In this document: positions 1-64,000 of the stretch, in pieces | How the letters are laid out: every line of letters begins with the position of its first letter | How positions within the stretch are numbered: position 1 is the first letter of the stretch | NCBI GenBank assembly: GCA_934201705.1 | Contig: CAKPXF010000005.1 | Span: 25,291-89,290 of the forward strand | Direction of reading: 5' to 3' | Origin: an uncultured Bacilli bacterium | GTDB taxonomy: Bacteria; Bacillota_I; Bacilli_A; RFN20; CAG-631 | DNA: 64,000 bases | Notes under the pieces: model-generated | The model's database searches: none | What the model was told of the DNA's origin: nothing | Seen by the model: the letters and a program-made list of their open reading frames with translations, nothing else | Position numbers and translations under genes: made by a program

Positions 1-1730
1 GCATTCCAAATTTTATTAAAGAAATTCCAACTAGCTTCTATTTTGGCTGTTTGAAATCTAAAATCAAGGCCTGGAGCAGAAGATGTTGCTAAGAAAAATC
101 TTAAAGCATCAGCGCCATATTGATTAATAATATCCATAGGGTCAATACCATTACCTAATGATTTTGACATTTTACGTCCTTGTTCATCACGAATTAATCC
201 ATGAATTAATACATCTTTAAATGGCATTTTACCTGTGAATTCAACACCTTGGAACATCATTCTTGATACCCAAAATAGAATAATATCAAATGCAGTTACC
301 ATTAAGTTGTTTGGATAATAACGTTTCAAATCATCAGTATTATCAGGCCAACCTAATGTTGTAAATGGCCATAATGCTGATGAAAACCATGTATCAAGTA
401 CATCTTCATCTTGAACATAGTTTTCTATATCCTTTGGTGGATTATAAGAAACTAAGACTTCACCAGTATCTTTTTTATAATAAGCAGGGATTCTATGACC
501 CCACCATAATTGGCGTGAAATGCACCAATCCTCAATACCTTCCATCCAGTTTACAAAATTCTTTTCAAAGCGTGGAGGATAAAACTTAACCTTAGTATCT
601 TCATTTGCTTGCATATCTAAAGCAGCTTTAGATAAGCCCTTCATTGAAACAAACCATTGCTTTGAAAGACGAGGTTCAATAACAGCGTCGCTTCTTTCTG
701 AATGCCCAACTTGGTGAGTTATATCTTCAATATGATCAAGTAAGCCTTTTTCTTTAATTTCTTCAACTAATTGCTTACGACATTCATATCTATCAAGTCC
801 TTGATATTTTTTAGCAACCTCATTCATTGTTGCATCATCATTCATACAAACTATCATATCAAGTTTATATTTAACACCTAAATTATAATCATTTGGGTCA
901 TGTGCTGGTGTACATTTCATTGCGCCAGTTCCAAATTCTATATCAACGTATGGATCAAATATTACTTGAAGTAAATCCCCATTAGCAGGGTTAATTAATT
1001 TTTTTCCTTTTAGCCATTTATATCTTGTATCCTTAGGATTGCATACTACTGCAACATCCCCAAACATTGTTTCAGGGCGTGTTGTTCCAACGACAATATA
1101 TTTATCTTCATTTTCAACATAATATTTAAAATAAAACATTTTCCCAGGATCATCTTTATAAATAACTTCAATATTTGATAAAGCTGTTTTTAAAACTGGG
1201 TCCCAGTTAATAATTTTCTCTTTACGATAAATTAAGCCTTTTTCATACAATGAGCAAAATACTGTTCTTACTGCCTCGTTTCTCTTTTCATCTAATGTAA
1301 AGCATTCACGAGTGTAGTCTAAAGATAAACCCATCTTTGCCCATTGACTACGAATAGTTTCAGCATATTCTTTTTTCCATTCCCAAGCATACTCTAAGAA
1401 TTTTTCCCTTCCAATTTGATATTTATCAATTCCCATGCCACGAAGTTTTCTTTCAACAACAGCTTGAGTTGCAATCCCTGCATGATCCATTCCTGGAACA
1501 AATAAAACATCATATCCTTCAAGTCTTTTAAAACGAGACATTACATCTTGAAGGGTTGTATTTAAAGCGTGTCCAATATGCAACTTACCTGTTACATTTG
1601 GTGGTGGAAGCACAATAGAATATGGTGACTTACTTTTATCACCAGCAGTGAAATAGCCTTCACTTATCCATGTTTCATACTTTCCATGTTCAATTTCAAT
1701 AGGGTTAAATTTTTGTGCTAACTGTTTCAT
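1..1730 (-). CDS. valS: valine--tRNA ligase, first ~576 codons (gene runs off the left edge of the window)
   Basis: Absent from the ORF track because there is no stop in the window. My minus-strand translation from ATG 1730..1728 reads [21 protein letters not shown]... It has the class-I HIGH block [14 protein letters not shown] (ValRS-type) and KMSKS encoded at 173..159. GGAGG RBS at 1740..1736. Confidence 0.9.
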
Positions 1731-1740
1731 AAATACCTCC

Positions 1741-1931
1741 TAAACAAAAAAATACCTTTTATTTTCTAAGGACGTAATTATACGCGGTACCACCTTAGTT
1801 CATAGTATATCTATGCTCTTAATTAAAAAAATTTCGCTCCAAGATAACCTTCAAAGTACTATACTATCCATTTCCATCAGCCAGGACTTTCTATAAGTTT
1901 TTATACTTTTACTCCTTCTTTTCATTGCTTA
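1741..1931 (-). promoter_or_regulatory. T-box leader upstream of valS
   Basis: The minus strand contains the conserved T-box sequence GGTGGTACCGCG (plus-strand cgcggtaccacc at 1783-1794). Stem-I-like AGAAAGTCC...GGCTGATGGAA lies upstream. A GUU (Val) triplet followed by A sits in ...UUGAAGGUUAUC..., where a specifier loop is expected. A U-run precedes the RBS. Confidence 0.75.
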
Positions 1932-1937
1932 TTTTTT

Positions 1938-1966
1938 ATTATATAAATAAAAAAATAAAAAAGCAA
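1938..1966 (-). promoter_or_regulatory. sigma-A type promoter for the valS leader
   Basis: On the minus strand: TTGCTT (1966..1961), 17-nt spacer, TATAAT (1943..1938). Confidence 0.5.
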
Positions 1967-2036
1967 TGTTTTTTTATATTTCATTTTTGTTTATTTTGTA
2001 CATAATTATGCTATAATATCTTATGAGGCGATAATA

Positions 2037-4118
2037 ATGAAAAATAATAGCAATACAAAACCAATAACAGATTTAAGAAACACGAATGAAATTTCAAAGC
2101 AGTGTCACGATTTAAATGAGCCAATATTTATTACTAAAAATGGATATGATGATTTAGTAATAATGGCTAGTGATACCTATAAGGAAATAGTAAAAGCCAA
2201 TCAAATTCAACTACCAAAGACTAGTAGTTACCATAATATGGTTCGGGTGGCTTGTGCAACAAATGAAATAAAGGTGGCAAATCCATCCTTTAATGTTAAA
2301 GAAATATGCAAAATCATTGATTCGATAAAAAATGAGGACATTGATATTTTAGTATTTCCCGAGCTTTCACTTACAGGCTACACATGTGGTGATTTATTCT
2401 ATCAGCACACATTATTAAACGAAACTTTAAAAGCATTAAATGAATTAGTACAATATACTAAAAATATTAATACGCTTTTATTTGTTGGAGCGCCATTATT
2501 ATTTCAATATAAACTTTATAATTGTGCTATTGCTATTAGCAATGGTAAAATATTAGGCGTTGTCCCAAAAAGCAATTTACCTAATTATAATGAATTTTAT
2601 GAGGCTAGACAATTTAATGAATGGCATAATGAAAATAGTGAAATAGAAATTAATGGAATTTTATATCCTTTTGGTACAAAATTATTATTTTCTAATTTAT
2701 ATTTAAGGAATCTTAAAGTAGCTTGTGAAATATGTGAAGACCTATGGGCAGCTAAAACTCCTTCAACTAATCATGCTTTAGCTGGTGCTAATATTATTGT
2801 TAATCTTTCTGCATCAAATGAGTTATTTGGCAAGGATAAAATTAGAAAAATATTAGTTCAATCAACTTCGTCACGCTTAGCTTGTGCTTATGTTTATGCA
2901 TCATCTGGTAATGGCGAATCAACTCAAGATTTAGTTTATTCATCGCACAATATTATTGCTGAAAATGGGGTTATTTTAAAAGAATCTAAAACATTTGAAA
3001 ATGAATTAATAATTTCTGATATAGATTTAGATATACTAATTTCAACACGCTGTAAAAATTCCTCATTTAGAAACATAAATGCTTCATCCTATAAAACAAT
3101 ATATTTTGAAAAAGAAATAACAAAAAGAAATTTAAAAAGATTTATTAACCCTTATCCTTTCTTGCCACTAGAAGATGAAAAAAAAGAATATGTTGAAGGC
3201 ACTATTACCTTACAAGTAATGGGGCTTGCAAAACGTTTGAAACATATAAATTGTAAAAATGTTGTGTTAGGCTTATCTGGTGGGCTTGATTCAACATTGG
3301 CATTAATTGTATGTTATGAAACATTTAAATATTTAAAGCTTGATACTAAGGGCATTCATTGTTTAACTATGCCATGCTTTGGTACATCATCACGTACTTA
3401 TAATAATGCATTAAAGCTTTCCTCATTGTTTAATACTTCATTAAAAGAAATCAGAATAAATGAAGCAGTTAAAATTCATTTAAACGATATTGGCCATGAT
3501 TTAAAAACTGATGATGTAACTTTTGAAAATGCTCAAGCACGTGAAAGAACACAAATATTATTTGACTATGCGAATAAAATAAATGGTATTGTTATTGGGA
3601 CTGGTGATTTATCCGAATTAGCTCTTGGATGGTGTACATTTAATGGTGACCATATGGCTAATTATTGCCTTAACTCTTCTATTAGTAAAACGCTTGTAAA
3701 ATATTTAGTAAAAGAATATGCAAATAACAATAAAAAAGTTAAAGATGTTTTAGACGACGTTCTTGATACCCCTATATCTCCAGAATTAAAAATTAATCAA
3801 AATGATAATATTAATCAAAAAACTGAAGATACAATTGGCCCTTACGATTTACATGACTTTTTCTTGTATTATTTATTAAAATATAATTTTTCTATAAGCA
3901 AAATATATTATTATGCAATTAATGCATTTAAAGGAAAATTTAATGAGAAGGAAATTAAAAAATGGTTAAATTTATTTGTTAAGCGTTTCTTTACACAGCA
4001 ATTTAAGCGTTCAACGATTCCAGATGGTCCAAAAGTAAGTGAAATATCGCTTTCTCCACGCGGTGACTTAAGGATGCCAAGTGATGCTTCGTACATTGAT
4101 TTCTTACTTGATAATTAA
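2037..4118 (+). CDS. nadE: glutamine-dependent NAD+ synthetase with an in-frame ~67-aa Phd/YefM-like N-terminal extension
   Basis: CN-hydrolase triad context: VFPELSLTGY, VVPKSNLPNYNEFYE, KVACEICEDLW. NAD-synthase P-loop GLSGGLDS. GAGG RBS lies 8 nt before ATG 2037. N-terminus ITDLRNTNEISKQCHDLNEPIFITKNGYDDLVIMASDTYKEI resembles Phd/YefM antitoxins. Confidence 0.9.
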   Translation: MKNNSNTKPITDLRNTNEISKQCHDLNEPIFITKNGYDDLVIMASDTYKEIVKANQIQLPKTSSYHNMVRVACATNEIKVANPSFNVKEICKIIDSIKNEDIDILVFPELSLTGYTCGDLFYQHTLLNETLKALNELVQYTKNINTLLFVGAPLLFQYKLYNCAIAISNGKILGVVPKSNLPNYNEFYEARQFNEWHNENSEIEINGILYPFGTKLLFSNLYLRNLKVACEICEDLWAAKTPSTNHALAGANIIVNLSASNELFGKDKIRKILVQSTSSRLACAYVYASSGNGESTQDLVYSSHNIIAENGVILKESKTFENELIISDIDLDILISTRCKNSSFRNINASSYKTIYFEKEITKRNLKRFINPYPFLPLEDEKKEYVEGTITLQVMGLAKRLKHINCKNVVLGLSGGLDSTLALIVCYETFKYLKLDTKGIHCLTMPCFGTSSRTYNNALKLSSLFNTSLKEIRINEAVKIHLNDIGHDLKTDDVTFENAQARERTQILFDYANKINGIVIGTGDLSELALGWCTFNGDHMANYCLNSSISKTLVKYLVKEYANNNKKVKDVLDDVLDTPISPELKINQNDNINQKTEDTIGPYDLHDFFLYYLLKYNFSISKIYYYAINAFKGKFNEKEIKKWLNLFVKRFFTQQFKRSTIPDGPKVSEISLSPRGDLRMPSDASYIDFLLDN

Positions 4119-4247
4119 TTTAGGCACTTAAAATACAAATAATTATGAAGAAATCTTAAAATTTGTCACAAACAACTTGTTTATTTTAAAATCACTTTTA
4201 TAATACTTGTCTTTTAAAATGTAGTGCTACAAAGCTACTTTAAGTAA

Positions 4248-4501
4248 TATTCAAGGTGTAGATTAAATAATGAATCTACATCTTTTTTTGATAGATAAGC
4301 ATTAGATAATTTTCGTAAGGCAAGTTTCTTTTGAATCTATTTTAATGTAGATGTATTAGTAGCTCCATTAATATATGAACCATCCTTACAATGTGTAATA
4401 TTGTATGTCCTCATAAATTCAATTAATTGAGAGGCAAAAATATCATCTTCAAATAATTTTATTTCAACTAATCGTAATACAGTAAATGCTAAATAGCAAA
4501 T
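4248..4501. repeat. 254-bp direct repeat, copy 1 (pairs with 6944-7197)
   Basis: Base-by-base comparison shows equal length and only 2 mismatches that I can find (4264 t/c, 4479 a/g). It contains the hairpin terminator and the 3' end of a transposase-like reading frame. Confidence 0.9.
4257..4289 (+). terminator. rho-independent terminator-like hairpin (copy 1, inside the 254-bp repeat)
   Basis: TGTAGATT-aaataatg-AATCTACA followed by TCTTTTTTT. Confidence 0.6.
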
Positions 4502-4650
4502 AAAAAAATGACCATAGATTGTTTCTTGAAGTCTTACAAATATAGGATGAGCATCTAGGGAAAGAGTGAAAGCATTAATGGTATTAATCTTTATACTTAC
4601 TATGGAAACAATCCAGTTACGTAAAATTAAAGGCCCAAATAAAAAATTTT
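4337..4650 (-). pseudogene. C-terminal fragment of a DDE (IS4/IS1634-like) transposase, 5'-truncated
   Basis: The minus frame reads ...NTINAFTLSLDAHPIFVRLQETIYGHFFICYLAFTVLRLVEIKLFEDDIFASQLIEFMRTYNITHCKDGSYINGATNTSTLK*. The block (R/H)P-I-F...I-x-GHF-x-ICYLA...L-R-L-x-E resembles the conserved C-terminal block of IS4-superfamily transposases. No start codon or N-terminal domain is present. Confidence 0.5.
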
Positions 4651-4867
4651 AAATTTACCTAATTTGCTTGCTATATGAATTAAATTTTGTAATTTTATTG
4701 AAATAAAATCTTATATTTAGTAAAATATAAGTGAAATTAAACAACCTTGATAGTTTTTATAAATTGCCTAAGGATTTAATAAAATAACAACACTACTCTC
4801 TTTAGGTAAAACTATAAGGAGTTTTTTGTTTATATTTCATACAATGTTATAAGGAGGCATTAATCAT

Positions 4868-5266
4868 ATGTTTAAAAACAAAACAATTAAATTATTTTTA
4901 ATGTTAGGTGTGATTCTTTTTAGCCTCATTGGAGTTGTTGGATGTAATAATCCATCAGTAAGTGTTAATGTAAATGCTACATATATTAGAACTCATTTTG
5001 AAGATGATGAGGGGAATGGTAAATTTACTATTGTGAATAATCACATTGATTTGGTATCACTATTAGAAAATGATACTCCTGAAAAATATAACGAAGACTT
5101 TTTTGAAACAAAATCTCTTCTATTTTTTAAAATAGTTGAATCAAGTAGTGGAAACATAAGTGAAATTGAATCCTATGAAATTATAGATAAAACACTTAAT
5201 ATCTATGTAAAAACCAAACAATATGGAGACACTTATGGTATGGGATGTTGGTGGTTTATTTTATAA
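4868..5266 (+). CDS. putative lipoprotein. Probably the N-terminal part of a gene broken by an in-frame TAA (same frame as 5330..5779)
   Basis: Signal peptide plus lipobox MFKNKTIKLFLMLGVILFSLIGVVGC. AGGAGG RBS upstream. The frame stays open across 5267-5329 (LSKEDVEKFDNVKIFKNGEKI). Confidence 0.6.
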   Translation: MFKNKTIKLFLMLGVILFSLIGVVGCNNPSVSVNVNATYIRTHFEDDEGNGKFTIVNNHIDLVSLLENDTPEKYNEDFFETKSLLFFKIVESSSGNISEIESYEIIDKTLNIYVKTKQYGDTYGMGCWWFIL

Positions 5267-5329
5267 TTAAGTAAAGAAGATGTTGAAAAGTTTGATAATG
5301 TTAAAATATTCAAAAATGGTGAAAAAATT

Positions 5330-5779
5330 ATGGATGAAAATAGATTAACAATCTTACCTAAAATGTACTATATGGATGTAATTGACATGAGTTCAAGCAT
5401 GACTTTTAATTGTGAAAAACCTAATTATGGTTATGTTTCCTTAAATAGAACAAGCAGTTATATTTATGATTTTAATAACGAGCAAGTATACGAGTTAGTC
5501 TCAGCATTTAATAATATTCCAATTTTTCATGCTGAAACTATTACAAAAAGGGAAGAATTAGATAAATTAAAGATAAATGGGATTATGATTGAAGTTTCAT
5601 ATAGATATATCAATCGTAATAATTGCAACAATGATGCAATAGTTCATTTTTACATTTTAGAAAATGGAATGTTATTGTTTGAAGATAATAGAAAAATTAA
5701 TTTATATTATTCAGACATTGGTATCATTAATTATGATGAAATAAAAAATCAAATTATTCAAATAGGAGATCGAATATAA
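5330..5779 (+). CDS. hypothetical protein. Probably the C-terminal part of the 4868 gene
   Basis: Same reading frame as 4868..5266 (both are 2 mod 3), separated from it by a single TAA at 5264-5266. No convincing RBS of its own. Confidence 0.5.
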   Translation: MDENRLTILPKMYYMDVIDMSSSMTFNCEKPNYGYVSLNRTSSYIYDFNNEQVYELVSAFNNIPIFHAETITKREELDKLKINGIMIEVSYRYINRNNCNNDAIVHFYILENGMLLFEDNRKINLYYSDIGIINYDEIKNQIIQIGDRI

Positions 5780-5801
5780 TGAAAAAAGTAATATCTTTTC
5801 T

Positions 5802-6218
5802 TTGGTATTGTTTGGATTAAACACTAGTGTAAGTGCTTTTTCATACAACTATGACAATAGTGATAACAATATGGTTTTTGAAATTAAAACTATTCAAAAA
5901 CAAAAATCTAAAATGGGTTTAAATAGTAGTTGGTCTTATAGTTCTTCTAGCTTTTATTCATTACAATCTAGGGCCACTTCATTAAGTTATGTATATACTC
6001 CGAGAGGTACTCAAGTAGAGGTATATATAAGAGATGAAATGCCTACTTATGCAATAAATATTTGTAATCAAAATGGAGATACATTAGTCCCAGAAGCAAC
6101 ACGAATAGCTCCAAGCAGTTCTAAATACAATTGTCACTCCTATGCTTGGTATATGCAATCAACTTCTAATCCTTATTGGATGAATGATCCTTCAAGTTAT
6201 TATACTGATTGGAGTTAA
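5802..6218 (+). pseudogene. secreted protein, N-terminal fragment (frameshifted signal peptide; ends at an in-frame TAA)
   Basis: ATG 5780 (MKKVISF...) is 22 nt, so out of frame, upstream of the 5802 frame, which continues ...VLFGLNTSVSAFS (the rest of a signal peptide). Ends ...NCHSYAWYMQSTSNPYWMNDPSSYYTDWS*. Confidence 0.6.
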
Positions 6219-6278
6219 AAGGAAAGTGAAGGAGATATTGGAGACATAATTTGTTATTTTGACTCATCTGGATTTAAT

Positions 6279-6926
6279 TTGCATTCTGGTGTTATTATTG
6301 GAGAATCAGAAGGTGTTTCAAATGGAATTTGCGGTAATTCTAATTTATACACTGTAAGATCTAAGTGGGGTAATTGGGGGCTATACGAACATAGAGGAGA
6401 TCAATGCCCTTACACTGAACCATATTCAGGGACTGCATCATATGTAAAATTTTATCGAGTTCATCAACATTCATATACATATTCACCAGCAACTTCGGGG
6501 CATACTGCTATATGCACTGAATGTAATTATACTACAAATCTATCGCATGTTTATGATCAACATTATTGTATTCATTGTGGTGCATATACAACTACACATG
6601 ATTATGACAGGAATTATGAATGGGTAAGTTACACAATACATAGTGCAGAATGTTGTTGTGGCGAAGTAACTACCCAAGGTCATGCTGTAGCAAGTGGCTC
6701 TTATAATTCTGGTCAAAGATACGCTACATGTTTATTATGTGGTGGACTTGCTGAGATGGGATTTGTTCAAATAACTATTAATTCTTCAGCAGTTACTAAG
6801 GTTACAATAAAAGGAAGCTTTATCTTACCAAATGGTGTTATAGTATTAGAAGATGAAGATTTAGATGCTTATTTAAATGGAACTTTAGTTTTCTATGATA
6901 AAGATAAAGTACAAGTGCTTCAATAA
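6279..6926 (+). pseudogene. C-terminal fragment of the same secreted protein (NlpC/P60- or CHAP-like His block, then a Cys/His-rich region)
   Basis: Same frame as 5802..6218 (both 0 mod 3). 6219-6278 is open (KESEGDIGDIICYFDSSGFNL) and runs into HSGVIIG. The C-terminal part has many C/H pairs: CTECNY, YCIHCG, AECCCGE, CLLCGG. Confidence 0.6.
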
Positions 6927-6952
6927 TAAAATTTATAGATAGTTATTCAAGG

Positions 6953-6985
6953 TGTAGATCAAATAATGAATCTACATCTTTTTTT
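6953..6985 (+). terminator. rho-independent terminator-like hairpin (copy 2), downstream of 6279..6926
   Basis: TGTAGAT-caaataatga-ATCTACA followed by TCTTTTTTT. Confidence 0.6.
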
Positions 6986-7032
6986 GATAGATAAGCATTA
7001 GATAATTTTCGTAAGGCAAGTTTCTTTTGAAT

Positions 7033-7197
7033 CTATTTTAATGTAGATGTATTAGTAGCTCCATTAATATATGAACCATCCTTACAATGTGTAATATTGT
7101 ATGTCCTCATAAATTCAATTAATTGAGAGGCAAAAATATCATCTTCAAATAATTTTATTTCAACTAATCGTAATGCAGTAAATGCTAAATAGCAAAT
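7033..7197 (-). pseudogene. second, shorter copy of the transposase C-terminal fragment
   Basis: Identical to the 4337-4501 part of copy 1. Truncated at the junction with the nadE fossil. Confidence 0.5.
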
Positions 7198-7359
7198 TAA
7201 AAAATGGTTAAATTTATTTGTTAAGCGTTTCTTTACAAAACAAGTAAAGCGTTCAACGATTTAGATTCTCCAAAAGTAAGTGAAATATCGCTTTCTTTGC
7301 GTGGTGGCTTAATGATGTCAAGTAATGTTTTGTACATTGGTTTCCTGCTTAATAATTAA
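7194..7359 (+). pseudogene. fossil 3' end of nadE (diverged duplicate of 3952-4118)
   Basis: Aligns with the last ~55 codons of nadE (KKWLNLFVKRFFT...). It carries in-frame TAG/TAA stops and a 1-nt deletion: acgatttagattctccaaaagtaa versus acgattccagatggtccaaaagtaagt. Confidence 0.85.
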
Positions 7360-7417
7360 TTTAGGCACTTAAAATGCAAATAATTATGAAGAAATCTTAA
7401 AATTTGTCACAAACTAC

Positions 7418-7445
7418 TTGATTTTTTTAAAATCACTTTTATAAT
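7418..7445 (+). promoter_or_regulatory. promoter of the AraC-family gene. A diverged orphan duplicate lies at 4177-4204
   Basis: TTGATT (7418-7423), 16-nt spacer, TATAAT (7440-7445), then AAGGAGG RBS and ATG 7468. The duplicate is TTGTTT-16-TATAAT at 4177-4204. Confidence 0.5.
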
Positions 7446-7467
7446 ATAAGTATAAGGAGGGTAATTT

Positions 7468-8274
7468 ATGGCAGATATTTTATATGAGGTTGTACGTGAT
7501 TATTCAACATCTATATATCATTCAATTGGTAAAAATGATGCCTTTTTACATTTCCACCACCAAGTTGAACTTTTATATGTTGAAAAAGGAAAAGTTGATG
7601 TAACAATAAATAATGAAGAAGAAATACTTCAAAGTGGAGAGCTTGCAATTATTGATTGCTTTGATAATCATAAATTTATTCATGAAGAAGGAGCAATTAG
7701 TCATTCAATGACTATTCCAGTTCATTTTTTAAAAAAATATACAATGATACTAAATAATAAGACTCTTAAGGAGCATTTTATTATTGATAAGGTTAAAGCA
7801 AAAAAAATATTTGATTGTATGAATAATGTTGCAAATGCTATTAATTCAAACGAATTAATACTAGATGGAGAAATTCAAATATTATTAGGAAATATTATTG
7901 ATGATAATTTAGTTGATGAAAAAAATAAAACTAATTATAATTTAGTGAAAAATATCTTAATGTATATTGAAGAAAATTATAAAACACAAATTTCGTTAGA
8001 TACAATCGCTAAGCATTTTGGCTATTCAAAATATTATTTTTCACATTTATTTAATAAATGCTTTAATTGCAATTTAAATGATTATATAAATTTAGTGAGA
8101 TGCCGTCATAGTATTAACTATGTCCTTGAAGAGCATATGTCTGTTTCTGATGCGGCATTTAATTCCGGCTTTGTTTCAATGAGAACATTTTATAGAACAT
8201 TTAAAAAATGCTTTAAGGTAACGCCTAAAGAATATTTTCAAGAAATGCAAAGAAATAAAACAATGGGGCAATAA
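7468..8274 (+). CDS. AraC family transcriptional regulator (cupin-like N-terminus, C-terminal double HTH)
   Basis: C-terminus ISLDTIAKHFGYSKYYFSHLFNKCF...MSVSDAAFNSGFVSMRTFYRTFKKCFKVTPKEY is a typical AraC/XylS HTH. Confidence 0.85.
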   Translation: MADILYEVVRDYSTSIYHSIGKNDAFLHFHHQVELLYVEKGKVDVTINNEEEILQSGELAIIDCFDNHKFIHEEGAISHSMTIPVHFLKKYTMILNNKTLKEHFIIDKVKAKKIFDCMNNVANAINSNELILDGEIQILLGNIIDDNLVDEKNKTNYNLVKNILMYIEENYKTQISLDTIAKHFGYSKYYFSHLFNKCFNCNLNDYINLVRCRHSINYVLEEHMSVSDAAFNSGFVSMRTFYRTFKKCFKVTPKEYFQEMQRNKTMGQ

Positions 8275-8332
8275 TGCCTCATTTTTTTTGCATTTTAATA
8301 AAGTTATCAATTAAGAAAATTACAATCTTTTT

Positions 8333-9769
8333 TTATACACTTATTTTAGTCCATTTTCTAGATTTAAATCTTAAAATATTGCAAGTCATTCGCATAATTT
8401 GATCAATTAATTGGGCAATCCATGCACCATATATTCCTAATCCTTGAATAATATTTCCATTACTGTCTACATGAGTAAAGCATAAATATATTAAAGCATA
8501 AGAAATTAAAGGCCTAATTATTGCCACAGAAAATAATGAAGTTGTCGCTGTAAATTTACTATCACCTGCAGAACGAAGTATGCCAGTATTGACCCATTGA
8601 ATATTTTGGAACACACATGCAGCTGCTGCAATTAATAAGACATTACAGGCAGTATTCAACTTATATGCATTATCAGGCTTATATAACATTACTAAGTCCT
8701 TTCTAAACGCAATCATTATAATACAAATGATTATCCCACAACTAACCGATAAAACCATCGCTACTTTAGCATAAACTATAGCTAAATCTACTCTTCTTTC
8801 ACCAAGTCTATGACCAACAATTGCAGCAGTACCAATTGCAAAGCCATCTGCTAAAGTAAATAATAAGGAATTAATATCATTACAAACGCCTTGTATATAT
8901 GTATCTTCTGTTCCAAGTCCATTAACAATTATAGCAAATATAATAAAGCCAATTCTCATTAAAATTTGTTCAATTGTAATTGAAGGCAGTAGTTTTAGTA
9001 TTTGCTTAACATTATTTTTATTCCATTTAAATAATCGAGAAAATCTAAACATTATGTAATCTTTTTGTAACATTAAGGCTATTAATGAGATAGAAAAGCC
9101 AACAAATTGACCAATAATTGTAGCTAAAGCTGCTCCACTTATACCAAGGCTTGGAAAGCCAAGTTTACCAGAAATCAAGCAATAATTTAAGAAAATGTTT
9201 ACTAAATTAGCAACAACATTTGAAAGCATTGAAATTTTAGTGTTACCAATTCCTTTTTGGCATGCATTAATAGCCATAGATAAAGAATTAAATACAAACC
9301 CAGCCGATAAAATTGATAAATATGAAATAGCAAGAGGTATTGTATCTTCTTTAGCCTGCATTAGCAAGCATAATGGCTTAGCAAAAACAATAAACAATAT
9401 TGATAAGAAAATAGATATACAAAATGATAATACTAGCCCTAAATGGACTATTTTATTAGCACCTTCTATATCTTTTTGTCCCTTTCGTCTTGCAATAATT
9501 GCACTTAAAACAACATTTAATGATTGTGAGATACAAACTAAAATAAAGTATGGTTGTTTACAAATAGTAACTGCAGCATTGGCAACATTTCCAATATCAG
9601 CAACCTGAATTCCATCAAATAAAGTAACTAATGCTACTAAAAATGATTCAATCATACTAGCCCACACTATCTTCATAACATCCTTAGATATAAGCTTAAA
9701 TGAAGGAATATTACCAATTATTTCTTCCTTTTTACAATATTTAGTTGTGTCAAAAAATCTAAAATACAT
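8333..9769 (-). CDS. MATE family efflux transporter
   Basis: 478-aa polytopic membrane protein with a 12-TM pattern and MATE-like repeat halves. Paralogous to 14300..15715. Confidence 0.8.
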   Translation of the reverse strand: MYFRFFDTTKYCKKEEIIGNIPSFKLISKDVMKIVWASMIESFLVALVTLFDGIQVADIGNVANAAVTICKQPYFILVCISQSLNVVLSAIIARRKGQKDIEGANKIVHLGLVLSFCISIFLSILFIVFAKPLCLLMQAKEDTIPLAISYLSILSAGFVFNSLSMAINACQKGIGNTKISMLSNVVANLVNIFLNYCLISGKLGFPSLGISGAALATIIGQFVGFSISLIALMLQKDYIMFRFSRLFKWNKNNVKQILKLLPSITIEQILMRIGFIIFAIIVNGLGTEDTYIQGVCNDINSLLFTLADGFAIGTAAIVGHRLGERRVDLAIVYAKVAMVLSVSCGIIICIIMIAFRKDLVMLYKPDNAYKLNTACNVLLIAAAACVFQNIQWVNTGILRSAGDSKFTATTSLFSVAIIRPLISYALIYLCFTHVDSNGNIIQGLGIYGAWIAQLIDQIMRMTCNILRFKSRKWTKISV

Positions 9770-9778
9770 ACTTGCTCC

Positions 9779-10084
9779 TTAATAATCCTCTTGATTTGAT
9801 AATATCTCTTGCGTTTTCTTTAAATCAATTTTTAATTGTTCTATCCTTTTTTTGTAATCCTTTAAAGTTATTTTATTTATTATAATAACAAATACTCCTA
9901 TAGCCAAAAGTGATAATGATCCAGCTATAATTGTTGGATTTTTTACAAAATACACTAATGCTAAAATACTAACAAGTGCTCCCATTATCATACCAATATA
10001 TGAAAAAACACTCTTTCTTTCTATTTTATTTATTATCTTTAAAATAGCATCTACTTCCCCTTTATCAATTGTATCTTTAATCAT
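9779..10084 (-). CDS. small membrane protein, unknown function
   Basis: 101 aa with two hydrophobic helices (VFSYIGMIMGALVSILALVYF, IIAGSLSLLAIGVFVIII) and a charged coiled C-terminus. Overlaps rsuA by 8 nt. Confidence 0.5.
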   Translation of the reverse strand: MIKDTIDKGEVDAILKIINKIERKSVFSYIGMIMGALVSILALVYFVKNPTIIAGSLSLLAIGVFVIIINKITLKDYKKRIEQLKIDLKKTQEILSNQEDY

Positions 10085-10784
10085 TTTTTAACATAGCTAT
10101 TTCTTCATCGCTTAATAGCCTATACTCTCCTTCCTTTAAAGTCGAATCTAAAATTAAATTTTTAAATTGTACTCTTTTTAAATAAGTAACCTTCATATTT
10201 AAAGCCTCAAACATTCTTTTGACTTGATGGAATTTTCCTTCATGTATTGTTATATAAGCTTCATTATCATTTATTAATAAAACATTACTTGGCAACGTTT
10301 TATATCCATCATCTAATATTATGCCACGTTTAAAGAAATTGTAGTATTCTTCTTTAAATTCACCTTCAAACTTTAAATAGTACTTTTTATCAACATGCTT
10401 TTTAGGAGCTAGTAATTCATGACATAATTTTCCATCATTTGTTATTAGTAAAAGTCCAACTGTATCAATATCAAGCCTACCAACAGGAAAAAGCTTCCTA
10501 TTTTGATATTCAACATCTAATAAATCAATCACTGTTTTTAATTTGTTATCATATGTTGAAGAAATAACATTTGCTGGCTTATTAAGCATTATATAAACAA
10601 GGCTTGTATAATTAACTACTTCATCAAAAACAACAACCTCATCATTTTCACTATCAACTTTAAAATCATCATTTGTAATTATATTGCCATTTACTAACAC
10701 TTCTTTTTTTCTTATTAATTGCTTTACATCCTTACGACTCCCATATCCTAAATGTGAAAGCATTTTATCAAGACGCATTATCAT
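10077..10784 (-). CDS. rsuA: rRNA pseudouridine synthase, RsuA family
   Basis: N-terminal S4 domain (RLDKMLSHLGYGSRKDVKQLIRKKEVLVNG), catalytic GRLDIDTVGLLLITNDG, and size of ~233 aa. Confidence 0.8.
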   Translation of the reverse strand: MIMRLDKMLSHLGYGSRKDVKQLIRKKEVLVNGNIITNDDFKVDSENDEVVVFDEVVNYTSLVYIMLNKPANVISSTYDNKLKTVIDLLDVEYQNRKLFPVGRLDIDTVGLLLITNDGKLCHELLAPKKHVDKKYYLKFEGEFKEEYYNFFKRGIILDDGYKTLPSNVLLINDNEAYITIHEGKFHQVKRMFEALNMKVTYLKRVQFKNLILDSTLKEGEYRLLSDEEIAMLKND

Positions 10785-11632
10785 ATATTATTATCCTCAT
10801 TTTTTTGATAAACTAATAAAACAAACGAAATTCGTGTTTTAAGTCTATTTAAGCTTTTTAGCTTTTCAATACTTTCTTTAGATGATTTATAGTAATATGG
10901 CGTCATAGTAAATAAATCATATATTTCATTATTATTTTTTAGTAAAATATCATCTTTTATATGAACCTCTTCGATTAATTTAAAGCCACAAAGTTGTTTT
11001 TCTTTCATTTCGTTTAAAATAACATTTTCATATAAAAACTCCTTTAAATTTAAAAGATGATCAGAATCAGGAAGAATTCTTATAAAATAACCATTATCCT
11101 TTAATACTCTATAAAATTCTTTAGCATCTATTAAAGCAAAACAATTTAGCATAAATGTAAAAGAATTATCTAAAAATGGTAAATAATTTAAATTGCCAAT
11201 GACATAATCAATATTTTCTAAATGCATGGCGTTTCTTTTTTTACAAGCTTCTATAATTGCATATTTTGAAATATCAATACCTATTGTATTAATGTTCTTT
11301 TCTTTTTTTAGCTCATTGTGTAAATAATTTGTATAATAGCCCTCTCCACATGCTAAATCGCAAAAATTGATTTCTTTATCTATATTGTATTTAATAATTA
11401 AATCTAAAATTTTTTTTCTTAAAATATGATAGTAATTTAACTCTAAGAATCTACCCCTTGATAGAATCATTTCTTTATTATCACCAGGATTATTTGAATG
11501 CTTTTGATTAGCTAAAAGCATATTTACATATCCCTTTGAAGAAATATCATAACTATGATTATTAATACATTTATATGATGTATCATTTTTAATTAATTGT
11601 TTATTACAAACAGGGCATTTTAAAAAATCCAT
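10781..11632 (-). CDS. rlmA: 23S rRNA (guanine-N1)-methyltransferase, RlmA-like
   Basis: N-terminal zinc ribbon FLKCPVCNKQL...YKCINNHSYDISSKGYVNML, then a class-I SAM motif (FCDLACGEGYY). Confidence 0.7.
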   Translation of the reverse strand: MDFLKCPVCNKQLIKNDTSYKCINNHSYDISSKGYVNMLLANQKHSNNPGDNKEMILSRGRFLELNYYHILRKKILDLIIKYNIDKEINFCDLACGEGYYTNYLHNELKKEKNINTIGIDISKYAIIEACKKRNAMHLENIDYVIGNLNYLPFLDNSFTFMLNCFALIDAKEFYRVLKDNGYFIRILPDSDHLLNLKEFLYENVILNEMKEKQLCGFKLIEEVHIKDDILLKNNNEIYDLFTMTPYYYKSSKESIEKLKSLNRLKTRISFVLLVYQKNEDNNI

Positions 11633-11701
11633 TAAATCACCTTTTTTCTTACTTTAATATTCTTATTTTACCACTTTTTCCACTTAAAAGCATCAATTAA
11701 G

Positions 11702-11730
11702 TTGACAATGTTATTAAATATATCTATAAT
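11702..11730 (+). promoter_or_regulatory. consensus sigma-A promoter of the Fur-family operon
   Basis: TTGACA (11702-11707), 17-nt spacer, TATAAT (11725-11730). Confidence 0.7.
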
Positions 11731-11737
11731 ATTAGAG

Positions 11738-11758
11738 ATTTGAGAATGGTTCTCAAAT
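11738..11758. promoter_or_regulatory. 9-3-9 perfect inverted repeat, candidate Fur-family operator
   Basis: ATTTGAGAA-tgg-TTCTCAAAT lies immediately downstream of the -10 element and upstream of the GAGGTG RBS. Confidence 0.6.
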
Positions 11759-11772
11759 TTGCGAGGTGTACT

Positions 11773-12147
11773 ATGAAATATAATACAAAGCAAAGACAAA
11801 TAATTATTGATTATTTTAATAAAAATAAAAATGCAATTTCCATTAAAGATTTGTATTTAATATTAAAAGATAATATCTCGAAAGCAACACTATATCGTGA
11901 AATTGATAATTTAGTAAATGAAGGAAAATTACTAAAAATTTATAATAGTGACAAAAATATTTATGAATATGAATTAAGTGATTTTAAAATTGGCTGCGAT
12001 AAGCACTTACATTTAAAGTGTGATGTTTGTGGAAAAATTTATCATCTAGATGATTCTATTTCTTCATCTTTAAATTCAATTCATTTTATGATTAATTATT
12101 CGCAATCATTTATTCATGGTGTTTGCCAGGCTTGTAATAAAAAGTAG
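11773..12147 (+). CDS. Fur family transcriptional regulator (Fur/Zur/PerR type)
   Basis: The track ORF begins at a TTG (11740) inside the operator. ATG 11773 has a GAGGTG RBS. Winged helix (ATLYREIDNLVNEGKL) plus Cys pairs CDVCGK...CQAC. Confidence 0.8.
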   Translation: MKYNTKQRQIIIDYFNKNKNAISIKDLYLILKDNISKATLYREIDNLVNEGKLLKIYNSDKNIYEYELSDFKIGCDKHLHLKCDVCGKIYHLDDSISSSLNSIHFMINYSQSFIHGVCQACNKK

Positions 12148-12155
12148 GTGGTAAT

Positions 12156-13016
12156 ATGAAAGAGGCTATATTTGATGCTTTTAATGATACAATAATCACC
12201 TTTTTAGTTATTTTTATTTTATATGTTTTAATTTCATTTATTGAAACTAAATTAACTAGCAAATTTAAAAAATCCGCAAAGTATTCGCCGATAATTGGAG
12301 CTGGAATCGGCTTAATTCCTCAATGCGGCTTTAGTATAGTTGCTAGTGATTTATATTTAAAAAATTATATATCGATGGGCACCTTAATTGCTATTTTTAT
12401 ATCTTGTAGTGATGAGGCATTACCAATTTTACTTGCATCTCCTAGTAGTATGATTATGTGTATTCCATTACTTTTAACTAAATTTGTTGTAGCTAGTGTT
12501 TTTGGCTATTTAATTGATTTTATCTTTAAAAAGCCAAAGTTAATTATTAATACTAATAATGAAGAAATAGAAAAAAATGATTATTGTTGCTTTCATCATA
12601 ATCACTTTCAAAGTAAAATTAAAGAGCACTTAGTTCATCCACTTATTCACTCACTTAAAATTTCACTTTATGTTTTTATTGTTAATATAGCCTTTGCTTT
12701 ATTAATTTATTATATAAAAGAAGATAATATTAAAGCATTTATTAATAATAATATTTATTTAACTCCTCTTCTTTCAAGTATTGTAGGTTTAATTCCTACA
12801 TGTGCCTCATCAATTATAATAACTGAACTTTTTGTTTCAAAGGCTTTAACATTTGGAGCAACTATTTCAGGATTAATTTGTAATGCTGGGTTAGGATTAA
12901 TATATTTATTTAAAAAGAAAGAAAATTTTAAAAACAATTTATTAATTGTTTCATTATTATTTACAATAAGCTTAATTGTTGGCTATGCTATATTATTTAT
13001 TGAAATAAATATTTAA
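12156..13016 (+). CDS. polytopic membrane protein, probable ArsP_2-type (10-TM putative metal exporter) family
   Basis: Two homologous halves each carry a G-L-I-P-x-C-x-x-S motif (GLIPQCGFS, GLIPTCASS), with a His-rich loop CCFHHNHF between them. The gene starts 9 nt after the Fur-family gene. The family name is from memory. Confidence 0.55.
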   Translation: MKEAIFDAFNDTIITFLVIFILYVLISFIETKLTSKFKKSAKYSPIIGAGIGLIPQCGFSIVASDLYLKNYISMGTLIAIFISCSDEALPILLASPSSMIMCIPLLLTKFVVASVFGYLIDFIFKKPKLIINTNNEEIEKNDYCCFHHNHFQSKIKEHLVHPLIHSLKISLYVFIVNIAFALLIYYIKEDNIKAFINNNIYLTPLLSSIVGLIPTCASSIIITELFVSKALTFGATISGLICNAGLGLIYLFKKKENFKNNLLIVSLLFTISLIVGYAILFIEINI

Positions 13017-13036
13017 AAAGAAGTGAGATTTAATTT

Positions 13037-14293
13037 TCACTTCTTTAAATTTTTTTGATATTTAATATGAGCTTCTTCAACGGCAAATCTAATTTTAATT
13101 ACAGGAGTTTTATCAAGAGGGTAAATCAGATATGAATTATTTTCATCATGAACCTCAACTCCTGAATCTTTACAGCCCTTTACATCATATGTCACATGAA
13201 TTGTAGAATTTAGCTTTTGATTGTATTCAAAATAAAAATCTTCATTTGTTTCATTTATTTTTCCATACACCTTTATTCCATCATTATTTTGTCTTGCTAT
13301 TCCTTTAGCAAAGTTATGATCAAAGCCTAGCTTACAATTTAATAGCTTTGATATTTTAACTGGAAATTCAATATCGTATTTATTATTATTAATATCTTCT
13401 TGAACAAATTTTCTTTGAAAAGTAAACCAAGAGGAAATAGAATCAAATTTAGTTTCACCATTTTTATTTTTTAATATAGATAATTCATCTATTTCATATG
13501 TCGCATTGCAATTAGTACAATGTATTTCATTATTAATTCCTTCAATGCATTTTTCGCACAAACAATTAGGACATTTATATAATATTCTATCAATATGGTT
13601 AGCCTTACTTAGAGAATGTATTTTTATATTATTCTCACGTTGATATTTATATTCATCATATGGGAAATATTTATTTATTCTATCTTGTATTTCCTCAGCT
13701 GATAAATTTGCTACCTCATCCTTATTAACTACCATTTTAGCAGTAAAAATTAATGGTACCTCTTTATTTAAAGGCTTTGTGTTCCATCTTGGTGAATATA
13801 AGTAATTTCCCTTTTGATTAATAACAATTACTGGAACATTGGCCATCTTAGCAAGCTTTCCTAAGCTTTGGTCAATCATATTATTTACTCCAGCAAAGGA
13901 ATAGGTTGCCTCAGGATAAATTGAAACTATATTTCCCTTTTTTAGTAATCTTACAATTGTTCTAATTATTGACATATCACGATAATGGACCTTTTTAGGT
14001 ATACAGCCAAGCCTTCTCATAATCCATTCTTTATAAACAAATTCATCTATGCTTGAAATGTAATATGAGCGTCTAGGAAACAAAAATTTTTCAAGCAACT
14101 TAAAATCAGTAAAGCACATATGATTTGAAACAATCAAGCACCCGCCTTTAATTCTTTTAAAGTTTTCTTTGATTATTTTATGCTTTACACTAAGTAGCAT
14201 AAAATTTACAACAAGCCAAATAATTGGCTGTAAATACCACCTTGTTTTAATTGGTTTTCTATTAAAGTCGATTTTTTTATATGATTGTTCCAT
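13037..14293 (-). CDS. PlsC-like acyltransferase with zinc ribbon and C-terminal domain of unknown function (paralog of 27269..28510)
   Basis: HX4D motif NHMCFTD, YPEATYS block, and zinc ribbon CPNC...CTNC. Confidence 0.7.
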   Translation of the reverse strand: MEQSYKKIDFNRKPIKTRWYLQPIIWLVVNFMLLSVKHKIIKENFKRIKGGCLIVSNHMCFTDFKLLEKFLFPRRSYYISSIDEFVYKEWIMRRLGCIPKKVHYRDMSIIRTIVRLLKKGNIVSIYPEATYSFAGVNNMIDQSLGKLAKMANVPVIVINQKGNYLYSPRWNTKPLNKEVPLIFTAKMVVNKDEVANLSAEEIQDRINKYFPYDEYKYQRENNIKIHSLSKANHIDRILYKCPNCLCEKCIEGINNEIHCTNCNATYEIDELSILKNKNGETKFDSISSWFTFQRKFVQEDINNNKYDIEFPVKISKLLNCKLGFDHNFAKGIARQNNDGIKVYGKINETNEDFYFEYNQKLNSTIHVTYDVKGCKDSGVEVHDENNSYLIYPLDKTPVIKIRFAVEEAHIKYQKNLKK

Positions 14294-14299
14294 AATTAA

Positions 14300-15715
14300 T
14301 TAAGCTCCTAGTGGCTTTATTTTATCACGATAAACCTTTTTAAACAAGGATATTGCAAATATTAAAGCAACTAATTCAGCAATTAAAAATGAAAACCAAA
14401 CTAAATCTAAATTTTTAGTTAATGATAATAAATAAGCAACTGGTAATAGCACAACTATTTGTCTAATTATTGAAACAATCATTGAATAAACACTATTACC
14501 TAAGGCTTGAAGCATTGAAAGAATAACTATACAAAAGGCTGCTACTAAAAAACTAGTTGAAATAATTCTAAGGCATGGTACTCCAATACTTGCAAGGCTA
14601 TTGGCAACCTCTTCATTTTCGGCAAATAATGATAGCAATTCACGAGGAAAAATCATAAATGCTAAAGTGCCAAGCGACATCATAATGAAAACAAACATTA
14701 AAGAATATTTAAATGTTTTCATCATCTTTTCTTTATTTTTAGCGCCATAATTATAAGCTACAATTGGAACCATAGCATTATTTAAACCAAATACTGGCAT
14801 AAAGAAAACAGAATTCAATTTAAAATATAAGCCAAATACTGTCTGTGGTAAATCCTTATAATAAGTATTAGTATTTGGTATTTTTACATTTTCAAATATC
14901 ATTAATATTTTATTAAATACGAATGTTAAAATTGAAGCAATTGCTGCCATTATAGCGCTTGGAATTCCAATTATTAATATTTCTTTAATTAATTTAAAAT
15001 CAATTTTTAATGTCTGCTTATTAAAATGAATTTCTTTATTTAAAAAGACATTTAATAATAATCCTATAAAGCAACCAAAGAATTGACCAATAATTGTGGC
15101 TAAAGCAGCTCCTTTAATACCCATTTCTGGAAAAATCCACCAGCCAAAAATTAAAAATGGATCTAATACAATATTAACAATAGCACCCGATGCTTGAGCA
15201 AACATTACTAAAAGAGTTTTTCCAGTAGATTGTAATAATTTTTCAAAAGTGATTGAAAATATAAGTCCGAAAGCTCCAATAACAACTATTTTTAAATATT
15301 CAATGCCTTCTTCAACAACCTTAGTATTTGAAGAAATAGCATTCATATATGAAGGCATTAAGGTTAAGCCTATTATCATAAAAATAAATGTTGCTACTAG
15401 CATTATATAGCAGCCATTGCTTGCTGTTAATGAGGCTTTAGTTTTATTTTTTTCACCTAAGCTTTTAGATAAAACCGCATTAATTCCTACCCCAATTCCA
15501 GTTGACATAGCAATAATTAAATTTTGCATAGGCCAAGCTAAGCCAACGGCAGTTAAAGCATCATTTGAATACTTTCCAACATAAATACTATCAACGACAT
15601 TATATAAAGATTGTATAAGCATTGAAATTATCATTGGAAAAGCCATTGATAATAATAATTTTAAAACAGGAGTTGTTCCCATCTTGTTTTCTTTTATTGT
15701 TTCTATTTTTTCCAT
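14300..15715 (-). CDS. MATE family efflux transporter
   Basis: 471-aa, 12-TM pattern with typical MATE N-terminus (PVLKLLLSMAFPMIISMLIQSLYNVVDSIYVG). Confidence 0.85.
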   Translation of the reverse strand: MEKIETIKENKMGTTPVLKLLLSMAFPMIISMLIQSLYNVVDSIYVGKYSNDALTAVGLAWPMQNLIIAMSTGIGVGINAVLSKSLGEKNKTKASLTASNGCYIMLVATFIFMIIGLTLMPSYMNAISSNTKVVEEGIEYLKIVVIGAFGLIFSITFEKLLQSTGKTLLVMFAQASGAIVNIVLDPFLIFGWWIFPEMGIKGAALATIIGQFFGCFIGLLLNVFLNKEIHFNKQTLKIDFKLIKEILIIGIPSAIMAAIASILTFVFNKILMIFENVKIPNTNTYYKDLPQTVFGLYFKLNSVFFMPVFGLNNAMVPIVAYNYGAKNKEKMMKTFKYSLMFVFIMMSLGTLAFMIFPRELLSLFAENEEVANSLASIGVPCLRIISTSFLVAAFCIVILSMLQALGNSVYSMIVSIIRQIVVLLPVAYLLSLTKNLDLVWFSFLIAELVALIFAISLFKKVYRDKIKPLGA

Positions 15716-15822
15716 TTTTTTACTACTCCTTATGCAAACTCTATTATTATACTATTAATATAATATAAAATCTATATTTAAATACATTTGTAAAATAAAA
15801 GGCTAGCCTTTAATTACTAACC

Positions 15823-17241
15823 TTAATTATTTTCATTTTCTATAACAAATTCCTTTAATGTGTTTGCAATCTCAATACATTTTTCCTTACTTTCCATTTC
15901 ACAAACAACACGAATTACTTTTTCTGTTCCTGAAAATCTTAATACAGCAAAGCAATTATTATCAAAGTAATATTTATAATTATTATTAATCTTTTTAAAA
16001 TCATTTACCTTTAAAGAAAAAGAAGGTGTTTTGTTTAAAAAAGCAGCATTTAATTTTTCTTTATCTTTAAAATTAATTTGATCTTCATAATAATAATTAC
16101 TATAATTAGCAAATTCTTTTACTTCTTCAATAATCTTTGAAACAGGTTTCTTTAATGCTAAAACCATTTTTAAAAATAAAGCTGATGAAAAAGTTGAATC
16201 CTTTCCATATATATAATTCTTTATGGTTAAACCACCACTTGATTCGCCACCAACTAAAGCATCATATTTTTTCATAGCACTAGTAATGTTTTTAAAGCCA
16301 ACATCAACCTCATGGCATTTATAGTTTAACTTATTAGCAACAGCATCTATTAAGCTTGAAGTAGTTAAGTTTTTAACAATGTCACCCTTTAAATGACAAT
16401 ATTTAACTAAATAATAATATGAAGCTGCTAAAATTTCATTAGCATCGATATAATTTCCATTTTCATCTAAAATAGCAAGTCTATCACAATCTGAATCAGT
16501 TCCAATAGCTAAATCATATTTTCCATTAACAACCATATCTTTAATTAATTCCATATTTTTAATAGTTGGATTTGGCATTTTAAAATTAAAGAAGGCTTCA
16601 TGCTTATCCTCAATCATTTTATAGTTATTAATATTTAGCATTTCACACATTTTTCGTAATGTAATAATACCTGTTCCGTATATTGGATCAATTAAAACTT
16701 TTAAGTTATTATCTACTTTATTATTTAAATTTAAGAATTTTTCTAAATTATCATAATATAAATTTAAAAAATCAATTTCTTCAACTAATTTTCCTTTTAA
16801 AGCTATATCATAATCAATTGATTTAACATTCTTTATTGTCTTTATAATATTCTCAATAGTAGATGTTACTTCACCTCTAGCATCTTGTCCATCAAGTTCA
16901 AAAAGCTTAACGCCATTATAATAATAAGGATTATGAGATGCTGTTATCATAATACCATATTGACTATGATGTTCCTTACATATATTCATTACCACTGGAG
17001 TAGGTGTGGCACTATTTGCTATATATACTTTAATATCATTAGCGCATAATGTTTCAACCATCCATTTTGCTGCAAAGTCAGACGCGAAACGATAATCATA
17101 TCCTATATATATTTCTTTTTTAGCATTTGTAGTATTTATTAATGTAGCTAAAGCTTGAGCAATTAATTTTACATTTTCCTTTGTAAAATCATCAGCAATA
17201 ATTCCTCTAAAACCACCTGTTCCAAATTTTATATCATTCAT
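15823..17241 (-). CDS. phosphoglucomutase/phosphomannomutase family protein
   Basis: Active-site loop ITASHNPYYYNG, metal loop GTDSDCDR, and sugar loop GGESSGG. Confidence 0.85.
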   Translation of the reverse strand: MNDIKFGTGGFRGIIADDFTKENVKLIAQALATLINTTNAKKEIYIGYDYRFASDFAAKWMVETLCANDIKVYIANSATPTPVVMNICKEHHSQYGIMITASHNPYYYNGVKLFELDGQDARGEVTSTIENIIKTIKNVKSIDYDIALKGKLVEEIDFLNLYYDNLEKFLNLNNKVDNNLKVLIDPIYGTGIITLRKMCEMLNINNYKMIEDKHEAFFNFKMPNPTIKNMELIKDMVVNGKYDLAIGTDSDCDRLAILDENGNYIDANEILAASYYYLVKYCHLKGDIVKNLTTSSLIDAVANKLNYKCHEVDVGFKNITSAMKKYDALVGGESSGGLTIKNYIYGKDSTFSSALFLKMVLALKKPVSKIIEEVKEFANYSNYYYEDQINFKDKEKLNAAFLNKTPSFSLKVNDFKKINNNYKYYFDNNCFAVLRFSGTEKVIRVVCEMESKEKCIEIANTLKEFVIENENN

Positions 17242-17390
17242 ATTATTTTTTCTCCCGTAAAAATTTTACAATAATAGTAAATTAAAAGCAATTTAATTAT
17301 ACAATAATTTTTTTTAAAGAAAGACTAAACCGCTTATAAAAATAGCGGTTTTTTGCTATAATAAAAAAGGATAGTAAAGGAGGTAAATTT

Positions 17391-18191
17391 ATGGTTATTA
17401 AGGCTATATTTTCAGATATTGATGGAACACTATTACACGATGATTTAACAATTGGAAATAAAACCCTTAAAGCAATTAAAACATTAAATGATAAAAATAT
17501 TCCTTTTGTTATCGTCTCAGCTAGAAGCCCTAAAGCAATTTATCCAATTTTAAAAAGATATAATTTAAATACAAATATTATTTCCTTTAGTGGTGGTGCA
17601 ATATTAAATAATGATAGAAATGTTATTTTTAATGAAGGCTTTAATAAGATGCAAGTAAAGGAAATAATTGATTTTATTAAAAAAGAACAATTTGATTTAA
17701 CTTGGAATTTATATAGCATTGATAAGTGGGTAGTTCATGATAAAAACGATCCAAGGGTATTACTTGAAGAAAGTATTGTCAAGGATAGTTCTATTCAAGG
17801 TGATGAATCTTTATTTGAAAATGATGAAAAAATAAATAAAATCCTTTGTATTTGTAATCCATTATATACTAATATGATTCAAGAAAAACTAAGAAATAAA
17901 TTTAAAGAATATAGTATTTGCTTATCATCAAAAAATCTTCTAGAAATAATGCCAAATAATATAAGTAAAGGAAATGCTATTATTAATTATTGCAAAATTA
18001 ATAATATTTGCACAGATAATTGCGTGGGATTTGGAGATAATTATAATGATGAAAGTATGCTAAAAGCAGTTAAATATGGTGTTTTAATGGATAATGCACC
18101 AAGCGAACTAAAAAAACATTTTAATTATATTACAGCAAGTAACAATGAAGATGGAATATATGCCTTTTTAAATGACAATAAAATTATATAG
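17391..18191 (+). CDS. Cof-type HAD-IIB phosphatase
   Basis: Motif I FSDIDGTLL, motif IV GFGDNYND, size 266 aa. AGGAGG RBS. Confidence 0.8.
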   Translation: MVIKAIFSDIDGTLLHDDLTIGNKTLKAIKTLNDKNIPFVIVSARSPKAIYPILKRYNLNTNIISFSGGAILNNDRNVIFNEGFNKMQVKEIIDFIKKEQFDLTWNLYSIDKWVVHDKNDPRVLLEESIVKDSSIQGDESLFENDEKINKILCICNPLYTNMIQEKLRNKFKEYSICLSSKNLLEIMPNNISKGNAIINYCKINNICTDNCVGFGDNYNDESMLKAVKYGVLMDNAPSELKKHFNYITASNNEDGIYAFLNDNKII

Positions 18192-18291
18192 TTTTTGACA
18201 TTTACACCTAAAAAATATTGACTTTAGTGTAAAAACACCTTAAAATATTAATGTCTATACATATAATAGACATAGTTGAAAGGATTAAAAT

Positions 18292-18522
18292 ATGGCAAGA
18301 GGAACAGTTAAATGGTTTAATGCTGAAAAAGGCTATGGCTTTATTTCAGATAGCGAAACTCACCACGATATTTTCGTTCACTATTCTCAAATTCAAATGG
18401 ATGGCTACAAATCTTTAGAAGAAAAAGCTACTGTTGAATATGAAATTGAAGTTGACGAAAAAACTGGAAAAGAAAGAGCTAAAAACGTAGTTGTTGTTGA
18501 AGTACCAGCAAAAGCTGAATAA
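18292..18522 (+). CDS. cold-shock domain protein
   Basis: [15 protein letters not shown] (RNP1) and DIFVHYS (RNP2). Upstream promoter TTGACT-17-TAAAAT and a 5'-UTR hairpin. Confidence 0.9.
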
Positions 18523-18535
18523 AATTGACAATAAC

Positions 18536-18567
18536 AAAAAGCAATTCAAATTTGAATTGCTTTTTTT
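18536..18567. terminator. bidirectional rho-independent terminator
   Basis: A5-GCAATTCAAATTTGAATTGC-T7. The stem is a perfect 20-nt palindrome between convergent genes. Confidence 0.85.
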
Positions 18568-18571
18568 CATT

Positions 18572-20362
18572 TTATTTTAAATAAGCCGAATGTGAAATAT
18601 AACCATTAGAATTTGCAAGCAAGTTATAGTTAACTGAAAATTGTATAGCACTATGTGGCTTTATTTTCACGCTATAAGTAAAATAATCTCTTATTTCATC
18701 ACCATATTTTGTTGTTCCTAATGAAATACAATATTTTGGCTTATAGCTTTCATCTATATATCCATATTCATTTCTAATAAATGCTAATATTACGCCATTA
18801 TGCTTTAATGTGTATTTAAATTCCCTTTCGTTATCGCCTTTATTAACAAGTGTTATTGTATCAATATAATCAACCATCCAGTTACCAATATTTGCTTGAT
18901 TACCATTTCCATCAAAATGATTATAATCAATGGTTATCGGTTCTTTAGTTTCACTATCAATTGTAATATACTTTGTCATATCAGTTCCATAAGCATTAGC
19001 TACAGAATTAGGATTAATATGGGTAACCCATTTTTTATTGTCTTTATTTTTCTTACTCACTAAAGTTGGAATTTTTTCATATTTATTACCTTTATTACTT
19101 CCTTGATTATAGGCATCATTTGTAAAATTAACGCCTAATTCCTGACTGCTTGTTTTATCATTAAATTCCCAAATTAATGATGCATCAACTACGCCATGGC
19201 AATTATCATAGCCAACATATTGTGAGCCATATGTTTCATTTCCTACATATCCAGCCTCTTTAAATTCTTTAACATATTCAGTATTATTTATCTTTTGCGA
19301 TGTTGTATAAGCAAAAAATTGACCGATTGCCTTACCACCTTTTACTTCAAATAATACTGCTCCATTTGAGCAACCTGAAAAATTACTATTTACAATAATA
19401 TCTGCAGAATCAAAAACATTTATATTTCTATATGAATCTAATGTTGTTCCTCCCATAACATATATGTATTTATTTTTAGGAATTCTATAAGTTATTGGCT
19501 TTCTATTTAAAGATTCATAATTGTTAGCAAAATTGACATAGCTATTATAATTCTTTAACTGTGAGTTTGTAAGATTTGCTAATCCGTACACTCTAAAATT
19601 CACATTATAAAACTTAACCCATTCATCCTCACCAAGCCAAGCTCCTTTACCTTTTGTTTGATAGCCTAAGTTCTTAACAGTTACATAAATATCCTCATCC
19701 GATACATTAGTAACTCTATAACCATAATAATAATTTGTCGAAGCATTATTATGCTCAAAGGTAAAGAATACATCTTTATTTGTAACCTCTTGTGTTGTTA
19801 AGCATTTATTTAAATAAGATGTTGTTATTTTTTCAGGGTTATTACAATTAACGTATAAGCCTTTATCATCTATTCTTTTACTATAGAAGGTATCACTAGC
19901 CTTTAATGGATCATAATTAACGCTTTCTTTAGCTTCTGCTCTTTTTAAATCCATATCAACATCATTGTTTATAGAATAAGGAAGTTCAATATTATTTGTA
20001 AGTAAATGAACATCCAAATTAAGAATACTTGTTTCATATAGTTTCAATTTAACATAGACTATCTCATCTTTTTTTAAGGAAACTTTAGCAGAAGTAGTCC
20101 CGCTACCTATTAATTCTTTTTCGTTATTATATATATGTATTTCACTAATATCATAACTTTCAAAAAAATATGTATCATCATATGGGGCATACATTTTATA
20201 CGATACCTCTTTTAAATTATTATAGAATTCATCATTTATTGATGATAGACGGAAAGCTTTAGTATTTATAGGGTTAGTAAATTCATCTACATTAGTTTTG
20301 TTACATCCTGTAACGCTTAATAATAATAGTGCAATTAGTGGCTTTAAAAAGTGCTTTTTCAT
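18572..20362 (-). CDS. lipoprotein of an uncharacterised family (paralog of 24835..26499)
   Basis: Best start is ATG 20362 (GGAGG RBS), giving MKKHFLKPLIALLLLSVTGC (lipobox). Shares many blocks with 24835..26499 (see findings). Confidence 0.7.
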   Translation of the reverse strand: MKKHFLKPLIALLLLSVTGCNKTNVDEFTNPINTKAFRLSSINDEFYNNLKEVSYKMYAPYDDTYFFESYDISEIHIYNNEKELIGSGTTSAKVSLKKDEIVYVKLKLYETSILNLDVHLLTNNIELPYSINNDVDMDLKRAEAKESVNYDPLKASDTFYSKRIDDKGLYVNCNNPEKITTSYLNKCLTTQEVTNKDVFFTFEHNNASTNYYYGYRVTNVSDEDIYVTVKNLGYQTKGKGAWLGEDEWVKFYNVNFRVYGLANLTNSQLKNYNSYVNFANNYESLNRKPITYRIPKNKYIYVMGGTTLDSYRNINVFDSADIIVNSNFSGCSNGAVLFEVKGGKAIGQFFAYTTSQKINNTEYVKEFKEAGYVGNETYGSQYVGYDNCHGVVDASLIWEFNDKTSSQELGVNFTNDAYNQGSNKGNKYEKIPTLVSKKNKDNKKWVTHINPNSVANAYGTDMTKYITIDSETKEPITIDYNHFDGNGNQANIGNWMVDYIDTITLVNKGDNEREFKYTLKHNGVILAFIRNEYGYIDESYKPKYCISLGTTKYGDEIRDYFTYSVKIKPHSAIQFSVNYNLLANSNGYISHSAYLK

Positions 20363-20541
20363 ATATAACCTCCTCACATTAATTTTAATAATTAAAACTA
20401 TATGCATATTAATAATAATATGTTAAAATTTGTTAAAAGAAAAGATAAAAATACTTTTTACTTTTTTTTAGCAATTTTTGCCGATTAATTATTTGCAAAT
20501 GTCGTATAAAAAAGAAAAAATATATTTTATAATAAATATAA

Positions 20542-22887
20542 ATGAAAGGATTATTATATATGAGAGGTAATATTGAGGATTACATAATAACAACTTTAAA
20601 TTTTAGAATATCATTTATAAGTAAAGAATTATTTAGAATTGAAACAAAAAACTATTTAGATGAAAAAACTCAATCAGTCATAAATAGATCTTTAATTGAA
20701 AATTTTCAAATTGATTTTGAAGAAAAAAATGATACTTATATTTTTAAAACAGAAAAAATTGAAGCAACTATTTTAAAAAATGGCATTGTTAAGGAAATTT
20801 ATTTAAAAGAATCAAATACCCATGTTAGTGATTTTCATTCTTGCAATTTAAAAGGAACTGCTAGAACGCTTGATGGTGTAAATGAAGGCTGTCCTTTAAG
20901 CGAAGGAGTATGCTCTAAAAATGGTGTTGCAATACTTGATGATTCAAAATCATTAGTATTAATAAATGATGAATTATATTTACGTAAGGATTGCACTGAT
21001 TTATATTATTTTGCCTATGGAAATAATTATTTTGAAGCTATTAAAGCTTTATATCATTTAACTGGTAGTATGCCATTAATTCCTAAATATGCTTTAGGTA
21101 ACTGGTGGAGTAGATATCATGAGTACACTGAAAAGGAATATGATGAACTTATTTTAACATTTGAAAGCAAACAAATTCCTATTAATGTTTCTGTAATTGA
21201 TATGGATTGGCATTATGTAAATAATTATGCTAAATTCAGAAATGATTCTTTATTTACTAAAGAAGAATTAAGTAATGATAAGCTACAAAGAGATTATTAT
21301 GATGGTTGGACTGGCTATACTTGGAATAAAGATTTATTCCCAAATTATAAAAGATTTTTAAATTTCTTACATAAGCATAATTTAAAAGTCACTTTAAATC
21401 TACACCCACATTCTGGAATTAGAAAATATGAAGAGGCTTTTGATAATATGGCCAAAGAATTAAATATTGATCCAAATACTATTAATACTATTCCTTTTGA
21501 TATTTCATCAAAGAAATTTATTGATGCTTATTTAAAAATTCTTCATCATCCCTATGAAGATGCAGGTGTTAATTTTTGGTGGATTGATTGGCAACAAGGA
21601 ACTAATAGTAAAATGAAAAATTTAGATCCATTATGGTCATTAAACCATTATCATTACTTAGATAATGATAGAAGCAATAATCGCCCTTTAATTCTTTCAC
21701 GTTATTCAGGGCCTGGAAGCCATCGTTATCCTTTAGGATTTTCAGGTGACACATATATTTCTTGGGAAGCCTTAAATTTCCAACCATACTTTACGACAAC
21801 TGCTACAAATATTGGCTATACTTGGTGGAGCCATGATATTGGTGGACATATGAATGGAATTAAGGATAATGAGTTATATTTAAGATGGCTACAGCTTGGT
21901 GTATTTTCACCAATTAATAGATTACATTCAACAAAAAATATTTTTTCAGGGAAAGAACCTTGGAAGTATAATTTGGAAACTGAAAGAATTGCCACTAATT
22001 ATTTAAGGCTTAGAAAAAGATTAATTCCTTATCTTTATTCAATTAATTATAAAATGGCTAAATATGGTGATGTTTTAGTTACCCCATTATATTATTTATA
22101 TAAAGAGGAAGAATCTTATAACTTTAAAAATGAATTCTTCTTTGGTAGTGAATTATTAGTATCACCAATTACTAGTAAAACTAATAAGGTAACCTCACTT
22201 GCTGGTGTTAAAGCATATATTCCAGAAGGTAGATTTACTGATATATTTACAAATAGAATATATAAAGGAAAACAAATAATTACTTTATATAGAGAAATAG
22301 ATTATATTCCAGTTTTAGCAAAAGAAGGAGCCATTATTCCAACATTTGTTGATGATAGGACTAATAATATTGATAACAATCAAGATTTAGAAATATTAGT
22401 ATATAGAGGAAATAATACATTTACTTTATATGAAGACGATGGTGAAACAAAAGATTATCAAATCGGAAAATATTCATTAAGAACATTAAGCGTTAATGAA
22501 GAAAATAATACAATCACCTTTAAAATTACTAAAAATTCTAATGCTTATAATGATTGTTTATATAAACGAAATATTATTGTTAGTTTTAAGGATGTAGTAA
22601 AAGCACATGTAAGCTGTAATGTTGATTTTAAAATATTAAGAAATAAAAATAATGTTTGCGTTTCATTTAATGATACAAATGAAGATGTAGTTTTTACTTT
22701 AACTAATTATAAGGCCTTAACAAATAAAAACACAAAAGAAGCCTTAATTGATTTAACTAGTAAGTTTGAAATGCAAAACGATATTAAAAACGATTTATTT
22801 TTAAATACTATTAACACATTAAAAATTAAAAAAGGATTAGCTAAGCATTTGAGTGGCCCTATCAATGAAATCTTAAAATTAAAATAA
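20542..22887 (+). CDS. glycoside hydrolase family 31 (alpha-glucosidase/alpha-xylosidase-like)
   Basis: GH31-like blocks PKYALGNWWSRY, VIDMDWH, GVNFWWIDWQQG and FSGDT. The start could be ATG 20560 instead. Confidence 0.8.
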   Translation: MKGLLYMRGNIEDYIITTLNFRISFISKELFRIETKNYLDEKTQSVINRSLIENFQIDFEEKNDTYIFKTEKIEATILKNGIVKEIYLKESNTHVSDFHSCNLKGTARTLDGVNEGCPLSEGVCSKNGVAILDDSKSLVLINDELYLRKDCTDLYYFAYGNNYFEAIKALYHLTGSMPLIPKYALGNWWSRYHEYTEKEYDELILTFESKQIPINVSVIDMDWHYVNNYAKFRNDSLFTKEELSNDKLQRDYYDGWTGYTWNKDLFPNYKRFLNFLHKHNLKVTLNLHPHSGIRKYEEAFDNMAKELNIDPNTINTIPFDISSKKFIDAYLKILHHPYEDAGVNFWWIDWQQGTNSKMKNLDPLWSLNHYHYLDNDRSNNRPLILSRYSGPGSHRYPLGFSGDTYISWEALNFQPYFTTTATNIGYTWWSHDIGGHMNGIKDNELYLRWLQLGVFSPINRLHSTKNIFSGKEPWKYNLETERIATNYLRLRKRLIPYLYSINYKMAKYGDVLVTPLYYLYKEEESYNFKNEFFFGSELLVSPITSKTNKVTSLAGVKAYIPEGRFTDIFTNRIYKGKQIITLYREIDYIPVLAKEGAIIPTFVDDRTNNIDNNQDLEILVYRGNNTFTLYEDDGETKDYQIGKYSLRTLSVNEENNTITFKITKNSNAYNDCLYKRNIIVSFKDVVKAHVSCNVDFKILRNKNNVCVSFNDTNEDVVFTLTNYKALTNKNTKEALIDLTSKFEMQNDIKNDLFLNTINTLKIKKGLAKHLSGPINEILKLK

Positions 22888-22924
22888 CAAATTAAAAAGC
22901 TCGTATGAGCTTTTTTAGTTTGTC

Positions 22925-24664
22925 TTAATATTTAAATGTAATTCTTAGCATTTCGCTTCTTCCTGTAGTACGAAGTGGAAATCCCCAAGCTCCATAGCCA
23001 CGGGTTACATATAAAGTAAAATCGCCATCTTTATAAAGGCCATTGGTTTTTGTTGATTTATAATAATACTTGTAATATAAATTAACTAAATAATTAGCTG
23101 GCCATAATTGACCATTATGAGTATGCCCAGATAATTGTAATGTGGCATTAGCTTCTATACTATCTTTATAATCTTGAGGCTGGTGATCTAAAACAATTAA
23201 AGGTAATGAAACACTCTTATCTATAATACTATCTAAACTTCGTCTATTTTTATAAATAGCATCAAGCCTTCCTACAACTTGGACTTTATTATCAATAATA
23301 ACACTTTCATCAATTAAAAAGTTAATATTTGTATTTGCATAAAACTCTTTTACATCATTATAAGGATTATACTCATATTCATGATTTCCACTAATGGCAT
23401 AGACACCATATTTAGCTTTAATAGCGTTCATATTCTCTTTAAAATAAGAAGCATCAAGATGTTTAATTTTATTATCAAATATATCACCTAATAAAAATAC
23501 AAGATCTGCTTGTTCTTTATTTATTCTATCTTTTAGCTTAACTAAATTAATATTAGTACCTGTTGAACCATAATGGACATCACTAACAGCTACAATTTTC
23601 ATTGAATTATTGCCATTTCCTGCACTGAATCTTGTTATTTTATAATTATTTAAGTTAGCCATTCCAATACTTGAAATTATTAAGCTTGAAATTAATGATA
23701 CTAAAAGGACTAATGATTTTGTCTTGTCTTTTTTAAACACTTCTTTTTTACTAATTAAATAAGCTATTAATCTGATTAATGAAAATATTAATAATGATAA
23801 AACAAAGTAAATATATATTGCGGCAACTATAAATCCACAAGATGATAAAAATGAAATGAATTTATTTGATGATTTATGCATATAGTCAACGCATGAAATA
23901 ATAGGTAAAATTAAGCTTACTAAAAATACTATTACGCCTATTCTTTTAAACTTGTAAAGTGATTTATACAAAAATCTTGCAAATAAAACAACTATTAAAA
24001 TAAATATTACGATTCCTATCATAAATAATGATAGCTCTAATGATTTATCAAATTCATATAATTCCTTATATTTACCACCATTTTTAATAATTAAAATTGC
24101 TGTAAAAATTAAATCTAAAATAAATAAAACTAAAAAGGTAATTACAATTGGCAAATGATATTTAGAAGGAATTTTATCTACTAGCATTTTTAATAATGGT
24201 ACTATAAAGATTAAAATTATTGTACCAAGTATTCCCCAAATAGCTGCCACACTAATGCTTACATAACCAAATGATAATGGCATCATTCCATCATATGACC
24301 ATAATTTTTGACCAACTAATTTTTCAAAGGCATTTCCAACTACATATTCTACTAATGATATGCCTATTCCAATTGTAAAAAAGCAAATTATAATGTTTTT
24401 AAATGATAGCTTCGGTGTTTTGATATAGCACAAGCCAAAGAAAACACAAAAGAAATAAATAGGTAAAAATGGGCCAATTAAAAATCCTCTATCATATAAT
24501 TTTCCATTCGGCCAAGCATAATCTAGTAATGTTTCATAAAAAAAAGCGACAACACCAACAAGTAAGGCTATAAAAAATATATCAAATAGATTCTTTTTGT
24601 CAATAGAAACAAAAGGCAATCTTTTTTTGTATTGTATATCAAAGCAATTTCCGATGTTAAACAA
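22925..24664 (-). CDS. membrane-anchored metallophosphoesterase (polytopic N-terminal domain plus calcineurin-like C-terminal domain)
   Basis: About 330 aa of TM helices, then VSDVHYG, GDIFD, GNHE and GHTHNG motifs. Confidence 0.8.
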   Translation of the reverse strand: MFNIGNCFDIQYKKRLPFVSIDKKNLFDIFFIALLVGVVAFFYETLLDYAWPNGKLYDRGFLIGPFLPIYFFCVFFGLCYIKTPKLSFKNIIICFFTIGIGISLVEYVVGNAFEKLVGQKLWSYDGMMPLSFGYVSISVAAIWGILGTIILIFIVPLLKMLVDKIPSKYHLPIVITFLVLFILDLIFTAILIIKNGGKYKELYEFDKSLELSLFMIGIVIFILIVVLFARFLYKSLYKFKRIGVIVFLVSLILPIISCVDYMHKSSNKFISFLSSCGFIVAAIYIYFVLSLLIFSLIRLIAYLISKKEVFKKDKTKSLVLLVSLISSLIISSIGMANLNNYKITRFSAGNGNNSMKIVAVSDVHYGSTGTNINLVKLKDRINKEQADLVFLLGDIFDNKIKHLDASYFKENMNAIKAKYGVYAISGNHEYEYNPYNDVKEFYANTNINFLIDESVIIDNKVQVVGRLDAIYKNRRSLDSIIDKSVSLPLIVLDHQPQDYKDSIEANATLQLSGHTHNGQLWPANYLVNLYYKYYYKSTKTNGLYKDGDFTLYVTRGYGAWGFPLRTTGRSEMLRITFKY

Positions 24665-24834
24665 GTTGATACCCTCCTAAAAAATTAATAAATATATTTT
24701 ATCACAAAACAAATAAAATACAAAACGACAAATCTTCTATTTAATTGTGCTATTTATTAATTAGTTTTAAAAGTTACTTTAAATTAGTGAAATTTTTAAT
24801 TATAATTGTCTTGTAAAAAGGAGTTTTTATACTT

Positions 24835-26499
24835 ATGGATAAAATATTAAGATTTTCTTCAATTATTGATTTTTTTTCAAAAAATGATTTAGTTTTTAGC
24901 TATAATATGGAAGTGCCATATACTGATACTTATAGCGTTGATTTTAAAAACTTAGAAAGTGTTTCAATTTTAGATGATAACAATAACGAAATAATTAAGT
25001 CAAAGGAATCATTTAAAATTGATTTAGCTAAAGGGCAAAGAATAGTTGTTATTGTAAATAGAGCTACTTCAGCAAATATTAATATAAAGGTTAGTGCTAT
25101 TCATAATAAAGCTATCTTACCATATGAGCCTTATAACAAAGTTAATACAAGGAAGCTTAGAACTCATGGAAACGACAATGTAGACCCATTAACACCAGCT
25201 GATATATCTTCAGTTAAAAGGGATGATGGAAACGGCTTATATATTAATTGTAATAATCCAGAAAAATTAACTAAAGATGATATTGGTAAAGCCTTATCAA
25301 GAGTTGATATTTCCAACAAAAAGGTTTTCTTTACCTTTGAGCATAATAATTTAGATGAGCCTTTTTATTATGGCTATCAAGTAAAAAACACTGGAAACGA
25401 GGACATTTATGTTACTGTTTTAAATATGGGCTTTCAACTAGATGGACAAGGCTGTTGGTTAGGTGAAAGAGAATGGGTTGATTTTTATAATGCTAATTTT
25501 AGATATGATGGCTCTTTATGGAGCGATAAGCAAAAAGAAACATTTATAGCTTATTTTAATTTTTCAAACAATTACAAAGCTCCTCGCTATCAACCAGTAA
25601 CCTATAGAATCCCAAAGAATAAATATATTTATATAATGGGTGGTACTACTAAGGATGCTTATAAGCATATTAATGTTTTTAAAACAGCTAATAAAAAAAT
25701 AAGCGGCGGTTGCTCTAATGGGGTTGTTTTATTTGATGTTATTGGTAAGGCTGAAGGATCATTTTTTGTTTATACTGATGAAAAGCAAATATTAAATAAT
25801 AATACTCATCAAGGCTATATAGTAAATAGAAACGACCATGACTATGGCTCACAATATGTAGGCTATGATACTTGTCATGGTGTTGTTGATACAAATATTA
25901 CCTTCACATTTAATGATTTAACGCCAAGTCAGGATTTACCAGTAAGATTTTATAATTATCATGATGATGATTTAAAAGCTAAAATTGGTAAACCATATTT
26001 AAAATTAAATAGCACACCACATTTAGTTGAAAAAAAATATTGGGTAACTCATATTAATCCTCAAGAAACATATGATGGTGTTGGAACTGATATGACTAAA
26101 TACTATACAATAAATGATAAAAAAGAAGATATTTGTATAGATGCTGATCATTTAGATGGTCATGGTAATGTTTCAAATATTGGAAACTGGATGATGGATT
26201 ATATGGATTATTTCACATTTGTAAATCAAGGTGATAAGGATAGAACTATTAATATCAATATGAGAAATACTGGCTCATTATGTGTTTTAATTCGTGATAA
26301 AAATGGCAAGCTAATTAAATCATCACCAATGTTTACAATCATGATAAAACCAACTGATAAGAGTGAGGAATATTACTTAGATAATGATTTTAATTATAGT
26401 GTTGTAGTAAAAGCTCATTCTATCAAGCAATTCATTGTTGAATATAACTTACTTGCTAATTCTTGTGGCCATGTAACTCATAAGGTTACTTTAAAATAG
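24835..26499 (+). CDS. uncharacterised-family protein with no signal peptide (paralog of 18572..20362)
   Basis: AAGGAG RBS. Collinear similarity to 18572..20362 over essentially its whole length. Confidence 0.7.
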   Translation: MDKILRFSSIIDFFSKNDLVFSYNMEVPYTDTYSVDFKNLESVSILDDNNNEIIKSKESFKIDLAKGQRIVVIVNRATSANINIKVSAIHNKAILPYEPYNKVNTRKLRTHGNDNVDPLTPADISSVKRDDGNGLYINCNNPEKLTKDDIGKALSRVDISNKKVFFTFEHNNLDEPFYYGYQVKNTGNEDIYVTVLNMGFQLDGQGCWLGEREWVDFYNANFRYDGSLWSDKQKETFIAYFNFSNNYKAPRYQPVTYRIPKNKYIYIMGGTTKDAYKHINVFKTANKKISGGCSNGVVLFDVIGKAEGSFFVYTDEKQILNNNTHQGYIVNRNDHDYGSQYVGYDTCHGVVDTNITFTFNDLTPSQDLPVRFYNYHDDDLKAKIGKPYLKLNSTPHLVEKKYWVTHINPQETYDGVGTDMTKYYTINDKKEDICIDADHLDGHGNVSNIGNWMMDYMDYFTFVNQGDKDRTININMRNTGSLCVLIRDKNGKLIKSSPMFTIMIKPTDKSEEYYLDNDFNYSVVVKAHSIKQFIVEYNLLANSCGHVTHKVTLK

Positions 26500-26548
26500 A
26501 TATAGAAAAAACTGCAGTGAAACAAATAAAATTCATTGCAGTTTTGCT

Positions 26549-27142
26549 TTATATAATTCCTTTAATGCCACCATAAATCAAATTAGAAGCGAATGCAGAT
26601 ACCTCATTGATTGTAAGCTGTGGATTTTCAAACCAATCTTTTAATAGCTTTGATAAACCAGAAGCAATAAAGTCGCCAACTAGATTCATTTTATATTCTG
26701 ACATATCAATGTGTTTTTTTATTTTTCTTATAACGGCATCCTTAATTAAATCTTTAATATTTCTTGAGAAAAAACGATAAGAATTTGCTGATATTAATTT
26801 ACGTGTTAACTCATAATTACTATTAATTAATTCATTAATTGTTTCGATTAATGGAGTTATTCCAATAACGTTTGGATCAAAAAATCCTTTATTATTTAAT
26901 GACTCAAACACTTGCTCTGAAAGCTCAACAGTCACATCAAATAATATTTCTTCCATTGATTCATAATGAAGATAAAATGTTTTACGATTAATGTTTGCTC
27001 TTTCAGCAAGTTCTTTAATTGTTATTTCATTAAAATCTTTTTCTATAATCATTTCCTTAAAAGCATTTATTATTGCATTTCTTGTTTTTTCAACGCGACG
27101 ATCATTTCTTATATTCTTTCTCATATTGTCACCTAAATACAC
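26549..27142 (-). CDS. TetR/AcrR family transcriptional regulator
   Basis: N-terminal HTH ITIKELAERANINRKTFYLHY. Divergent from the acyltransferase paralog. Confidence 0.85.
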   Translation of the reverse strand: MYLGDNMRKNIRNDRRVEKTRNAIINAFKEMIIEKDFNEITIKELAERANINRKTFYLHYESMEEILFDVTVELSEQVFESLNNKGFFDPNVIGITPLIETINELINSNYELTRKLISANSYRFFSRNIKDLIKDAVIRKIKKHIDMSEYKMNLVGDFIASGLSKLLKDWFENPQLTINEVSAFASNLIYGGIKGII

Positions 27143-27268
27143 TTTAAAATTGAAAATGGTAATTATTTTCTATTTACTTTTCCTTTAAATTATAATAGTA
27201 TTATAATACACTTGTGTGTAATAAGCAACAAAAGAAACTTAATTAACAAGTAAGGGGTATATTAATAC

Positions 27269-28510
27269 ATGAATGAAAACAATAATTTAGAAACAAATAA
27301 AAAAGTTTTAAAGCCTAGAGGCTATTTAATGATACTTGAGTGGATAATTGCTTTATATTTTAAAGTAATTGGAAAAGTAAAAGTAAAAAAAGAAAACTTT
27401 AAATCATTTAAGGAGCCTTCAATTATTTTATCAAATCATGGAAGTATGATTGACTTTGCTAATGTTGTTTTAGCAATGTTTCCATATAGAACATGCTGGG
27501 TAGCATCAATTGAAGAATTTAATGATCGTGAATGGTTATTTAGACATTTAGGTGTTTTCCCAAAAAGAAAATTCACAACTGATTTATTAGTAATTAAAAG
27601 GATTACTGATCTAATTAAAAAACGTAAAATGTCAGTGACAATTTATCCAGAAGCAAGATTTTCTTTAGCCGGGGTAAATGAAGATATTTCGCCAGCATTA
27701 GGTAAGCTTGCAAAACTCTGCAAATGTCGTGTTATAATGTTAAAACAAAATGGTAATTATTTATTTTCACCTCAATGGCATAAGCATCCTTATAGAAGAA
27801 GTAAAGTTGAAGTAAATGCAATTGAAGTATTTTCTAAGGAAGATGCTATTAATTTAAGTGAAGATGAATTACAAAAGAAAATCGAAGATCAATTCCATTA
27901 TGATGAATATAAATGGGCTTATGAAAATAATATATTAATTAAATCAAAGGAAAGAGCTACCAATGTTCATAAAATATTATATAAATGTCCAATTTGTAAT
28001 AAAGAAGGTATGATGGATTCAAAGGGTATTAATTTATGGTGTAATAATTGTCATACTAAATGGGAAATGGAAGAGAATTCAACATTAAAATGCTTAAATA
28101 ATGAAGATAAATTTAAATTAGTATCTTCATGGTATAAATGGGAAAAAGAAGAAGCCTATAAAGAAGTATATAACGGTACTTATCATTTTGAAGATGATGT
28201 AAGAATTGAAAAGCTAATTAACTCAAAGATAAAATTTAAAACAATTGGTACAATTCATATGACTCATGATGATAATGGTTTTACATTTTTAGGTAAGCTT
28301 GATGATGGTACAACATTTAATTTAAATAAGGTTCCAACATCTACAAGGTCTGTCCATATTGAATATAATTATAAAGGACGTGGCGATGCTTTAGATATTG
28401 CAACCCTTGATGAAACATGGTGGGTTTTCCCACTTCATAATTGCTGCTTAACAAAATTTAATTTTACTACTGAAGCATTATTTGAAAAGCATACATCTAA
28501 AAAAGCCTAA
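27269..28510 (+). CDS. PlsC-like acyltransferase with zinc ribbon (paralog of 13037..14293)
   Basis: HX4D motif NHGSMID, YPEARFS block, and zinc ribbon CPIC...CNNC. Confidence 0.7.
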   Translation: MNENNNLETNKKVLKPRGYLMILEWIIALYFKVIGKVKVKKENFKSFKEPSIILSNHGSMIDFANVVLAMFPYRTCWVASIEEFNDREWLFRHLGVFPKRKFTTDLLVIKRITDLIKKRKMSVTIYPEARFSLAGVNEDISPALGKLAKLCKCRVIMLKQNGNYLFSPQWHKHPYRRSKVEVNAIEVFSKEDAINLSEDELQKKIEDQFHYDEYKWAYENNILIKSKERATNVHKILYKCPICNKEGMMDSKGINLWCNNCHTKWEMEENSTLKCLNNEDKFKLVSSWYKWEKEEAYKEVYNGTYHFEDDVRIEKLINSKIKFKTIGTIHMTHDDNGFTFLGKLDDGTTFNLNKVPTSTRSVHIEYNYKGRGDALDIATLDETWWVFPLHNCCLTKFNFTTEALFEKHTSKKA

Positions 28511-28527
28511 TGGCTTTTTTTTATTTG

Positions 28528-30150
28528 TTATATTTTGTATGATTTTGTTAATTTTAATTCTTGCTTACCAACTAAATTAAATAGTTCGTCCAATGTTTCA
28601 TTTAAATCATATGTTTCAAATCTTATATGAAGTGTATCAAGTTCGTGAATAGTCTTACTACCTCCACTATCAACAATTGGAACATTTTCATTATGAGTAA
28701 TTGATAATACAAATAAATTATTAGGCCAAAAAATATCACGAATGGTTTTTCCTATTACAAATGAGTCCTTTTTAACTTCAATATAAGTATCAATTACCAT
28801 ACTCTTTTTATTTAAGTGCTCTTTTTCAACACGATTTTCAATAACCTGTTCATTAAATGATTTAACATTAAATATTTCAGTAATGATATAACTTATAGCA
28901 ACACCTACTATAATAAAAGTAATATTATTTAAAGAATTTAAGGCTTCAATCGCAAAAACGATAGCAGTTATTGGGGTTTTTATCATACTTGCTAAAGCAC
29001 ATGCAATACCTATAGCAATTAATGATTGATAATACTCAGCACTTATTAAATTTAACTTAACAAATAACAATGATAATAATGAAGAAATAATAGCTCCTAT
29101 TGTTAGAGTTGGGATAAATAAACCACCAGTTACACCCTCATTATTGCAAGTTAATGTCATAATGCATCTAAATAAAAGAATTAATAATAAAATATAAAAT
29201 GATGGTGTTGTTTTTATATTAAATAGCTTTTCAATTAAATCATGTCCTGTTGAAATAAAATCATATGAATAAATTCCTATTAAAAAGGTAATTAAGAATA
29301 AAAACATAAATTTAAAATATTTTTTTATTTTTATCTTTTTAATTATAATATTAGATAAATCATACATTTTAGAAAACAATACAGCAAATAAGCCCATTGT
29401 TATTCCAATAAGCATTGCAAGGTATACCTTAGCAATATCAATTTTTAAAACACTTAATGTTAAAAATAAAGTAAATGAAAAGTTAGTTAATGATGATAAT
29501 ATATCCATTGTAAGTAAAGAAAACATAACAGAAGTAGTTGCACTCATAATAATCATTGGTGAAAATCTTTGATGTGCTTCTTCTAAAGCAAAAAAGATTC
29601 CAGAAATTGGTGATGATGTTGCTACAGTAAAGCCACTACAAGCACCACCTGTCATTATATATCTATCCCATGCTTTATTCTTTTTACCAATTCGACTAAC
29701 ACCTCTTCCAAGTGATGTTCCAATCATCACTGAAGGGCCTTCGTTTCCAAGTGGTAAGCCAATAAAAAAAGTAATAAATGAAGAAAAAATAGTTGTTATT
29801 AAAGTAGAAAGCCATTTAAAATGTAAAAGCCCTCTTAAAATACCAATAGAGGTTGGAATTCCCCCACCTCTTGTAGTCTTAAAATATTTGTAAATTAAAT
29901 AAGAAATTAATGAACAAATAATTACAACAACAATTCCTCCAATAATATATATTTTATTTTCATTTAAAAATGTATATAGGTATTTTGACGAATAAATTAT
30001 TTTACTAGCTATTATCTTAAAAATAAAAACTGATATTCCTGTTAATACGCCAACTAGTAGTGATAAAAATAGACAAGGTAGCATAATATTCTTAACATAA
30101 ATTAGCTTATTTTTTATATTCATTTTCTCGCCTTCTTTTTTAACATTCAA
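28528..30150 (-). CDS. ClC family voltage-gated chloride channel/antiporter with a C-terminal TrkA-C-like domain
   Basis: ClC selectivity motifs GGGIP, GNEGP and GGLFIP. Confidence 0.85.
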   Translation of the reverse strand: MNVKKEGEKMNIKNKLIYVKNIMLPCLFLSLLVGVLTGISVFIFKIIASKIIYSSKYLYTFLNENKIYIIGGIVVVIICSLISYLIYKYFKTTRGGGIPTSIGILRGLLHFKWLSTLITTIFSSFITFFIGLPLGNEGPSVMIGTSLGRGVSRIGKKNKAWDRYIMTGGACSGFTVATSSPISGIFFALEEAHQRFSPMIIMSATTSVMFSLLTMDILSSLTNFSFTLFLTLSVLKIDIAKVYLAMLIGITMGLFAVLFSKMYDLSNIIIKKIKIKKYFKFMFLFLITFLIGIYSYDFISTGHDLIEKLFNIKTTPSFYILLLILLFRCIMTLTCNNEGVTGGLFIPTLTIGAIISSLLSLLFVKLNLISAEYYQSLIAIGIACALASMIKTPITAIVFAIEALNSLNNITFIIVGVAISYIITEIFNVKSFNEQVIENRVEKEHLNKKSMVIDTYIEVKKDSFVIGKTIRDIFWPNNLFVLSITHNENVPIVDSGGSKTIHELDTLHIRFETYDLNETLDELFNLVGKQELKLTKSYKI

Positions 30151-30215
30151 ATTCTACCACAACAAAGTTCTTTTTAAAATAAAAACTTATCTAGTTTTTA
30201 CTAAATAAGCTTAAA

Positions 30216-31220
30216 TTATTCTTCCTTTAAGTCATTGCTCATTAATTTGTCAATCTCATCTTTAACATTTGAATTGTTAAATAAGACATTATATACTGAT
30301 GTAACAATTGGTGCATAAATATTATTATCATTAGCTATTTTATAGGCGATTTTACAAGCAAAGACTCCTTCAACTGTTTTTTTGTTTTCTTTGAAAAATA
30401 AAGAAGCATTATTTTTACCTATAAAATATCCTGCACTATAATTTCTTGATGTTGTACTTGAACATGTAAGCATTAAATCGCCGACTCCTGCTAAGCCAAA
30501 GCATGTTTTTTCTTTGCCATTAAAATATTTAACAAATCGCATTATTTCAGCAAGGCCTCTTGTTATTAAAGCAGCTTTTGTATTATTTTTTAAGCCTTGG
30601 CCTTCAACCATTCCCGAAGCTAATGCTATAACATTTTTTAAAGCAGCACAATATTCAGCTCCTATATAATCCTTTGTAATATAAACTCTAAAATAACCAT
30701 TTGAGAAAATACTTTGGACCTTTTTTAAAATTTTTATATCTTCACCAGACACTGTTATTGCTGTATATTGCTTTATTATTACCTCACTTGCAAATGTTGG
30801 ACCTAACAAAGATACAACATTGCCCTTATACTCTTTATCTAAATTATCCTTAATAACATTAGCAAGTGGTTTTTTACTTTCCTCATCAAATCCTTTAGCT
30901 ACATTTACAATAATTGTATTTTTATTGATTCTATTTTTTATTTTTAAAACCATTTCCTTAATAGCAAAGGAAGGAATAGCTAAAACAATCAAATCGATAT
31001 TACTTAAGGAAGCGTCTAAATCATTTGTGGCTTTAATATTTTCATTTAGTTTTACATCATTAAAATATTTACTATTTAAATGATTGTTATTAATATCGCT
31101 AATTTCATTTTCGTCTATTCCGTAAATAGTTACATTATTTTTATTATCTGCAAGAAGGTTTGCTAAAGCACAACCCCAAGCTCCACTTCCTAAAACTAAA
31201 ATATTTAACATCTTAAACAA
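30216..31220 (-). CDS. gpsA: NAD(P)H-dependent glycerol-3-phosphate dehydrogenase
   Basis: Rossmann motif ILVLGSGAWGCALA, plus LGPTFASEV and ALKNVIALASG blocks. Confidence 0.9.
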   Translation of the reverse strand: MFKMLNILVLGSGAWGCALANLLADNKNNVTIYGIDENEISDINNNHLNSKYFNDVKLNENIKATNDLDASLSNIDLIVLAIPSFAIKEMVLKIKNRINKNTIIVNVAKGFDEESKKPLANVIKDNLDKEYKGNVVSLLGPTFASEVIIKQYTAITVSGEDIKILKKVQSIFSNGYFRVYITKDYIGAEYCAALKNVIALASGMVEGQGLKNNTKAALITRGLAEIMRFVKYFNGKEKTCFGLAGVGDLMLTCSSTTSRNYSAGYFIGKNNASLFFKENKKTVEGVFACKIAYKIANDNNIYAPIVTSVYNVLFNNSNVKDEIDKLMSNDLKEE

Positions 31221-31224
31221 CTCC

Positions 31225-31641
31225 TTATTTAATCTTATCTTTAATATTATTAGTATAAAAATAAGAAATTATTGATTTTCTTGTAACAATACCAATAAAA
31301 TGATTTAAATCATCAATAATTGGAACAAAGTTTTGATTCATAGCTAAATCGATCAATTCTTCAATGTTCTCATAAACATAAATAGGCTTTACATCTTTTT
31401 TTATGTTTACCTCAAGTATTGGCTTTTTTTCAGCATCCTTTAAGGTTAAATTATGTTCATTTTTTATGTAACGTAATAAGTCACCTTCAGTAATAGTTTT
31501 TAAATACTTACCATCCTTTGAAATAATAGGAATTGAAGTGTAGCCTGAATTCTCAAGCTTTTCTAAGGTTTGCCGAACAGTAAAATCTTCAACTGCAAAA
31601 TGTGTTTTATCTTTTGGTGTTAAAAAAAATAAAATATTCAT
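31225..31641 (-). CDS. CBS-pair domain protein
   Basis: 138 aa with two CBS-like repeats (IPIISKDGKYLKTITEGDLL, VPIIDDLNHFIGIVTRKSII). Confidence 0.7.
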   Translation of the reverse strand: MNILFFLTPKDKTHFAVEDFTVRQTLEKLENSGYTSIPIISKDGKYLKTITEGDLLRYIKNEHNLTLKDAEKKPILEVNIKKDVKPIYVYENIEELIDLAMNQNFVPIIDDLNHFIGIVTRKSIISYFYTNNIKDKIK

Positions 31642-31653
31642 TGTTTAAGCCTC

Positions 31654-32388
31654 CTAACTAGCTATTCCATTTTTCATTAAATCTATTAAATTATCAAGTT
31701 CAACATAGTATTTCTTTTTATTTCTATTATCTATATATACGTTTAGATATTCAATATTATTATTCTTTATAATAAAGCTAGGGTCATCCCAAATATTTAC
31801 ACTTTTAAATATATGTTTTTCATTACTAAAGCGATCTTCATACTCACATATTATATTAAAAGGGTGCATACCATTAATGCTATAAAGATTATTCATTTCA
31901 ACTTTTATTATTTTAGCTTCAACTAAAGACCCATTGCTTTTTAAATAATCCTTTAATTTATTATTATTAGCTTGTTTTAATAATAAGGTTATACATATAA
32001 TTAGCATCATAAGCCCAATTAATCCAAAAATAGCACTCATAATAGCATTCATTTTTAATGACCAAATCTTATTAACATCACCATTGTTTATATAAAGCTT
32101 TATAGTATCACCTAAATGATAAAATGAAGAATAAAAAGATGTTTCTTTTGTATATTCTTGATTATTGTAGATAAATTTTACTAAAAAAGTTCTTGTTGTA
32201 TCATCAGCACCACTTCTACTATAAAGAATATCAATAATTGTAGCATTTACTACCTCAGCATTTTGATAGTTTGTAATTGTTATTATTCCTATAATTAAAC
32301 CAACTAAGAAAAAGATAATTCCCATTATTAATAAAACTACTTTAACAAATTTGACACTTCTTTCTTTTTTTAAATAGTTAAATTGCAT
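31654..32388 (-). CDS. membrane protein, DUF3592-like tandem domains
   Basis: Two TM helices each followed by a small beta-rich domain. The family guess is from architecture only. Confidence 0.4.
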   Translation of the reverse strand: MQFNYLKKERSVKFVKVVLLIMGIIFFLVGLIIGIITITNYQNAEVVNATIIDILYSRSGADDTTRTFLVKFIYNNQEYTKETSFYSSFYHLGDTIKLYINNGDVNKIWSLKMNAIMSAIFGLIGLMMLIICITLLLKQANNNKLKDYLKSNGSLVEAKIIKVEMNNLYSINGMHPFNIICEYEDRFSNEKHIFKSVNIWDDPSFIIKNNNIEYLNVYIDNRNKKKYYVELDNLIDLMKNGIAS

Positions 32389-32397
32389 AATTAGCTC

Positions 32398-35097
32398 CTA
32401 CTCTACACTTTTTAATGATTCAATCATATTAATTTTCTCAAGTTTAAAGTGTGTTATAAAATTTACGACTATAGTAAAGACAAAAGATAGTATTGCTGCA
32501 TAAATATAACTTGAAAATTTAATTTTATGAATAAACCTTACATATTCAATTTCTACAGTGCTTACAACAACATTTGTTAAAAAATAGCCAAACACTAATC
32601 CTAATATCACTCCTATAATTGTTAAAATAATATTTTCAAGTGTTATATATCTATCAACCTCATAAGGGTAAAAGCCTAACACCTTTAAGGTAGCTATTTC
32701 TCTTTTTCTTTCATGAATATTAATATTTGATAAATTATATAAAACAACAAAAGCTAATAAGGCTGCTAAGACAATTAATATGATTACAACTTTATTCAAT
32801 GTAGTTAGCATATCTGAAACATTATCAATTACCTCTTTTACGACCATTACATTTAAAATATCATCATTTTGCAATAATCCTTTTATGAAATTATCATTAA
32901 TATCTTTAGAATTAATATAGGCTGTATTTATTTTAAAATCATTTTTACTAATCGCTTTATACGTTGTTTCTGTTATAAATAAGTAATGTTGGACGTAATT
33001 TTCTACAATGCATTTAATTTTTAAATTATAATTATTATAATCATCATCATAAAATGACAAGTTTTCATTTACTTTTAATTTTAATAGCTGAGCTAATTTA
33101 TCACTAACAATTACTTCATTATCATTTAAAGTTACTTCTTCTTTACTATTAATATCATAAAGATGCAAAAATTTATTATAATTATCACTAACTACATTTA
33201 TGGTGACTTCATAATTATCACAAGTGCCGCTAATTAATGACATTAAGGTATATGATTCGATGTTATCATTATTTAATGATTCAGCAGCTTTTTCTTTGCT
33301 TACGTTATTGAAGTTAACTATAGCATCTAAGGTTAAAACATGTTGATATTGCATAGTAGGTATATCAGTAATTGAATCTTTAATTCCCCATCCACAAAGC
33401 ATTAAGGCACAGCATCCAGCAATGCCAAATATTGTAACTGCCACTCTTTTTTTATATCTACAAATATTTCTAATAGTTATTTTATTTGAAAATTTTATTC
33501 TTTTCCAAATAAAATGAATTCTTTCAAGTAATATTTTTTTACCAGGCTTTGGTGCTTTAGCTCTTAAAAGTTCTGCAGGCTTTTCCTTTAATTGCATTAA
33601 AACAGTATATAGTGTTGTTCCACAAATACATAAAATTGCAATTAAAAAGCCTAGTATTGATTGTTTAATGTTTAATGTTAAATAAAATTTAGGTAAATCA
33701 AATAATAGCTTATATATATTATTTATTAAAGTAGGAATAACTATTACTCCACCTATTACTCCAAATATTCCGCCGCTTAATGTTGCTAAAAAGGCAAACA
33801 TCATATATTTAAATAGTATGTTTTTATTAGCAAAGCCTAATGATTTGAATGTTCCTATCATTAATCTATCATCTTCAACCATTCTATTCATAGAAACTAA
33901 TGAGACAAGAATAGCAACTAAAAAGAAAACAATAGGAAAGACAAATGATAGATTTGTAATTGATTTAGTATCATCAATATAATTCTTATATGTTGAATAA
34001 TCAAGCCTATCATTTAATAAGACAATACCTGATTTGTTATTTAAAATTTCCTGGTATTCATTTATAACATCATCTATGTTAGCTAAACTTAAATTCATAC
34101 TATTTATAGAACCCATAATTAAGTCATAACTATTTTTATTATCATTTATATATTTTATGTAATCGCTTATTAGTTTTAGCGATTCATAGCTTGATGATGT
34201 TACATCTAAAGTATTAAAATAATTAATAAATTCTTCATAACTTTTTAGATTTAATTCATCTAAAGTGGCATTTATTTTGCTTTTTTTTGCATCATAATCA
34301 AACATAAAGTTTTTTGCAGCTTTTAACTGTCCTATATTATTATTAATGTCATCATAACGTGAAGCTAATAAATCATTAAATTTTTCTTCGATTTTCTTAC
34401 TTACGTCATCAACTTTTTTTAAATATGGTTTTGAATTTGTTTGATAATTATTAGCACCATTTAAAGTAATATAAGCATTTACATAATAATCAACATTAAA
34501 TGATGAATTGTTTATGTATCCATAATAATTAATAGTTCCATTTCCAACATTTGTTTTTCCTCTATTTTGATTTAAGGAAACATTTGTATAAAAAAGTGGT
34601 GAACTTACTACTCCTTTAATCGTATAAGTTACATCATCTAATAAAACCTCATCATTAATCTTAAAACCAGTTTTATGAATAAAATTTTCTTCAACTAATA
34701 TTTCGTTTTTCTTAAGCTTTTCATAATCATATTCTGAAGAAAGTAAATTAATAGTTGAAGGTGTTGAAATAAGCTTAATTACTACTTCTTTATCATTTTT
34801 ATCTTTAAAAACAACATCTTTATAATTTGATAATTCAACTTCATTAACCCCATCTATTTTTTTTAATATATCAATAGCATTATTATCGAAGCCTACTGTT
34901 GATGTTAATTTTATATCATAAACATTAGCACTTTTATAAAAAGCATCTAATGAATTCATCATAGCTGGAGCAGTAGCCTTAAGGCCTGCAAAAACAAACA
35001 CCCCTAAAAAGCTCATTAATAATAATGAGAAAAAACGTGGGAAGGAGTTTTTGATTTCTCTAAAAGTTGTTGTAACCAAACGATTTTTCTTTACCAT
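32398..35097 (-). CDS. ABC transporter permease, FtsX/MacB-type (duplicated FtsX domains with large extracytoplasmic loops)
   Basis: 899 aa with two 4-TM FtsX-like modules. Overlaps the upstream ATPase gene by 7 nt. Confidence 0.8.
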   Translation of the reverse strand: MVKKNRLVTTTFREIKNSFPRFFSLLLMSFLGVFVFAGLKATAPAMMNSLDAFYKSANVYDIKLTSTVGFDNNAIDILKKIDGVNEVELSNYKDVVFKDKNDKEVVIKLISTPSTINLLSSEYDYEKLKKNEILVEENFIHKTGFKINDEVLLDDVTYTIKGVVSSPLFYTNVSLNQNRGKTNVGNGTINYYGYINNSSFNVDYYVNAYITLNGANNYQTNSKPYLKKVDDVSKKIEEKFNDLLASRYDDINNNIGQLKAAKNFMFDYDAKKSKINATLDELNLKSYEEFINYFNTLDVTSSSYESLKLISDYIKYINDNKNSYDLIMGSINSMNLSLANIDDVINEYQEILNNKSGIVLLNDRLDYSTYKNYIDDTKSITNLSFVFPIVFFLVAILVSLVSMNRMVEDDRLMIGTFKSLGFANKNILFKYMMFAFLATLSGGIFGVIGGVIVIPTLINNIYKLLFDLPKFYLTLNIKQSILGFLIAILCICGTTLYTVLMQLKEKPAELLRAKAPKPGKKILLERIHFIWKRIKFSNKITIRNICRYKKRVAVTIFGIAGCCALMLCGWGIKDSITDIPTMQYQHVLTLDAIVNFNNVSKEKAAESLNNDNIESYTLMSLISGTCDNYEVTINVVSDNYNKFLHLYDINSKEEVTLNDNEVIVSDKLAQLLKLKVNENLSFYDDDYNNYNLKIKCIVENYVQHYLFITETTYKAISKNDFKINTAYINSKDINDNFIKGLLQNDDILNVMVVKEVIDNVSDMLTTLNKVVIILIVLAALLAFVVLYNLSNINIHERKREIATLKVLGFYPYEVDRYITLENIILTIIGVILGLVFGYFLTNVVVSTVEIEYVRFIHKIKFSSYIYAAILSFVFTIVVNFITHFKLEKINMIESLKSVE

Positions 35098-35792
35098 TCA
35101 ATATCCTCAACTTTCATAGGATTTTCATTAATTATAATATCCTCAACTTTTCCATTTTTAAATTTAATTACTTTATCTGCCATTGGTGCAATTGCACTAT
35201 TATGCGTAATAATAATAACTGTTATATGAAATTCACGTGCTTCTCTTTCAAGCAATGATAATATTTGCTTACCAGTTTTATAATCAAGTGCTCCTGTTGG
35301 CTCATCACAAAGTAAAATTTTAGGATTTTTAGCTATAGCACGAGCAATTGCTACACGTTGTTGCTCACCACCACTTAATTGCGATGGAAAATTATTCATT
35401 CTATCCTTTAAGCCAACACTTGTTAAAATTGTTTCAGGATTATGATAATTCTTACATAATTGCACAGCTAATTCAACATTTTCAAGCGATGTTAAATTAC
35501 TAACTAAATTATAAAACTGAAAAACGAAGCCAATATCATTACGACGATATTTAATTAAATCCTTGCTACTCATTTTTTCAACGTGGATATCATCAACGAT
35601 AACCTCGCCTGATGTTACAGTATCCATGCCACCTAAAATATTTAAGCATGTTGTTTTTCCAGCGCCACTTGGACCTAAAATAACTACAAGTTCACCCTTA
35701 TTAATAGAAAAATTAGTATCATCTAAAGCATTAATTGATACTTCACCCATTTTATAAATTTTGTAAACATTTTTAAATTCAATGTAGGCCAT
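35091..35792 (-). CDS. ABC transporter ATP-binding protein (MacB/LolD-like)
   Basis: Walker [10 protein letters not shown], signature LSGGEQQR and Walker B ILLCDEPT. Confidence 0.9.
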
Positions 35793-35853
35793 AATATACT
35801 CCTTTTATTTAGAGTTATAACTCTAAATATAATTATAGCATTGAAGGTTAAAG

Positions 35854-37548
35854 CTAATCAACAAACAAAGGAACTATTTCTTGCTTATTAACATTTACAT
35901 AGCCAAATGTTGTTATTTTTAATATTGGAATAACACTTAAAGATAAAAATGACATTAGCATAAATGGTGATAATTCTTTATTTACGCCATTTTCATAAAC
36001 TGATTTCAGCAAGTTTTCATTTTGTAAGCTAACATTATAAACATCATCATTTGACATTAAACCAGCTATTTTAAGAGGAAGGCTAGCTATAACTTTTTGA
36101 TTTTTTACATAAACTAAGCCACCACCAATTTCTTTTAAGTAATTACCTGCAAATTGCATGTCCTTATCATTAGTCCCAATAATTGTTAAATTATGTGAAT
36201 CATGTGCTACACTACTAGCTATTGCCCCACTTTTTAAATTAATACCATTAATATAGCCAACAAAATGATGATTTGTATGATTATGTCGTTCAAAAATGGC
36301 TATTTTTAATATATCATTTTCTAAATCAATACCATTATTTTTATTAAAATCAAGCGTCATAATTACTTCTTGTGTTAATAATTGATGAGGTATAACCTTC
36401 ATAACTCTTACTTTTTTGTTTAAATCCTTTATCTTTAAATCAGTAAGCCTAATATTATTCATGCTAAAGCTTTTTATTACTGAATGCTTTATATTTAAAG
36501 GTACATTGCATTCCTTATAAGGAATTAACTTTTTATTATCTACTATTTTTTTACCTTTTATATAAACATCTTCAATATCTATTGTTTTAATATCATTAAG
36601 AACTAGCATATTAGCATAAAACCCTGGAGCTATTGCCCCAATTCTTTTTAAGTTAAAATATTTAGCCGTTTGAATAGTTCCCATTCTTATAGCAACAAGC
36701 GGATTCTTTTTATATTTAATAGCTTTTTTAATAATTTGATCAATATGGCCTTCATTTATTAAATCATATGGATGACGATCATCGCATACTAAAATAGCAT
36801 TATGATTATATGGCTCATCAAATAAATTTATTAAAGCCTTTAAATTTTTAGCTGCTGAGCCTTCCCTTATCATAATTATTTGGCCTTTACTTATCTTACT
36901 AATTGCTTCATCAAGTGATGAGCATTCATGGTCTGAAGCAATGCCTTTATTAATATATTCATCTAGTCTTTTTTCACTTAATAATGGAGCATGGCCATCA
37001 ATTACTAAATTATAATTCATAGCATCATTAATCTTATTAAGTAAATCTTTATCTTTATTAATTACGCCATTATAATCCATTACCTCACCAAGTCCTACTA
37101 CTTTTTTGTTTTTATAAAAAGGTCTTAATGATAAAGCGTTTAAGTTAGCACCAGATTCATCAAATTTAGTTGCTGGTACACACGAAGGCAAAACATAAAA
37201 AATATCAAGTGGCAAGTTTTTTGATGATTTTAGCATATAATTCAAGCCAGCATTACCACAAACATTAGCAATTTCGTGAGGATCTGCAATAATTGTAGTT
37301 GTTCCATGTGGAATAACAATTTTAGAAAACTCATAAGGCGTTAGCATACTACTTTCAATGTGAATATGGCCATCAATAAAACCAGGACATAGTATTTTAT
37401 TATTTAAATCAATTACAACATTGGCATCTAAATCATTATAATAATTCCCTACTCCAATAATAATATCATCTTCAACTAAAACATTTTCTTTAAGCATTTG
37501 ATCTAAAAACACATTAACAACATAGCAATTTTTAAATAATGTTTTCAT
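35854..37548 (-). CDS. ade: adenine deaminase
   Basis: Amidohydrolase motif PGFIDGHIHIESSM. Length (564 aa) and block order are typical of Ade. Confidence 0.8.
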   Translation of the reverse strand: MKTLFKNCYVVNVFLDQMLKENVLVEDDIIIGVGNYYNDLDANVVIDLNNKILCPGFIDGHIHIESSMLTPYEFSKIVIPHGTTTIIADPHEIANVCGNAGLNYMLKSSKNLPLDIFYVLPSCVPATKFDESGANLNALSLRPFYKNKKVVGLGEVMDYNGVINKDKDLLNKINDAMNYNLVIDGHAPLLSEKRLDEYINKGIASDHECSSLDEAISKISKGQIIMIREGSAAKNLKALINLFDEPYNHNAILVCDDRHPYDLINEGHIDQIIKKAIKYKKNPLVAIRMGTIQTAKYFNLKRIGAIAPGFYANMLVLNDIKTIDIEDVYIKGKKIVDNKKLIPYKECNVPLNIKHSVIKSFSMNNIRLTDLKIKDLNKKVRVMKVIPHQLLTQEVIMTLDFNKNNGIDLENDILKIAIFERHNHTNHHFVGYINGINLKSGAIASSVAHDSHNLTIIGTNDKDMQFAGNYLKEIGGGLVYVKNQKVIASLPLKIAGLMSNDDVYNVSLQNENLLKSVYENGVNKELSPFMLMSFLSLSVIPILKITTFGYVNVNKQEIVPLFVD

Positions 37549-37672
37549 TTATAAGTTTTCCTTTCATTATATTTTGTGTATTATATCAACAATATTTATA
37601 TTTAGCAACAAGTAATTTATTTTTTATTATTATATGCCTAAAAAAATAGTTTTAGAATAACATGTGATTTTT

Positions 37673-37726
37673 AAAACTCCCTTGAAAAAGTGTGGTAAAA
37701 TAGTAAAAACTCCCTTGAAAAAGTGT
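37673..37726 (+). repeat. two 21-bp direct repeats, 33-bp period, upstream of the DUF4143 ATPase gene
   Basis: AAAACTCCCTTGAAAAAGTGT at 37673-37693 and 37706-37726. Confidence 0.85.
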
Positions 37727-37735
37727 AAATACGTA

Positions 37736-37764
37736 TTGAAATAAATCATAAAACCAAATATAAT
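37736..37764 (+). promoter_or_regulatory. promoter of 37786..39135
   Basis: TTGAAA (37736-37741), 17-nt spacer, TATAAT (37759-37764). Confidence 0.55.
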
Positions 37765-37785
37765 ATTACTTAGGTGAGATAAAGT

Positions 37786-39135
37786 ATGCTTAAACGAAAA
37801 ATATTTGATGAATTAGTTAAATGGAAAAATAATACGTTAACTAAAAAGAAAGCTTTAGTAATAAAAGGATTAAGACAAATTGGAAAAACATTTATTGTTA
37901 AGCAGTTTGCTAATGAGTATTACGAAAACCAGATATACATTAACTTTAAAAACAATGATGATATAAAAGCAGTATTTGAAGAAAATTTAAATGTTGATAG
38001 AATATTAATAGATTTATCAGCTAAAATGCCAAATATTAAAATAATTCCTTACAAAACAATAATTATTTTTGATGAAATTCAAGAATGTGCCAATGCAAGA
38101 GCTTCAATAAAGCCATTTGTTGAAGATGGTAGATTTGACATTATAGCAACTGGATCACTTCTTAAAATAAAAGGGTATAATAGAAAAAAAGGAAAAGGCG
38201 TGCCAACAGGCTTTGAGCGCATAATATATATGCATCCACTTGATTTTGAAGAATTTTTATGGGCAAAGGGTGTAGGTGATAATGTTATTTCTTATTTAAA
38301 GCAATGCTTTGAAGAGAAAAAGCAAGTCTCTAAAGCAACACATGAAGCTATGATAAGATACTTTAAAGAATATATTTGTGTTGGTGGATTACCTGAGACT
38401 GTTAATACATTCATTAATACAAATGATATGAATGAAGTATACAAGGAACAAAGAGATATAATTGAAGAATATAAAGATGATTTTGGAAAGCACTTAGATA
38501 AAAATGAAAATGAGGAAGTTGATGAATTATTACTTGCAAGAATAGAAGAAGTATTTGATTCTATACCAAGTCAGCTTGCTAAGGAAAATAAAAAATTTCA
38601 ATATTCAAAAATAAAGGTTAAAGGAAGAAGTGCAGATTATAGAGAAGCTATACAGTGGTTAGTTGATGCTGGCATCATTTCTCAATGCTTTAATCTTTCA
38701 AATTTAACTCTTCCACTTGAAGGAAATAAAATTGATAATATATTTAAAATTTATATGTCTGACAGTGGATTATTTGTATCAATGCTAGAAAAAGGAACTG
38801 CAGGAGAAATATTATCTGGAAATCTTTATGGCTATAAAGGTGCTATATTTGAAAATATCATTGCTGATGCTTTTTCAAAAATGGGAAGAAAATTATATTA
38901 TTTTCATAAGGATTCTGGATTAGAAGTAGATTTTATAACAAAATACAAAGGTGAAGTAACTTTAATTGAAGTAAAAGCAACAAACGGAAATACAAAATCA
39001 TCAAATATAATACTTGATAATTATAATGAATATCATGTTAAGAAAATCATTAAATTTGGTGAATATAATATAGGTGAAACTAATTCTAAACTAACTCTTC
39101 CTTATTATATGGTTTTTTTATTAAATGAATATTAA
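37786..39135 (+). CDS. AAA-family ATPase with DUF4143-type C-terminal region (AAA_14/DUF4143 architecture)
   Basis: Walker A GLRQIGKTF and Walker B IIIFDEIQ. The conserved tail EVDFI...IEVK is typical of this family. Paralog of 57773..59107. Confidence 0.75.
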   Translation: MLKRKIFDELVKWKNNTLTKKKALVIKGLRQIGKTFIVKQFANEYYENQIYINFKNNDDIKAVFEENLNVDRILIDLSAKMPNIKIIPYKTIIIFDEIQECANARASIKPFVEDGRFDIIATGSLLKIKGYNRKKGKGVPTGFERIIYMHPLDFEEFLWAKGVGDNVISYLKQCFEEKKQVSKATHEAMIRYFKEYICVGGLPETVNTFINTNDMNEVYKEQRDIIEEYKDDFGKHLDKNENEEVDELLLARIEEVFDSIPSQLAKENKKFQYSKIKVKGRSADYREAIQWLVDAGIISQCFNLSNLTLPLEGNKIDNIFKIYMSDSGLFVSMLEKGTAGEILSGNLYGYKGAIFENIIADAFSKMGRKLYYFHKDSGLEVDFITKYKGEVTLIEVKATNGNTKSSNIILDNYNEYHVKKIIKFGEYNIGETNSKLTLPYYMVFLLNEY

Positions 39136-39181
39136 AAAAACATAGATGTAAACATTAATTTCAATGCTTACTCTATGCTTT

Positions 39182-40228
39182 TTAATTATTTCTTTTATCG
39201 ATATAGTAACCTATAACATAAAATATATTAAAGATAAATGATGAAATTGCCGATATTATTTGTGATATATTAGAAGATATAAATAATAGGATTAAAGAAA
39301 TTATAACTATAACAGTTTGAATTGTAGCATATATTCCTACGAATTTAGATAATGAACCAGGCTTATTTAAGTATTTAAATACTCCACCAATTCCAGCTAG
39401 TAATTCAATAATTATTGAAACTACTAAAAATATTGTTGTAAATATTTTAACATTTATAGTATAGTCTCCTATTATTAATGTATAAATGAAATATAAATTA
39501 TAAAATGCTAAGAATATAAAGGCAAAAGAAGAAATTAAAAACAAGTGCTTACCAATTCTTTTAGTTTTATCTTCATTTTCCCATTTAGTAAATATAGAAG
39601 ATGAAGGTTCATTTACAATAGCATTTTTTAAATCATTTTGGTATATAGCAATATTATTAACAAAGTGTCTAATTTTTAAAGCAAGCTTTATCTGCTCTGA
39701 ATGCTCTAAAAATAGCATATAAACAGCTTCCCAAATAAATACCCAAGCAGCTATATCAATTATTTCTACGACAATATCATTTTTTATTTCATTGCCAAAC
39801 CAATGATTTGCTTGTCCTACGACATTGAAAAACAATAATATGACACCAGCAAGTATTAATATTGCTGAAGTTAATTCTTTTCTTTGGCGTGCCTTACGGG
39901 CTGAATATTGAGATAACTCTAATGTGTCATTAAATGATTCAATTAATTCTTTTGCAGTATAATCTTCAAAATCTAAAATTTGAAAATTAATATTTACTTT
40001 AAAGCCTGAAGGAGCATTATCAATAATATTATTAATTTTTTCAAAAACCTCATTATTGAATAAAGGATGATTTAAATTAGTAAAATTAGTAATTAATATA
40101 TCACTTGCTTTTTCATACTTTAGCATTACATCAAGCGTTTTATTATCTTCGTCAACATTATAATATTTTTTTATAAGCTCCATTTGACGAAAGGATTGTT
40201 CAAAATTAATTTGATATTTTTTCTTCAT
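39182..40228 (-). CDS. membrane protein, unknown function
   Basis: Best start is ATG 40228 (GAGGGAAAG RBS). Soluble ~130-aa N-terminal domain, then about 6 TM helices. Confidence 0.5.
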   Translation of the reverse strand: MKKKYQINFEQSFRQMELIKKYYNVDEDNKTLDVMLKYEKASDILITNFTNLNHPLFNNEVFEKINNIIDNAPSGFKVNINFQILDFEDYTAKELIESFNDTLELSQYSARKARQRKELTSAILILAGVILLFFNVVGQANHWFGNEIKNDIVVEIIDIAAWVFIWEAVYMLFLEHSEQIKLALKIRHFVNNIAIYQNDLKNAIVNEPSSSIFTKWENEDKTKRIGKHLFLISSFAFIFLAFYNLYFIYTLIIGDYTINVKIFTTIFLVVSIIIELLAGIGGVFKYLNKPGSLSKFVGIYATIQTVIVIISLILLFISSNISQIISAISSFIFNIFYVIGYYIDKRNN

Positions 40229-40412
40229 ATTCTTTCCCTCATAACAAAAATATATTAGCATAGATTATTTTTAAATAAAATAAAAATTTAGCGAATTTTT
40301 ACACATTTTGAAAGCTTGTTACTATAATATAATTGATAGGCTTAATATTCTTTACTCCAAAACCCTACACATTTATCAATCCAATTATTTATCACAAAAG
40401 GAATAGTCTATC

Positions 40413-40457
40413 AAAAAAGCAGGTTAGAAATTATAATTTTCACTAGCCTGCTTTTTA
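40413..40457. terminator. rho-independent terminator downstream of the kinase gene (possibly bidirectional)
   Basis: A6-GCAGGTTAG...CTAGCCTGC-T5. 10-bp stem with one G-U pair. Confidence 0.65.
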
Positions 40458-40530
40458 TTTTTATTACAAAACTATTTTTAGTCAATAATATGAATGATTG
40501 TCATTATCTTTTAATGCATATGGCTTACTC

Positions 40531-41826
40531 CTATTTGCAGCTACTAACAAATACAGCTGCCCCTAAAGCTGCTTCTTCTTGACTTGATGACATTTGTATT
40601 TTTTGCTTAAAGGTTTTACTAAAGCAATCCTGTAAAAATACATTTTTTCTTAAGCCATTACCAGAGCCAATAAAATTCATTTTTTCTTGATGGTCTTTTC
40701 CATATAGCATATACATATCATATAGTTCATTAGCCATACCATACATTAAAGAATAAATTATATGTAATGGTGTAAAATTATCTACAGAAATATTTGTTAT
40801 TGAGGCCTTTAAAGTAGGCTTTTCTCTTGTGCCTTGAAATAAAGGAGTAAATGTTGGTAAATTATTTGGAGCTTCATTATCTTTAAGTAATGATGACATT
40901 TCATCATAAACATTATCTTTATCAACATTAAACATTAAAGCGCATTTTTGAAAAAATCCTTCTAAAATTGCATATGATCTTCCACCACATAATGGTGCTC
41001 CTACTAATAAATAGCCCTCTTGAGGAAATGGACGAGTTTCTAAGCCTTCACACACCTTATATTTTTTTGTATAAATTGAAATTTGGCTACCTGTTCCAAC
41101 ATTTGCCAAAATTGAATTAACATTTCCTAAAGTTGCTCCTATAAAGCTTGCTTGATTATCACCAATTGCTGGATAAACATTAATATTTCTATATTTTCCA
41201 ATGGCTATTGAATCAACGACCTTAGGAAGAAATGTTAAAGAAATTCCAACCATTTCTATTATTTTTTTATCAAATTGTTTTTTTTCAACATCAAACATAC
41301 CAAAGCTTGCAGCATCACTTGCATCAACTAATGGTTCTTTATTGTTTGCTAAAACCATAGCAATATAATCATGAATTGTTGAAAATACTGCTGCATCATT
41401 AGGAATTAAATTATTAACCATATTGTAAAAATGAGTAACAAGACCAAAGCCTGTTGCACATTTATAGTTAGTTTTATTTTTTAAATATTCAGCATATGTT
41501 AAATTATCCTTATATATAAGGTTTCCTCTACCATCCTGCCAAATATAAAGAGGGCTTACTGGGTTTCCATTTTTATTTAAGTATAAAATACCATGCATTT
41601 GACCAGTAATACCAATTCTTTCAACATCAGGATATTTATTTAATAATTCATCAACAATACTTAAGGAAATTTCTTTGATTTTTAATGGCGATTGAATTCT
41701 TTCAAAAGTATTTGAAGTTTTAATAAATGAAGTATTATCCTTTGTAATGCTTTCAATAACTTTTTTATTTTCTGAAACCACAGCACAAATTGTTGTTGTG
41801 CCAATATCAAGTCCTAAGGTTTTCAT
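40531..41826 (-). CDS. FGGY-family carbohydrate kinase
   Basis: ATG 41826 follows GAGGTG, which overlaps the GRE stop codon. N-terminus LGLDIGTTTICAVV, then GITGQMHGILYL and IWQDGRG blocks. Confidence 0.7.
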   Translation of the reverse strand: MKTLGLDIGTTTICAVVSENKKVIESITKDNTSFIKTSNTFERIQSPLKIKEISLSIVDELLNKYPDVERIGITGQMHGILYLNKNGNPVSPLYIWQDGRGNLIYKDNLTYAEYLKNKTNYKCATGFGLVTHFYNMVNNLIPNDAAVFSTIHDYIAMVLANNKEPLVDASDAASFGMFDVEKKQFDKKIIEMVGISLTFLPKVVDSIAIGKYRNINVYPAIGDNQASFIGATLGNVNSILANVGTGSQISIYTKKYKVCEGLETRPFPQEGYLLVGAPLCGGRSYAILEGFFQKCALMFNVDKDNVYDEMSSLLKDNEAPNNLPTFTPLFQGTREKPTLKASITNISVDNFTPLHIIYSLMYGMANELYDMYMLYGKDHQEKMNFIGSGNGLRKNVFLQDCFSKTFKQKIQMSSSQEEAALGAAVFVSSCK

Positions 41827-41834
41827 TATACACC

Positions 41835-44210
41835 TCAGCAAAAAGTAGAATTAGGATCTAAACGCAAGATTATATCCTTTTGAATTTCTGGACTTAAATC
41901 TAAGAAATTAACAAATGTTCCGTGAATTCTCATAATGTATACGCCATTAGGAGCGTATTTTTTAGGATTAGCTAAAACCTTCTTTAATGTTTCAGCTGTA
42001 GTTACGTTAACATATAAATAGAATGGTGCTCTACTTTTATTTTCGCTATTAAAGAATAAAGGCTTAATAACTCTATTATAAAATTCAATACACTTTTCTT
42101 CATAAGTGTCTTTAGTAAAATATTTTGGATCTATTCCAAAGTGTGAAGCACAGCCACCATTCATTTTACAAAATGGCAATTTCATAGTTGATAATGTTCT
42201 AAAGCCTAAGCCATTTCCAGCTGTTGAAAATAATGGATCTATTCCATAGCCTAATTGCTCGCGAGCCCCTCTTCCATCTGGAGTAGCACCAACCCAATAG
42301 CCATAAGTTAAATGCGTTGAAGGTGAGCTCCAATCTGGATTGAATGGATTACCTAAATAATTTTTAAGTGATAGCACTATATCAGAAACTATATTTACAA
42401 TATTAGCTGCTTCATCATCAACTTCAGGAATGTTATTTCCAAATTTTGGACAGCTCTTTAAGTATTCTTGTAATTCCTCATAGCCTTTAAAGTTAGCTTT
42501 ACAAGCTTCAATTAGATTTTTAGCATCATTTGGTCTTTCCTTTAATAAATGATCTATAGCGATAAATGAATCAGCTACAACTGATAAGCCATGAATTAAG
42601 CAACCACTACCATTATATTTAGTACCTTGCTCGTTAGTATCTCTTACATCAATTGCACTATCAATTCCACCTTCAAAGCATGAAAGGAATGGAACTGGAA
42701 GTAATGATAAGGCTTTTGATGCTAAGTTTGCTGCATCGGCCATTTTTTTACAAAACCATTTTAAGTTATTATAAAACAATTCACGAATATTTTTTAATAT
42801 ATACATTGGTTCATAATTAGTTTGTGGTCCAATTTCTTCATTAGTAATAAATGATTTTCCGCCACTTAAAGTTAGTTCAAGAACCTTACCCATGTTTAAC
42901 CAGCTATTAGTTGTATTAGCATTTTCCTTCCCCATGATTAATGGTTCTTGGCAACCAGCAACAGAATAATCAGCTAAGTCATCTTCATCTATACCTTTTT
43001 CTTTTAATGTTTCAAATAAAGAATCATCATTAAAGATTGATGGAGTTAAGCATCCTGGAGTAAAGAAGAAGCGACCTAACTCACTATATAATTTTTCAGG
43101 TGTATTTTTATGAAGCTTTACTGATAAAATAGGTTGAGGTAAATTCATATCATAATAAGCATCTAATATTGCATATGACATTTCATTAGTTAAATCATTA
43201 TTATATTTATCTTTGCCACTAATTAAAACATTTTGTGATATAGCCCAGCTTCTTTCACCTACATTGAAAAACACTAAGAAATGCTTAAATAATGCAGCTG
43301 CTTCTTTTCTTGATAGATTATCATGCTTCCTATATGGTTCAAACACTCTATCAATATTACCAACTGAAAAAGCAAATGGATTTGGCGATTGCTCAATACA
43401 CATAACCTGCCATAATAATAAATATGCTTGCATTGCTTCATATAATGTTGATGCTCCATTATATGGAACATTGTTTAATGTTTCAATAATTAATGCTAAT
43501 TCATTTTGTCTTATATCATCCTTAGAAGGAAGCTGCTCTAAAGCTATTTTTTGATATCTTTTAGCAAGCTTTAAGCAACAATTTAATGACTTTTTCATAG
43601 CTATTAAATTGTTTTGCTTTTTTTCATTTAATTCTTCTTTTTCAAGTCTTTCATCAATTCTTGTAATTAAGCCTTTAATACCGTACTTTAAAGCATATCT
43701 AAAATCCGGAATCATATGACCAGTTACTTGTTCAATAAAGAAAGCAACCTCACCAGTATATTCTTCATATTTTCCATAAACCTCATTTAAGGCTTTAACA
43801 TATGGTGATTTTGAAGCTGCATCCCGTTGCTTTTTAATTCTTTCTTCATCTACATCTTTAGTAGGAGTGGCATAATCATATACTTCAAGGGGATCACAAT
43901 ATCCCTTAAATGTTTCAACCTTAAAAGCGGGATTAATAAGCGCATAGCTTGCTGCAAAGGCATCGCGTTGTGTGCCAACAAAGATTTGATTATCACTAAT
44001 ACTAAGAGGTAGCTTTTCTATTACCTCTTCAAGTTCTAAAGAAGCTTTAATTTCTAAATTTGTTTCTTTAGTTTTTAAATCAAAGTCCGTAACAATTTCT
44101 TTTGATAAAAACCAGCCATTTAAAACCTTATGGCTTTCTCTTTCTTCTTTATATAAAGCTTTTGCTTTAGTTGTTAATTCTATATCATTATAAATATCAA
44201 ATACTTTCAT
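41835..44210 (-). CDS. glycyl radical enzyme, PFL2/dehydratase-lyase (Cys-x-Glu) class, unknown substrate
   Basis: 791 aa. Thiyl loop SVAGCQEP (Cys codon at 42953..42951, residue 420). C-terminal glycyl-radical domain NGVYIMRIHGTFVNFLDLSPEIQKDIILR (Gly764 at 41921..41919). Confidence 0.85.
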   Translation of the reverse strand: MKVFDIYNDIELTTKAKALYKEERESHKVLNGWFLSKEIVTDFDLKTKETNLEIKASLELEEVIEKLPLSISDNQIFVGTQRDAFAASYALINPAFKVETFKGYCDPLEVYDYATPTKDVDEERIKKQRDAASKSPYVKALNEVYGKYEEYTGEVAFFIEQVTGHMIPDFRYALKYGIKGLITRIDERLEKEELNEKKQNNLIAMKKSLNCCLKLAKRYQKIALEQLPSKDDIRQNELALIIETLNNVPYNGASTLYEAMQAYLLLWQVMCIEQSPNPFAFSVGNIDRVFEPYRKHDNLSRKEAAALFKHFLVFFNVGERSWAISQNVLISGKDKYNNDLTNEMSYAILDAYYDMNLPQPILSVKLHKNTPEKLYSELGRFFFTPGCLTPSIFNDDSLFETLKEKGIDEDDLADYSVAGCQEPLIMGKENANTTNSWLNMGKVLELTLSGGKSFITNEEIGPQTNYEPMYILKNIRELFYNNLKWFCKKMADAANLASKALSLLPVPFLSCFEGGIDSAIDVRDTNEQGTKYNGSGCLIHGLSVVADSFIAIDHLLKERPNDAKNLIEACKANFKGYEELQEYLKSCPKFGNNIPEVDDEAANIVNIVSDIVLSLKNYLGNPFNPDWSSPSTHLTYGYWVGATPDGRGAREQLGYGIDPLFSTAGNGLGFRTLSTMKLPFCKMNGGCASHFGIDPKYFTKDTYEEKCIEFYNRVIKPLFFNSENKSRAPFYLYVNVTTAETLKKVLANPKKYAPNGVYIMRIHGTFVNFLDLSPEIQKDIILRLDPNSTFC

Positions 44211-44223
44211 ATTTTTCCTCCAT

Positions 44224-44946
44224 CTATGTATTAATTACTTTAATATTGCTATCTTCTAAAATCTTTTTAAAATTTAAGACATCATCATTTGTTATTCTTG
44301 CTTTTTCATCCATTTTATAAACAAGCCCAAGCTTTTGATACTTGCTTATTCCAAATTCATGATACTTTAAAAGCTCAATTGTTATTTTGTCATTAATCTT
44401 TAAATTTTCAAAACACTTAACAAAATTTTTAGCATCAATAGGTGAACTATTAAAGCCTCCAATAAGTGGTATCCTTAATAATAATGGCTTATTACTTTTT
44501 ATTCTACTTACGGCATTTTTTAAAGTGCTTTCATTAGATAAGCCCGTGACTTTTTTATGAATCACTGGATTATAATGCTTTATATCCATTATTAATAAAT
44601 CAAGGTAAGGAAATAATTCACTTAGCCTATCACTTATCCCATTAGTTTCAATACAAGTATTTATGTTATTTTCCTTAAGCTTAATTAAAGCTTCCTTTAA
44701 TTCATCAAATTGGATAGTTGCTTCCCCACCAGTAAAAGTAACACCTCCATTATCAAACATCATAGCTTTACTTCTTAATACTTCTAAAACTATTTCATCA
44801 ACAGTATATTCTTTTCCATTTTTAAAAGAAAAGCCTTCTGGATTTGAGCACCATGGGCAACGCAAATTACAGCCACACAAATGATAAACTAGTCTATTTC
44901 CAGGACCATCTTGTGAAAAATTAAAGCCTTTTTGAAATATTACCAT
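44224..44946 (-). CDS. glycyl-radical enzyme activating protein (radical SAM, PflA-size)
   Basis: CX3CX2C motif CNLRCPWC, and GGVTFTGGEA SAM-binding block. 240 aa, so it lacks the extra ferredoxin-like insert. Confidence 0.85.
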   Translation of the reverse strand: MVIFQKGFNFSQDGPGNRLVYHLCGCNLRCPWCSNPEGFSFKNGKEYTVDEIVLEVLRSKAMMFDNGGVTFTGGEATIQFDELKEALIKLKENNINTCIETNGISDRLSELFPYLDLLIMDIKHYNPVIHKKVTGLSNESTLKNAVSRIKSNKPLLLRIPLIGGFNSSPIDAKNFVKCFENLKINDKITIELLKYHEFGISKYQKLGLVYKMDEKARITNDDVLNFKKILEDSNIKVINT

Positions 44947-45235
44947 ATTAATATATCCTTTCTAGATATCATTTTTTCTAGTATCTATATATTAACATCA
45001 CACTTTAATTATGTCAAGTGGATTGACATTAATTGCCTTTAGCAAATTTTTTTGTTAATTCTTTTAGTGGATGATTTATTTTAGAGGTATTTCTTATTAG
45101 AAATAAATTAACAATTCACTAAAATATCATCTGATTATGCCTATAAATGGACATTTGACAATAGCAAAATTATATTATAGAATAAAATTATTATTTGAAG
45201 AATAATGAATTTTTAATATATAGGAGGAAAAATGT

Positions 45236-46279
45236 ATGAACTTTGATTTACCTATTTTCTTCAAAAGAAATAGAGTTTTTAGAGTATATAAGGGTGGAAT
45301 GCTATTTAATGATTTACTAGGTGATATTAAAGAAGATGGAAATTATCCAGAGGAATGGATTTGCTCAAATGTACACGCCATTAATGATGGACATGATGAT
45401 CCACTTGAAGGTATATCTATTAGTGAAGATGGTATTCCTTTTTCTACACTTATTAATGAAAACAAAAAGGAAATGCTTGGAAATAGAGACAATTTAGGGG
45501 TCCTTGTTAAATACTTAGATAGCGCTATAAGGCTTCCTATGCAGGTTCACCCATCAAGGGATTTTTCAAGAAAATATTTCAATAGTAATTATGGTAAAGC
45601 AGAAGCTTGGTTAATTTTAGCAACAAGAGAAAACGCTTGCTTATATTTAGGCTTCAGTAAAAAAATAACAAAGGAAGAATTTTCAAAAGCAGTTGATGAA
45701 AGTGAAAAAAATCCTGATATAATGACTAATTTTGTCAATAAAATTCCAGTAAAACCTGGCGATGTTTATTTTGTTAATGCTCGTGTGATTCATGCAATTG
45801 GTGCTGGTTGTCTAATACTTGAAATTCAAGAGCCAACTGACTTTACTATTCAACCAGAATATTATTGTGGTGATTATCGCTTAAATGATAAAGAAATGTA
45901 TTTAGGATTAGGTAAAGACGTTGCATTATCATGCTTTGATTACAGCTTATATGGAAAAGATGTTGTTAAAAATGCTCATAAAGAGCCAAAGATTATTAGT
46001 AATGATAATAATGTCCTTGTTGAATCATTAATTTCATCTTCTGATACAACATGCTTTGAAATGACAAGATATACAATTAAAAATAGTAGCTATCTTCTTG
46101 AAGATAAAGCAGCAATTTATATTGTAGTAGATGGAGAAGGCACAATTACATCTAAAAACTATGAAAGAAAGATTAAAAAAGGTGATTATTTCTTTTTACC
46201 ATATAATGCTTCTATGAAGAATTATGTTAATAGCACTACTAGCATTACATTAGTATGCTGTAAGGGTGGAAAAGAATAA
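45236..46279 (+). CDS. class I mannose-6-phosphate isomerase family protein (cupin)
   Basis: Metal/active-site blocks MQVHPS, GKAEAWLIL and VIHAIGAG. AGGAGG RBS. Confidence 0.7.
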   Translation: MNFDLPIFFKRNRVFRVYKGGMLFNDLLGDIKEDGNYPEEWICSNVHAINDGHDDPLEGISISEDGIPFSTLINENKKEMLGNRDNLGVLVKYLDSAIRLPMQVHPSRDFSRKYFNSNYGKAEAWLILATRENACLYLGFSKKITKEEFSKAVDESEKNPDIMTNFVNKIPVKPGDVYFVNARVIHAIGAGCLILEIQEPTDFTIQPEYYCGDYRLNDKEMYLGLGKDVALSCFDYSLYGKDVVKNAHKEPKIISNDNNVLVESLISSSDTTCFEMTRYTIKNSSYLLEDKAAIYIVVDGEGTITSKNYERKIKKGDYFFLPYNASMKNYVNSTTSITLVCCKGGKE

Positions 46280-46290
46280 AGGAGAGACAT

Positions 46291-47418
46291 ATGGCAACAC
46301 GTGCTAGAAATTCTGAATATACAAAAGAATACAATCGAAATAATTTTATTCGAATTTTACGCAATAAATCATTATCGCGCTCTGAACTCGCAAGAAAACT
46401 TGGCCTTACAAGATCAGCCGCTTCTTTAATAGTTGATGAATTAATTAATGATGGTTTTATTTTAAAGGAAGAAAATAAAAAGCCAATGGGAAGAGTTTCT
46501 CTTCCTTTAATGCTTAATTCAAGTAGAATATATTCAATTGGCGTTTTTCTTACAAGAAAAAGCTGTAGAATTGGTATTGTTGATCTTTGTGGAAATGTTG
46601 TATCTAGTAAAAATATAACATGTAATAAGCCAGAAGACTTAGATGCATTATCTTCAGCCATCAACGAATTAATCGATAAAAAAAATATTAATCGTAATAG
46701 TATTGTTGGCGTTGGCATTTCAGCTCCAGGTCCTCTTGATGGTGAAAGTGGTCAGTTGTTTAATCCTCCAGGATTTGAAGCTTTCCATCATGTACAAATT
46801 ACAAATATATTAAAAGAAAAATTAAACCTTCCTGTTTATTTAGCAAATGATGCTGTAAGCTTAGCTCAATATAATTTAGGAAAAAAAGAAGCCAATAATA
46901 GTGAAAATTTCTTACTACTTCTTGTAAATGAAGGAATAGGTAGTGGAGTCGTAATAAGAGGCAAAGTATTAAAAGGCCAAGGCTATTTTACAGGTGAGCT
47001 TGGCCATACTTCAATTAATTATAATGGTAAAAAGTGTATTTGTGGAAATAGGGGTTGCCTTGAAGCCTATGCTTCAATAACAAATTTACTTGAAGGAACA
47101 AATTATTCTTCTTGGAAGGAAGTAATGAATAATTATTTAACATCTTCTTTAGCAAAAGAACTAGTTAATAAAGAAGTTGAATACTTATCTATAGGTATTG
47201 TTAATCTTATTAATCTAATTTCTGTTGACACTATTTTATTAGCTGGTGATCTTTTATACAAAGCAAATATTTTTGCTTCACTTCTTGAAGAAAATATTAA
47301 TAAAATATATTTAAGAAGAGATGCAATAAATATAAAGGTTTTACCATCATGTGAAGGTGAAAATATACCTTTATGTGCTGCTGCTGACATTGCCTTTAAT
47401 GCATTCTTAAGTGTATAG
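46291..47418 (+). CDS. ROK family transcriptional regulator (N-terminal wHTH plus ROK sugar-binding domain)
   Basis: HTH LSRSELARKLGLTRSAASLIVDELI. ROK zinc motif GELGH...CICGNRGCLE. Confidence 0.85.
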   Translation: MATRARNSEYTKEYNRNNFIRILRNKSLSRSELARKLGLTRSAASLIVDELINDGFILKEENKKPMGRVSLPLMLNSSRIYSIGVFLTRKSCRIGIVDLCGNVVSSKNITCNKPEDLDALSSAINELIDKKNINRNSIVGVGISAPGPLDGESGQLFNPPGFEAFHHVQITNILKEKLNLPVYLANDAVSLAQYNLGKKEANNSENFLLLLVNEGIGSGVVIRGKVLKGQGYFTGELGHTSINYNGKKCICGNRGCLEAYASITNLLEGTNYSSWKEVMNNYLTSSLAKELVNKEVEYLSIGIVNLINLISVDTILLAGDLLYKANIFASLLEENINKIYLRRDAINIKVLPSCEGENIPLCAAADIAFNAFLSV

Positions 47419-47440
47419 ACTCAAAAAAATCAAATATTGA

Positions 47441-47749
47441 TTAGTTAATATTTGATTTTTTTATTATATTTTTAGTTTTTTGAATTATTTTTTGGCATTT
47501 TGAAAGTGATAATTTCAATTGTATAGCCATATCAATTAAATCTTTTTCAGTTGGTCTTCCATTACCATTTATGGTCATTTCGTGTTCTATTTTATCTTTT
47601 GTCTTTGTTAAATCATATGCAGGTGATAATTTATAGCTTTTAAGCTATTCCTCATATTGAAATGCTATTTTGTTATCATCAATTATTACTAAATATCCAA
47701 CGATTCTGCTATTATACTTAACAGTTTATTTTAAAATCTTTTCAATCAT
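47441..47749 (-). pseudogene. hipA-like kinase toxin remnant (early stop, large internal deletion)
   Basis: ATG 47749 overlaps the hipB-like stop (ATGA). It reads MIEKILK*, then TVKYNSRIVGYLVIIDDNKIAFQYEE* (HipA N-terminal-like), then ...KLSPAYDLTKTKDKIEHEMTINGNGRPTEKDLIDMAIQLKLSLSKCQKII (HipA C-terminal-like). Confidence 0.6.
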
Positions 47750-48036
47750 ACTTTATAGTCTTTTAAATTTGTAATTTGTTTTGTTTTAAAAAGTAAATTA
47801 AAATCACTTAAGCAATTAAGAGCATTAGCAATTCTTATAAGTGAGGTAAGGGATATTTGACCACTGTTTTCAAATCTACGTATAGAGCCATAGCTTACTA
47901 ATGTTCTAGTTGATAATTCCTTTTGTGAAATTTTTAGTTCTTTTCTTCTTTCTTTTACTCTATCTACAAGATCTTTTGTTACTTTTTCTTCTGTTAAAGC
48001 ATTAACAAATGCACTTATATCAAATTTATTTTCCAT
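47746..48036 (-). CDS. XRE-family HTH protein, HipB-like antitoxin
   Basis: HTH KISQKELSTRTLVSYGSIRRFENSGQISLTSLIRIANAL. Translationally coupled to the hipA remnant. Confidence 0.75.
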   Translation of the reverse strand: MENKFDISAFVNALTEEKVTKDLVDRVKERRKELKISQKELSTRTLVSYGSIRRFENSGQISLTSLIRIANALNCLSDFNLLFKTKQITNLKDYKV

Positions 48037-48057
48037 TTATAATCACCATTCTTTTAC

Positions 48058-48114
48058 TGCTAATATATTAGCATTTTATTACTAAATTGTCAAATTATTG
48101 CTAATATATTAGCA
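48058..48114. promoter_or_regulatory. promoter of the hipB-like gene flanked by two identical 16-bp perfect palindromes (operators)
   Basis: TGCTAATATATTAGCA at 48058-48073 (overlaps the -10) and 48099-48114 (just upstream of the -35). On the minus strand: TTGACA (48093..48088), 17-nt spacer, TAATAT (48070..48065). Confidence 0.7.
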
Positions 48115-48357
48115 ATTATATAATTTTATTTAAATAAAATAATTATTTAATTCCGATGTGAAAGTACTGAAACGATAATAACTCTTTTTATATGATAATA
48201 GAAGCTTATACTTATAATTTTCATAGTCATTTTCTTCAAACATTTCACCAAATATAGCTAAAAATAATGCACAGTCTGATTAAAAATAATTACACTTGTT
48301 TTCAAAAGTACTATTAACATAATTTATTACTTTACTTTTTAAGCTATAAAGTATTTC

Positions 48358-48612
48358 TTAAATCCTACTATTATCAAAGCTTATTGCTTCTTTAATTTTA
48401 TTAAAATATATAATAAATAATTCTTCTGTATTTAAATCTAAATTCACAATTGTTCCATTTATAAAGTCTTCTTTATTAAATTTAGTTTCACTAATTAATT
48501 TTGACACAACCCTATTATAAACATTATTTTTTTCATTACTATTTTTAAGCAATAAATATAAAGTGTATATATTATTTAATGAATATTCTATATTTTGATT
48601 GTTTTCAAACAA
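48358..48612 (-). CDS. hypothetical protein, probably a fragment of a decayed larger gene
   Basis: Track ORF with a TTG start. Upstream (to ~48787) and downstream (to ~48140) minus-strand frames read as continuations interrupted by a frameshift and stops. Confidence 0.35.
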   Translation of the reverse strand: MFENNQNIEYSLNNIYTLYLLLKNSNEKNNVYNRVVSKLISETKFNKEDFINGTIVNLDLNTEELFIIYFNKIKEAISFDNSRI

Positions 48613-48963
48613 ATTAACAAGTGTAAAGAATTCATCTTTTTTATCATACTCATTTATTATTATTGCTATATCATCCTTATTATATTAAAAGCTAAATTAT
48701 TAATAAATACTTCTAGATTTTCTTTTGTTAAAGATTTACTAATTGTATCCACTTCATTTATAAAAACAAATAATTGCACAATGTTATTCCTCTTTTCGTT
48801 TATAGTATAACAAGCCTTATGGGCGATTTTTGGTACACTATATATCTTATAATATAGTCGTAGTTAAAACAAAAGAGATAATTTACTCCTTTTCTTACTT
48901 ACTTATTAAAAACTTCCCCTTTTAAAAATTATCTCTTTTAGTTACTACTAGGAGGACATTTAT

Positions 48964-49470
48964 ATGAATAGGTTTAAAGAGGCTTTTAATGTTAATGATA
49001 ATCTTCTACCAATTGAATGCTTAAATTTAATGCTTAAAAACACTAACAAAAGAGGTGTTGTATATGTACCAAAATGGCCATATGAAAGATTTTTAGAAAC
49101 TTGTTTTTATAAATTAGTAATGCATTGGGATAATGAATGTAAAAATAAAATTATTGAAGAATATAATAAGATATATATTGATATATTAAATATTGCTAAG
49201 CAATTTGATAGCATAGATAAATTATATGATTCAGATATATTAAGTTCCTATTTAGGAATAAATAAAAATAATTATGATAAATATGATTATGTTGATGAAA
49301 TAATTGATGTTAATAATATGGATTATATAATTAAAGCTATTATTAAAAGAGTTTGTGCTTTAATAGTTATAAAAGCATCTACTTTGCTTATAAATACAGA
49401 AGCTAGTATTTTAATTCAAGCTTTAGCAATTAAAAAATATGCTAGTAAAGTAAGTACTGTTTATAGATAA
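48964..49470 (+). CDS. hypothetical protein (168 aa), no recognisable family
   Basis: Strong AGGAGG RBS at 48949-48954. Lies directly upstream of the WYL regulator on the same strand (39-nt gap). Confidence 0.6.
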   Translation: MNRFKEAFNVNDNLLPIECLNLMLKNTNKRGVVYVPKWPYERFLETCFYKLVMHWDNECKNKIIEEYNKIYIDILNIAKQFDSIDKLYDSDILSSYLGINKNNYDKYDYVDEIIDVNNMDYIIKAIIKRVCALIVIKASTLLINTEASILIQALAIKKYASKVSTVYR

Positions 49471-49509
49471 ATTCACTTTTTATGTTATACTAAATAAGAG
49501 GTATAATTT

Positions 49510-50496
49510 ATGGCAGAATTTGAAGCAAAAAAATTAACAATACTTAGAATACTTGATATATTAAAGGAATATAGCGATTATTATCATCCTTTAAAGCATG
49601 AAGATATTATTAACTATTTATCAAGCCTTTATGATATTGATATTGATAGAAAAACAGTTGGAAGAAATATTACTTATTTAAAGGATGCTGGATATGAAAT
49701 AACATCAACTAGAAAAGGAAGCTATTTAGAGGTTCGTGATTTTGATGATAGTGAATTACATATGCTAATTGATGGTGTTTTAAGTAGTAAATATATAACT
49801 GCTACCCATTCAAAGGATTTAATTGAAAGAATATGTAATTTATCAAACAAATATTTTAAAGCCAGCGTTAAGCATATTTATTCTGTTAATGAATGGTCGA
49901 AAACTGATAATCAGGATGTCTTTTATAATATTGAATTAATTGATGAAGCTATTGAAAAGAAATGCCAAATTGCATATGAATATAATAAGTATGGCATTGA
50001 CAAAAAATTACATAAATCATCATATCAATATGTAAGCCCTTATCAAATGATACTTCATAATCAGCATTATTATTTAATGGCTTATAGTGAATATTGGAAA
50101 AACATTGTTTTCCATCGCTTAGATCATATAAGTAATATGGTTATTAAAGAAGATAAAAACGCCACTTCATTAAGAAGTATAAAAGGCTATGAAAATGGTA
50201 TTGATTATAAGCAATTTTCACAATCAATGCCTTATATGTTTGCAGATAAAATTGAAACAATTTATTTTGATGCTAATATTTCAATTATTGATCAAATAAT
50301 AGATTGGTTTGGTAATGATATAAAAATAAACAAAGATGAAAATGATGAAAAGCTTATTCATGTTGAAGTTAAAGCTAGTCAAACTGCTATGTATTATTGG
50401 GCTATTCAATATGTTAATTATGTTAAAGTAACATATCCTACTGCCTTGAAAGAAAAAATCAAAGAAAGCTTAATAAAAGCAATAGAAAAGTATTAA
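49510..50496 (+). CDS. WYL-domain transcriptional regulator (wHTH-WYL-WCX architecture)
   Basis: N-terminal wHTH LTILRILDILKEYSD...DRKTVGRNITYLKDAGYEI. WYL core PYQMILHNQHYYLMAYSEYWKNIVFHRLDHI. Confidence 0.8.
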   Translation: MAEFEAKKLTILRILDILKEYSDYYHPLKHEDIINYLSSLYDIDIDRKTVGRNITYLKDAGYEITSTRKGSYLEVRDFDDSELHMLIDGVLSSKYITATHSKDLIERICNLSNKYFKASVKHIYSVNEWSKTDNQDVFYNIELIDEAIEKKCQIAYEYNKYGIDKKLHKSSYQYVSPYQMILHNQHYYLMAYSEYWKNIVFHRLDHISNMVIKEDKNATSLRSIKGYENGIDYKQFSQSMPYMFADKIETIYFDANISIIDQIIDWFGNDIKINKDENDEKLIHVEVKASQTAMYYWAIQYVNYVKVTYPTALKEKIKESLIKAIEKY

Positions 50497-50655
50497 TTAT
50501 GCTTTTCTATTTTATTTTAAAAATATCATTGACATTTACAACTTTTCAATGATTTGTAAAAAAATCCTAGGGACTTTTACTATATAATAATAATTATGAT
50601 TTGTAAAAAACATAATATTATAGTAATATTATTTAACAAAAAGGATGTGACAAAA

Positions 50656-51252
50656 ATGAATTTAAAGCATTTATTACCATTTGGGATTATTGCACTTGCA
50701 ATTATATTTATTTTTTACTTAATTTATTTTACTAAAATGTTTTTGCAAAAAAAGCAAGGCATTAAGACAAATCAAATTGGAAGTAGAAAAGAAAAGAAGC
50801 TACATATAATTGAAACACTTATGGCAGTTGCAACATATAGTATAGTTTTAGTTGAAGTAATTTCAATATTTACTAATTTTAATTATTCAATAAATATTAT
50901 TAGAATTATTGGCGCTATTTTAGGTTTTATGGGGGATTTAGTATTTTTATTAGCTATTACTTGTATGAAGGATAGCTGGAGAGCAGGAATTCCAAAATCT
51001 GATAAAACAAAGCTCGTAACTAATGGTATTTATAAGATTAGTCGAAATCCAGCTTTTTTAGGCTTTGATTTAGTTTATATAGGAATTCTACTGTTATATT
51101 TTAATCCTATTCATTTAATCTTTACACTTTTTGCTATAATTATGCTTCACTTACAAATTTTACAAGAAGAAAAATTTATGGAAGCAACTTTTAAAGAAGA
51201 GTACATAGATTATAAAAAGAAAGTCTTTAGATATTTAGGAAGAAGATTCTAA
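50656..51252 (+). CDS. isoprenylcysteine carboxyl methyltransferase (ICMT/PEMT-like) family membrane protein
   Basis: Best start is ATG 50656 (AAGGATG RBS). Signature LVTNGIYKISRNPAFLGFDLVYIG...EEKFMEATFKEEYIDYKKKV. Confidence 0.7.
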   Translation: MNLKHLLPFGIIALAIIFIFYLIYFTKMFLQKKQGIKTNQIGSRKEKKLHIIETLMAVATYSIVLVEVISIFTNFNYSINIIRIIGAILGFMGDLVFLLAITCMKDSWRAGIPKSDKTKLVTNGIYKISRNPAFLGFDLVYIGILLLYFNPIHLIFTLFAIIMLHLQILQEEKFMEATFKEEYIDYKKKVFRYLGRRF

Positions 51253-51701
51253 CAATTTATAGCATATAAATATCACTTAAAGTTCATAATTATTGCTGTT
51301 TAAACAGCAAAATAAACTTTAATATGAAAAGGTAGCCTATTATATAAGCTACCCGGGAGAAAGAAAATTGAGCAATATTATAATATAAAAGTAATGGGGT
51401 ATGAAGAGAGGAAGTAATATTATTTTATTGCTCTGTATTAAATTAGCATTAATAAATTGTCAAGTATTATTAATTGCTACAATTAAAATTATAACTATAT
51501 CTTAATAAATGTCACGACACATTTAGAAACATATAGTTTTATTTCGATAAAATCATTATTAAAAACAAATAAAAAGGTAAAGAATTACAAGTGAAATTTA
51601 TATTTTCAATTATAAAATCTTTATCTTTTTTTGACTAATATAAAGTACAACTTTATTTTAGCCATTTTTAACAATTAGTCAACATTAAATAATATTTAAA
51701 T

Positions 51702-52640
51702 CTATTCTATATTCATTTGCCATTTATCAATAGCATTTAAAACTTGCTTTTCTATATCAATTCTTGTTTCTTTACATTCGTGTGGATAATCTTTAGCTGC
51801 TTTAAAAACTAATTTTAAAATAGCTTGGTTAAAAATAGGAAATACCTTTTTTAATAATCCATCTGGGAAAACAAAATGTGTTCCATGCTCATAAACTTTA
51901 GCGATTAATTCACATTTATGCGGCTTTTCATTTAATCTTTTTTCCATTCTTTTAATATATTTAGCTGTATTCCATAAAGAATCATCTTTTGCGCCTATTA
52001 AAAGAAGTATACCATTTATATTTTCAACCTTAATAAATTCATCTTCTTGAATTGGATGAGCTTTTTCTGAATCATCAAACAATTTACAAGAAGCTAACAT
52101 ATTTTTAGTATTCTTTGCTTCTTCTTCCATAACCTTTCCATATTCAGGATGCTTATAGCAAAATGGCATATAAGGTAATTCTTTTCCTTGATATGTAAAT
52201 AATGATTCATTTTCAATAGGCCATTCGGTATAGCCATCTTTTTTTCCTTGCATAAAGCCTTGCCAAATAAAGTCACTTGGAGTAAGAGCAATAGTTAATG
52301 TTATTTGTTTAAAATAAGAAGCACAAGTAAGAGCAAGTGTTCCTGTAGTTGATGCTCCAATCATTCCAATTTTATCATTACCATTTTCATTTAAAAAATT
52401 AATAGCCTTTAACACCCTTTCAAGTGGATAATTATGATGGCTATAGTCTTTGTGATTTGGTGACATTGTTAGTACATTAACATTTCTTTTACTCATAATC
52501 CACTTTACACAACACATCGTCATATAATCCTTACAATCATCGCCAATGCAGGCAATAATTGCACTATCAGTTTTGTTTTTACATTGAAAGTAAGCTCCAT
52601 AAAATCCATCTTTTTCAATTGTAAAATCTATCCTTTTCAT
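51702..52640 (-). CDS. alpha/beta hydrolase (BAAT/dienelactone-hydrolase-like)
   Basis: Nucleophile-elbow-like MIGASTTGTLAL, acidic-residue block LLLIGAKDDSLW, and His block YEHGTHF. Confidence 0.55.
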   Translation of the reverse strand: MKRIDFTIEKDGFYGAYFQCKNKTDSAIIACIGDDCKDYMTMCCVKWIMSKRNVNVLTMSPNHKDYSHHNYPLERVLKAINFLNENGNDKIGMIGASTTGTLALTCASYFKQITLTIALTPSDFIWQGFMQGKKDGYTEWPIENESLFTYQGKELPYMPFCYKHPEYGKVMEEEAKNTKNMLASCKLFDDSEKAHPIQEDEFIKVENINGILLLIGAKDDSLWNTAKYIKRMEKRLNEKPHKCELIAKVYEHGTHFVFPDGLLKKVFPIFNQAILKLVFKAAKDYPHECKETRIDIEKQVLNAIDKWQMNIE

Positions 52641-52706
52641 AATTTTTCTCCTCGTTCATTTTGTATCACCAATTTTAAATTTAGTGTAACAAATTTATCA
52701 TTTTAA

Positions 52707-53546
52707 TTACTTTTCATTGAAATCTATTCTGACAATTTGCATTTTCATCATATTATCGCCAATTTTAGCTAAAAATCTAAAGAATTTGCTTATTGATTTA
52801 TCCTTTAAATCATTATAACCTAGCATATAGCCTTTACTTGAAACTACAAAATTATTATTTATAGGTAAAAGCTCTTTTTTTGCATCAGCTATAGCAAAAT
52901 AAGCATTAACATCTTTAATTGAAGCTGTTTTAATCCATGTTTTTAACATCAACTTTACTGCTTTTTTATTAGCAGCGTCAAATACTAATTTACCATTTTT
53001 AAAGTAAGATGCCATTTTGTTAATTAACTTTATTACATTTTCTTTTAAAAAGTAATAAAATACTCCAGCTGCAAAGAAGACTACGCCATTACTTTTATCA
53101 ATTTTACTAAACCAAGAGGTATCATTTAAATCACAAGCAATATTTTCTTCTCGTTCATTTTTTTCTATTAAAACATTTCTTAACTTTATAACATCCTTAT
53201 AATCAAGGTTATAAAATTTACACATATTATTATCAACATGGCTTTTAATATTATCAAGCCCACAGCCTAAGTTTACCACTGCTGCTTTTGGATTTTTATT
53301 TAAATAATCCTTTACTTCTTGTATGATATCATATTGACGAATTGCAGCTTCTAAAAAGCCAAAGCGATACATTAGTTTTTTTGATTTTTCTTCAAGTAAA
53401 GAAAAATCATAATCTAAACTATCAATTAATTTAATAGCGTTTTTATCATAATATAAATTTTTATAAAGCTCACTACATTTCTTCCTTCCATATAAAGGAA
53501 TGACTAGTGTTTCTTGAACTGTGTTTCTTTCTATATGATATTTCAT
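52707..53546 (-). CDS. class I SAM-dependent methyltransferase (TcmP/LCM-like O-methyltransferase family)
   Basis: Motif I VVNLGCGLD and acidic DLND block. Shares a one-base overlap with the upstream gene. Confidence 0.65.
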   Translation of the reverse strand: MKYHIERNTVQETLVIPLYGRKKCSELYKNLYYDKNAIKLIDSLDYDFSLLEEKSKKLMYRFGFLEAAIRQYDIIQEVKDYLNKNPKAAVVNLGCGLDNIKSHVDNNMCKFYNLDYKDVIKLRNVLIEKNEREENIACDLNDTSWFSKIDKSNGVVFFAAGVFYYFLKENVIKLINKMASYFKNGKLVFDAANKKAVKLMLKTWIKTASIKDVNAYFAIADAKKELLPINNNFVVSSKGYMLGYNDLKDKSISKFFRFLAKIGDNMMKMQIVRIDFNEK

Positions 53547-54247
53547 TATTTATTCCTCCTAAAGCCATTTTCATCAATATATTCTGGATGATCTTTAATA
53601 TATTCATCCTTATCGCCAACTATTGTATAATCGCATTTATTTTTAAAGACACAAGTTGATGTTCTTATTAATTTAGCATGTATTAATTCCATTGATTTAT
53701 AATCAACATTACATAAAGCCCCTGCAATTTTTGTTAAGTTATGCTTAATAGCAAATTCAGCTACAGGGCAACTTGTAAATTCATAATAAATTGGTTTATC
53801 CTTATCAAATTCTTTAACTTCCATTATATAATCGTTATATTTATCACAATTCTTTTTAGCTATACAAAATGCTTTATACATTAGCTTTTTAAATATCATC
53901 TTATTACAATTTACAAATTTAAGCTTTTTAAAATTAGGAAGTACTAATTTTTCTTCTATTTCTTCTATTTCTTTAAAAGTAGTTACATCCTTTAAAACAA
54001 CATAATAAGCAAATATAGCAATACAATCATATGTTCCACCTTTACCATTATGAAAGTTTTCTTTTCCTTTTAAATCAGTACGCCAATCCTTTAAAAAGTC
54101 AACATATTGCATTTGTATCTTTTCCCAAATTTCATTAATTTGCTCTTTTTTATAATGTAAAGCTATTTTCTTTTTTAATATTTTCTCACATTCCTTTGAA
54201 TATAAAACATGTACGTTTCTATCAAATACTAAATCTTTATTTTTCAT
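53546..54247 (-). CDS. L-2-amino-thiazoline-4-carboxylic acid hydrolase (ATC hydrolase, PF14196-like) family protein
   Basis: C-terminal block YYEFTSCPVAEFAIKHNL...ALCNVDYKSMELIHAKLIRTSTC...CDYTI matches my memory of this family. Confidence 0.55.
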   Translation of the reverse strand: MKNKDLVFDRNVHVLYSKECEKILKKKIALHYKKEQINEIWEKIQMQYVDFLKDWRTDLKGKENFHNGKGGTYDCIAIFAYYVVLKDVTTFKEIEEIEEKLVLPNFKKLKFVNCNKMIFKKLMYKAFCIAKKNCDKYNDYIMEVKEFDKDKPIYYEFTSCPVAEFAIKHNLTKIAGALCNVDYKSMELIHAKLIRTSTCVFKNKCDYTIVGDKDEYIKDHPEYIDENGFRRNK

Positions 54248-54262
54248 ATTCTTACTTCCTTT

Positions 54263-54898
54263 TTAAATTAAGCATAATGTTATAAATAAGCCTAAAAATG
54301 TTAAAGCACTAGCTAGATTAAATGAGCCAACAATTTTAAAGGGAAATAACAATATAAATATAATAACTACATTAAAAATACATGCCCATTTTGGAAGCGG
54401 AGTTAATCCTAAAACAATGCTTATAAATAAAGTAACACTAAACATTAAGGCTCCAATAAAACAAACATACATTGTACTACTTGTTTTTTTAAAGAATTCC
54501 AATATGACATTTCTTGCTTTTTCAGTTCTATCAAATTTAATATAAAACCATTCGACAACTCCACAAAAAACATGATGAGCAGTACCAGAAATCATAAGTA
54601 ATACTAAAGAAATTAATAAAATAATGCCACATACATTAGAGTATTTATTAATGTATTCATATAAAGCAATATAGCCAAAGCATGACATAATAAGTGATAA
54701 TACGCCTGCAAGCATTGAAAACATTTGTCTTTTTGTATTAGTATTTTCAAATAATAATGCTAACTTGTTATTATCACTTAAATCTTTAAAATTAAATCTT
54801 CCATTTTTTGTATAGGTAATTGCTCTATCACAAAACATACAAATAATATGACCAACAAAAGCAACCATTAAAAATATCTTTATTAATGCTAATGACAT
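54263..54898 (-). CDS. membrane protein, about 6 TM, unknown function
   Basis: 211 aa, hydrophobic throughout. First gene of the 54898->51702 minus-strand run. Confidence 0.5.
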   Translation of the reverse strand: MSLALIKIFLMVAFVGHIICMFCDRAITYTKNGRFNFKDLSDNNKLALLFENTNTKRQMFSMLAGVLSLIMSCFGYIALYEYINKYSNVCGIILLISLVLLMISGTAHHVFCGVVEWFYIKFDRTEKARNVILEFFKKTSSTMYVCFIGALMFSVTLFISIVLGLTPLPKWACIFNVVIIFILLFPFKIVGSFNLASALTFLGLFITLCLI

Positions 54899-55024
54899 AT
54901 ATCATTCCTTCTTTCATTTTGTAGTTTATCACAAAGAAAATGAAAGTTCAATTATTAAGTTAGATATAACTAACTCAAATGTGAAATCAAGAAAAAAAGA
55001 AGGTAATTTTAATGTAACCTTCCT

Positions 55025-55255
55025 TTATATCAATACCTTCCAATAGCCAGTTTTTCTTGAGCCAACTCTTATAATAGCATTGTTTTTTACTAAATTGTCC
55101 ATATGCCTATGAATTGTTATTTCAGACTTTGCTAAAGATGAAGCAATTTCTGGAATTGTCATATATTTATTAAGCTTTAATTGCTTTAATATTTCATAAT
55201 CTAATTCGTTTATCTTATCATTTATCCTATCATTATCCTATCATTTTGCAACACT
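55025..55255 (-). pseudogene. C-terminal winged-helix remnant of a larger (AlbA_2/ATPase-type) regulator gene
   Basis: The minus frame reads ...NELDYEILKQLKLNKYMTIPEIASSLAKSEITIHRHMDNLVKNNAIIRVGSRKTGYWKVLI* with no start codon or upstream domain. It is preceded by a short 12-nt tandem repeat (tatcctatcatt-like, x3). Confidence 0.45.
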
Positions 55256-55397
55256 TTAAAATAATTAGTACTGATTCTAATAGAACAAAGAAAATAATAA
55301 TATTTTTGTCCCTCCATTGCACATACCTATTCATCTCGTATATGGTACTACATCTATATTGATTACAAACTACTAAGATAGTAATTAAAATGAAACT

Positions 55398-55559
55398 TTA
55401 ATTTTTTAAAGCATTAACATATTTTGTAATTATTTGCTTATTTATCAATGGCAAAATAATTCCTTCATCAACCATTCGAAGAATAAGTCCAGGATTAGAA
55501 TCTCCTTTAAGTGCTGCTGAAACTAAAACGTTTGTATCAATTACAACATAGTATTTCAT
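55398..55559 (-). pseudogene. truncated PIN-domain toxin (53 codons)
   Basis: Below the ORF-track cutoff. ATG 55559 overlaps the relB/dinJ stop (ATGA). Reads MKYYVVIDTNVLVSAALKGDSNPGLILRMVDEGIILPLINKQIITKYVNALKN*. The N-terminal D-T-N-V motif is typical of PIN, but full-length PIN toxins are ~130 aa. Confidence 0.6.
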
Positions 55560-55840
55560 TCTTCTCTTGCCCTTGCTATTTCTTCATTAATTTCATCAAG
55601 GCTCTTTTTTGAATTATTATATTCTTTAGAAATAGCATTCATTTTTAAAAGTGCTTGCATTCCCTTTGATTCTTTTTTTTCTTTTAAAACCATTTCAAAT
55701 GGAATTCCGTTATTTAAAACTAATTTAGCTAAACACATTCTCATATATGTTTGAAGATCTATTCCTAATTTTTTACATATTAATGTTGCTTCAACTTTTA
55801 ACGATTCATCAGCTCTAAATTGAATAAAAGTACTTGCCAT
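55556..55840 (-). CDS. RelB/DinJ family antitoxin
   Basis: IQFRADESLKVEATLICKKLGIDLQTYMRMCLAKLVLNNGIPFEM is a typical DinJ ribbon-helix-helix N-terminus. Confidence 0.8.
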   Translation of the reverse strand: MASTFIQFRADESLKVEATLICKKLGIDLQTYMRMCLAKLVLNNGIPFEMVLKEKKESKGMQALLKMNAISKEYNNSKKSLDEINEEIARAREE

Positions 55841-56139
55841 AAATTTTCCTCTCTTTCTATTATTATTATATTGACATTTTCAAAAAATGCAATCAATTGT
55901 AATCATTTGTAATTATTTTCACAAAAAAAGAGAGTGCCATAAAATTGACAACTCCTAATTTAATATACTTAATTTAATGAATTAGCTTAACTTATGCTTT
56001 TTCTTAATACAATATTTGAAACTAAAAAGCTTGCTTGAATAATTGTATTAACGTTTATTTTTTTAGCAATTGTAGTTTTCTAAAATAGCTTAAAAAAATC
56101 TTTTTTTAAATTCTTTAATGCTCTTGCTAAGCCTTTATG

Positions 56140-57072
56140 TTATTTACCTTTTCCTTTTTCCTTTGAACGCTTATCATTAATAATTTTCATTTCTTTTTCA
56201 GTTATAAGCTTACAATTATTGTTATTTGCCCAATCAACACAGCCTTGTAAAACAAGCTTTAAGAAAGGACGAGGTACCTTTACTAGCATTTTTAAAGCAT
56301 CATCAGTAAATTTAACATCGCTATTTAATCTATTAGCAGCATATTTTACTGATGTAAGGTCAACTTCCTTATCAGGAATTCCTACAGGTACAGGTTTTTT
56401 ATAATCTGAGCACCAGAAATATTTACTATCTCTATAACCCCAGTTAGTTGGAAGCGGACAAAAGTTTTTCTTATCAACGCCATTAACAATTGCATTATAG
56501 TATTTATCCTTTAATAAGATATGATCAATCTTTAAAATAAAGTGAGCTCCATATTTTGAAGTAACACCATTGAAATTATGATATGGTTCATTATATTCTT
56601 CAAGCACTTTATCATCTTTAGCATTATCTAATTCCTTTACCCATGTACATTCAAATACTTGATAAGCTTCCTTAATGATTTTTGGATAATTATTTGTTGG
56701 ATTTTCTTGCTTTGACATACCATCATCAACAGTAAACTTAAAATCCTTCATCTTTTCTTCAGGTGTATCTCCTGGGAAGCCAAGACGTACATGCTCTTCA
56801 AAGTTTTTCTTACTAAAAGGTAAGAAGTTAATGCTACATTTTCCATGCCTTAATAATCCTTTACATGTATTTGAATTATTTCGACATTCAAGTATCATGG
56901 CATAAAATCCTTTTCCAGCAATGTAGTATGGAAAGCATAAAGAATATGATCCAAAGCTAGTTAGCGTTCCATTTTCATCTAAAGTACCAATTAAGCAAAG
57001 TGGCATTGGAAAGAATGATGAAGATTGATAAAAATTATCAACAATTCTTATGTCTTTAAAACTTTTATCCAT
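56140..57072 (-). CDS. flavin reductase-like (FMN-binding split-barrel) domain protein with a C-terminal extension
   Basis: The N-terminal ~190 aa resemble the flavin_reduct fold (PMPLCLIGTLDENG...). Overlaps the upstream TetR gene by 8 nt. Confidence 0.5.
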   Translation of the reverse strand: MDKSFKDIRIVDNFYQSSSFFPMPLCLIGTLDENGTLTSFGSYSLCFPYYIAGKGFYAMILECRNNSNTCKGLLRHGKCSINFLPFSKKNFEEHVRLGFPGDTPEEKMKDFKFTVDDGMSKQENPTNNYPKIIKEAYQVFECTWVKELDNAKDDKVLEEYNEPYHNFNGVTSKYGAHFILKIDHILLKDKYYNAIVNGVDKKNFCPLPTNWGYRDSKYFWCSDYKKPVPVGIPDKEVDLTSVKYAANRLNSDVKFTDDALKMLVKVPRPFLKLVLQGCVDWANNNNCKLITEKEMKIINDKRSKEKGKGK

Positions 57073-57595
57073 TATTATTTCCCCCTATTAATTTAATGAA
57101 TATTTTTTCAATTTTGTTATACTCAATTAATCTTGTTGAATAAAGTAAAACTGTTTCTGAAATAAATTCTAAAATATCATTATCAATTGTTAAATTATTA
57201 TAATCTTTAATTTCCTTTAAAATTGAAAGAATTTGCTTAGTAAGTAAAGGCCTTTTACTTAAATATGGAATATATTCCTTAAAATTAGTTTTACTATATT
57301 CCCAGAATTGATAATACTTTTTAGAAAACTTGCTTACACCTTCATAAACATTTTTTATTCCGCTAATAAAAGAAACATCCTTTTTGATGCTATTAATCAT
57401 AATGTTCCAATCATCTAAAAGAATAATAGCTAGCATTTCCATTTTTGATGGAAAGAAGTTATAAAGAGTTCCTAAGCTAATATTAGCTATTTTAGCAATT
57501 TTGCGGCAGTTTAAATCATCATACTTTCCTTCATCAAGTAGGTTTTTTACTATATTAATGACATTATCTTTAGTTGTTTCTATTATCTTTGGCAT
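57065..57595 (-). CDS. TetR/AcrR family transcriptional regulator
   Basis: HTH LNCRKIAKIANISLGTLYNFF. I prefer ATG 57595 (AAAGGAAAA RBS) over the track start at 57658. Confidence 0.8.
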   Translation of the reverse strand: MPKIIETTKDNVINIVKNLLDEGKYDDLNCRKIAKIANISLGTLYNFFPSKMEMLAIILLDDWNIMINSIKKDVSFISGIKNVYEGVSKFSKKYYQFWEYSKTNFKEYIPYLSKRPLLTKQILSILKEIKDYNNLTIDNDILEFISETVLLYSTRLIEYNKIEKIFIKLIGGNNNG

Positions 57596-57772
57596 AATAT
57601 TTTCCTTTTTATGAACGTGTTCATATAAATTATAGTATTTAAAAAATAATTTGTCCATCTTTATTTATAAATAAACAATTTATTAGGTACTTCAATGTTA
57701 CTTCAATGACTTGTTGAAGTACTTCAAAGCAAAAAAATCACTTTGTTTAAAAGAAGTGATCTTATTCAAATT

Positions 57773-59107
57773 CTAATTATTATTAATATTATCAATAAAT
57801 TGTTTCAATAAAAACATTGTAAAATATGGTAAAGTATAAAATTTTCCATTATATCCTATATTTTTATTTGCAAATTTTATACCATATTTTACATCATTGT
57901 ATTTATTTTTATTAATTAAGTTATTAAGTGATGCTGTGGCATTATCACTGGATTTTATTTCAATTGGAATCAAACTATCTTTATCTCGTATAAAAAAATC
58001 TATTTCAATTTGTGAGCGTTCATCACTATAATAATATAATTTATAGCCATCCTTTATTAGCATTTCGCTAGCAACGCTTTCAAAAATTGCGCCTTTAAAT
58101 GTATTAAAGTTTTTATTGATTCTTAAATCATTTTGTACCTCATCATCAAGTGAAGCAATCAATAAACCAATATCATGGTAATATACCTTATATTTATATG
58201 GATTATAATTACCAGCAAGTGGCAAAGCAACTTCGTTTAAGCAATAGCAAAGATTTACAATTCCCGCATTAGATAGCCATTCAAAAGTACCAATATAATC
58301 TCTATTTTTAGCATTTTTACTTATTTTTGTTATTTGATATCTTTTATTTTCCTTACCTAAAAAATATGGTATATTTCTATATACATTTAATATCTTACCT
58401 TTTTCTATTCCTTTAGCATATTTAGTAATATCTTCTTCATAATCATTTATTAATTGCCTTTGCATAGTAAGAATATTTGAAAAGTTTTTATTATCTATAA
58501 ATTTTTTTACTATTGCTGGCATACCTCCAGTTATCAAATAATCGATAAAGCATTCTTGATAAACTTTTAATTCTAACTCTGAAAATGGAGTTAAAGAAAT
58601 TAAATGATTTAAAATATCGTTAATTTGTTTTTCATTATAATTTCTTGCCCATAATATTTCTTCAAAATCCATAGAATGCATAATGTATTCTTCTTTATAT
58701 CCAACACTATTTAATTGTATTTCATTATAGTTAATTCCCATTAATGATCCTGAACATATAACATCATATCTCCCATCTAATTTAAATTGTTTTAATGAAC
58801 TCATCCCCTTTGGACATAGCTGAATTTCATCAAAAAATATAATAGTATTATTATTTTCAAAAGTTGCAGATGGCATTATTAAAGAAATATTCTTTATAAT
58901 ATTATCTACATCATACCCATTATCAAAAATTGTAAAAAAAGCATCATTAGTAGAAAAATTAATTTCTATTACATTTTTATAATTTTCTTTTGCAAATTTA
59001 AGTATTGAATATGTTTTGCCAATTTGTCTAGCACCTTTAACAACAAGTGGTAAATGATCTTTTCTATTCTTCCATTCTTTTAAAAATATTTCAATTTTTC
59101 TTTTCAT
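57773..59107 (-). CDS. AAA-family ATPase with DUF4143-type C-terminal region (paralog of 37786..39135)
   Basis: Walker A GARQIGKTY and Walker B IIFFDEIQ, tail EIDFF...IEIK. I prefer ATG 59107 (GAGG RBS; MKRKIEIFLKEW aligns with MLKRKIFDELVKW of the paralog). Confidence 0.75.
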   Translation of the reverse strand: MKRKIEIFLKEWKNRKDHLPLVVKGARQIGKTYSILKFAKENYKNVIEINFSTNDAFFTIFDNGYDVDNIIKNISLIMPSATFENNNTIIFFDEIQLCPKGMSSLKQFKLDGRYDVICSGSLMGINYNEIQLNSVGYKEEYIMHSMDFEEILWARNYNEKQINDILNHLISLTPFSELELKVYQECFIDYLITGGMPAIVKKFIDNKNFSNILTMQRQLINDYEEDITKYAKGIEKGKILNVYRNIPYFLGKENKRYQITKISKNAKNRDYIGTFEWLSNAGIVNLCYCLNEVALPLAGNYNPYKYKVYYHDIGLLIASLDDEVQNDLRINKNFNTFKGAIFESVASEMLIKDGYKLYYYSDERSQIEIDFFIRDKDSLIPIEIKSSDNATASLNNLINKNKYNDVKYGIKFANKNIGYNGKFYTLPYFTMFLLKQFIDNINNN

Positions 59108-59127
59108 ACTATACCTCGCCATAAATA

Positions 59128-59245
59128 TTCTACACGTTTTACAATATAATTATAACTTAATTTTACACCTTTTACAATAAAGTATTGAACTGATTTTACA
59201 CCTTTTACAATAACAAGATAATTTGATTTTACACCTTTTACAATA
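59128..59245 (-). repeat. four 19-bp direct repeats with exact 33-bp period, overlapping the ATPase promoter
   Basis: Plus-strand TTTTACACCTTTTACAATA at 59161, 59194 and 59227, and the variant TTCTACACGTTTTACAATA at 59128. In gene orientation the unit is TATTGTAAAAGGTGTAAAA. The promoter TTGTAA (59177..59172), 17-nt spacer, TATAAT (59154..59149) uses repeat 2 as its -35. Confidence 0.9.
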
Positions 59246-59387
59246 TAAATGCTTCCTATAATTAATTAAGAAACATTAATTATTTTGTATTTTAATAATA
59301 TACCAATAGCAATTTTTAATATTTATTTTATTGTTACTTCAAAATAAATAAAAAGCATTTTAAGTTTTTCCTTAATAATGCTTTTCA

Positions 59388-60554
59388 TTAAAATATTTCT
59401 TTAACAAGTTTTTTTGAAAACTCATAAAATGAATTAAGTAAAATTAATTCTTTATCAATATCAGTTACTAAATTATATGTTAAGCCATCATAATTAATAA
59501 TTACACTTTTTTTAAAATGCTTACATATTGAATCACTACTTATAACAATAACATCTTTTCTTTTATTATTATCAATAAATTCATCAGCATTAATTTTTTC
59601 ATAATTAGTACTTTCATACATTGAATAATAAGTAACATTATTATAATTAAATAATTTAAAATAATCATTAAATAGGTTTAAATCATCTTCATTAGCATAA
59701 ACTAAAATCCTTTTATTAGTAAAATGCAAGACATTATTTATTTGTGTATATACATCATTATTTATTTTTAATAATTCTTTCTTTTTAAAAGGAACATTAA
59801 ATTCTTTATTAATTGTATTTAAATATTCATTAATACTTTGATAATTAATTGAATTAAAATATAAATAATCAATATCATACTTTTCTTTTAAGAATTTAGC
59901 TAGTTTTAAAGCAGTAAGTGATGTAATTATAATAAAATTAACCTTACTTAGCTTTAAATAGTCATCATATTTTATTTTATTTGAATCAACAAGTAAACAT
60001 TTTAAATCAAAATACTGATTTATAAATTTTTTAATTTCTATTTTTTTATTATAATTATAAATAGAATTATCTCCACCTATAATAGCATAAGAATTTATAA
60101 CTTTATTATCATTTGAATAGTTTAAAGATGTTAAATAGTTATAAAAATCATTTAAACCAGAATAATATGTTTCATGCATTTTTACATTAATAGTAAATAT
60201 ATTTATGTTAAACATTTTTTTATATTTATTAGCGAGTAAATTTAAATCAATTCCTAGCATTAGAACTAAGCTTGATGGTAGTAAAAGAATATGTTTATAG
60301 CCATCCTTAATAGCTTCATTAATAGAATTAATTGCCTTAGTAAAATCACCAATTGAAAGTTCTACTTCATTAATAGAAGTAGTATACAAATTGTTTTTTA
60401 TTCTAAATGGATACTTATAAGCTAAATCACCATGATTATAAACACCATGCCCTGAGGTTGAAATTTCAATTACTGCTAAATTATCTATTAAAGCAAATTT
60501 ATTATAAAGAGCCATTCTAGCACTTTTTAAAGTAAAATATTTATTTAGTCCCAT
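59388..60554 (-). CDS. nitrogenase component-1-like (NifK/NifN/BchB-position) protein, cluster cysteines absent
   Basis: Blocks in the expected order: ISTSGHGVYNHG (in place of H-G-P-x-G-C), TSINEVELSIGDFTKAINSINEAI (the E-x-D-x-V-F-G-G-like block) and LLLPSSLVLMLGIDLN (in place of S-T-C...IGDD). The start overlaps the upstream gene by 10 nt. Confidence 0.6.
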   Translation of the reverse strand: MGLNKYFTLKSARMALYNKFALIDNLAVIEISTSGHGVYNHGDLAYKYPFRIKNNLYTTSINEVELSIGDFTKAINSINEAIKDGYKHILLLPSSLVLMLGIDLNLLANKYKKMFNINIFTINVKMHETYYSGLNDFYNYLTSLNYSNDNKVINSYAIIGGDNSIYNYNKKIEIKKFINQYFDLKCLLVDSNKIKYDDYLKLSKVNFIIITSLTALKLAKFLKEKYDIDYLYFNSINYQSINEYLNTINKEFNVPFKKKELLKINNDVYTQINNVLHFTNKRILVYANEDDLNLFNDYFKLFNYNNVTYYSMYESTNYEKINADEFIDNNKRKDVIVISSDSICKHFKKSVIINYDGLTYNLVTDIDKELILLNSFYEFSKKLVKEIF

Positions 60555-61558
60555 AATAATACCTCATCAATTATATAGCATACCTTATCAAAATTAGAAA
60601 GATCATATAGTTTTTCATCATCAATAACTAAGTTATAGGTATTAGCGTTTTTATTTAAAGATAAAGAAGAATCAAATGATATTAAGCAATCATCATTTAA
60701 AGTCTTTAAGGCATTATAGACATTAATATTATAATTACTAGTAATTATTTTATTAATTTTTATTTGATAATCATAAAATAAAGTAGCTATATAAGGAGCA
60801 TAAAATGATTTAATTGATATCATTTTATATTTACTTGCAAATGCTTGTATTTTCTTTTCAATCTTTGAAATTTTATTTAAAGAAATATTTAATTCCTTAA
60901 AATAAGCTTTATAAAATGATAATGGTTGAATAATACTATTATTAATAATTATATGATTAGTAAATGAATTAAATAAAGCTAAATATTTATTATTATTAAT
61001 AATTATTGTTTTATAATGTAAGGCTTTATTTAAATTAGTTATGATATTTTTACTATAATTATTAATTACTATTTTTTCTTTATTAATATTATTATCATTT
61101 AAAAAGCATTTTAATGATAAATAAAAATCACTTAAAATATCATAGGAATTACAAGATGTATACTCTTCAACATTTAAAAAGATTAGCTTTTCATATTTAT
61201 TTACTAATGACTTGATATTTAAATTATTAATTTGAGGAATACAAGTTGATAAAACTAAAGTATTTCCTTTTAAGCTATTCATATATTTTAAGGTTTTATT
61301 TAATTCATCTAAGGAAGCAAAAACTATTTCTTTATCTGTTAATAAATAGCTATAATTTTTAACATTTTTATTAAAGATTACCTTTTTTGAATAAAATGAA
61401 CATTCAAAAACACCAATAACTAAAACATTAAAAGAGCTAAACATTGTTAACTCTTCAAGTATTACATCCATTTTACAATGTGTAGCTAAGCAATTCTTAT
61501 AGCTATTAAGATATTTGTATTTTACTAATTTTTTATTTACTATAAAATTATTTTTCAT
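60545..61558 (-). CDS. nitrogenase component-1-like (NifD/NifE/BchN/CfbD-position) protein
   Basis: Numbered from the track TTG start (61576): Cys34 (ATHC), Cys59 (IGVFEC) and Cys112 (LSTCIPQINNLNI). The 25/53 spacing mirrors the three cluster Cys of N/E/D-type subunits. YLLTDKEIVFASLDELNKTL block. Likely ATG 61558. Confidence 0.65.
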   Translation of the reverse strand: MKNNFIVNKKLVKYKYLNSYKNCLATHCKMDVILEELTMFSSFNVLVIGVFECSFYSKKVIFNKNVKNYSYLLTDKEIVFASLDELNKTLKYMNSLKGNTLVLSTCIPQINNLNIKSLVNKYEKLIFLNVEEYTSCNSYDILSDFYLSLKCFLNDNNINKEKIVINNYSKNIITNLNKALHYKTIIINNNKYLALFNSFTNHIIINNSIIQPLSFYKAYFKELNISLNKISKIEKKIQAFASKYKMISIKSFYAPYIATLFYDYQIKINKIITSNYNINVYNALKTLNDDCLISFDSSLSLNKNANTYNLVIDDEKLYDLSNFDKVCYIIDEVLLWD

Positions 61559-62291
61559 TGGCAATTTCCTTTGCAAGTTTCTTATATAGCTTACTCATAC
61601 TTGAGTCACTAAAGGCTTCAACAACTGTTTTATTTAGTTTTTCAGCTTCTTGTACTATTTTATCACGTGGCAAGGTAAAAAAAACATTGGCATTCATTTC
61701 TTTTGCTGCTTTTAATACAATTTCATCTTCATTTTCAATATTCTTTTTATTAACAATTAAGCCTTTAAACTTAGCATAGCCCTCTTGTGTGTTATCATTT
61801 ACAGCTTCAATTATATTATTAGCAGCATATAAAGCCATCATCTCACCACTGGTTACTACATATAATTCATCAGCATAGCCATTTCTAATTGGCATAGCAA
61901 AGCCACCACAAACAACATCTCCTAAAACATCATATAAAATAAAATCTGGTTGATATTTTTCTATTAAATTAAGCTCATTAATTTTTTCAAAAGCAGCGAT
62001 GATGCCTCGTCCAGCGCAACCACAGCCTGGACGAGGACCACCTGCTTCTAAGCAATAAACACCATCACTTCCTAAATGTAAAATATGTTTTTCGTCATCA
62101 ACACCTAATCTAATAGCATCTAAAACTGTCATTATTCTTTGACCATTATTATGTAAGATAGTTGAATCAGCCTTAGGATCACAACCTATTTGAAAGACTT
62201 TATAATTTAATTCTACTAAAGCTTTAGCTAGATTTGAAACTGTAGTAGATTTTCCAATTCCACCTTTTCCATAAATTGCAATTTTTTTCAT
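61548..62291 (-). CDS. NifH/BchL/CfbC-family ATPase (nitrogenase Fe-protein-like)
   Basis: Full-length collinearity with NifH from memory: AIYGKGGIGKSTT, IGCDPKADST, GGPRPGCGCAGRG, YDVLGDVVCGGFAMPIR, VTSGEMMALYAANNI. Both [4Fe-4S] Cys are conserved. Confidence 0.9.
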   Translation of the reverse strand: MKKIAIYGKGGIGKSTTVSNLAKALVELNYKVFQIGCDPKADSTILHNNGQRIMTVLDAIRLGVDDEKHILHLGSDGVYCLEAGGPRPGCGCAGRGIIAAFEKINELNLIEKYQPDFILYDVLGDVVCGGFAMPIRNGYADELYVVTSGEMMALYAANNIIEAVNDNTQEGYAKFKGLIVNKKNIENEDEIVLKAAKEMNANVFFTLPRDKIVQEAEKLNKTVVEAFSDSSMSKLYKKLAKEIANEK

Positions 62292-62295
62292 AAAA

Positions 62296-64000
62296 TTATT
62301 CTAATGTTCCTTCTTCACTATTAATAATAAATTCAAAGAATGATCCATAGAATGAATTAGCATCAACATTAAATACTAAAGAGTATCTAGCATTTAAATT
62401 GCCATATCCATCATCAAAGCTAAATAATAATGAATCAGCAAGTAGTGTTACTTTAGCACCTTCATAGCCTTTTTCATCTTCAATACTTAATTTTAATAAT
62501 TCATTAAAAAATGCTTCATTTACATCATAATTGAAACGACTTTCGCCACTTAATGATGTAGCTTCAAGGTTATTAAATGAAATTCCTTTAAATTCAGCAA
62601 TTGAAGTATATTTAGTAGGAAGATCCTCGACCATATATGGATCATTATGAGCACCATCAAAATAAATTGTTGCTTTCTTTACTGTACCATTAATTAAAGC
62701 ATAAAAGATAACATTTGTATTAAATCCTTCTTCATCTTCATTATAGTTTTCATATTCACTATAATAATATTTATCAGTAACATAAGTTGTAAATGTTTTA
62801 TTATTATAAATCTTTGTAAAGCTATACGAAGTTATTGTACTATTTTTAACAAATGAAGCAATATCTTCTTTACTTATAAAAGCATCACTTGAACTTAAAA
62901 ATTCATCAATAACGCTATAGCTTGCATTATTAATTTCACTAACAGTTGCGCTGGCTTTACATTCATTTAATAATAATGTTTCATCAGTAATTGATGAAAG
63001 CTTTAATGCATCATAAGCTTTAAATGTAATAGTATCCTTAGTAGTAGTAACGCTTAAGCCACTAACACTAGCTAAATCTAAGCCTTCAATAAATTTTAAA
63101 TATGAAGGGTTAGAAATGTAATATTCATTAGATGCAGCAATACGAGTAAATGATAATGTATCATAATCTTCAGTTGTTGTTAATGAAGAATAATCACTAA
63201 CTAAAGATGCTACTCTTGAGATATATCTTTGACTAGCACCAGTAATAGTAACACAAGGTGCTATTAATTTAACCTTACCTGAAGTAATTGTAAAATCATA
63301 CAAGAAGCTTTCAATTTTTATTACACCTTTATTATCAGTAATATTATAGTAATAAGAAGAATTATAAACATATTCTTTAGTTTCATTATTAGAAGAAACA
63401 CTTAATTTATAAGAGTTTAAGGTTGAACTATATTCATCACCACTATAAAGCTTGTTATAAGCGTTTTTAATATCTTGAATGCCATTTAAATTATATGAAG
63501 CATCTTTTGCTTCAAGTTCATTATATCTTAAAGGTAATAGTTTAATAATATTACTTAAATCACTCGTTAAAGCCTTATCATTATTAACTAATTCTTTAGC
63601 TAAATTATAGATGGTTTTAAATTTAGTTAAGCTATATGCTGTATAATTTCCTTCTTCATTTAAAACATTTTTATATTGATTAATTAATGTATTTAATTTT
63701 TCCTTTAAAGCATTTGTTTGATTATCAAAGCTACCAATACCCACATTTTCATATTCTTTAACAACACCAGTTAAAATTAAGCCATCACGCGTATTAGAAT
63801 TTTTATATTTACTCCATAATGAAATAACAAGCTCATTATTAGCATTAACCTTTAATGATACCTTATTAATATCATCCTTTGTATAATTTGTAGTATTAGC
63901 TACATCAAAGAAATAAGCTAAAGCATTTTTTGTTAAAGGTGATTCTTTAATGTCAATAAAGTATTCATCAATTTGTGAATTTAATGAAAGATTATCCTTT
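62296..64000 (-). CDS. large N/S/T/Y-rich protein of unknown function, 5'-partial (frame open to the right window edge)
   Basis: The track start (GTG 63744) is an artefact. I translated 63745-64000 in the same frame and found no stop (...KDNLSLNSQIDEYFIDIKESPLTKNALAYFFDVANTTNYTKDDINKVSLKVNANNELVISLWSKYKNSNTRDGLILTGVVKEYEN-VGIGSF...). The gene stops 4 nt before the NifH-like ATG. Confidence 0.6.
   Translation of the reverse strand, partial: KDNLSLNSQIDEYFIDIKESPLTKNALAYFFDVANTTNYTKDDINKVSLKVNANNELVISLWSKYKNSNTRDGLILTGVVKEYENVGIGSFDNQTNALKEKLNTLINQYKNVLNEEGNYTAYSLTKFKTIYNLAKELVNNDKALTSDLSNIIKLLPLRYNELEAKDASYNLNGIQDIKNAYNKLYSGDEYSSTLNSYKLSVSSNNETKEYVYNSSYYYNITDNKGVIKIESFLYDFTITSGKVKLIAPCVTITGASQRYISRVASLVSDYSSLTTTEDYDTLSFTRIAASNEYYISNPSYLKFIEGLDLASVSGLSVTTTKDTITFKAYDALKLSSITDETLLLNECKASATVSEINNASYSVIDEFLSSSDAFISKEDIASFVKNSTITSYSFTKIYNNKTFTTYVTDKYYYSEYENYNEDEEGFNTNVIFYALINGTVKKATIYFDGAHNDPYMVEDLPTKYTSIAEFKGISFNNLEATSLSGESRFNYDVNEAFFNELLKLSIEDEKGYEGAKVTLLADSLLFSFDDGYGNLNARYSLVFNVDANSFYGSFFEFIINSEEGTLE

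Follow-up and report, generated by a model that had tools for sequence, protein, structure and literature searches.

The described systems closest to the locus reported here are E. coli YbiW and PflD, glycyl radical enzyme (GRE) 'isomerases' which were shown in 2024 to act on 1,5-anhydrohexitol 6-phosphates (PMC13450708 section 5.7). They open the ring of 1,5-anhydroglucitol-6-P and 1,5-anhydromannitol-6-P to give 1-deoxy-fructose-6-P. In E. coli, pflD lies among PTS genes and adjoins fsaB and gldA, while ybiW adjoins fsaA. GREs rank among the most abundant 'dark' enzymes in gut microbiomes. Every time a clade has been newly assigned, as with CutC, HypD, IslA and YbiW/PflD, a nutrient or metabolite flux not seen before has come to light. 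A C-x-E motif in the Cys loop defines the GRE eliminases/isomerases (PMC13450708 sections 5.6-5.7), and the vast majority of GRE-activating enzymes carry an auxiliary ferredoxin-like (8-Cys) domain (PMC13450708 section 2.1).

We analysed a GRE locus in a 64-kb window, this being the whole stretch of DNA studied. An earlier note on this DNA had held that no characterised GRE class is paired with carbohydrate genes. That statement is out of date, as YbiW and PflD sit among sugar genes (PMC13450708 section 5.7).

Results

All five ORFs of note were located at the coordinates given below. They have the arrangement described before: activase, GRE and kinase genes on the minus strand, with PMI-family and ROK genes divergent from them.

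40531..41826, minus strand: FGGY-family carbohydrate kinase, 431 aa counted from the ATG at 41826; FGGY_N/FGGY_C
41835..44210, minus strand: GRE, 791 aa; Pfam PFL-like, E=4.5e-114
41904..41930, minus strand: GRE glycyl radical motif R761-I-H-G764-T-F-V-N-F769; putative radical Gly, Gly764
42927..42959, minus strand: GRE Cys loop A418-G-C420-Q-E422-P-L-I-M-G-K428; predicted thiyl-radical Cys and general-base Glu
44224..44946, minus strand: GRE-activating radical SAM enzyme (activase), 240 aa; Radical_SAM and Fer4_12
44848-44871, minus strand: activase CNLRCPWC motif (CX3CX2C)
44947..45235, no strand: divergent intergenic region, 289 bp between the activase and PMI-like cupin genes
45236..46279, plus strand: class-I phosphomannose-isomerase-like (PMI-like) cupin, 347 aa; MPI_cupin_dom 9.8e-8
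46291..47418, plus strand: ROK-family transcriptional regulator, 375 aa; ROK 1e-42 and HTH_24/MarR
46354-46479, plus strand: N-terminal winged HTH of the ROK regulator, about residues 22-63

The kinase ATG (41826) lies 8 nt past the GRE stop codon TGA (41835-41837), as previously read, and a GAGGTG sequence upstream of it overlaps this stop codon. The ORF list places the kinase start at a TTG at 41841; we adopted the ATG. In this layout, the activase, GRE and FGGY kinase genes form a single translationally coupled operon, from which the genes for the PMI-like isomerase and the ROK repressor-type regulator run divergently. The intergenic region is the presumed site of both promoters and of the ROK operator. 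Sigma-70-like hexamers occur in it at 45155-45183 (+) and 45017-44989 (-), in AT-rich DNA in which promoter-like matches are no more frequent than chance, and imperfect inverted repeats lie at 44945-44998 and 45176-45220. The reported lack of shell, aldehyde dehydrogenase and sulfite genes held in the regions searched: tblastn with a PduA query (E<=10) gave no BMC shell homologue in the 64-kb window, no BMC Pfam family was present among the annotated neighbour genes, and no aldehyde dehydrogenase or sulfite-handling gene was found among ORFs of at least 150 aa scanned at 32-54 kb of the window.

PF02901 (PFL-like) covered residues 40-637 of the GRE, and GREs of the PDB aligned across residues 47-784. 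The Pfam search gave no PF01228 (Gly_radical) match on the GRE, and GrcA models of NCBIfam matched residues 730-783. The best PDB matches were glycerol dehydratase (GD) 1r8w (208 bits), PFL2 2f3o (193), PflD (142) and YbiW (102). Identity was roughly 30% or less to solved GREs, 23-26% to E. coli YbiW and PflD, and at most 34% to the closest representatives outside the family. Every NCBIfam equivalog fell far under its cut-off: TIGR01774 scored 261 bits against a cut-off of 678, and the equivalogs of characterised eliminase/isomerase GREs scored 151-197 bits against cut-offs of 1000-1109. Such scores and identities are far too low for any characterised class (GD, PD, HypD, HpfG, HpsG, CutC, IslA/IseG, YbiW, PflD or HplG), and the GRE clusters with none of them. 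Pyruvate formate-lyase was likewise rejected, since TIGR01255 gave 72 bits against a cut-off of 994 and the Cys loop reads A-G-C420-Q-E422, so that there is no Cys-Cys dyad. The G-C420-Q-E422 segment instead has the C-x-E form of the GRE 1,2-eliminases/isomerases, as had been recognised from the window sequence, and the loop does not vary among 44 family members.

Gly764 aligns with the radical Gly in the RVAGYSA of GD, PflD and YbiW. Across the four phyla in which the family occurs, the glycyl radical motif RIHGTFVNFLDLS is as invariant as the Cys loop, and 208 of the 791 GRE residues are invariant in the family alignment. The classical glycyl radical fingerprint is R-[IVT]-[CSA]-G-[YW]. The R-I-H-G-T-F of this GRE departs from the classical R-V-x-G-[FWY], its His-Gly being unusual. 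Of the 92 full-length representatives nearest to the GRE, only seven have C-Q-E, and the same seven carry R[IV]HG; this coupled C-Q-E and R-[IV]-H-G signature is common only to the GRE family and four sister clades. Aminoacyl radical enzymes have Ala, Ser or Thr instead of the radical Gly (PMC11528403), and we rejected this class because Gly764 is kept and is invariant in the family. In an AlphaFold model of the GRE, loops around the active site had pLDDT values below 50. On these sequence comparisons, the GRE is best assigned to an uncharacterised clade of the PFL-like superfamily.

B12-independent glycerol dehydratase from Clostridium butyricum (1r8w/1r9d), the top-scoring solved relative, aligned at residues 47-784, with its Cys433/Glu435 matching Cys420/Glu422 and its His164 matching His165. 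However, this alignment is low-scoring, Phe, Ala and Thr stand where GD has His281, Ser282 and Asp447, the activase is of a different type, and the window locus has no 1,3-propanediol pathway or BMC context. The second-best solved relative, Archaeoglobus fulgidus PFL2, is likewise an orphan eliminase-like GRE. It has no signature motifs in common with the window GRE, and since its own function is unknown it permits no functional transfer. YbiW and PflD share with the window GRE a PFL-like sequence, a C-x-E Cys loop and a conserved His, as well as a gene setting of carbohydrate uptake and catabolism and a gut anaerobe context. Their chemistry, in which a ketyl radical cleaves an adjacent C-O bond, would be the most plausible template. 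They differ in having C-V/I-E and R-V-A-G-Y where the window GRE has C-Q-E and R-I-H-G, and an 11-residue deletion in the 'WA-ISQN' loop separates the window GRE from them. At the locus level, an FGGY kinase stands where the YbiW/PflD system has a PTS, and an FSA aldolase is linked to YbiW/PflD but not to the GRE in the window or any related locus.

The best NCBIfam match of the activase was PFLA TIGR02493, at 175 bits against a cut-off of 232. We found no CxxCxxC motif in it or in any activase partnering a family GRE; some family activases retain a 49-residue insert with four Cys. The window activase has no ferredoxin-like auxiliary domain and has a PFL-AE-like architecture, its 240 aa comparing with about 290-300 aa for PflC and YbiY. 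PflA likewise consists of a radical SAM domain alone (about 240 aa), but its partner is PFL, whereas the window activase accompanies an eliminase-type GRE and scores under the PFLA cut-off.

For the kinase, Pfam FGGY_N matched at 9.1e-26 and FGGY_C at 23.6 bits (5.2e-5), just under the 27-bit cut-off; precomputed Pfam hits place both domains on family kinases. The best NCBIfam match was XylB, at 115 bits so far under its cut-off of 380 that we rejected any named FGGY specificity (XylB, GlpK, GntK etc.). Glycerol kinases are the best solved relatives of the kinase. Compared with the PDB, the kinase family profile matched gluconate kinase 3gbt at 113 bits, GlpK at about 100, XylB at 91 and FucK weakly, and is thus closest to the terminal-hydroxyl kinases GntK, GlpK and XylB rather than to FucK and RhaB, the C1 ketose kinases. 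The kinase belongs to a dedicated, unnamed FGGY subfamily.

The PMI-like cupin appears to share its fold and putative metal ligands with class-I PMI of B. subtilis (1qwr), but falls below the manA cut-off (TIGR00218, 78.8 bits against 116.2). It matched 1qwr at 59 bits as a single sequence and at 104 bits as a family profile. Its putative Zn ligands, Q103, H105, E123 and H186, do not vary among 21 orthologues and fall in segments aligned with 1qwr. In the ROK regulator, the ROK domain (residues 87-368) is preceded by a winged-helix DNA-binding domain (HTH_24/MarR, residues 22-63), as in NagC/Mlc-type regulators, but the nearest NCBIfam models, NagC (130 bits) and Mlc (117 bits), both remained far under cut-off.

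We surveyed synteny in 52 species-representative genomes, with denominators that differ by gene. The activase gene directly precedes the GRE in 48/48 loci, and a kinase of the same subfamily follows the GRE, with an 8-nt gap or an overlap, in 42/45. About half of the loci have the PMI gene (17/34, divergent or directly after the kinase) and the ROK regulator (14/34). At these frequencies, the gene arrangement is not due to chance. Because scores are low and the kinase, PMI and ROK genes are co-conserved, neither of the two outcomes named beforehand as counting against the earlier reading, clustering with a known class and loss of the partner genes in relatives, was observed. Some loci have D-lyxose isomerase or a GmhA-like SIS protein in place of PMI. 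The family-type kinase is missing in Claveliimonas bilis, where BLAST typed the gene as a XylB-like FGGY, in an Atribacteria clade (a 502-aa FGGY) and in locus L026 (a ROK kinase). As other sugar kinases substitute where it is absent, the kinase step is intrinsic to the module. In sister clade P0252, too, the GRE is paired with a bona fide XylB (513 bits against the cut-off of 380) and a sugar ABC transporter.

The GRE clade spans four phyla with members at least 57% identical, suggesting that a useful trait has spread horizontally. Sequences 72-96% identical to the GRE make up more than 120 clusters at the 90% level, and the only name among them is 'hypothetical protein'. The family is abundant in metagenomes, with carriers in human (Hadza; fibre-intervention study), ruminant and termite gut samples and among anaerobic-digester MAGs, and includes one from the cultured Claveliimonas bilis (WP_316268084.1).

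Neighbourhoods beyond the core genes are heterogeneous, with no transporter or hydrolase conserved in more than about 10% of loci. In a Tannerellaceae locus the operon is flanked by four GH32 genes and an MFS transporter; GH32, GH92, GH38, GH172 (DUF2961) and GH78 occur in other loci. Locus L032 has a mannitol/arabinitol-dehydrogenase-family gene and a psicose-epimerase-like gene, and the Claveliimonas bilis locus has Zn-ADH, SDR and CUT2 ABC transporter genes, with an Fe-ADH (a family that includes GldA) adjoining the cluster. D-lyxose/mannose isomerase, fructokinase-like PfkB and mutarotase are also among the neighbours, the last in only 6 loci. No PTS gene was present among annotated locus genes, and tblastn with FsaA and FsaB found no FSA/transaldolase-type aldolase in the window or about 60 loci. 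These sporadic neighbours point to mannose, fructose or polyol-type substrates, and the sugar, anhydro-sugar or alditol substrate suggested previously fits the glycoside hydrolase, polyol and mannose/fructose genes of the wider neighbourhoods.

Discussion

Sequence and synteny confirm that the module is real and that its GRE clade is uncharacterised and kinase-linked. Since the GRE is almost always in an operon with a sugar kinase, it probably serves the breakdown of a sugar-alcohol-like compound in gut anaerobes, and the locus is probably a self-contained anaerobic catabolic module for a neutral carbohydrate of this kind. As YbiW and PflD link GREs to sugar phosphates, the closest analogy would be either 'anhydroglycolysis' in a variant that relies on a kinase or the dehydration of a polyol. 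Following the established GRE eliminase/isomerase mechanism (PMC13450708, sections 5.6-5.7), the activase would place a radical on Gly764, which would generate a thiyl radical on Cys420. Cys420 would abstract hydrogen from a carbinol carbon of the substrate, Glu422 would deprotonate that hydroxyl, and the resulting ketyl radical would expel the neighbouring C-O group (a ring ether or a hydroxyl) before hydrogen is given back to yield a deoxy-keto sugar.

Gene context suggests a hexose- or polyol-like substrate of mannose, fructose or alditol type. The leading candidates would be 1,5-anhydrohexitols (1,5-anhydro-D-mannitol or -glucitol), ring-opened to 1-deoxy-fructose, and after them hexitols or pentitols, from which dehydration would give a 1-deoxy-ketose. 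The terminal hydroxyl of the open-chain product would then be phosphorylated by the xylulokinase-like FGGY kinase, so that the module would correspond to E. coli 'anhydroglycolysis' but depend on a kinase instead of a PTS. The ROK regulator would hold both operons repressed until the sugar arrives. The earlier proposal, in which phosphorylation of the product precedes its isomerisation into glycolysis, is awkward in chemical terms: GRE 1,2-elimination or isomerisation leaves a carbonyl beside a new C-H, hence a deoxy-keto sugar, which is no PMI substrate. It is more likely that PMI acts upstream of the GRE or in parallel, where it may channel co-occurring mannose-type sugars.

We consider it quite probable that the GRE cleaves a C-O bond of a sugar or polyol and that its function is tied to that of the kinase. 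The complete scheme, with cleavage of the free sugar or polyol followed by the kinase step, is about evenly poised between right and wrong; a 1,5-anhydrohexitol as the specific substrate is a tentative and rather unlikely choice, and an alditol is less likely again. The scheme draws support from full-length GRE homology with a conserved catalytic Gly, Cys-x-Glu loop and counterpart of GD His164, from the adjacent activase and coupled kinase, from the kinase profile, from the mannose, fructose and polyol theme of the neighbourhoods and from the YbiW/PflD precedent. Against it, the neighbourhoods are heterogeneous, the GRE scores higher against glycerol dehydratase than against YbiW or PflD, and PMI lies in the operon in many loci yet would have no direct chemical role there. 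The human transporter SGLT5 carries 1,5-AG, 1,5-AM, mannose and fructose alike (PMC12441222), and by analogy shared carriage of this kind could explain why mannose and fructose genes dominate the neighbourhoods. If the product is 1-deoxy-fructose-6-P, the lack of a linked FSA aldolase means that the cleavage enzyme is unlinked.

The kinase might instead act first, phosphorylating the imported sugar or polyol in place of a PTS so that the GRE acts on a phosphate ester, which would make the module a true functional analogue of anhydroglycolysis. The sugar GREs already characterised, YbiW and PflD, do take 6-phosphates, early phosphorylation is the norm in catabolism, and PMI and GmhA-like SIS families act on sugar phosphates; pflD-type PTS genes are absent among annotated locus genes, for which a kinase would substitute. 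We nevertheless consider this order unlikely. The kinase profile is nearest to GntK, GlpK and XylB, and the FGGY family is known for acting on sugars in open-chain or furanose form and on polyols, not on pyranose-locked anhydro-alditols. In addition, the predicted active-site positions H165, F279/A280, S325, T434 and S628 appear to offer no extra conserved Arg or Lys, and FSA aldolase is not linked in the window or about 60 loci. That the GRE acts on a small diol (glycerol or 1,2-propanediol type) beside a glycerol-kinase-like FGGY, the sugar genes being incidental, would fit the best solved relatives of both proteins, glycerol dehydratase (208 bits) and glycerol kinases, and the retention of GD His164 as His165. 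It is very improbable given that His281, Ser282 and Asp447, which we take to be the glycerol-binding residues of GD, are Phe279, Ala280 and Thr434 here, in segments that are invariant or nearly so in the family. The TIGR01774 score is also low (261 bits against 678), no gene for a BMC shell, an aldehyde dehydrogenase or a 1,3-propanediol dehydrogenase is linked in the regions searched, and PMI, ROK, glycoside hydrolase and polyol genes recur.

The GRE might also act on a modified sugar and strip off a non-oxygen or ether substituent, replacing an aldolase step, with mutarotase, isomerase and kinase acting as in the sulfo-EMP, fucose or rhamnose pathways. It might, for example, desulfonate sulfoquinovose or sulfofructose, deaminate an amino sugar or release methanol from an O-methyl sugar. 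The set of mutarotase, aldose-ketose isomerase and kinase does mirror the sulfoquinovose, fucose and rhamnose pathways, and URO-D paralogues recur in loci L026, L011 and L070; the URO-D superfamily includes methyltransferases. The gene set beside sister clade P0259 (a split TPP/transketolase-like enzyme, a RuBisCO-like protein, SIS, PfkB, LyxI, URO-D and a TauE exporter) is also in favour. However, GH31 sulfoquinovosidase, sulfite reductase and TauE are all missing from the annotated main-family locus genes (locus L061 has one GH31 at a distance of about 6 kb), mutarotase is limited to its 6 loci, and FucK and RhaB are remote from the kinase profile. Furthermore, C-S lyases are reported with Arg and Gln (PMC13450708 section 5.6.3) at a site where, judged by spacing and not by direct alignment, the family seemingly has Q161 and H165. 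We regard such a reaction as improbable. As for a catalytically dead or relic GRE, the missing PF01228 match, the departure of R-I-H-G-T from the classical fingerprint and the relative P0248, in which the Cys is lost and the motif is RVPGA, would be consistent with it. It is scarcely credible when RIHGTFVNFLDLS and the Cys loop are invariant over four phyla along with 208 of 791 residues, the cognate activase gene is always adjacent (48/48), GrcA models match residues 730-783 and the family is abundant in metagenomes.

Under our preferred reading, C-O cleavage of a free sugar or polyol ahead of the kinase, assigning the substrate would show how PTS-less anaerobes use a sugar-alcohol-like compound. 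This compound is possibly dietary 1,5-anhydroglucitol, 1,5-anhydromannitol or another polyol. Such an assignment would also extend the very recent concept of 'anhydroglycolysis', and with Claveliimonas bilis as a cultured carrier the question is open to direct testing. The clade also lets one ask whether a His beside the radical Gly and an activase that lacks the auxiliary cluster alter radical installation.

More broadly, the C-Q-E / R-[IV]-H-G superclade might have a new GRE reaction type on unphosphorylated carbohydrates, a possible but doubtful proposal. Free alditols or anhydro-sugars may be dehydrated or ring-opened to deoxy-ketoses that are caught by a xylulokinase-like enzyme, or an otherwise non-hydrolysable sugar ether or glycosidic bond may be cleaved by radical chemistry. 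If true, anaerobes of the gut and of digesters would ferment carbohydrates by a widespread route that had not been seen before, in which the glycyl-radical site has a His beside it and the activase is minimal and ferredoxin-less.

The glycyl radical enzyme module

All five genes of the arrangement claimed in the earlier note were present in the window, which is AT-rich (G+C approximately 26%):

44224-44946, minus strand: radical SAM activase, 240 aa, motif CNLRCPWC
41835-44210, minus strand: PFL-like glycyl radical enzyme (GRE), 791 aa
Most plausible start ATG at 41826, minus strand: FGGY kinase, 431 aa, with GAGGTG overlapping the GRE stop
45236-46279, divergent from the minus-strand operon: PMI-like cupin
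46291-47418, divergent from the minus-strand operon: ROK protein with an N-terminal winged helix

The kinase ATG is 8 nt past the GRE stop codon, and the divergent units are separated by a 289 bp spacer. A scan for promoters and operators returned promoter-like matches no more frequently than expected by chance in this AT-rich DNA. The Cys loop of the GRE reads A-G-C420-Q-E422, without a Cys-Cys dyad, as had been read from the sequence initially, and the C-terminal radical glycine is Gly764, within R-I-H-G-T-F. A search of the window for homologs of microcompartment (BMC) shell proteins found none, consistent with the original description of the locus.

The genes flanking the module are unrelated to it, and include an ABC/FtsX transporter, an adenine deaminase, an AAA_14/DUF4143 ATPase, a WYL protein and methyltransferases. 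The AAA_14/DUF4143 ATPase lies on one flank (flanking features at 37786-39135 and 49510-50496), and an HTH_3 protein, a 168-aa ORF without assigned function and the WYL-domain protein lie on the opposite flank. Window positions 40520-47657 are 98% identical to a MAG of an 'uncultured Bacilli bacterium' (locus L001), and approximately 1 kb near 48680 is missing from the window relative to this near-identical MAG. Together, the flanking genes and this difference of approximately 1 kb suggest that the flank of the module is variable, and possibly mobile or defence-type. Colinearity with L001 stops approximately 11 nt beyond the kinase stop codon (window 40520). Past that point L001 (11692 onward) and locus L002 carry an aldose 1-epimerase, in place of which the window (39182-40261) encodes an unrelated multi-pass membrane protein of 359 aa that matches no Pfam family. 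The end of the operon (window 40262-40530 versus L001) marks a strain-level breakpoint.

Classification of the GRE

Against the broad NCBIfam PFL2/glycerol-dehydratase subfamily model the window GRE scored 261 bits, compared with a cut-off of 678, and its scores against the equivalogs HpfG, HypD, PflD-type, HpsG, CutC, indoleacetate decarboxylase, PFL and HPAD were 45-197 bits, with cut-offs for these eight of approximately 1000-1150 bits. The best matches among solved structures were glycerol dehydratase (GD; 208 bits), A. fulgidus PFL2, itself an orphan (193 bits), and the two E. coli GREs of anhydroglycolysis, PflD (142 bits) and YbiW (102 bits); direct alignment gave 26% identity to PflD and 23% to YbiW. 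With every NCBIfam model under its cut-off and the solved relatives distant, the suggestion that this GRE lies outside the characterised classes was supported. GD His164 is kept as His165 in the alignment, while GD His281, Ser282 and Asp447, which we take to be the glycerol-binding residues, are replaced by Phe279, Ala280 and Thr434. Glycerol dehydratase identity was rejected because of these active-site substitutions, and AARE identity was ruled out because Gly is kept at the radical site. AlphaFold2, run on an alignment of 36 sequences, gave a GRE model with a mean pLDDT of 65 in which the Cys loop, Gly loop and barrel strands were below 50, too low for active-site analysis or Foldseek.

A June 2026 review of the GRE superfamily lists every characterised GRE, and none matches this clade (PMC13450708). 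Judged by sequence comparison, the window GRE belongs to no characterised class. By score, identity, architecture of the activase and linked genes alike it falls outside all such classes, and it stands as an orphan clade of GREs tied to a sugar kinase. Searches of the literature combining 'glycyl radical' with FGGY found nothing, those combining it with xylulokinase found incidental co-mentions only, and none of the GRE papers from 2023 to 2026 concerned this clade.

Distribution and signature of the family

The GRE family is tight and widespread. A search through all 1.84 billion 50%-identity representatives identified only 3 full-length clusters at least 46% identical to the window GRE. The next 5 full-length representatives were four sister clades (32-34% identity) and P0248, beyond which lay a generic GRE background of at most 30% identity and approximately 230 bits. 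P0248 (locus L062) is a 746-aa homolog, 38% identical to the window GRE, in which the catalytic Cys is gone (V-G-D-E-L-P) and the radical site reads R-V-P-G-A; this offshoot of the clade is probably degenerate or non-radical. At 72-96% identity to the window GRE there are more than 120 90%-identity clusters, all of approximately 791 aa; only one of them bears a name, 'hypothetical protein'. In species-representative genomes the family was present in 52 loci, all from MAGs, with carriers in Bacilli, Oscillospiraceae, Lachnospiraceae, Acutalibacteraceae, Treponemataceae, Tannerellaceae, Symbiothrix and Propionivibrio recovered from the guts of humans, ruminants and termites and from anaerobic digesters. 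Cluster look-up also placed the cultured human gut bacterium Claveliimonas bilis within the 60%-identity clade (WP_316268084.1, BDZ84500.1). The 44 full-length members at least 57% identical to the window GRE share 208 invariant residues, including the entire Cys loop AGCQEPLIMGK and the motif RIHGTFVNFLDLS.

C-Q-E was present in exactly 7 of the 92 nearest full-length representatives, and the same 7, corresponding to the family and its four sister clades, have His before the radical Gly (R-[IV]-H-G). Also common to these representatives are the loop E-Q-x-P-N-P-[FY]-A-F-S, an 11-residue deletion that gives W-A-[IV]-S-Q-N, and the motif [ST]-P-S-T-H. The strict co-variation of Gln421 and His763 suggests that these residues may interact at the junction of the Cys and Gly loops.

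A minimal activase

The window activase consists of the radical SAM domain alone, and the ferredoxin CxxCxxC motif was absent from every activase partnered with a family GRE. Comparison of the activase genes of the window and of loci L024, L031, L033, L043 and L047 showed two forms in this one GRE family: approximately 240 aa without an auxiliary domain, as in the window, and approximately 290 aa with a 49-residue insert at the usual position of the ferredoxin domain. The insert carries only four Cys (C-P-x-G-A ... C-x-x-C-x-x-x-x-C) and looks like a decaying auxiliary domain, as might be expected from stepwise loss of the auxiliary Fe-S domain. Ferredoxin-type activases are retained in sister clades P0252 and P0259. 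A ferredoxin-like domain is found in the vast majority of GRE-AEs, and PFL-AE and class III RNR-AE are singled out as having the radical SAM domain alone (PMC13450708). Given this norm, the pairing of an eliminase-type GRE with a minimal activase is unusual.

Conservation of the core genes

The five-gene neighbourhood of the earlier note could be followed in other loci by tblastn of the window proteins. The activase was immediately upstream of the GRE in 48/48 loci, and a family-type FGGY kinase was downstream of it, often overlapping or at most 30 nt away, in 42/45. Among loci with at least 3 kb on both sides, a PMI-like gene was present anywhere in the locus in 17/34, a ROK gene in 14/34, and one or the other in 21/34. 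The PMI gene was divergent in some loci, as it is in the window, and in others came fourth in the operon.

Loci without the family-type kinase carried other sugar kinases. In L026, a ROK kinase, a GmhA-like SIS isomerase and a D-lyxose isomerase replace the FGGY kinase and PMI; the C. bilis kinase is a XylB-like 498-aa FGGY protein only 24% identical to the window kinase; that of the Atribacteria clade is a 502-aa FGGY protein adjoining a CUT1 ABC transporter; and the partners of sister clade P0252 are a bona fide xylulokinase (513 bits against a cut-off of 380) and a sugar ABC transporter. Phosphorylation by a kinase is therefore an integral part of the module, with xylulokinase-like enzymes recruited on more than one occasion. 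The family kinase profile is nearest to gluconate kinase, GlpK and XylB, which are terminal-hydroxyl kinases, and far from FucK. A homolog search with the FGGY kinase returned only the uninformative name 'hypothetical protein'. The C-Q-E / His-Gly signature, minimal activase and near-universal kinase coupling, together with the cross-phylum spread and a cultured carrier, make the module a worthwhile and directly testable target.

Variable neighbours

When 651 neighbour ORFs were clustered, no gene outside the five-gene core recurred in more than about 6 loci, and no transporter or hydrolase was shared by all loci. The sporadic neighbours are consistently carbohydrate or polyol genes with a mannose/fructose flavour. 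In a Tannerellaceae locus the operon is surrounded by four GH32 genes and an MFS transporter, and another GH32 is present in L029. GH92 occurs in L035, with a clustering-based homolog in L039, which also has GH172/DUF2961; GH38 occurs in L026 and sister clade P0261, and GH78 is also among the neighbours. L032 carries a mannitol/arabinitol-dehydrogenase-family gene, a psicose-epimerase-like gene and two MFS transporters. Other sporadic neighbours encode D-lyxose/mannose isomerase, fructokinase-like PfkB, mutarotase, GDSL esterases, PF12831 flavoproteins, and SSF and ABC transporters. Aldehyde dehydrogenase, PTS and sulfite-handling genes were absent from the annotated neighbours of the main family.

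C. bilis is a member of the Lachnospiraceae. In the C. bilis-type locus (L067/L068), a 60%-identical GRE lies inside a polyol-type cluster of Zn-ADH, SDR, CUT2 ABC transporter, ROK, XylB-like FGGY kinase, activase, GRE and GntR genes, and beyond the far end of this cluster are divergently oriented Fe-ADH and MFS transporter genes. One genome of this type has an IS (DDE_Tnp_1) between the ROK and kinase genes. E. coli gldA is beside fsaB-pflD, much as the C. bilis cluster is adjoined by Fe-ADH; GldA reportedly (Ma et al. 2024) reduces the released hydroxyacetone.

Proposed chemistry and alternatives

In its working the GRE most resembles the eliminase/isomerase group, and by gene context it is closest to YbiW and PflD. 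Given this YbiW/PflD precedent, the idea that GREs never occur together with sugar genes no longer holds, which makes the module less surprising. Radical machinery is assigned to the GRE and activase by homology. On the template of GRE eliminases and isomerases (PMC13450708, sections 5.6-5.7), the activase would generate a radical on Gly764; Cys420 would become a thiyl radical and take H from a carbinol carbon; Glu422 would deprotonate the hydroxyl; and the ketyl radical would eject the adjacent leaving group, after which the hydrogen would be given back. Such 1,2-chemistry gives a carbonyl next to a new C-H, and never mannose, fructose or their phosphates. Since the product would be a deoxy-keto compound, the earlier note's proposal of phosphorylation and then isomerisation into glycolysis is unlikely; its observation of the module was confirmed, and its interpretation partly supported. 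Across loci, lyxose isomerase or a GmhA-like SIS protein can stand in for PMI, whose more plausible role is to act upstream or to feed in co-occurring sugars of manno configuration.

In the model with the best support, the GRE would cleave a C-O bond of a neutral hexose- or polyol-like molecule, and the xylulokinase-like kinase would then capture the open-chain deoxy-ketose. This is based on the type of kinase, on the mannose, fructose and polyol genes nearby, and on pocket residues that are polar but uncharged wherever they can be aligned. The leading candidate substrates are 1,5-anhydro-D-mannitol and 1,5-anhydro-D-glucitol, which as 6-phosphates are substrates of the only known sugar GREs, are present in virtually all foods, and are transported by human SGLT5 as well as mannose and fructose (PMC12441222). 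Next in line is the dehydration of an alditol to a 1-deoxy-ketose. The main weaknesses of this model are that no aldolase is linked, that it gives the PMI in the operon no direct role, and that either the kinase or the GRE could act first.

If the kinase acted first, the GRE would act on a phosphate ester. This order would fit the YbiW/PflD precedent, and PMI and GmhA belong to phosphosugar isomerase families. However, to our knowledge no FGGY kinase acts on pyranose-locked substrates, and we consider this order unlikely. In addition, tblastn with E. coli FsaA and FsaB detected no FSA-type aldolase in the window or any locus, which weakens a direct YbiW/PflD-type pathway. It is less likely still that the GRE acts on a modified sugar and strips it of a sulfonate, amine or methoxy group. 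The logic of mutarotase, isomerase and kinase hints at such a pathway, as do the split transketolase-like enzyme, RuBisCO-like protein and TauE of a sister clade and the recurrence of URO-D paralogs, but neither sulfoquinovosidase nor sulfite genes were seen among the annotated neighbours of the main family. Sulfoquinovose, raised as a substrate by the mutarotase-isomerase-kinase combination, was rated low for this reason; two reviews offered no protein-family data for SqvD. A glycerol or propanediol dehydratase is contradicted by both the active-site substitutions and the gene context, and is very improbable. That the GRE is an inactive relic is hardly credible given the invariant motifs and obligatory activase.

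Clade-specific loci

The operon of sister clade P0259 (L070/L071) encodes a C-Q-E / R-V-H-G GRE, 34% identical to the window GRE, with a ferredoxin-type activase, a RuBisCO-like protein, a split TPP/transketolase-like enzyme, SIS, PfkB, URO-D, D-lyxose isomerase, SDR and a TauE-type exporter. Upstream of this operon are genes for an FGGY kinase and a class II aldolase. What the locus encodes may be a sugar pathway of an unusual kind, with a sulfo- or deoxy-sugar as a possible substrate. Uroporphyrinogen-decarboxylase-family (URO-D) paralogs surround the GRE in L026 (four; 4241-7238, 11980-13146), with one each in L011 (13110-14285) and L070 (12720-13808), and no corrinoid protein was seen among the annotated neighbours.

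In the Oscillospiraceae-type loci (L053-L056, L059-L061), a 218-aa GDSL esterase directly follows the kinase in most cases, and two to four PF12831 FAD-oxidoreductase paralogs, a Metallophos or Exo_endo_phos phosphoesterase and a 1037-aa protein with no Pfam match accompany the core module. Together these accessory genes may be this clade's own means of pre-processing a glycan that is esterified or phosphorylated. L007 and L008 contain a second, unrelated 726-aa GRE (2937-5917) directly upstream of the main-module ROK gene, with its own ferredoxin-type activase and best PDB matches to GD (198 bits) and PflD (191 bits). Two orphan GRE systems share one regulatory region in these loci.

Follow-up and report, generated by a model that had tools for sequence, protein, structure and literature searches.

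A nitrogenase-like gene trio at the end of a conserved FecCD-type importer operon in an uncultured human-gut bacterium

Analysis of the window, a 64,000-nucleotide stretch of DNA from an uncultured human-gut bacterium, revealed that a nitrogenase-like trio, comprising a NifH-like Fe protein (H) and two component-1-like subunits (D and K), occupies the 3' end of a conserved 10-gene operon with a FecCD-type (type II) ABC importer. This conserved context points to a substrate class, namely whatever cargo the iron-chelate importer carries. The explanation that we favor, with about even confidence, is that the trio acts as a two-component, ATP-driven reductase on an imported iron chelate and frees its iron without oxygen.

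The trio and the operon around it

The trio and the features adjoining it in the window are as follows:

62296..64000, minus strand, 3' part of a gene for a surface lipoprotein of ~993 aa, with FIVAR domains and two copies of a ~380-aa module
61548..62291, minus strand, NifH-like Fe protein/ATPase (H), 247 aa
60545..61558, minus strand, D-like component-1 subunit (D), 337 aa, ATG at 61558
59388..60554, minus strand, K-like component-1 subunit (K), 388 aa
59341..59385, minus strand, probable A+T-rich intrinsic terminator, found by eye, with an 8-bp stem (AAAGCATT/AATGCTTT), a 16-nt loop, and then TTATTTATTTT

H and D overlap by 11 nt (ATGAAAAATAA) and D and K by 10 nt (ATGGGACTAA), each overlap with an RBS-like purine run upstream; the ORF coordinates and overlap lengths agree with the preliminary description, which had reported three coupled minus-strand genes. 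Starting D at the ATG gives 337 aa, and the mechanical ORF gives 343 aa from a TTG at 61576. Among the three species compared, the dN/dS of the trio was 0.05–0.17 with no indels (H, 0.05–0.07; D, 0.16; K, 0.07–0.12), and these sequence comparisons indicate that purifying selection acts on H, D, and K. The hairpin downstream of K, which probably serves as an intrinsic terminator closing the operon, was absent from the output of the consensus scan, which demands at least three G-C pairs. Genes downstream of the trio vary among related genomes, so the conserved block stops at this hairpin.

Upstream, the lipoprotein gene ends 4 nt before the start of H and continues past the end of the window; the complete gene of ~993 aa is found on the same contig (L001:5278-8259). 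Its lipobox (LISC) and module repeat were read off the sequence, and its FIVAR score was 29 bits in the window's lineage and 66.9 bits (three repeats) in a relative with 48% GC (L019). Comparison of the large lipoprotein fragment and one transglutaminase-like lipoprotein with PDB sequences returned nothing informative.

Neighborhood comparison across related genomes showed a conserved order of ten genes: a FhuD-like binding lipoprotein, two FecCD permeases, a FecE-like ATPase, two transglutaminase-like lipoproteins, the ~1000-aa FIVAR lipoprotein, H, D, and K. All lie on one strand, overlapping or a few nucleotides apart, and at least three related species have the identical order and tight spacing found on the contig of the window. 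The same order was found in an organism of 47–49% GC (L019/L020/L024), complete with the large lipoprotein and both transglutaminase-like lipoproteins (45% and 40% identity). Further loci were sought by a metagenome scan queried with the K alignment, and the operon context was kept across at least eight lineages. The genes flanking the ten vary between genomes, which marks the block as a unit. The importer is fully represented, with a Peripla_BP_2 lipoprotein (PF01497), two FecCD permeases (PF01032, twice), and an ATPase (PF00005) that scored 295 bits to FecE; the ATPase and permease are nearest to FecE and FecD. The binding protein and first permease fall beyond the window and beyond L001 and come from a relative (L007), so the 5' end of the operon is known from relatives alone and not from the window's own contig. 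The trio had been described as stand-alone and orphan, a view overturned by its position at the end of an importer operon that continues beyond base 64,000; since the window ended at that base, this context was hidden from the earlier reader.

The Fe protein, the component-1-like subunits, and their predicted cluster

H matched Pfam PF00142 with an E-value of 5.5e-83 and carries a P-loop (Walker A; GKGGIGKS, residues 8–15), a switch I motif (DPKADS at 38), and both [4Fe-4S] cysteines, Cys92 in CAGRG and Cys128 in DVLGDVVCGG, which bears out its earlier description as an intact NifH-type ATPase. Among PDB structures, MarH and NifH each matched it at 228 bits and BchL at 135 bits. Its top NCBIfam models, CfbC (308.6 bits, cut-off 402) and nifH (299.8 bits, cut-off 394), both fell under their cut-offs, as did BchL (172.8 bits, cut-off 345) and BchX (179.7 bits, cut-off 331). 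For the NifH of one relative, the index of the assembly collection lists 436 blocks.

K scored 45.5 bits against Pfam Oxidored_nitro, over the gathering score of 28.6, whereas D alone scored 17.6 bits (E-value 0.0019) and fell below it; the Pfam check proposed at the outset thus succeeded for H and K and failed for D by itself. When the D family profile was compared with the PDB, it matched NifE (7.5e-9), NifD (~4e-8), and ChlN (4e-6), and a Foldseek search with the AlphaFold2 model of D (pLDDT 92.2, pTM 0.88) gave nitrogenase component-1 chains for all of the best 50 PDB matches. The K profile matched NifE (1e-24), NifD (1e-20), and ChlB (9e-11). The earlier assignment of two short, diverged component-1-like subunits holds on this evidence, and H, D, and K, as an Fe protein with two adjacent component-1 subunits, form an Nfl-type system of the nitrogenase superfamily, as had been proposed.

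The D subunit carries three invariant cluster cysteines, Cys28 (HC), Cys53 (EC), and Cys106 (TC), and this HC...EC...TC motif was found in 48 of 50 family members, one of the two exceptions being truncated at its N-terminus. Profile alignment placed the three cysteines at cluster ligands of NifE and NifD, which in NifE are those of its [4Fe-4S] cluster. No conserved Cys or His was found past residue 106 among the 30–50 D-like sequences compared. Profile alignment of K to the PDB placed its 'taGh' segment at 'GPIGC', with His36 aligned to NifD Cys88, NifK Cys95, and BchB Asp36. K has no Cys at the P-cluster positions, where the aligned residues are Ala, His36, and Ser-Ser. The G-H pair is kept in type B (the short form, as in the window) and in two other subtypes, and T-T-H stands there in the IsdE-linked sister form (type A); the residue at the fourth-ligand position is usually His. 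Because the AlphaFold2 model of K, built from nine close sequences, was poor (pLDDT 54.8), the putative His ligand comes from profile alignment only. The three invariant D cysteines, the lack of ligand cysteines in K, and the usual His at the fourth position predict a DK core with one DPOR/NifEN-like [4Fe-4S] cluster and neither a P-cluster nor FeMo-co.

The ligand pattern, with three Cys on one subunit and one residue on the other, is NifEN-like, and NifE is the best sequence match of both subunits, as might be expected of a NifEN-like scaffold or maturase that used imported iron in Fe-S cofactor assembly or repair rather than reducing a substrate. However, the operon contains no NifB-like radical-SAM gene or client enzyme, and D is without a conserved second-site Cys or His; we give this role a very slight chance.

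In agreement with the preliminary description, every comparison made with characterized families placed the trio outside the nitrogenases and the DPOR/COR, CfbCD, and Mar systems, on the grounds of NCBIfam cut-offs, ligands, and gene context. A true nitrogenase was rejected on three of six P-cluster Cys (three in D, none in K), and nitrogen fixation on the absence of FeMo-co ligands (NifD Cys275/His442 type) and on the lack of NifB/E/N from the operon flanks and those parts of the window that were scanned. The same features, and the conservation of the operon context across lineages, count against an orphan, context-independent Nfl system or a cryptic nitrogenase, which is highly improbable even though no characterized family fits the trio. 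DPOR/COR (Group V) was rejected on the BchL and BchX scores, the lack of a match of D or K to any BchN/B/Y/Z model, and the absence of pigment genes nearby. CfbCD (Group IV-B) failed on both scores (CfbC as given above; CfbD 14.5 bits against a cut-off of 268.4) and on the presence of a K-like subunit. MarBHDK/IsrBHDK (Groups IV-C/IV-F) was rejected on the lack of a radical-SAM gene in the operons examined, the FecCD/Peripla_BP_2 transporters, and a K without Cys ligands. Comparison with Group VI showed no radical-SAM neighbors for the trio and an H far closer to NifH/MarH than to BchL, as judged by scores. For the Group IV-D/IV-E clades, a 2026 review gives no gene context beyond sulfur metabolism (PMC13474568).

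Within the window, Pfam tables spanning ~2–64 kb and covering most, not all, ORFs agreed with the earlier statement that nifB/E/N, tetrapyrrole, and sulfur-salvage genes are absent. The sole radical-SAM gene in the scanned window (44224-44946) encodes a glycyl-radical-enzyme activase and adjoins a PFL-like gene. A tblastn search of the K-like protein against plasmids gave no match.

Importer cargo in the window's lineage and at related loci

The binding protein of the window's lineage was closest to FhuD (4.7e-19, 72 bits), FhuD2, and ferrichrome binders, followed by FeuA and YfmC, with no haem or B12 binder at E<0.01, and its top NCBIfam match was the enterobactin SBP (40 bits). All of these matches were weak and under the family cut-offs. 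A test for IsdE in this lineage gave no match for L007 and 27 bits for L008, with the Met/His ligand residues absent, so haem is not directly indicated there. Upstream of type-B operons, consensus scans for Fur, PerR, Zur, and IdeR gave nothing convincing and Rfam found no riboswitch; iron regulation is thus unproven for the window's lineage. Alignment of three type-B leaders revealed no convincing common element.

These binding-protein matches, together with the FecE/FecD affinity of the ATPase and permease, argue for ferric-siderophore processing, in which a xenosiderophore would be imported and the nitrogenase-like enzyme would liberate its iron, either by reducing a very low-potential Fe(III) chelate or by reductive cleavage of the ligand (e.g. 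at a hydroxamate N-O bond). This is a sub-case of the favored explanation, listed apart for its different predicted substrate, and we consider it rather unlikely: the matches are weak, sister subtypes point toward tetrapyrroles, and no known nitrogenase-like enzyme has a siderophore substrate (PMC13474568).

Related loci revealed further importer links. The layout is SBP-FecCD-FecCD-ABC-H-D-K in L008/L018 and L011, FecCD-FecCD-H-D-K in L030/L031, and AraC | (flavodoxin)-H-SBP-FecCD-ABC-D-K in the type-A loci (L010, L012, and L013); the D-like family is recurrently tied to FecCD importers. The type-A binding protein matched Lmo2184 (1.4e-54) and IsdE (4e-48), exceeded the NCBIfam IsdE equivalog cut-off (302 versus 298.65), and keeps the Met and His aligned to IsdE Met78 and His229, the haem ligands of IsdE. 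The upstream regions of L010 and L013 contain perfect Fur boxes (TGATAATNATTATCA) and that of L012 two 13/15 boxes; in L012, Fur and ferritin genes also adjoin the locus. Another D-like subtype adjoins CbiMNQO, CbiK, TP_methylase, and CbiD (cobalamin synthesis). With D and K sharing just 17–26% identity with the haem-linked subtype, the two forms may act on different substrates.

The cobalamin-linked subtype would also suit tetrapyrrole salvage or remodeling without iron release, as would the fact that all characterized nitrogenase-like enzymes with [4Fe-4S] clusters only, and whose structures are known, use tetrapyrroles (PMC13474568). Tetrapyrrole-biosynthesis or cofactor-using genes are nevertheless absent from the operon and the scanned parts of the window, and the Fur boxes upstream of the haem-linked subtype are a better fit to iron scavenging than to cofactor synthesis; we regard salvage or remodeling as improbable.

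For the window's lineage, we tentatively place a metallo-tetrapyrrole first as the cargo, at somewhat below even confidence; a ferric siderophore is only slightly less likely, and some other cargo is rather unlikely. Under the favored explanation of iron release, the surface lipoproteins would trap or liberate the ligand for import by the ABC system. The NifH-like dimer would receive a low-potential electron from ferredoxin or flavodoxin, bind MgATP, and dock on a (DK)2 core, passing the electron to the one inter-subunit [4Fe-4S] cluster held by D-Cys28/53/106 and probably K-His36, and onward to the imported chelate, which would lie between D and K. A haem-like cargo would be reduced at its macrocycle and a siderophore at its ferric centre or in its ligand, and this reduction would destabilize the complex and free iron without O2. 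Counting against this explanation, ordinary ferric-hydroxamate reduction needs, to our knowledge, no ATP-driven reductase.

A broader claim, which we advance only tentatively, is that a whole clade of nitrogenase-like enzymes in anaerobic Firmicutes, including common human-gut species, uses ATP-driven reduction to break down haem or other iron chelates after their import and so releases iron without oxygen. If true, the nitrogenase superfamily would have a new functional class, and haem or iron-chelate utilization a new O2-independent route, with an unusual 3-Cys/1-His inter-subunit [4Fe-4S] cluster. As far as we know, strict anaerobes cannot use haem oxygenases, and an enzyme acting on the cargo would explain how they release iron from haem and tight chelates. 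Its reaction type and its cluster ligation would both be new to the superfamily, and it would supply a function for many of the abundant gut and clostridial nifH-like genes that have no recognizable nifDK and bias nifH surveys (PMC8597730). The roles assigned to nitrogenase-like enzymes until now involve N2, the synthesis of chlorophyll and F430, and the cleavage of organosulfur compounds. A July 2026 review found gene context of little help for the remaining clades and did not mention iron or haem import (PMC13474568). In the open literature searched, no paper tied nitrogenase-like enzymes to haem or siderophore import, with the exception of a 2012 account of transporter-associated nif-like operons in Desulfitobacterium hafniense (PMC3306737). 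That species and Gottschalkia acidurici are cultured carriers in which the prediction could be tested directly.

Comparison with known systems

DPOR (BchL/ChlL with BchN-BchB) resembles the trio as a two-component, ATP-driven system with a heteromeric D/K-type core, and both are without a P-cluster or FeMo-co. The trio is predicted to share its one asymmetric inter-subunit [4Fe-4S] cluster, held by three Cys on N/D and one non-Cys residue on B/K at the same alignment position, and ChlN and ChlB are among its profile and fold matches. However, the Fe protein of the trio is much nearer to NifH/MarH/CfbC than to BchL, its predicted fourth ligand is His where that of DPOR is Asp, its subunits are 90–130 residues shorter, and it lies in an importer operon without bch/chl context. 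NifEN, the FeMo-co maturase scaffold, is the top sequence match through NifE, but the K of the trio lacks the NifN-type Cys, NifB, NifX, and a client nitrogenase are all absent, and the proteins are much shorter.

CfbCD resembles the trio in that CfbC is the best NCBIfam match of H and, if the prediction holds, in simple [4Fe-4S] chemistry on a metallo-tetrapyrrole; it differs in that CfbD is a homodimer without a K subunit and Cfb is an archaeal F430-biosynthesis system. The MarBHDK/IsrBHDK systems, to whose MarH the H of the trio is as similar as to NifH, likewise place a nitrogenase-like enzyme beside an ABC importer for its presumed substrate. In contrast to them, the trio has no radical-SAM B subunit, P-cluster/L-cluster ligands, or sulfur-metabolism context, and its transporter is of the FecCD/Peripla_BP_2 type and not the Ssu/Tau type. 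Group VI NFL of Elusimicrobia shares highly diverged D/K subunits with fewer Cys, no NifB, and a proposed tetrapyrrole substrate, but is defined by radical-SAM-rich neighborhoods and a NifH clade sister to Group V; the trio has no radical-SAM neighbors, and its H is NifH/MarH-like by score.

The haem uptake systems Isd/Hup combine IsdE-IsdF import with IsdG/I oxygenases, and anaerobic haem degradation is carried out by ChuW/HutW. The logic proposed for the trio is that of Isd/Hup, from surface capture through an SBP and a FecCD permease to a cytoplasmic iron-freeing enzyme, and the binding protein of type A is an IsdE equivalog. The proposed enzyme would nevertheless be a nitrogenase-like reductase, in place of the O2-dependent oxygenase or radical-SAM methyltransferase of those systems, and no NEAT domains are present. 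Finally, 'Nif operon IV' of D. hafniense DCB-2 (Dhaf_1810-1818) contains nifH/D/K-like genes, ABC transporter genes, and an AraC regulator, is induced by O2 exposure, and was of unknown function in 2012 (PMC3306737). Going by its published description, it probably shares the type-A layout, whereas the system in the window is of the short type B, in which the binding protein is FhuD-like and further surface lipoproteins are encoded.

The three-gene module and its products

The preliminary description of the window, whose G+C content is ~26%, had proposed a translationally coupled module of three minus-strand genes encoding a NifH-like ATPase (H) and two component-1-like subunits (D and K).

H, D and K genes in the window
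61548-62291, minus strand, NifH-like protein (H), 247 aa
60545-61558, minus strand, D-like subunit, 337 aa counted from ATG
59388-60554, minus strand, K-like subunit, 388 aa

The open reading frames overlap by 11 nt (H/D) and 10 nt (D/K), in agreement with that proposal, and a purine-rich ribosome-binding site lies upstream of each start. Pfam analysis confirmed H as a NifH-family protein (PF00142, E = 5.5e-83), with a P-loop at residue 8, switch I at residue 38, and both cluster cysteines located (Cys92 and Cys128). The component-1 assignment was upheld in Pfam for K, which cleared the Oxidored_nitro gathering score (45.5 vs 28.6), but not for the single D sequence, which fell below it (17.6 bits). 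A profile of eight D family members matched NifE, NifD, and ChlN at 7.5e-9 to 4e-6, and an AlphaFold2 model of D using 30 homologues reached a pLDDT of 92.2 and a pTM of 0.88. The best 50 PDB fold matches of this model were all nitrogenase component-1 chains (NifD, ChlN/BchN, NifE/N, MarD/K, and VnfD; 6–12% identity), with no single subfamily prominent among them. The profile matches, the model, and the fold matches together settle the component-1 fold of D, as originally described. The AlphaFold2 model of K was poor. The lengths of H, D, and K were identical among three species, with dN/dS values of 0.05–0.17; all three genes are therefore functional, and the trio is a real feature.

Close relatives of the NifH-like protein number in the thousands, and those nearest to it (60–75% identity) are short Clostridia NifH proteins. 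With D as the query, HMMER was run exhaustively against 1.84 billion cluster representatives and recovered 57 proteins at E ≤ 1e-3 (28 at E ≤ 1e-10). For K, a word-indexed search among 5.8 billion proteins gave only 10 relatives, each at least 70% identical. Neighbour-joining analysis placed the window's D in a clade of short proteins of about 310–345 aa (type B), with longer forms of about 400–450 aa outside it. An H-C...E-C...T-C motif was found in 48 of 50 D-like members, one of the two exceptions being N-terminally truncated.

The importer operon

The window belongs to a 182-kb metagenome contig, k141_128980, on which H, D, and K form the 3' end of a packed same-strand block encoding, in order, two FecCD permeases, an ABC ATPase, two transglutaminase-like proteins (460 and 450 aa), a FIVAR protein (993 aa), and the trio. 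The permease and ATPase are FecD/FecE-like. The block of a relative at 83% identity starts with a Peripla_BP_2 binding lipoprotein (SBP), whose gene is preceded by a 230-nt non-coding region. The trio had been called stand-alone, a reading contradicted by this conserved importer block just past the window end: the impression arose from where the window ends, and the trio is more interesting in its operon context than as an "orphan". An A+T-rich hairpin and a T-run lie 3' of K. The genes beyond vary among genomes (AAA_14/DUF4143 in the window, hrcA-grpE-dnaK in the relatives L003 and L007, and an aldo-keto reductase in L005), so the conserved unit ends at K.

Large lipoprotein gene
L001:5278-8259 (the window's own contig), large lipoprotein, ~993 aa; window 62296-64000 is its 3' part
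L019:4632-8171 (a relative), large lipoprotein

The window ORF at 62296-63744, which runs off the window edge, is the 3' part of the L001 gene and ends 4 nt before H. All three extra proteins (two transglutaminase-like and FIVAR) carry lipoprotein signal peptides, and the Cys-His-Asp triad is kept in both transglutaminase-like proteins. Within the large lipoprotein, an uncharacterised module of ~380 aa (carrying, for example, '...GYVHSFS...') occurs twice, each time after FIVAR repeats. This module had no match in Pfam or PDB sequence searches and is a candidate ligand-capture domain. An identical 10-gene order was found in an organism of 47–49% G+C, whose transglutaminase-like lipoproteins are 45% and 40% identical to those of the window's lineage; since order and lipoproteins are both kept there, the surface proteins are part of the system. 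The loci L008/L018 and L011 have a 7-gene core, SBP-FecCD-FecCD-ABC-H-D-K.

The window-type system is carried by uncultured Bacilli found in human-gut metagenomes of Hadza and other cohorts; the contig of one relative is 798 kb long. The NifH of L008 was indexed in 436 blocks of an assembly collection (two contigs shown, from an ENA assembly and a human-gut metagenome), indicating that this system is common.

Upstream of type-B operons, neither a Fur box (consensus scan) nor a riboswitch was found. The 5' region of one of them (L007:6046-6121), whose SBP gene is at L007:6156-7151, contains an imperfect inverted repeat, GTTAGTGCTGACTAACC / GGTTAGTTAATACTAAC, and the 12-mer CTAACTAGRTAT. Elsewhere among the 31 loci, this 12-mer occurs only in four tandem 39-nt units (L030:4316-4471, also L031), which occupy the spacer between D and K in another nif-like operon with a FecCD link; it could reflect a common operator or chance.

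Other genes in the window
57773-59122, minus strand, AAA_14/DUF4143 ATPase, 449 aa
37786-39135, paralogous AAA_14/DUF4143 protein, 449 aa, 36% identical to the 57773-59122 product
41835-44210, minus strand, PFL-like protein
44224-44946, minus strand, radical-SAM activase
40531-41841, minus strand, FGGY sugar kinase

Just upstream of the first AAA_14/DUF4143 gene, a direct repeat (core ATTTTACACCTTTTACAATA) occurs four times at a 33-nt period (window 59127-59245); upstream of its paralogue, a different repeat, of 21 nt, occurs twice, again with a 33-nt period (window 37673-37726). These look like iteron-like operator arrays. The last three genes form a glycyl-radical-enzyme cluster (40531-44946, minus strand), with ROK regulator and cupin isomerase genes divergent from it. 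Elsewhere in the window, a FUR-family regulator gene (11740-12147, plus strand) adjoins an ArsP_2 permease gene (12156-13016). A T-box leader (1765-1934, minus strand; 97.5 bits vs an Rfam gathering score of 93) would regulate a gene toward the window start; together with the ~26% G+C, this leader marks the source as a Bacillota-type genome. A RelB antitoxin gene followed by a 53-aa PIN_3 fragment (about 55398-55840, minus strand) is probably a decayed toxin-antitoxin pair.

Sister subtypes, predicted metal sites and possible cargo

The importer link recurs in sister subtypes. Type A was found in Gottschalkia acidurici 9a and on contigs with the NifH of Alkaliphilus crotonatoxidans and Tepidimicrobium xylanilyticum, where a divergent AraC regulator is followed by (flavodoxin)-H-SBP-FecCD-ABC-D-K. 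Its binding protein was matched at 1.4e-54 to Listeria Lmo2184 and at 4e-48 to IsdE of S. aureus, and its score for the IsdE equivalog in NCBIfam (302) exceeded the cut-off of 298.65; Met78 and His229, the haem axial ligands of IsdE, are kept in all three type-A loci. Two operons are preceded by perfect Bacillus-type Fur boxes (TGATAATNATTATCA, 15/15; L010:9819-9833 and L013:9439-9453), and the third, L012, has two 13/15 boxes (9312-9326 and 9447-9461) and adjoining Fur and ferritin genes. Given the IsdE-type binding protein and the Fur boxes, type-A operons are haem importers under iron control, and the only enzymes in them are the flavodoxin, nearest to the BilS type, and the nitrogenase-like trio. 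Two FecCD permeases precede the P0170 subtype, and the P0169 trio (L028:422-10508, L029) directly adjoins CbiM-CbiN-CbiQ-ABC, CbiK, TP_methylase, and CbiD, a gene cluster for cobalt uptake and the anaerobic synthesis of cobalamin. The 2012 D. hafniense genome paper reported three nifHDK-like operons "all associated with transporter genes", one of them having an AraC regulator and being induced by O2 exposure (PMC3306737).

In alignments with NifE and NifD, the three invariant cysteines of D-like proteins fall on [4Fe-4S]/P-cluster ligands; beyond this motif, no Cys or His was conserved among 30–50 D-like sequences. Alignment of K showed Cys at none of the three NifK ligand positions. His36 of K aligns to NifD Cys88, a position that corresponds to NifK Cys95 and BchB Asp36, the latter being the non-Cys ligand of the DPOR cluster. 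A G-H pair is kept in type B, P0169, and P0170, and T-T-H in type A. These alignments predict one asymmetric [4Fe-4S] cluster between the subunits, of the DPOR/NifEN type and possibly with 3Cys+1His ligation. A NifB-like gene was absent from every operon examined, and the only radical-SAM gene in the scanned window ORFs, the glycyl-radical activase, is not NifB-like.

The nitrogenase-like enzyme may act on the importer's cargo. Electrons would pass from ferredoxin or flavodoxin through the ATP-gated H dimer and the D/K cluster to the substrate; the purpose would be to release iron without O2 or to convert the macrocycle. We consider action of the enzyme on the imported ligand likely, and give the overall reading as an import-coupled reductase an even chance. 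For the window's lineage the cargo is uncertain: the binding protein there resembles FhuD, a ferrichrome binder (4.7e-19), then FeuA and YfmC, and is without the IsdE ligands. If the enzyme does act on the cargo, a tetrapyrrole is slightly favoured over a siderophore: tetrapyrroles are indicated by two sister subtypes and by the structurally known [4Fe-4S]-only nitrogenase-like relatives, all of which act on them (PMC13474568).

Comparison with known systems

Nitrogenase, DPOR/COR, CfbCD, Mar, and Isr were ruled out by NCBIfam cut-offs, ligands, and context. The neighbourhood of Group VI, unlike that of the window system, is rich in radical-SAM genes. A 2026 Chemical Reviews survey does not include iron-, haem-, or siderophore-linked systems among its nitrogenase-like systems and describes gene context as of little help so far (PMC13474568); our full-text literature search found no report of a nitrogenase-like system linked to iron, haem, or siderophore import. 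A "pseudo-nifH" survey described nifH-like genes without recognisable nifDK as abundant in Clostridia and gut samples (PMC8597730). As diverged D and K escape recognition, we infer that many of these genes belong to systems like the window's.

The Fe protein of the window system is like NifH, MarH, and CfbC rather than BchL, and its core resembles DPOR and NifEN in cluster design. The superfamily is already known. Relative to nitrogenase, DPOR/COR, CfbCD, Mar, Isr, and Group VI, the novelty of the window system lies in its coupling to the import of iron chelates, in how short its D and K are, and in a His as probable cluster ligand.
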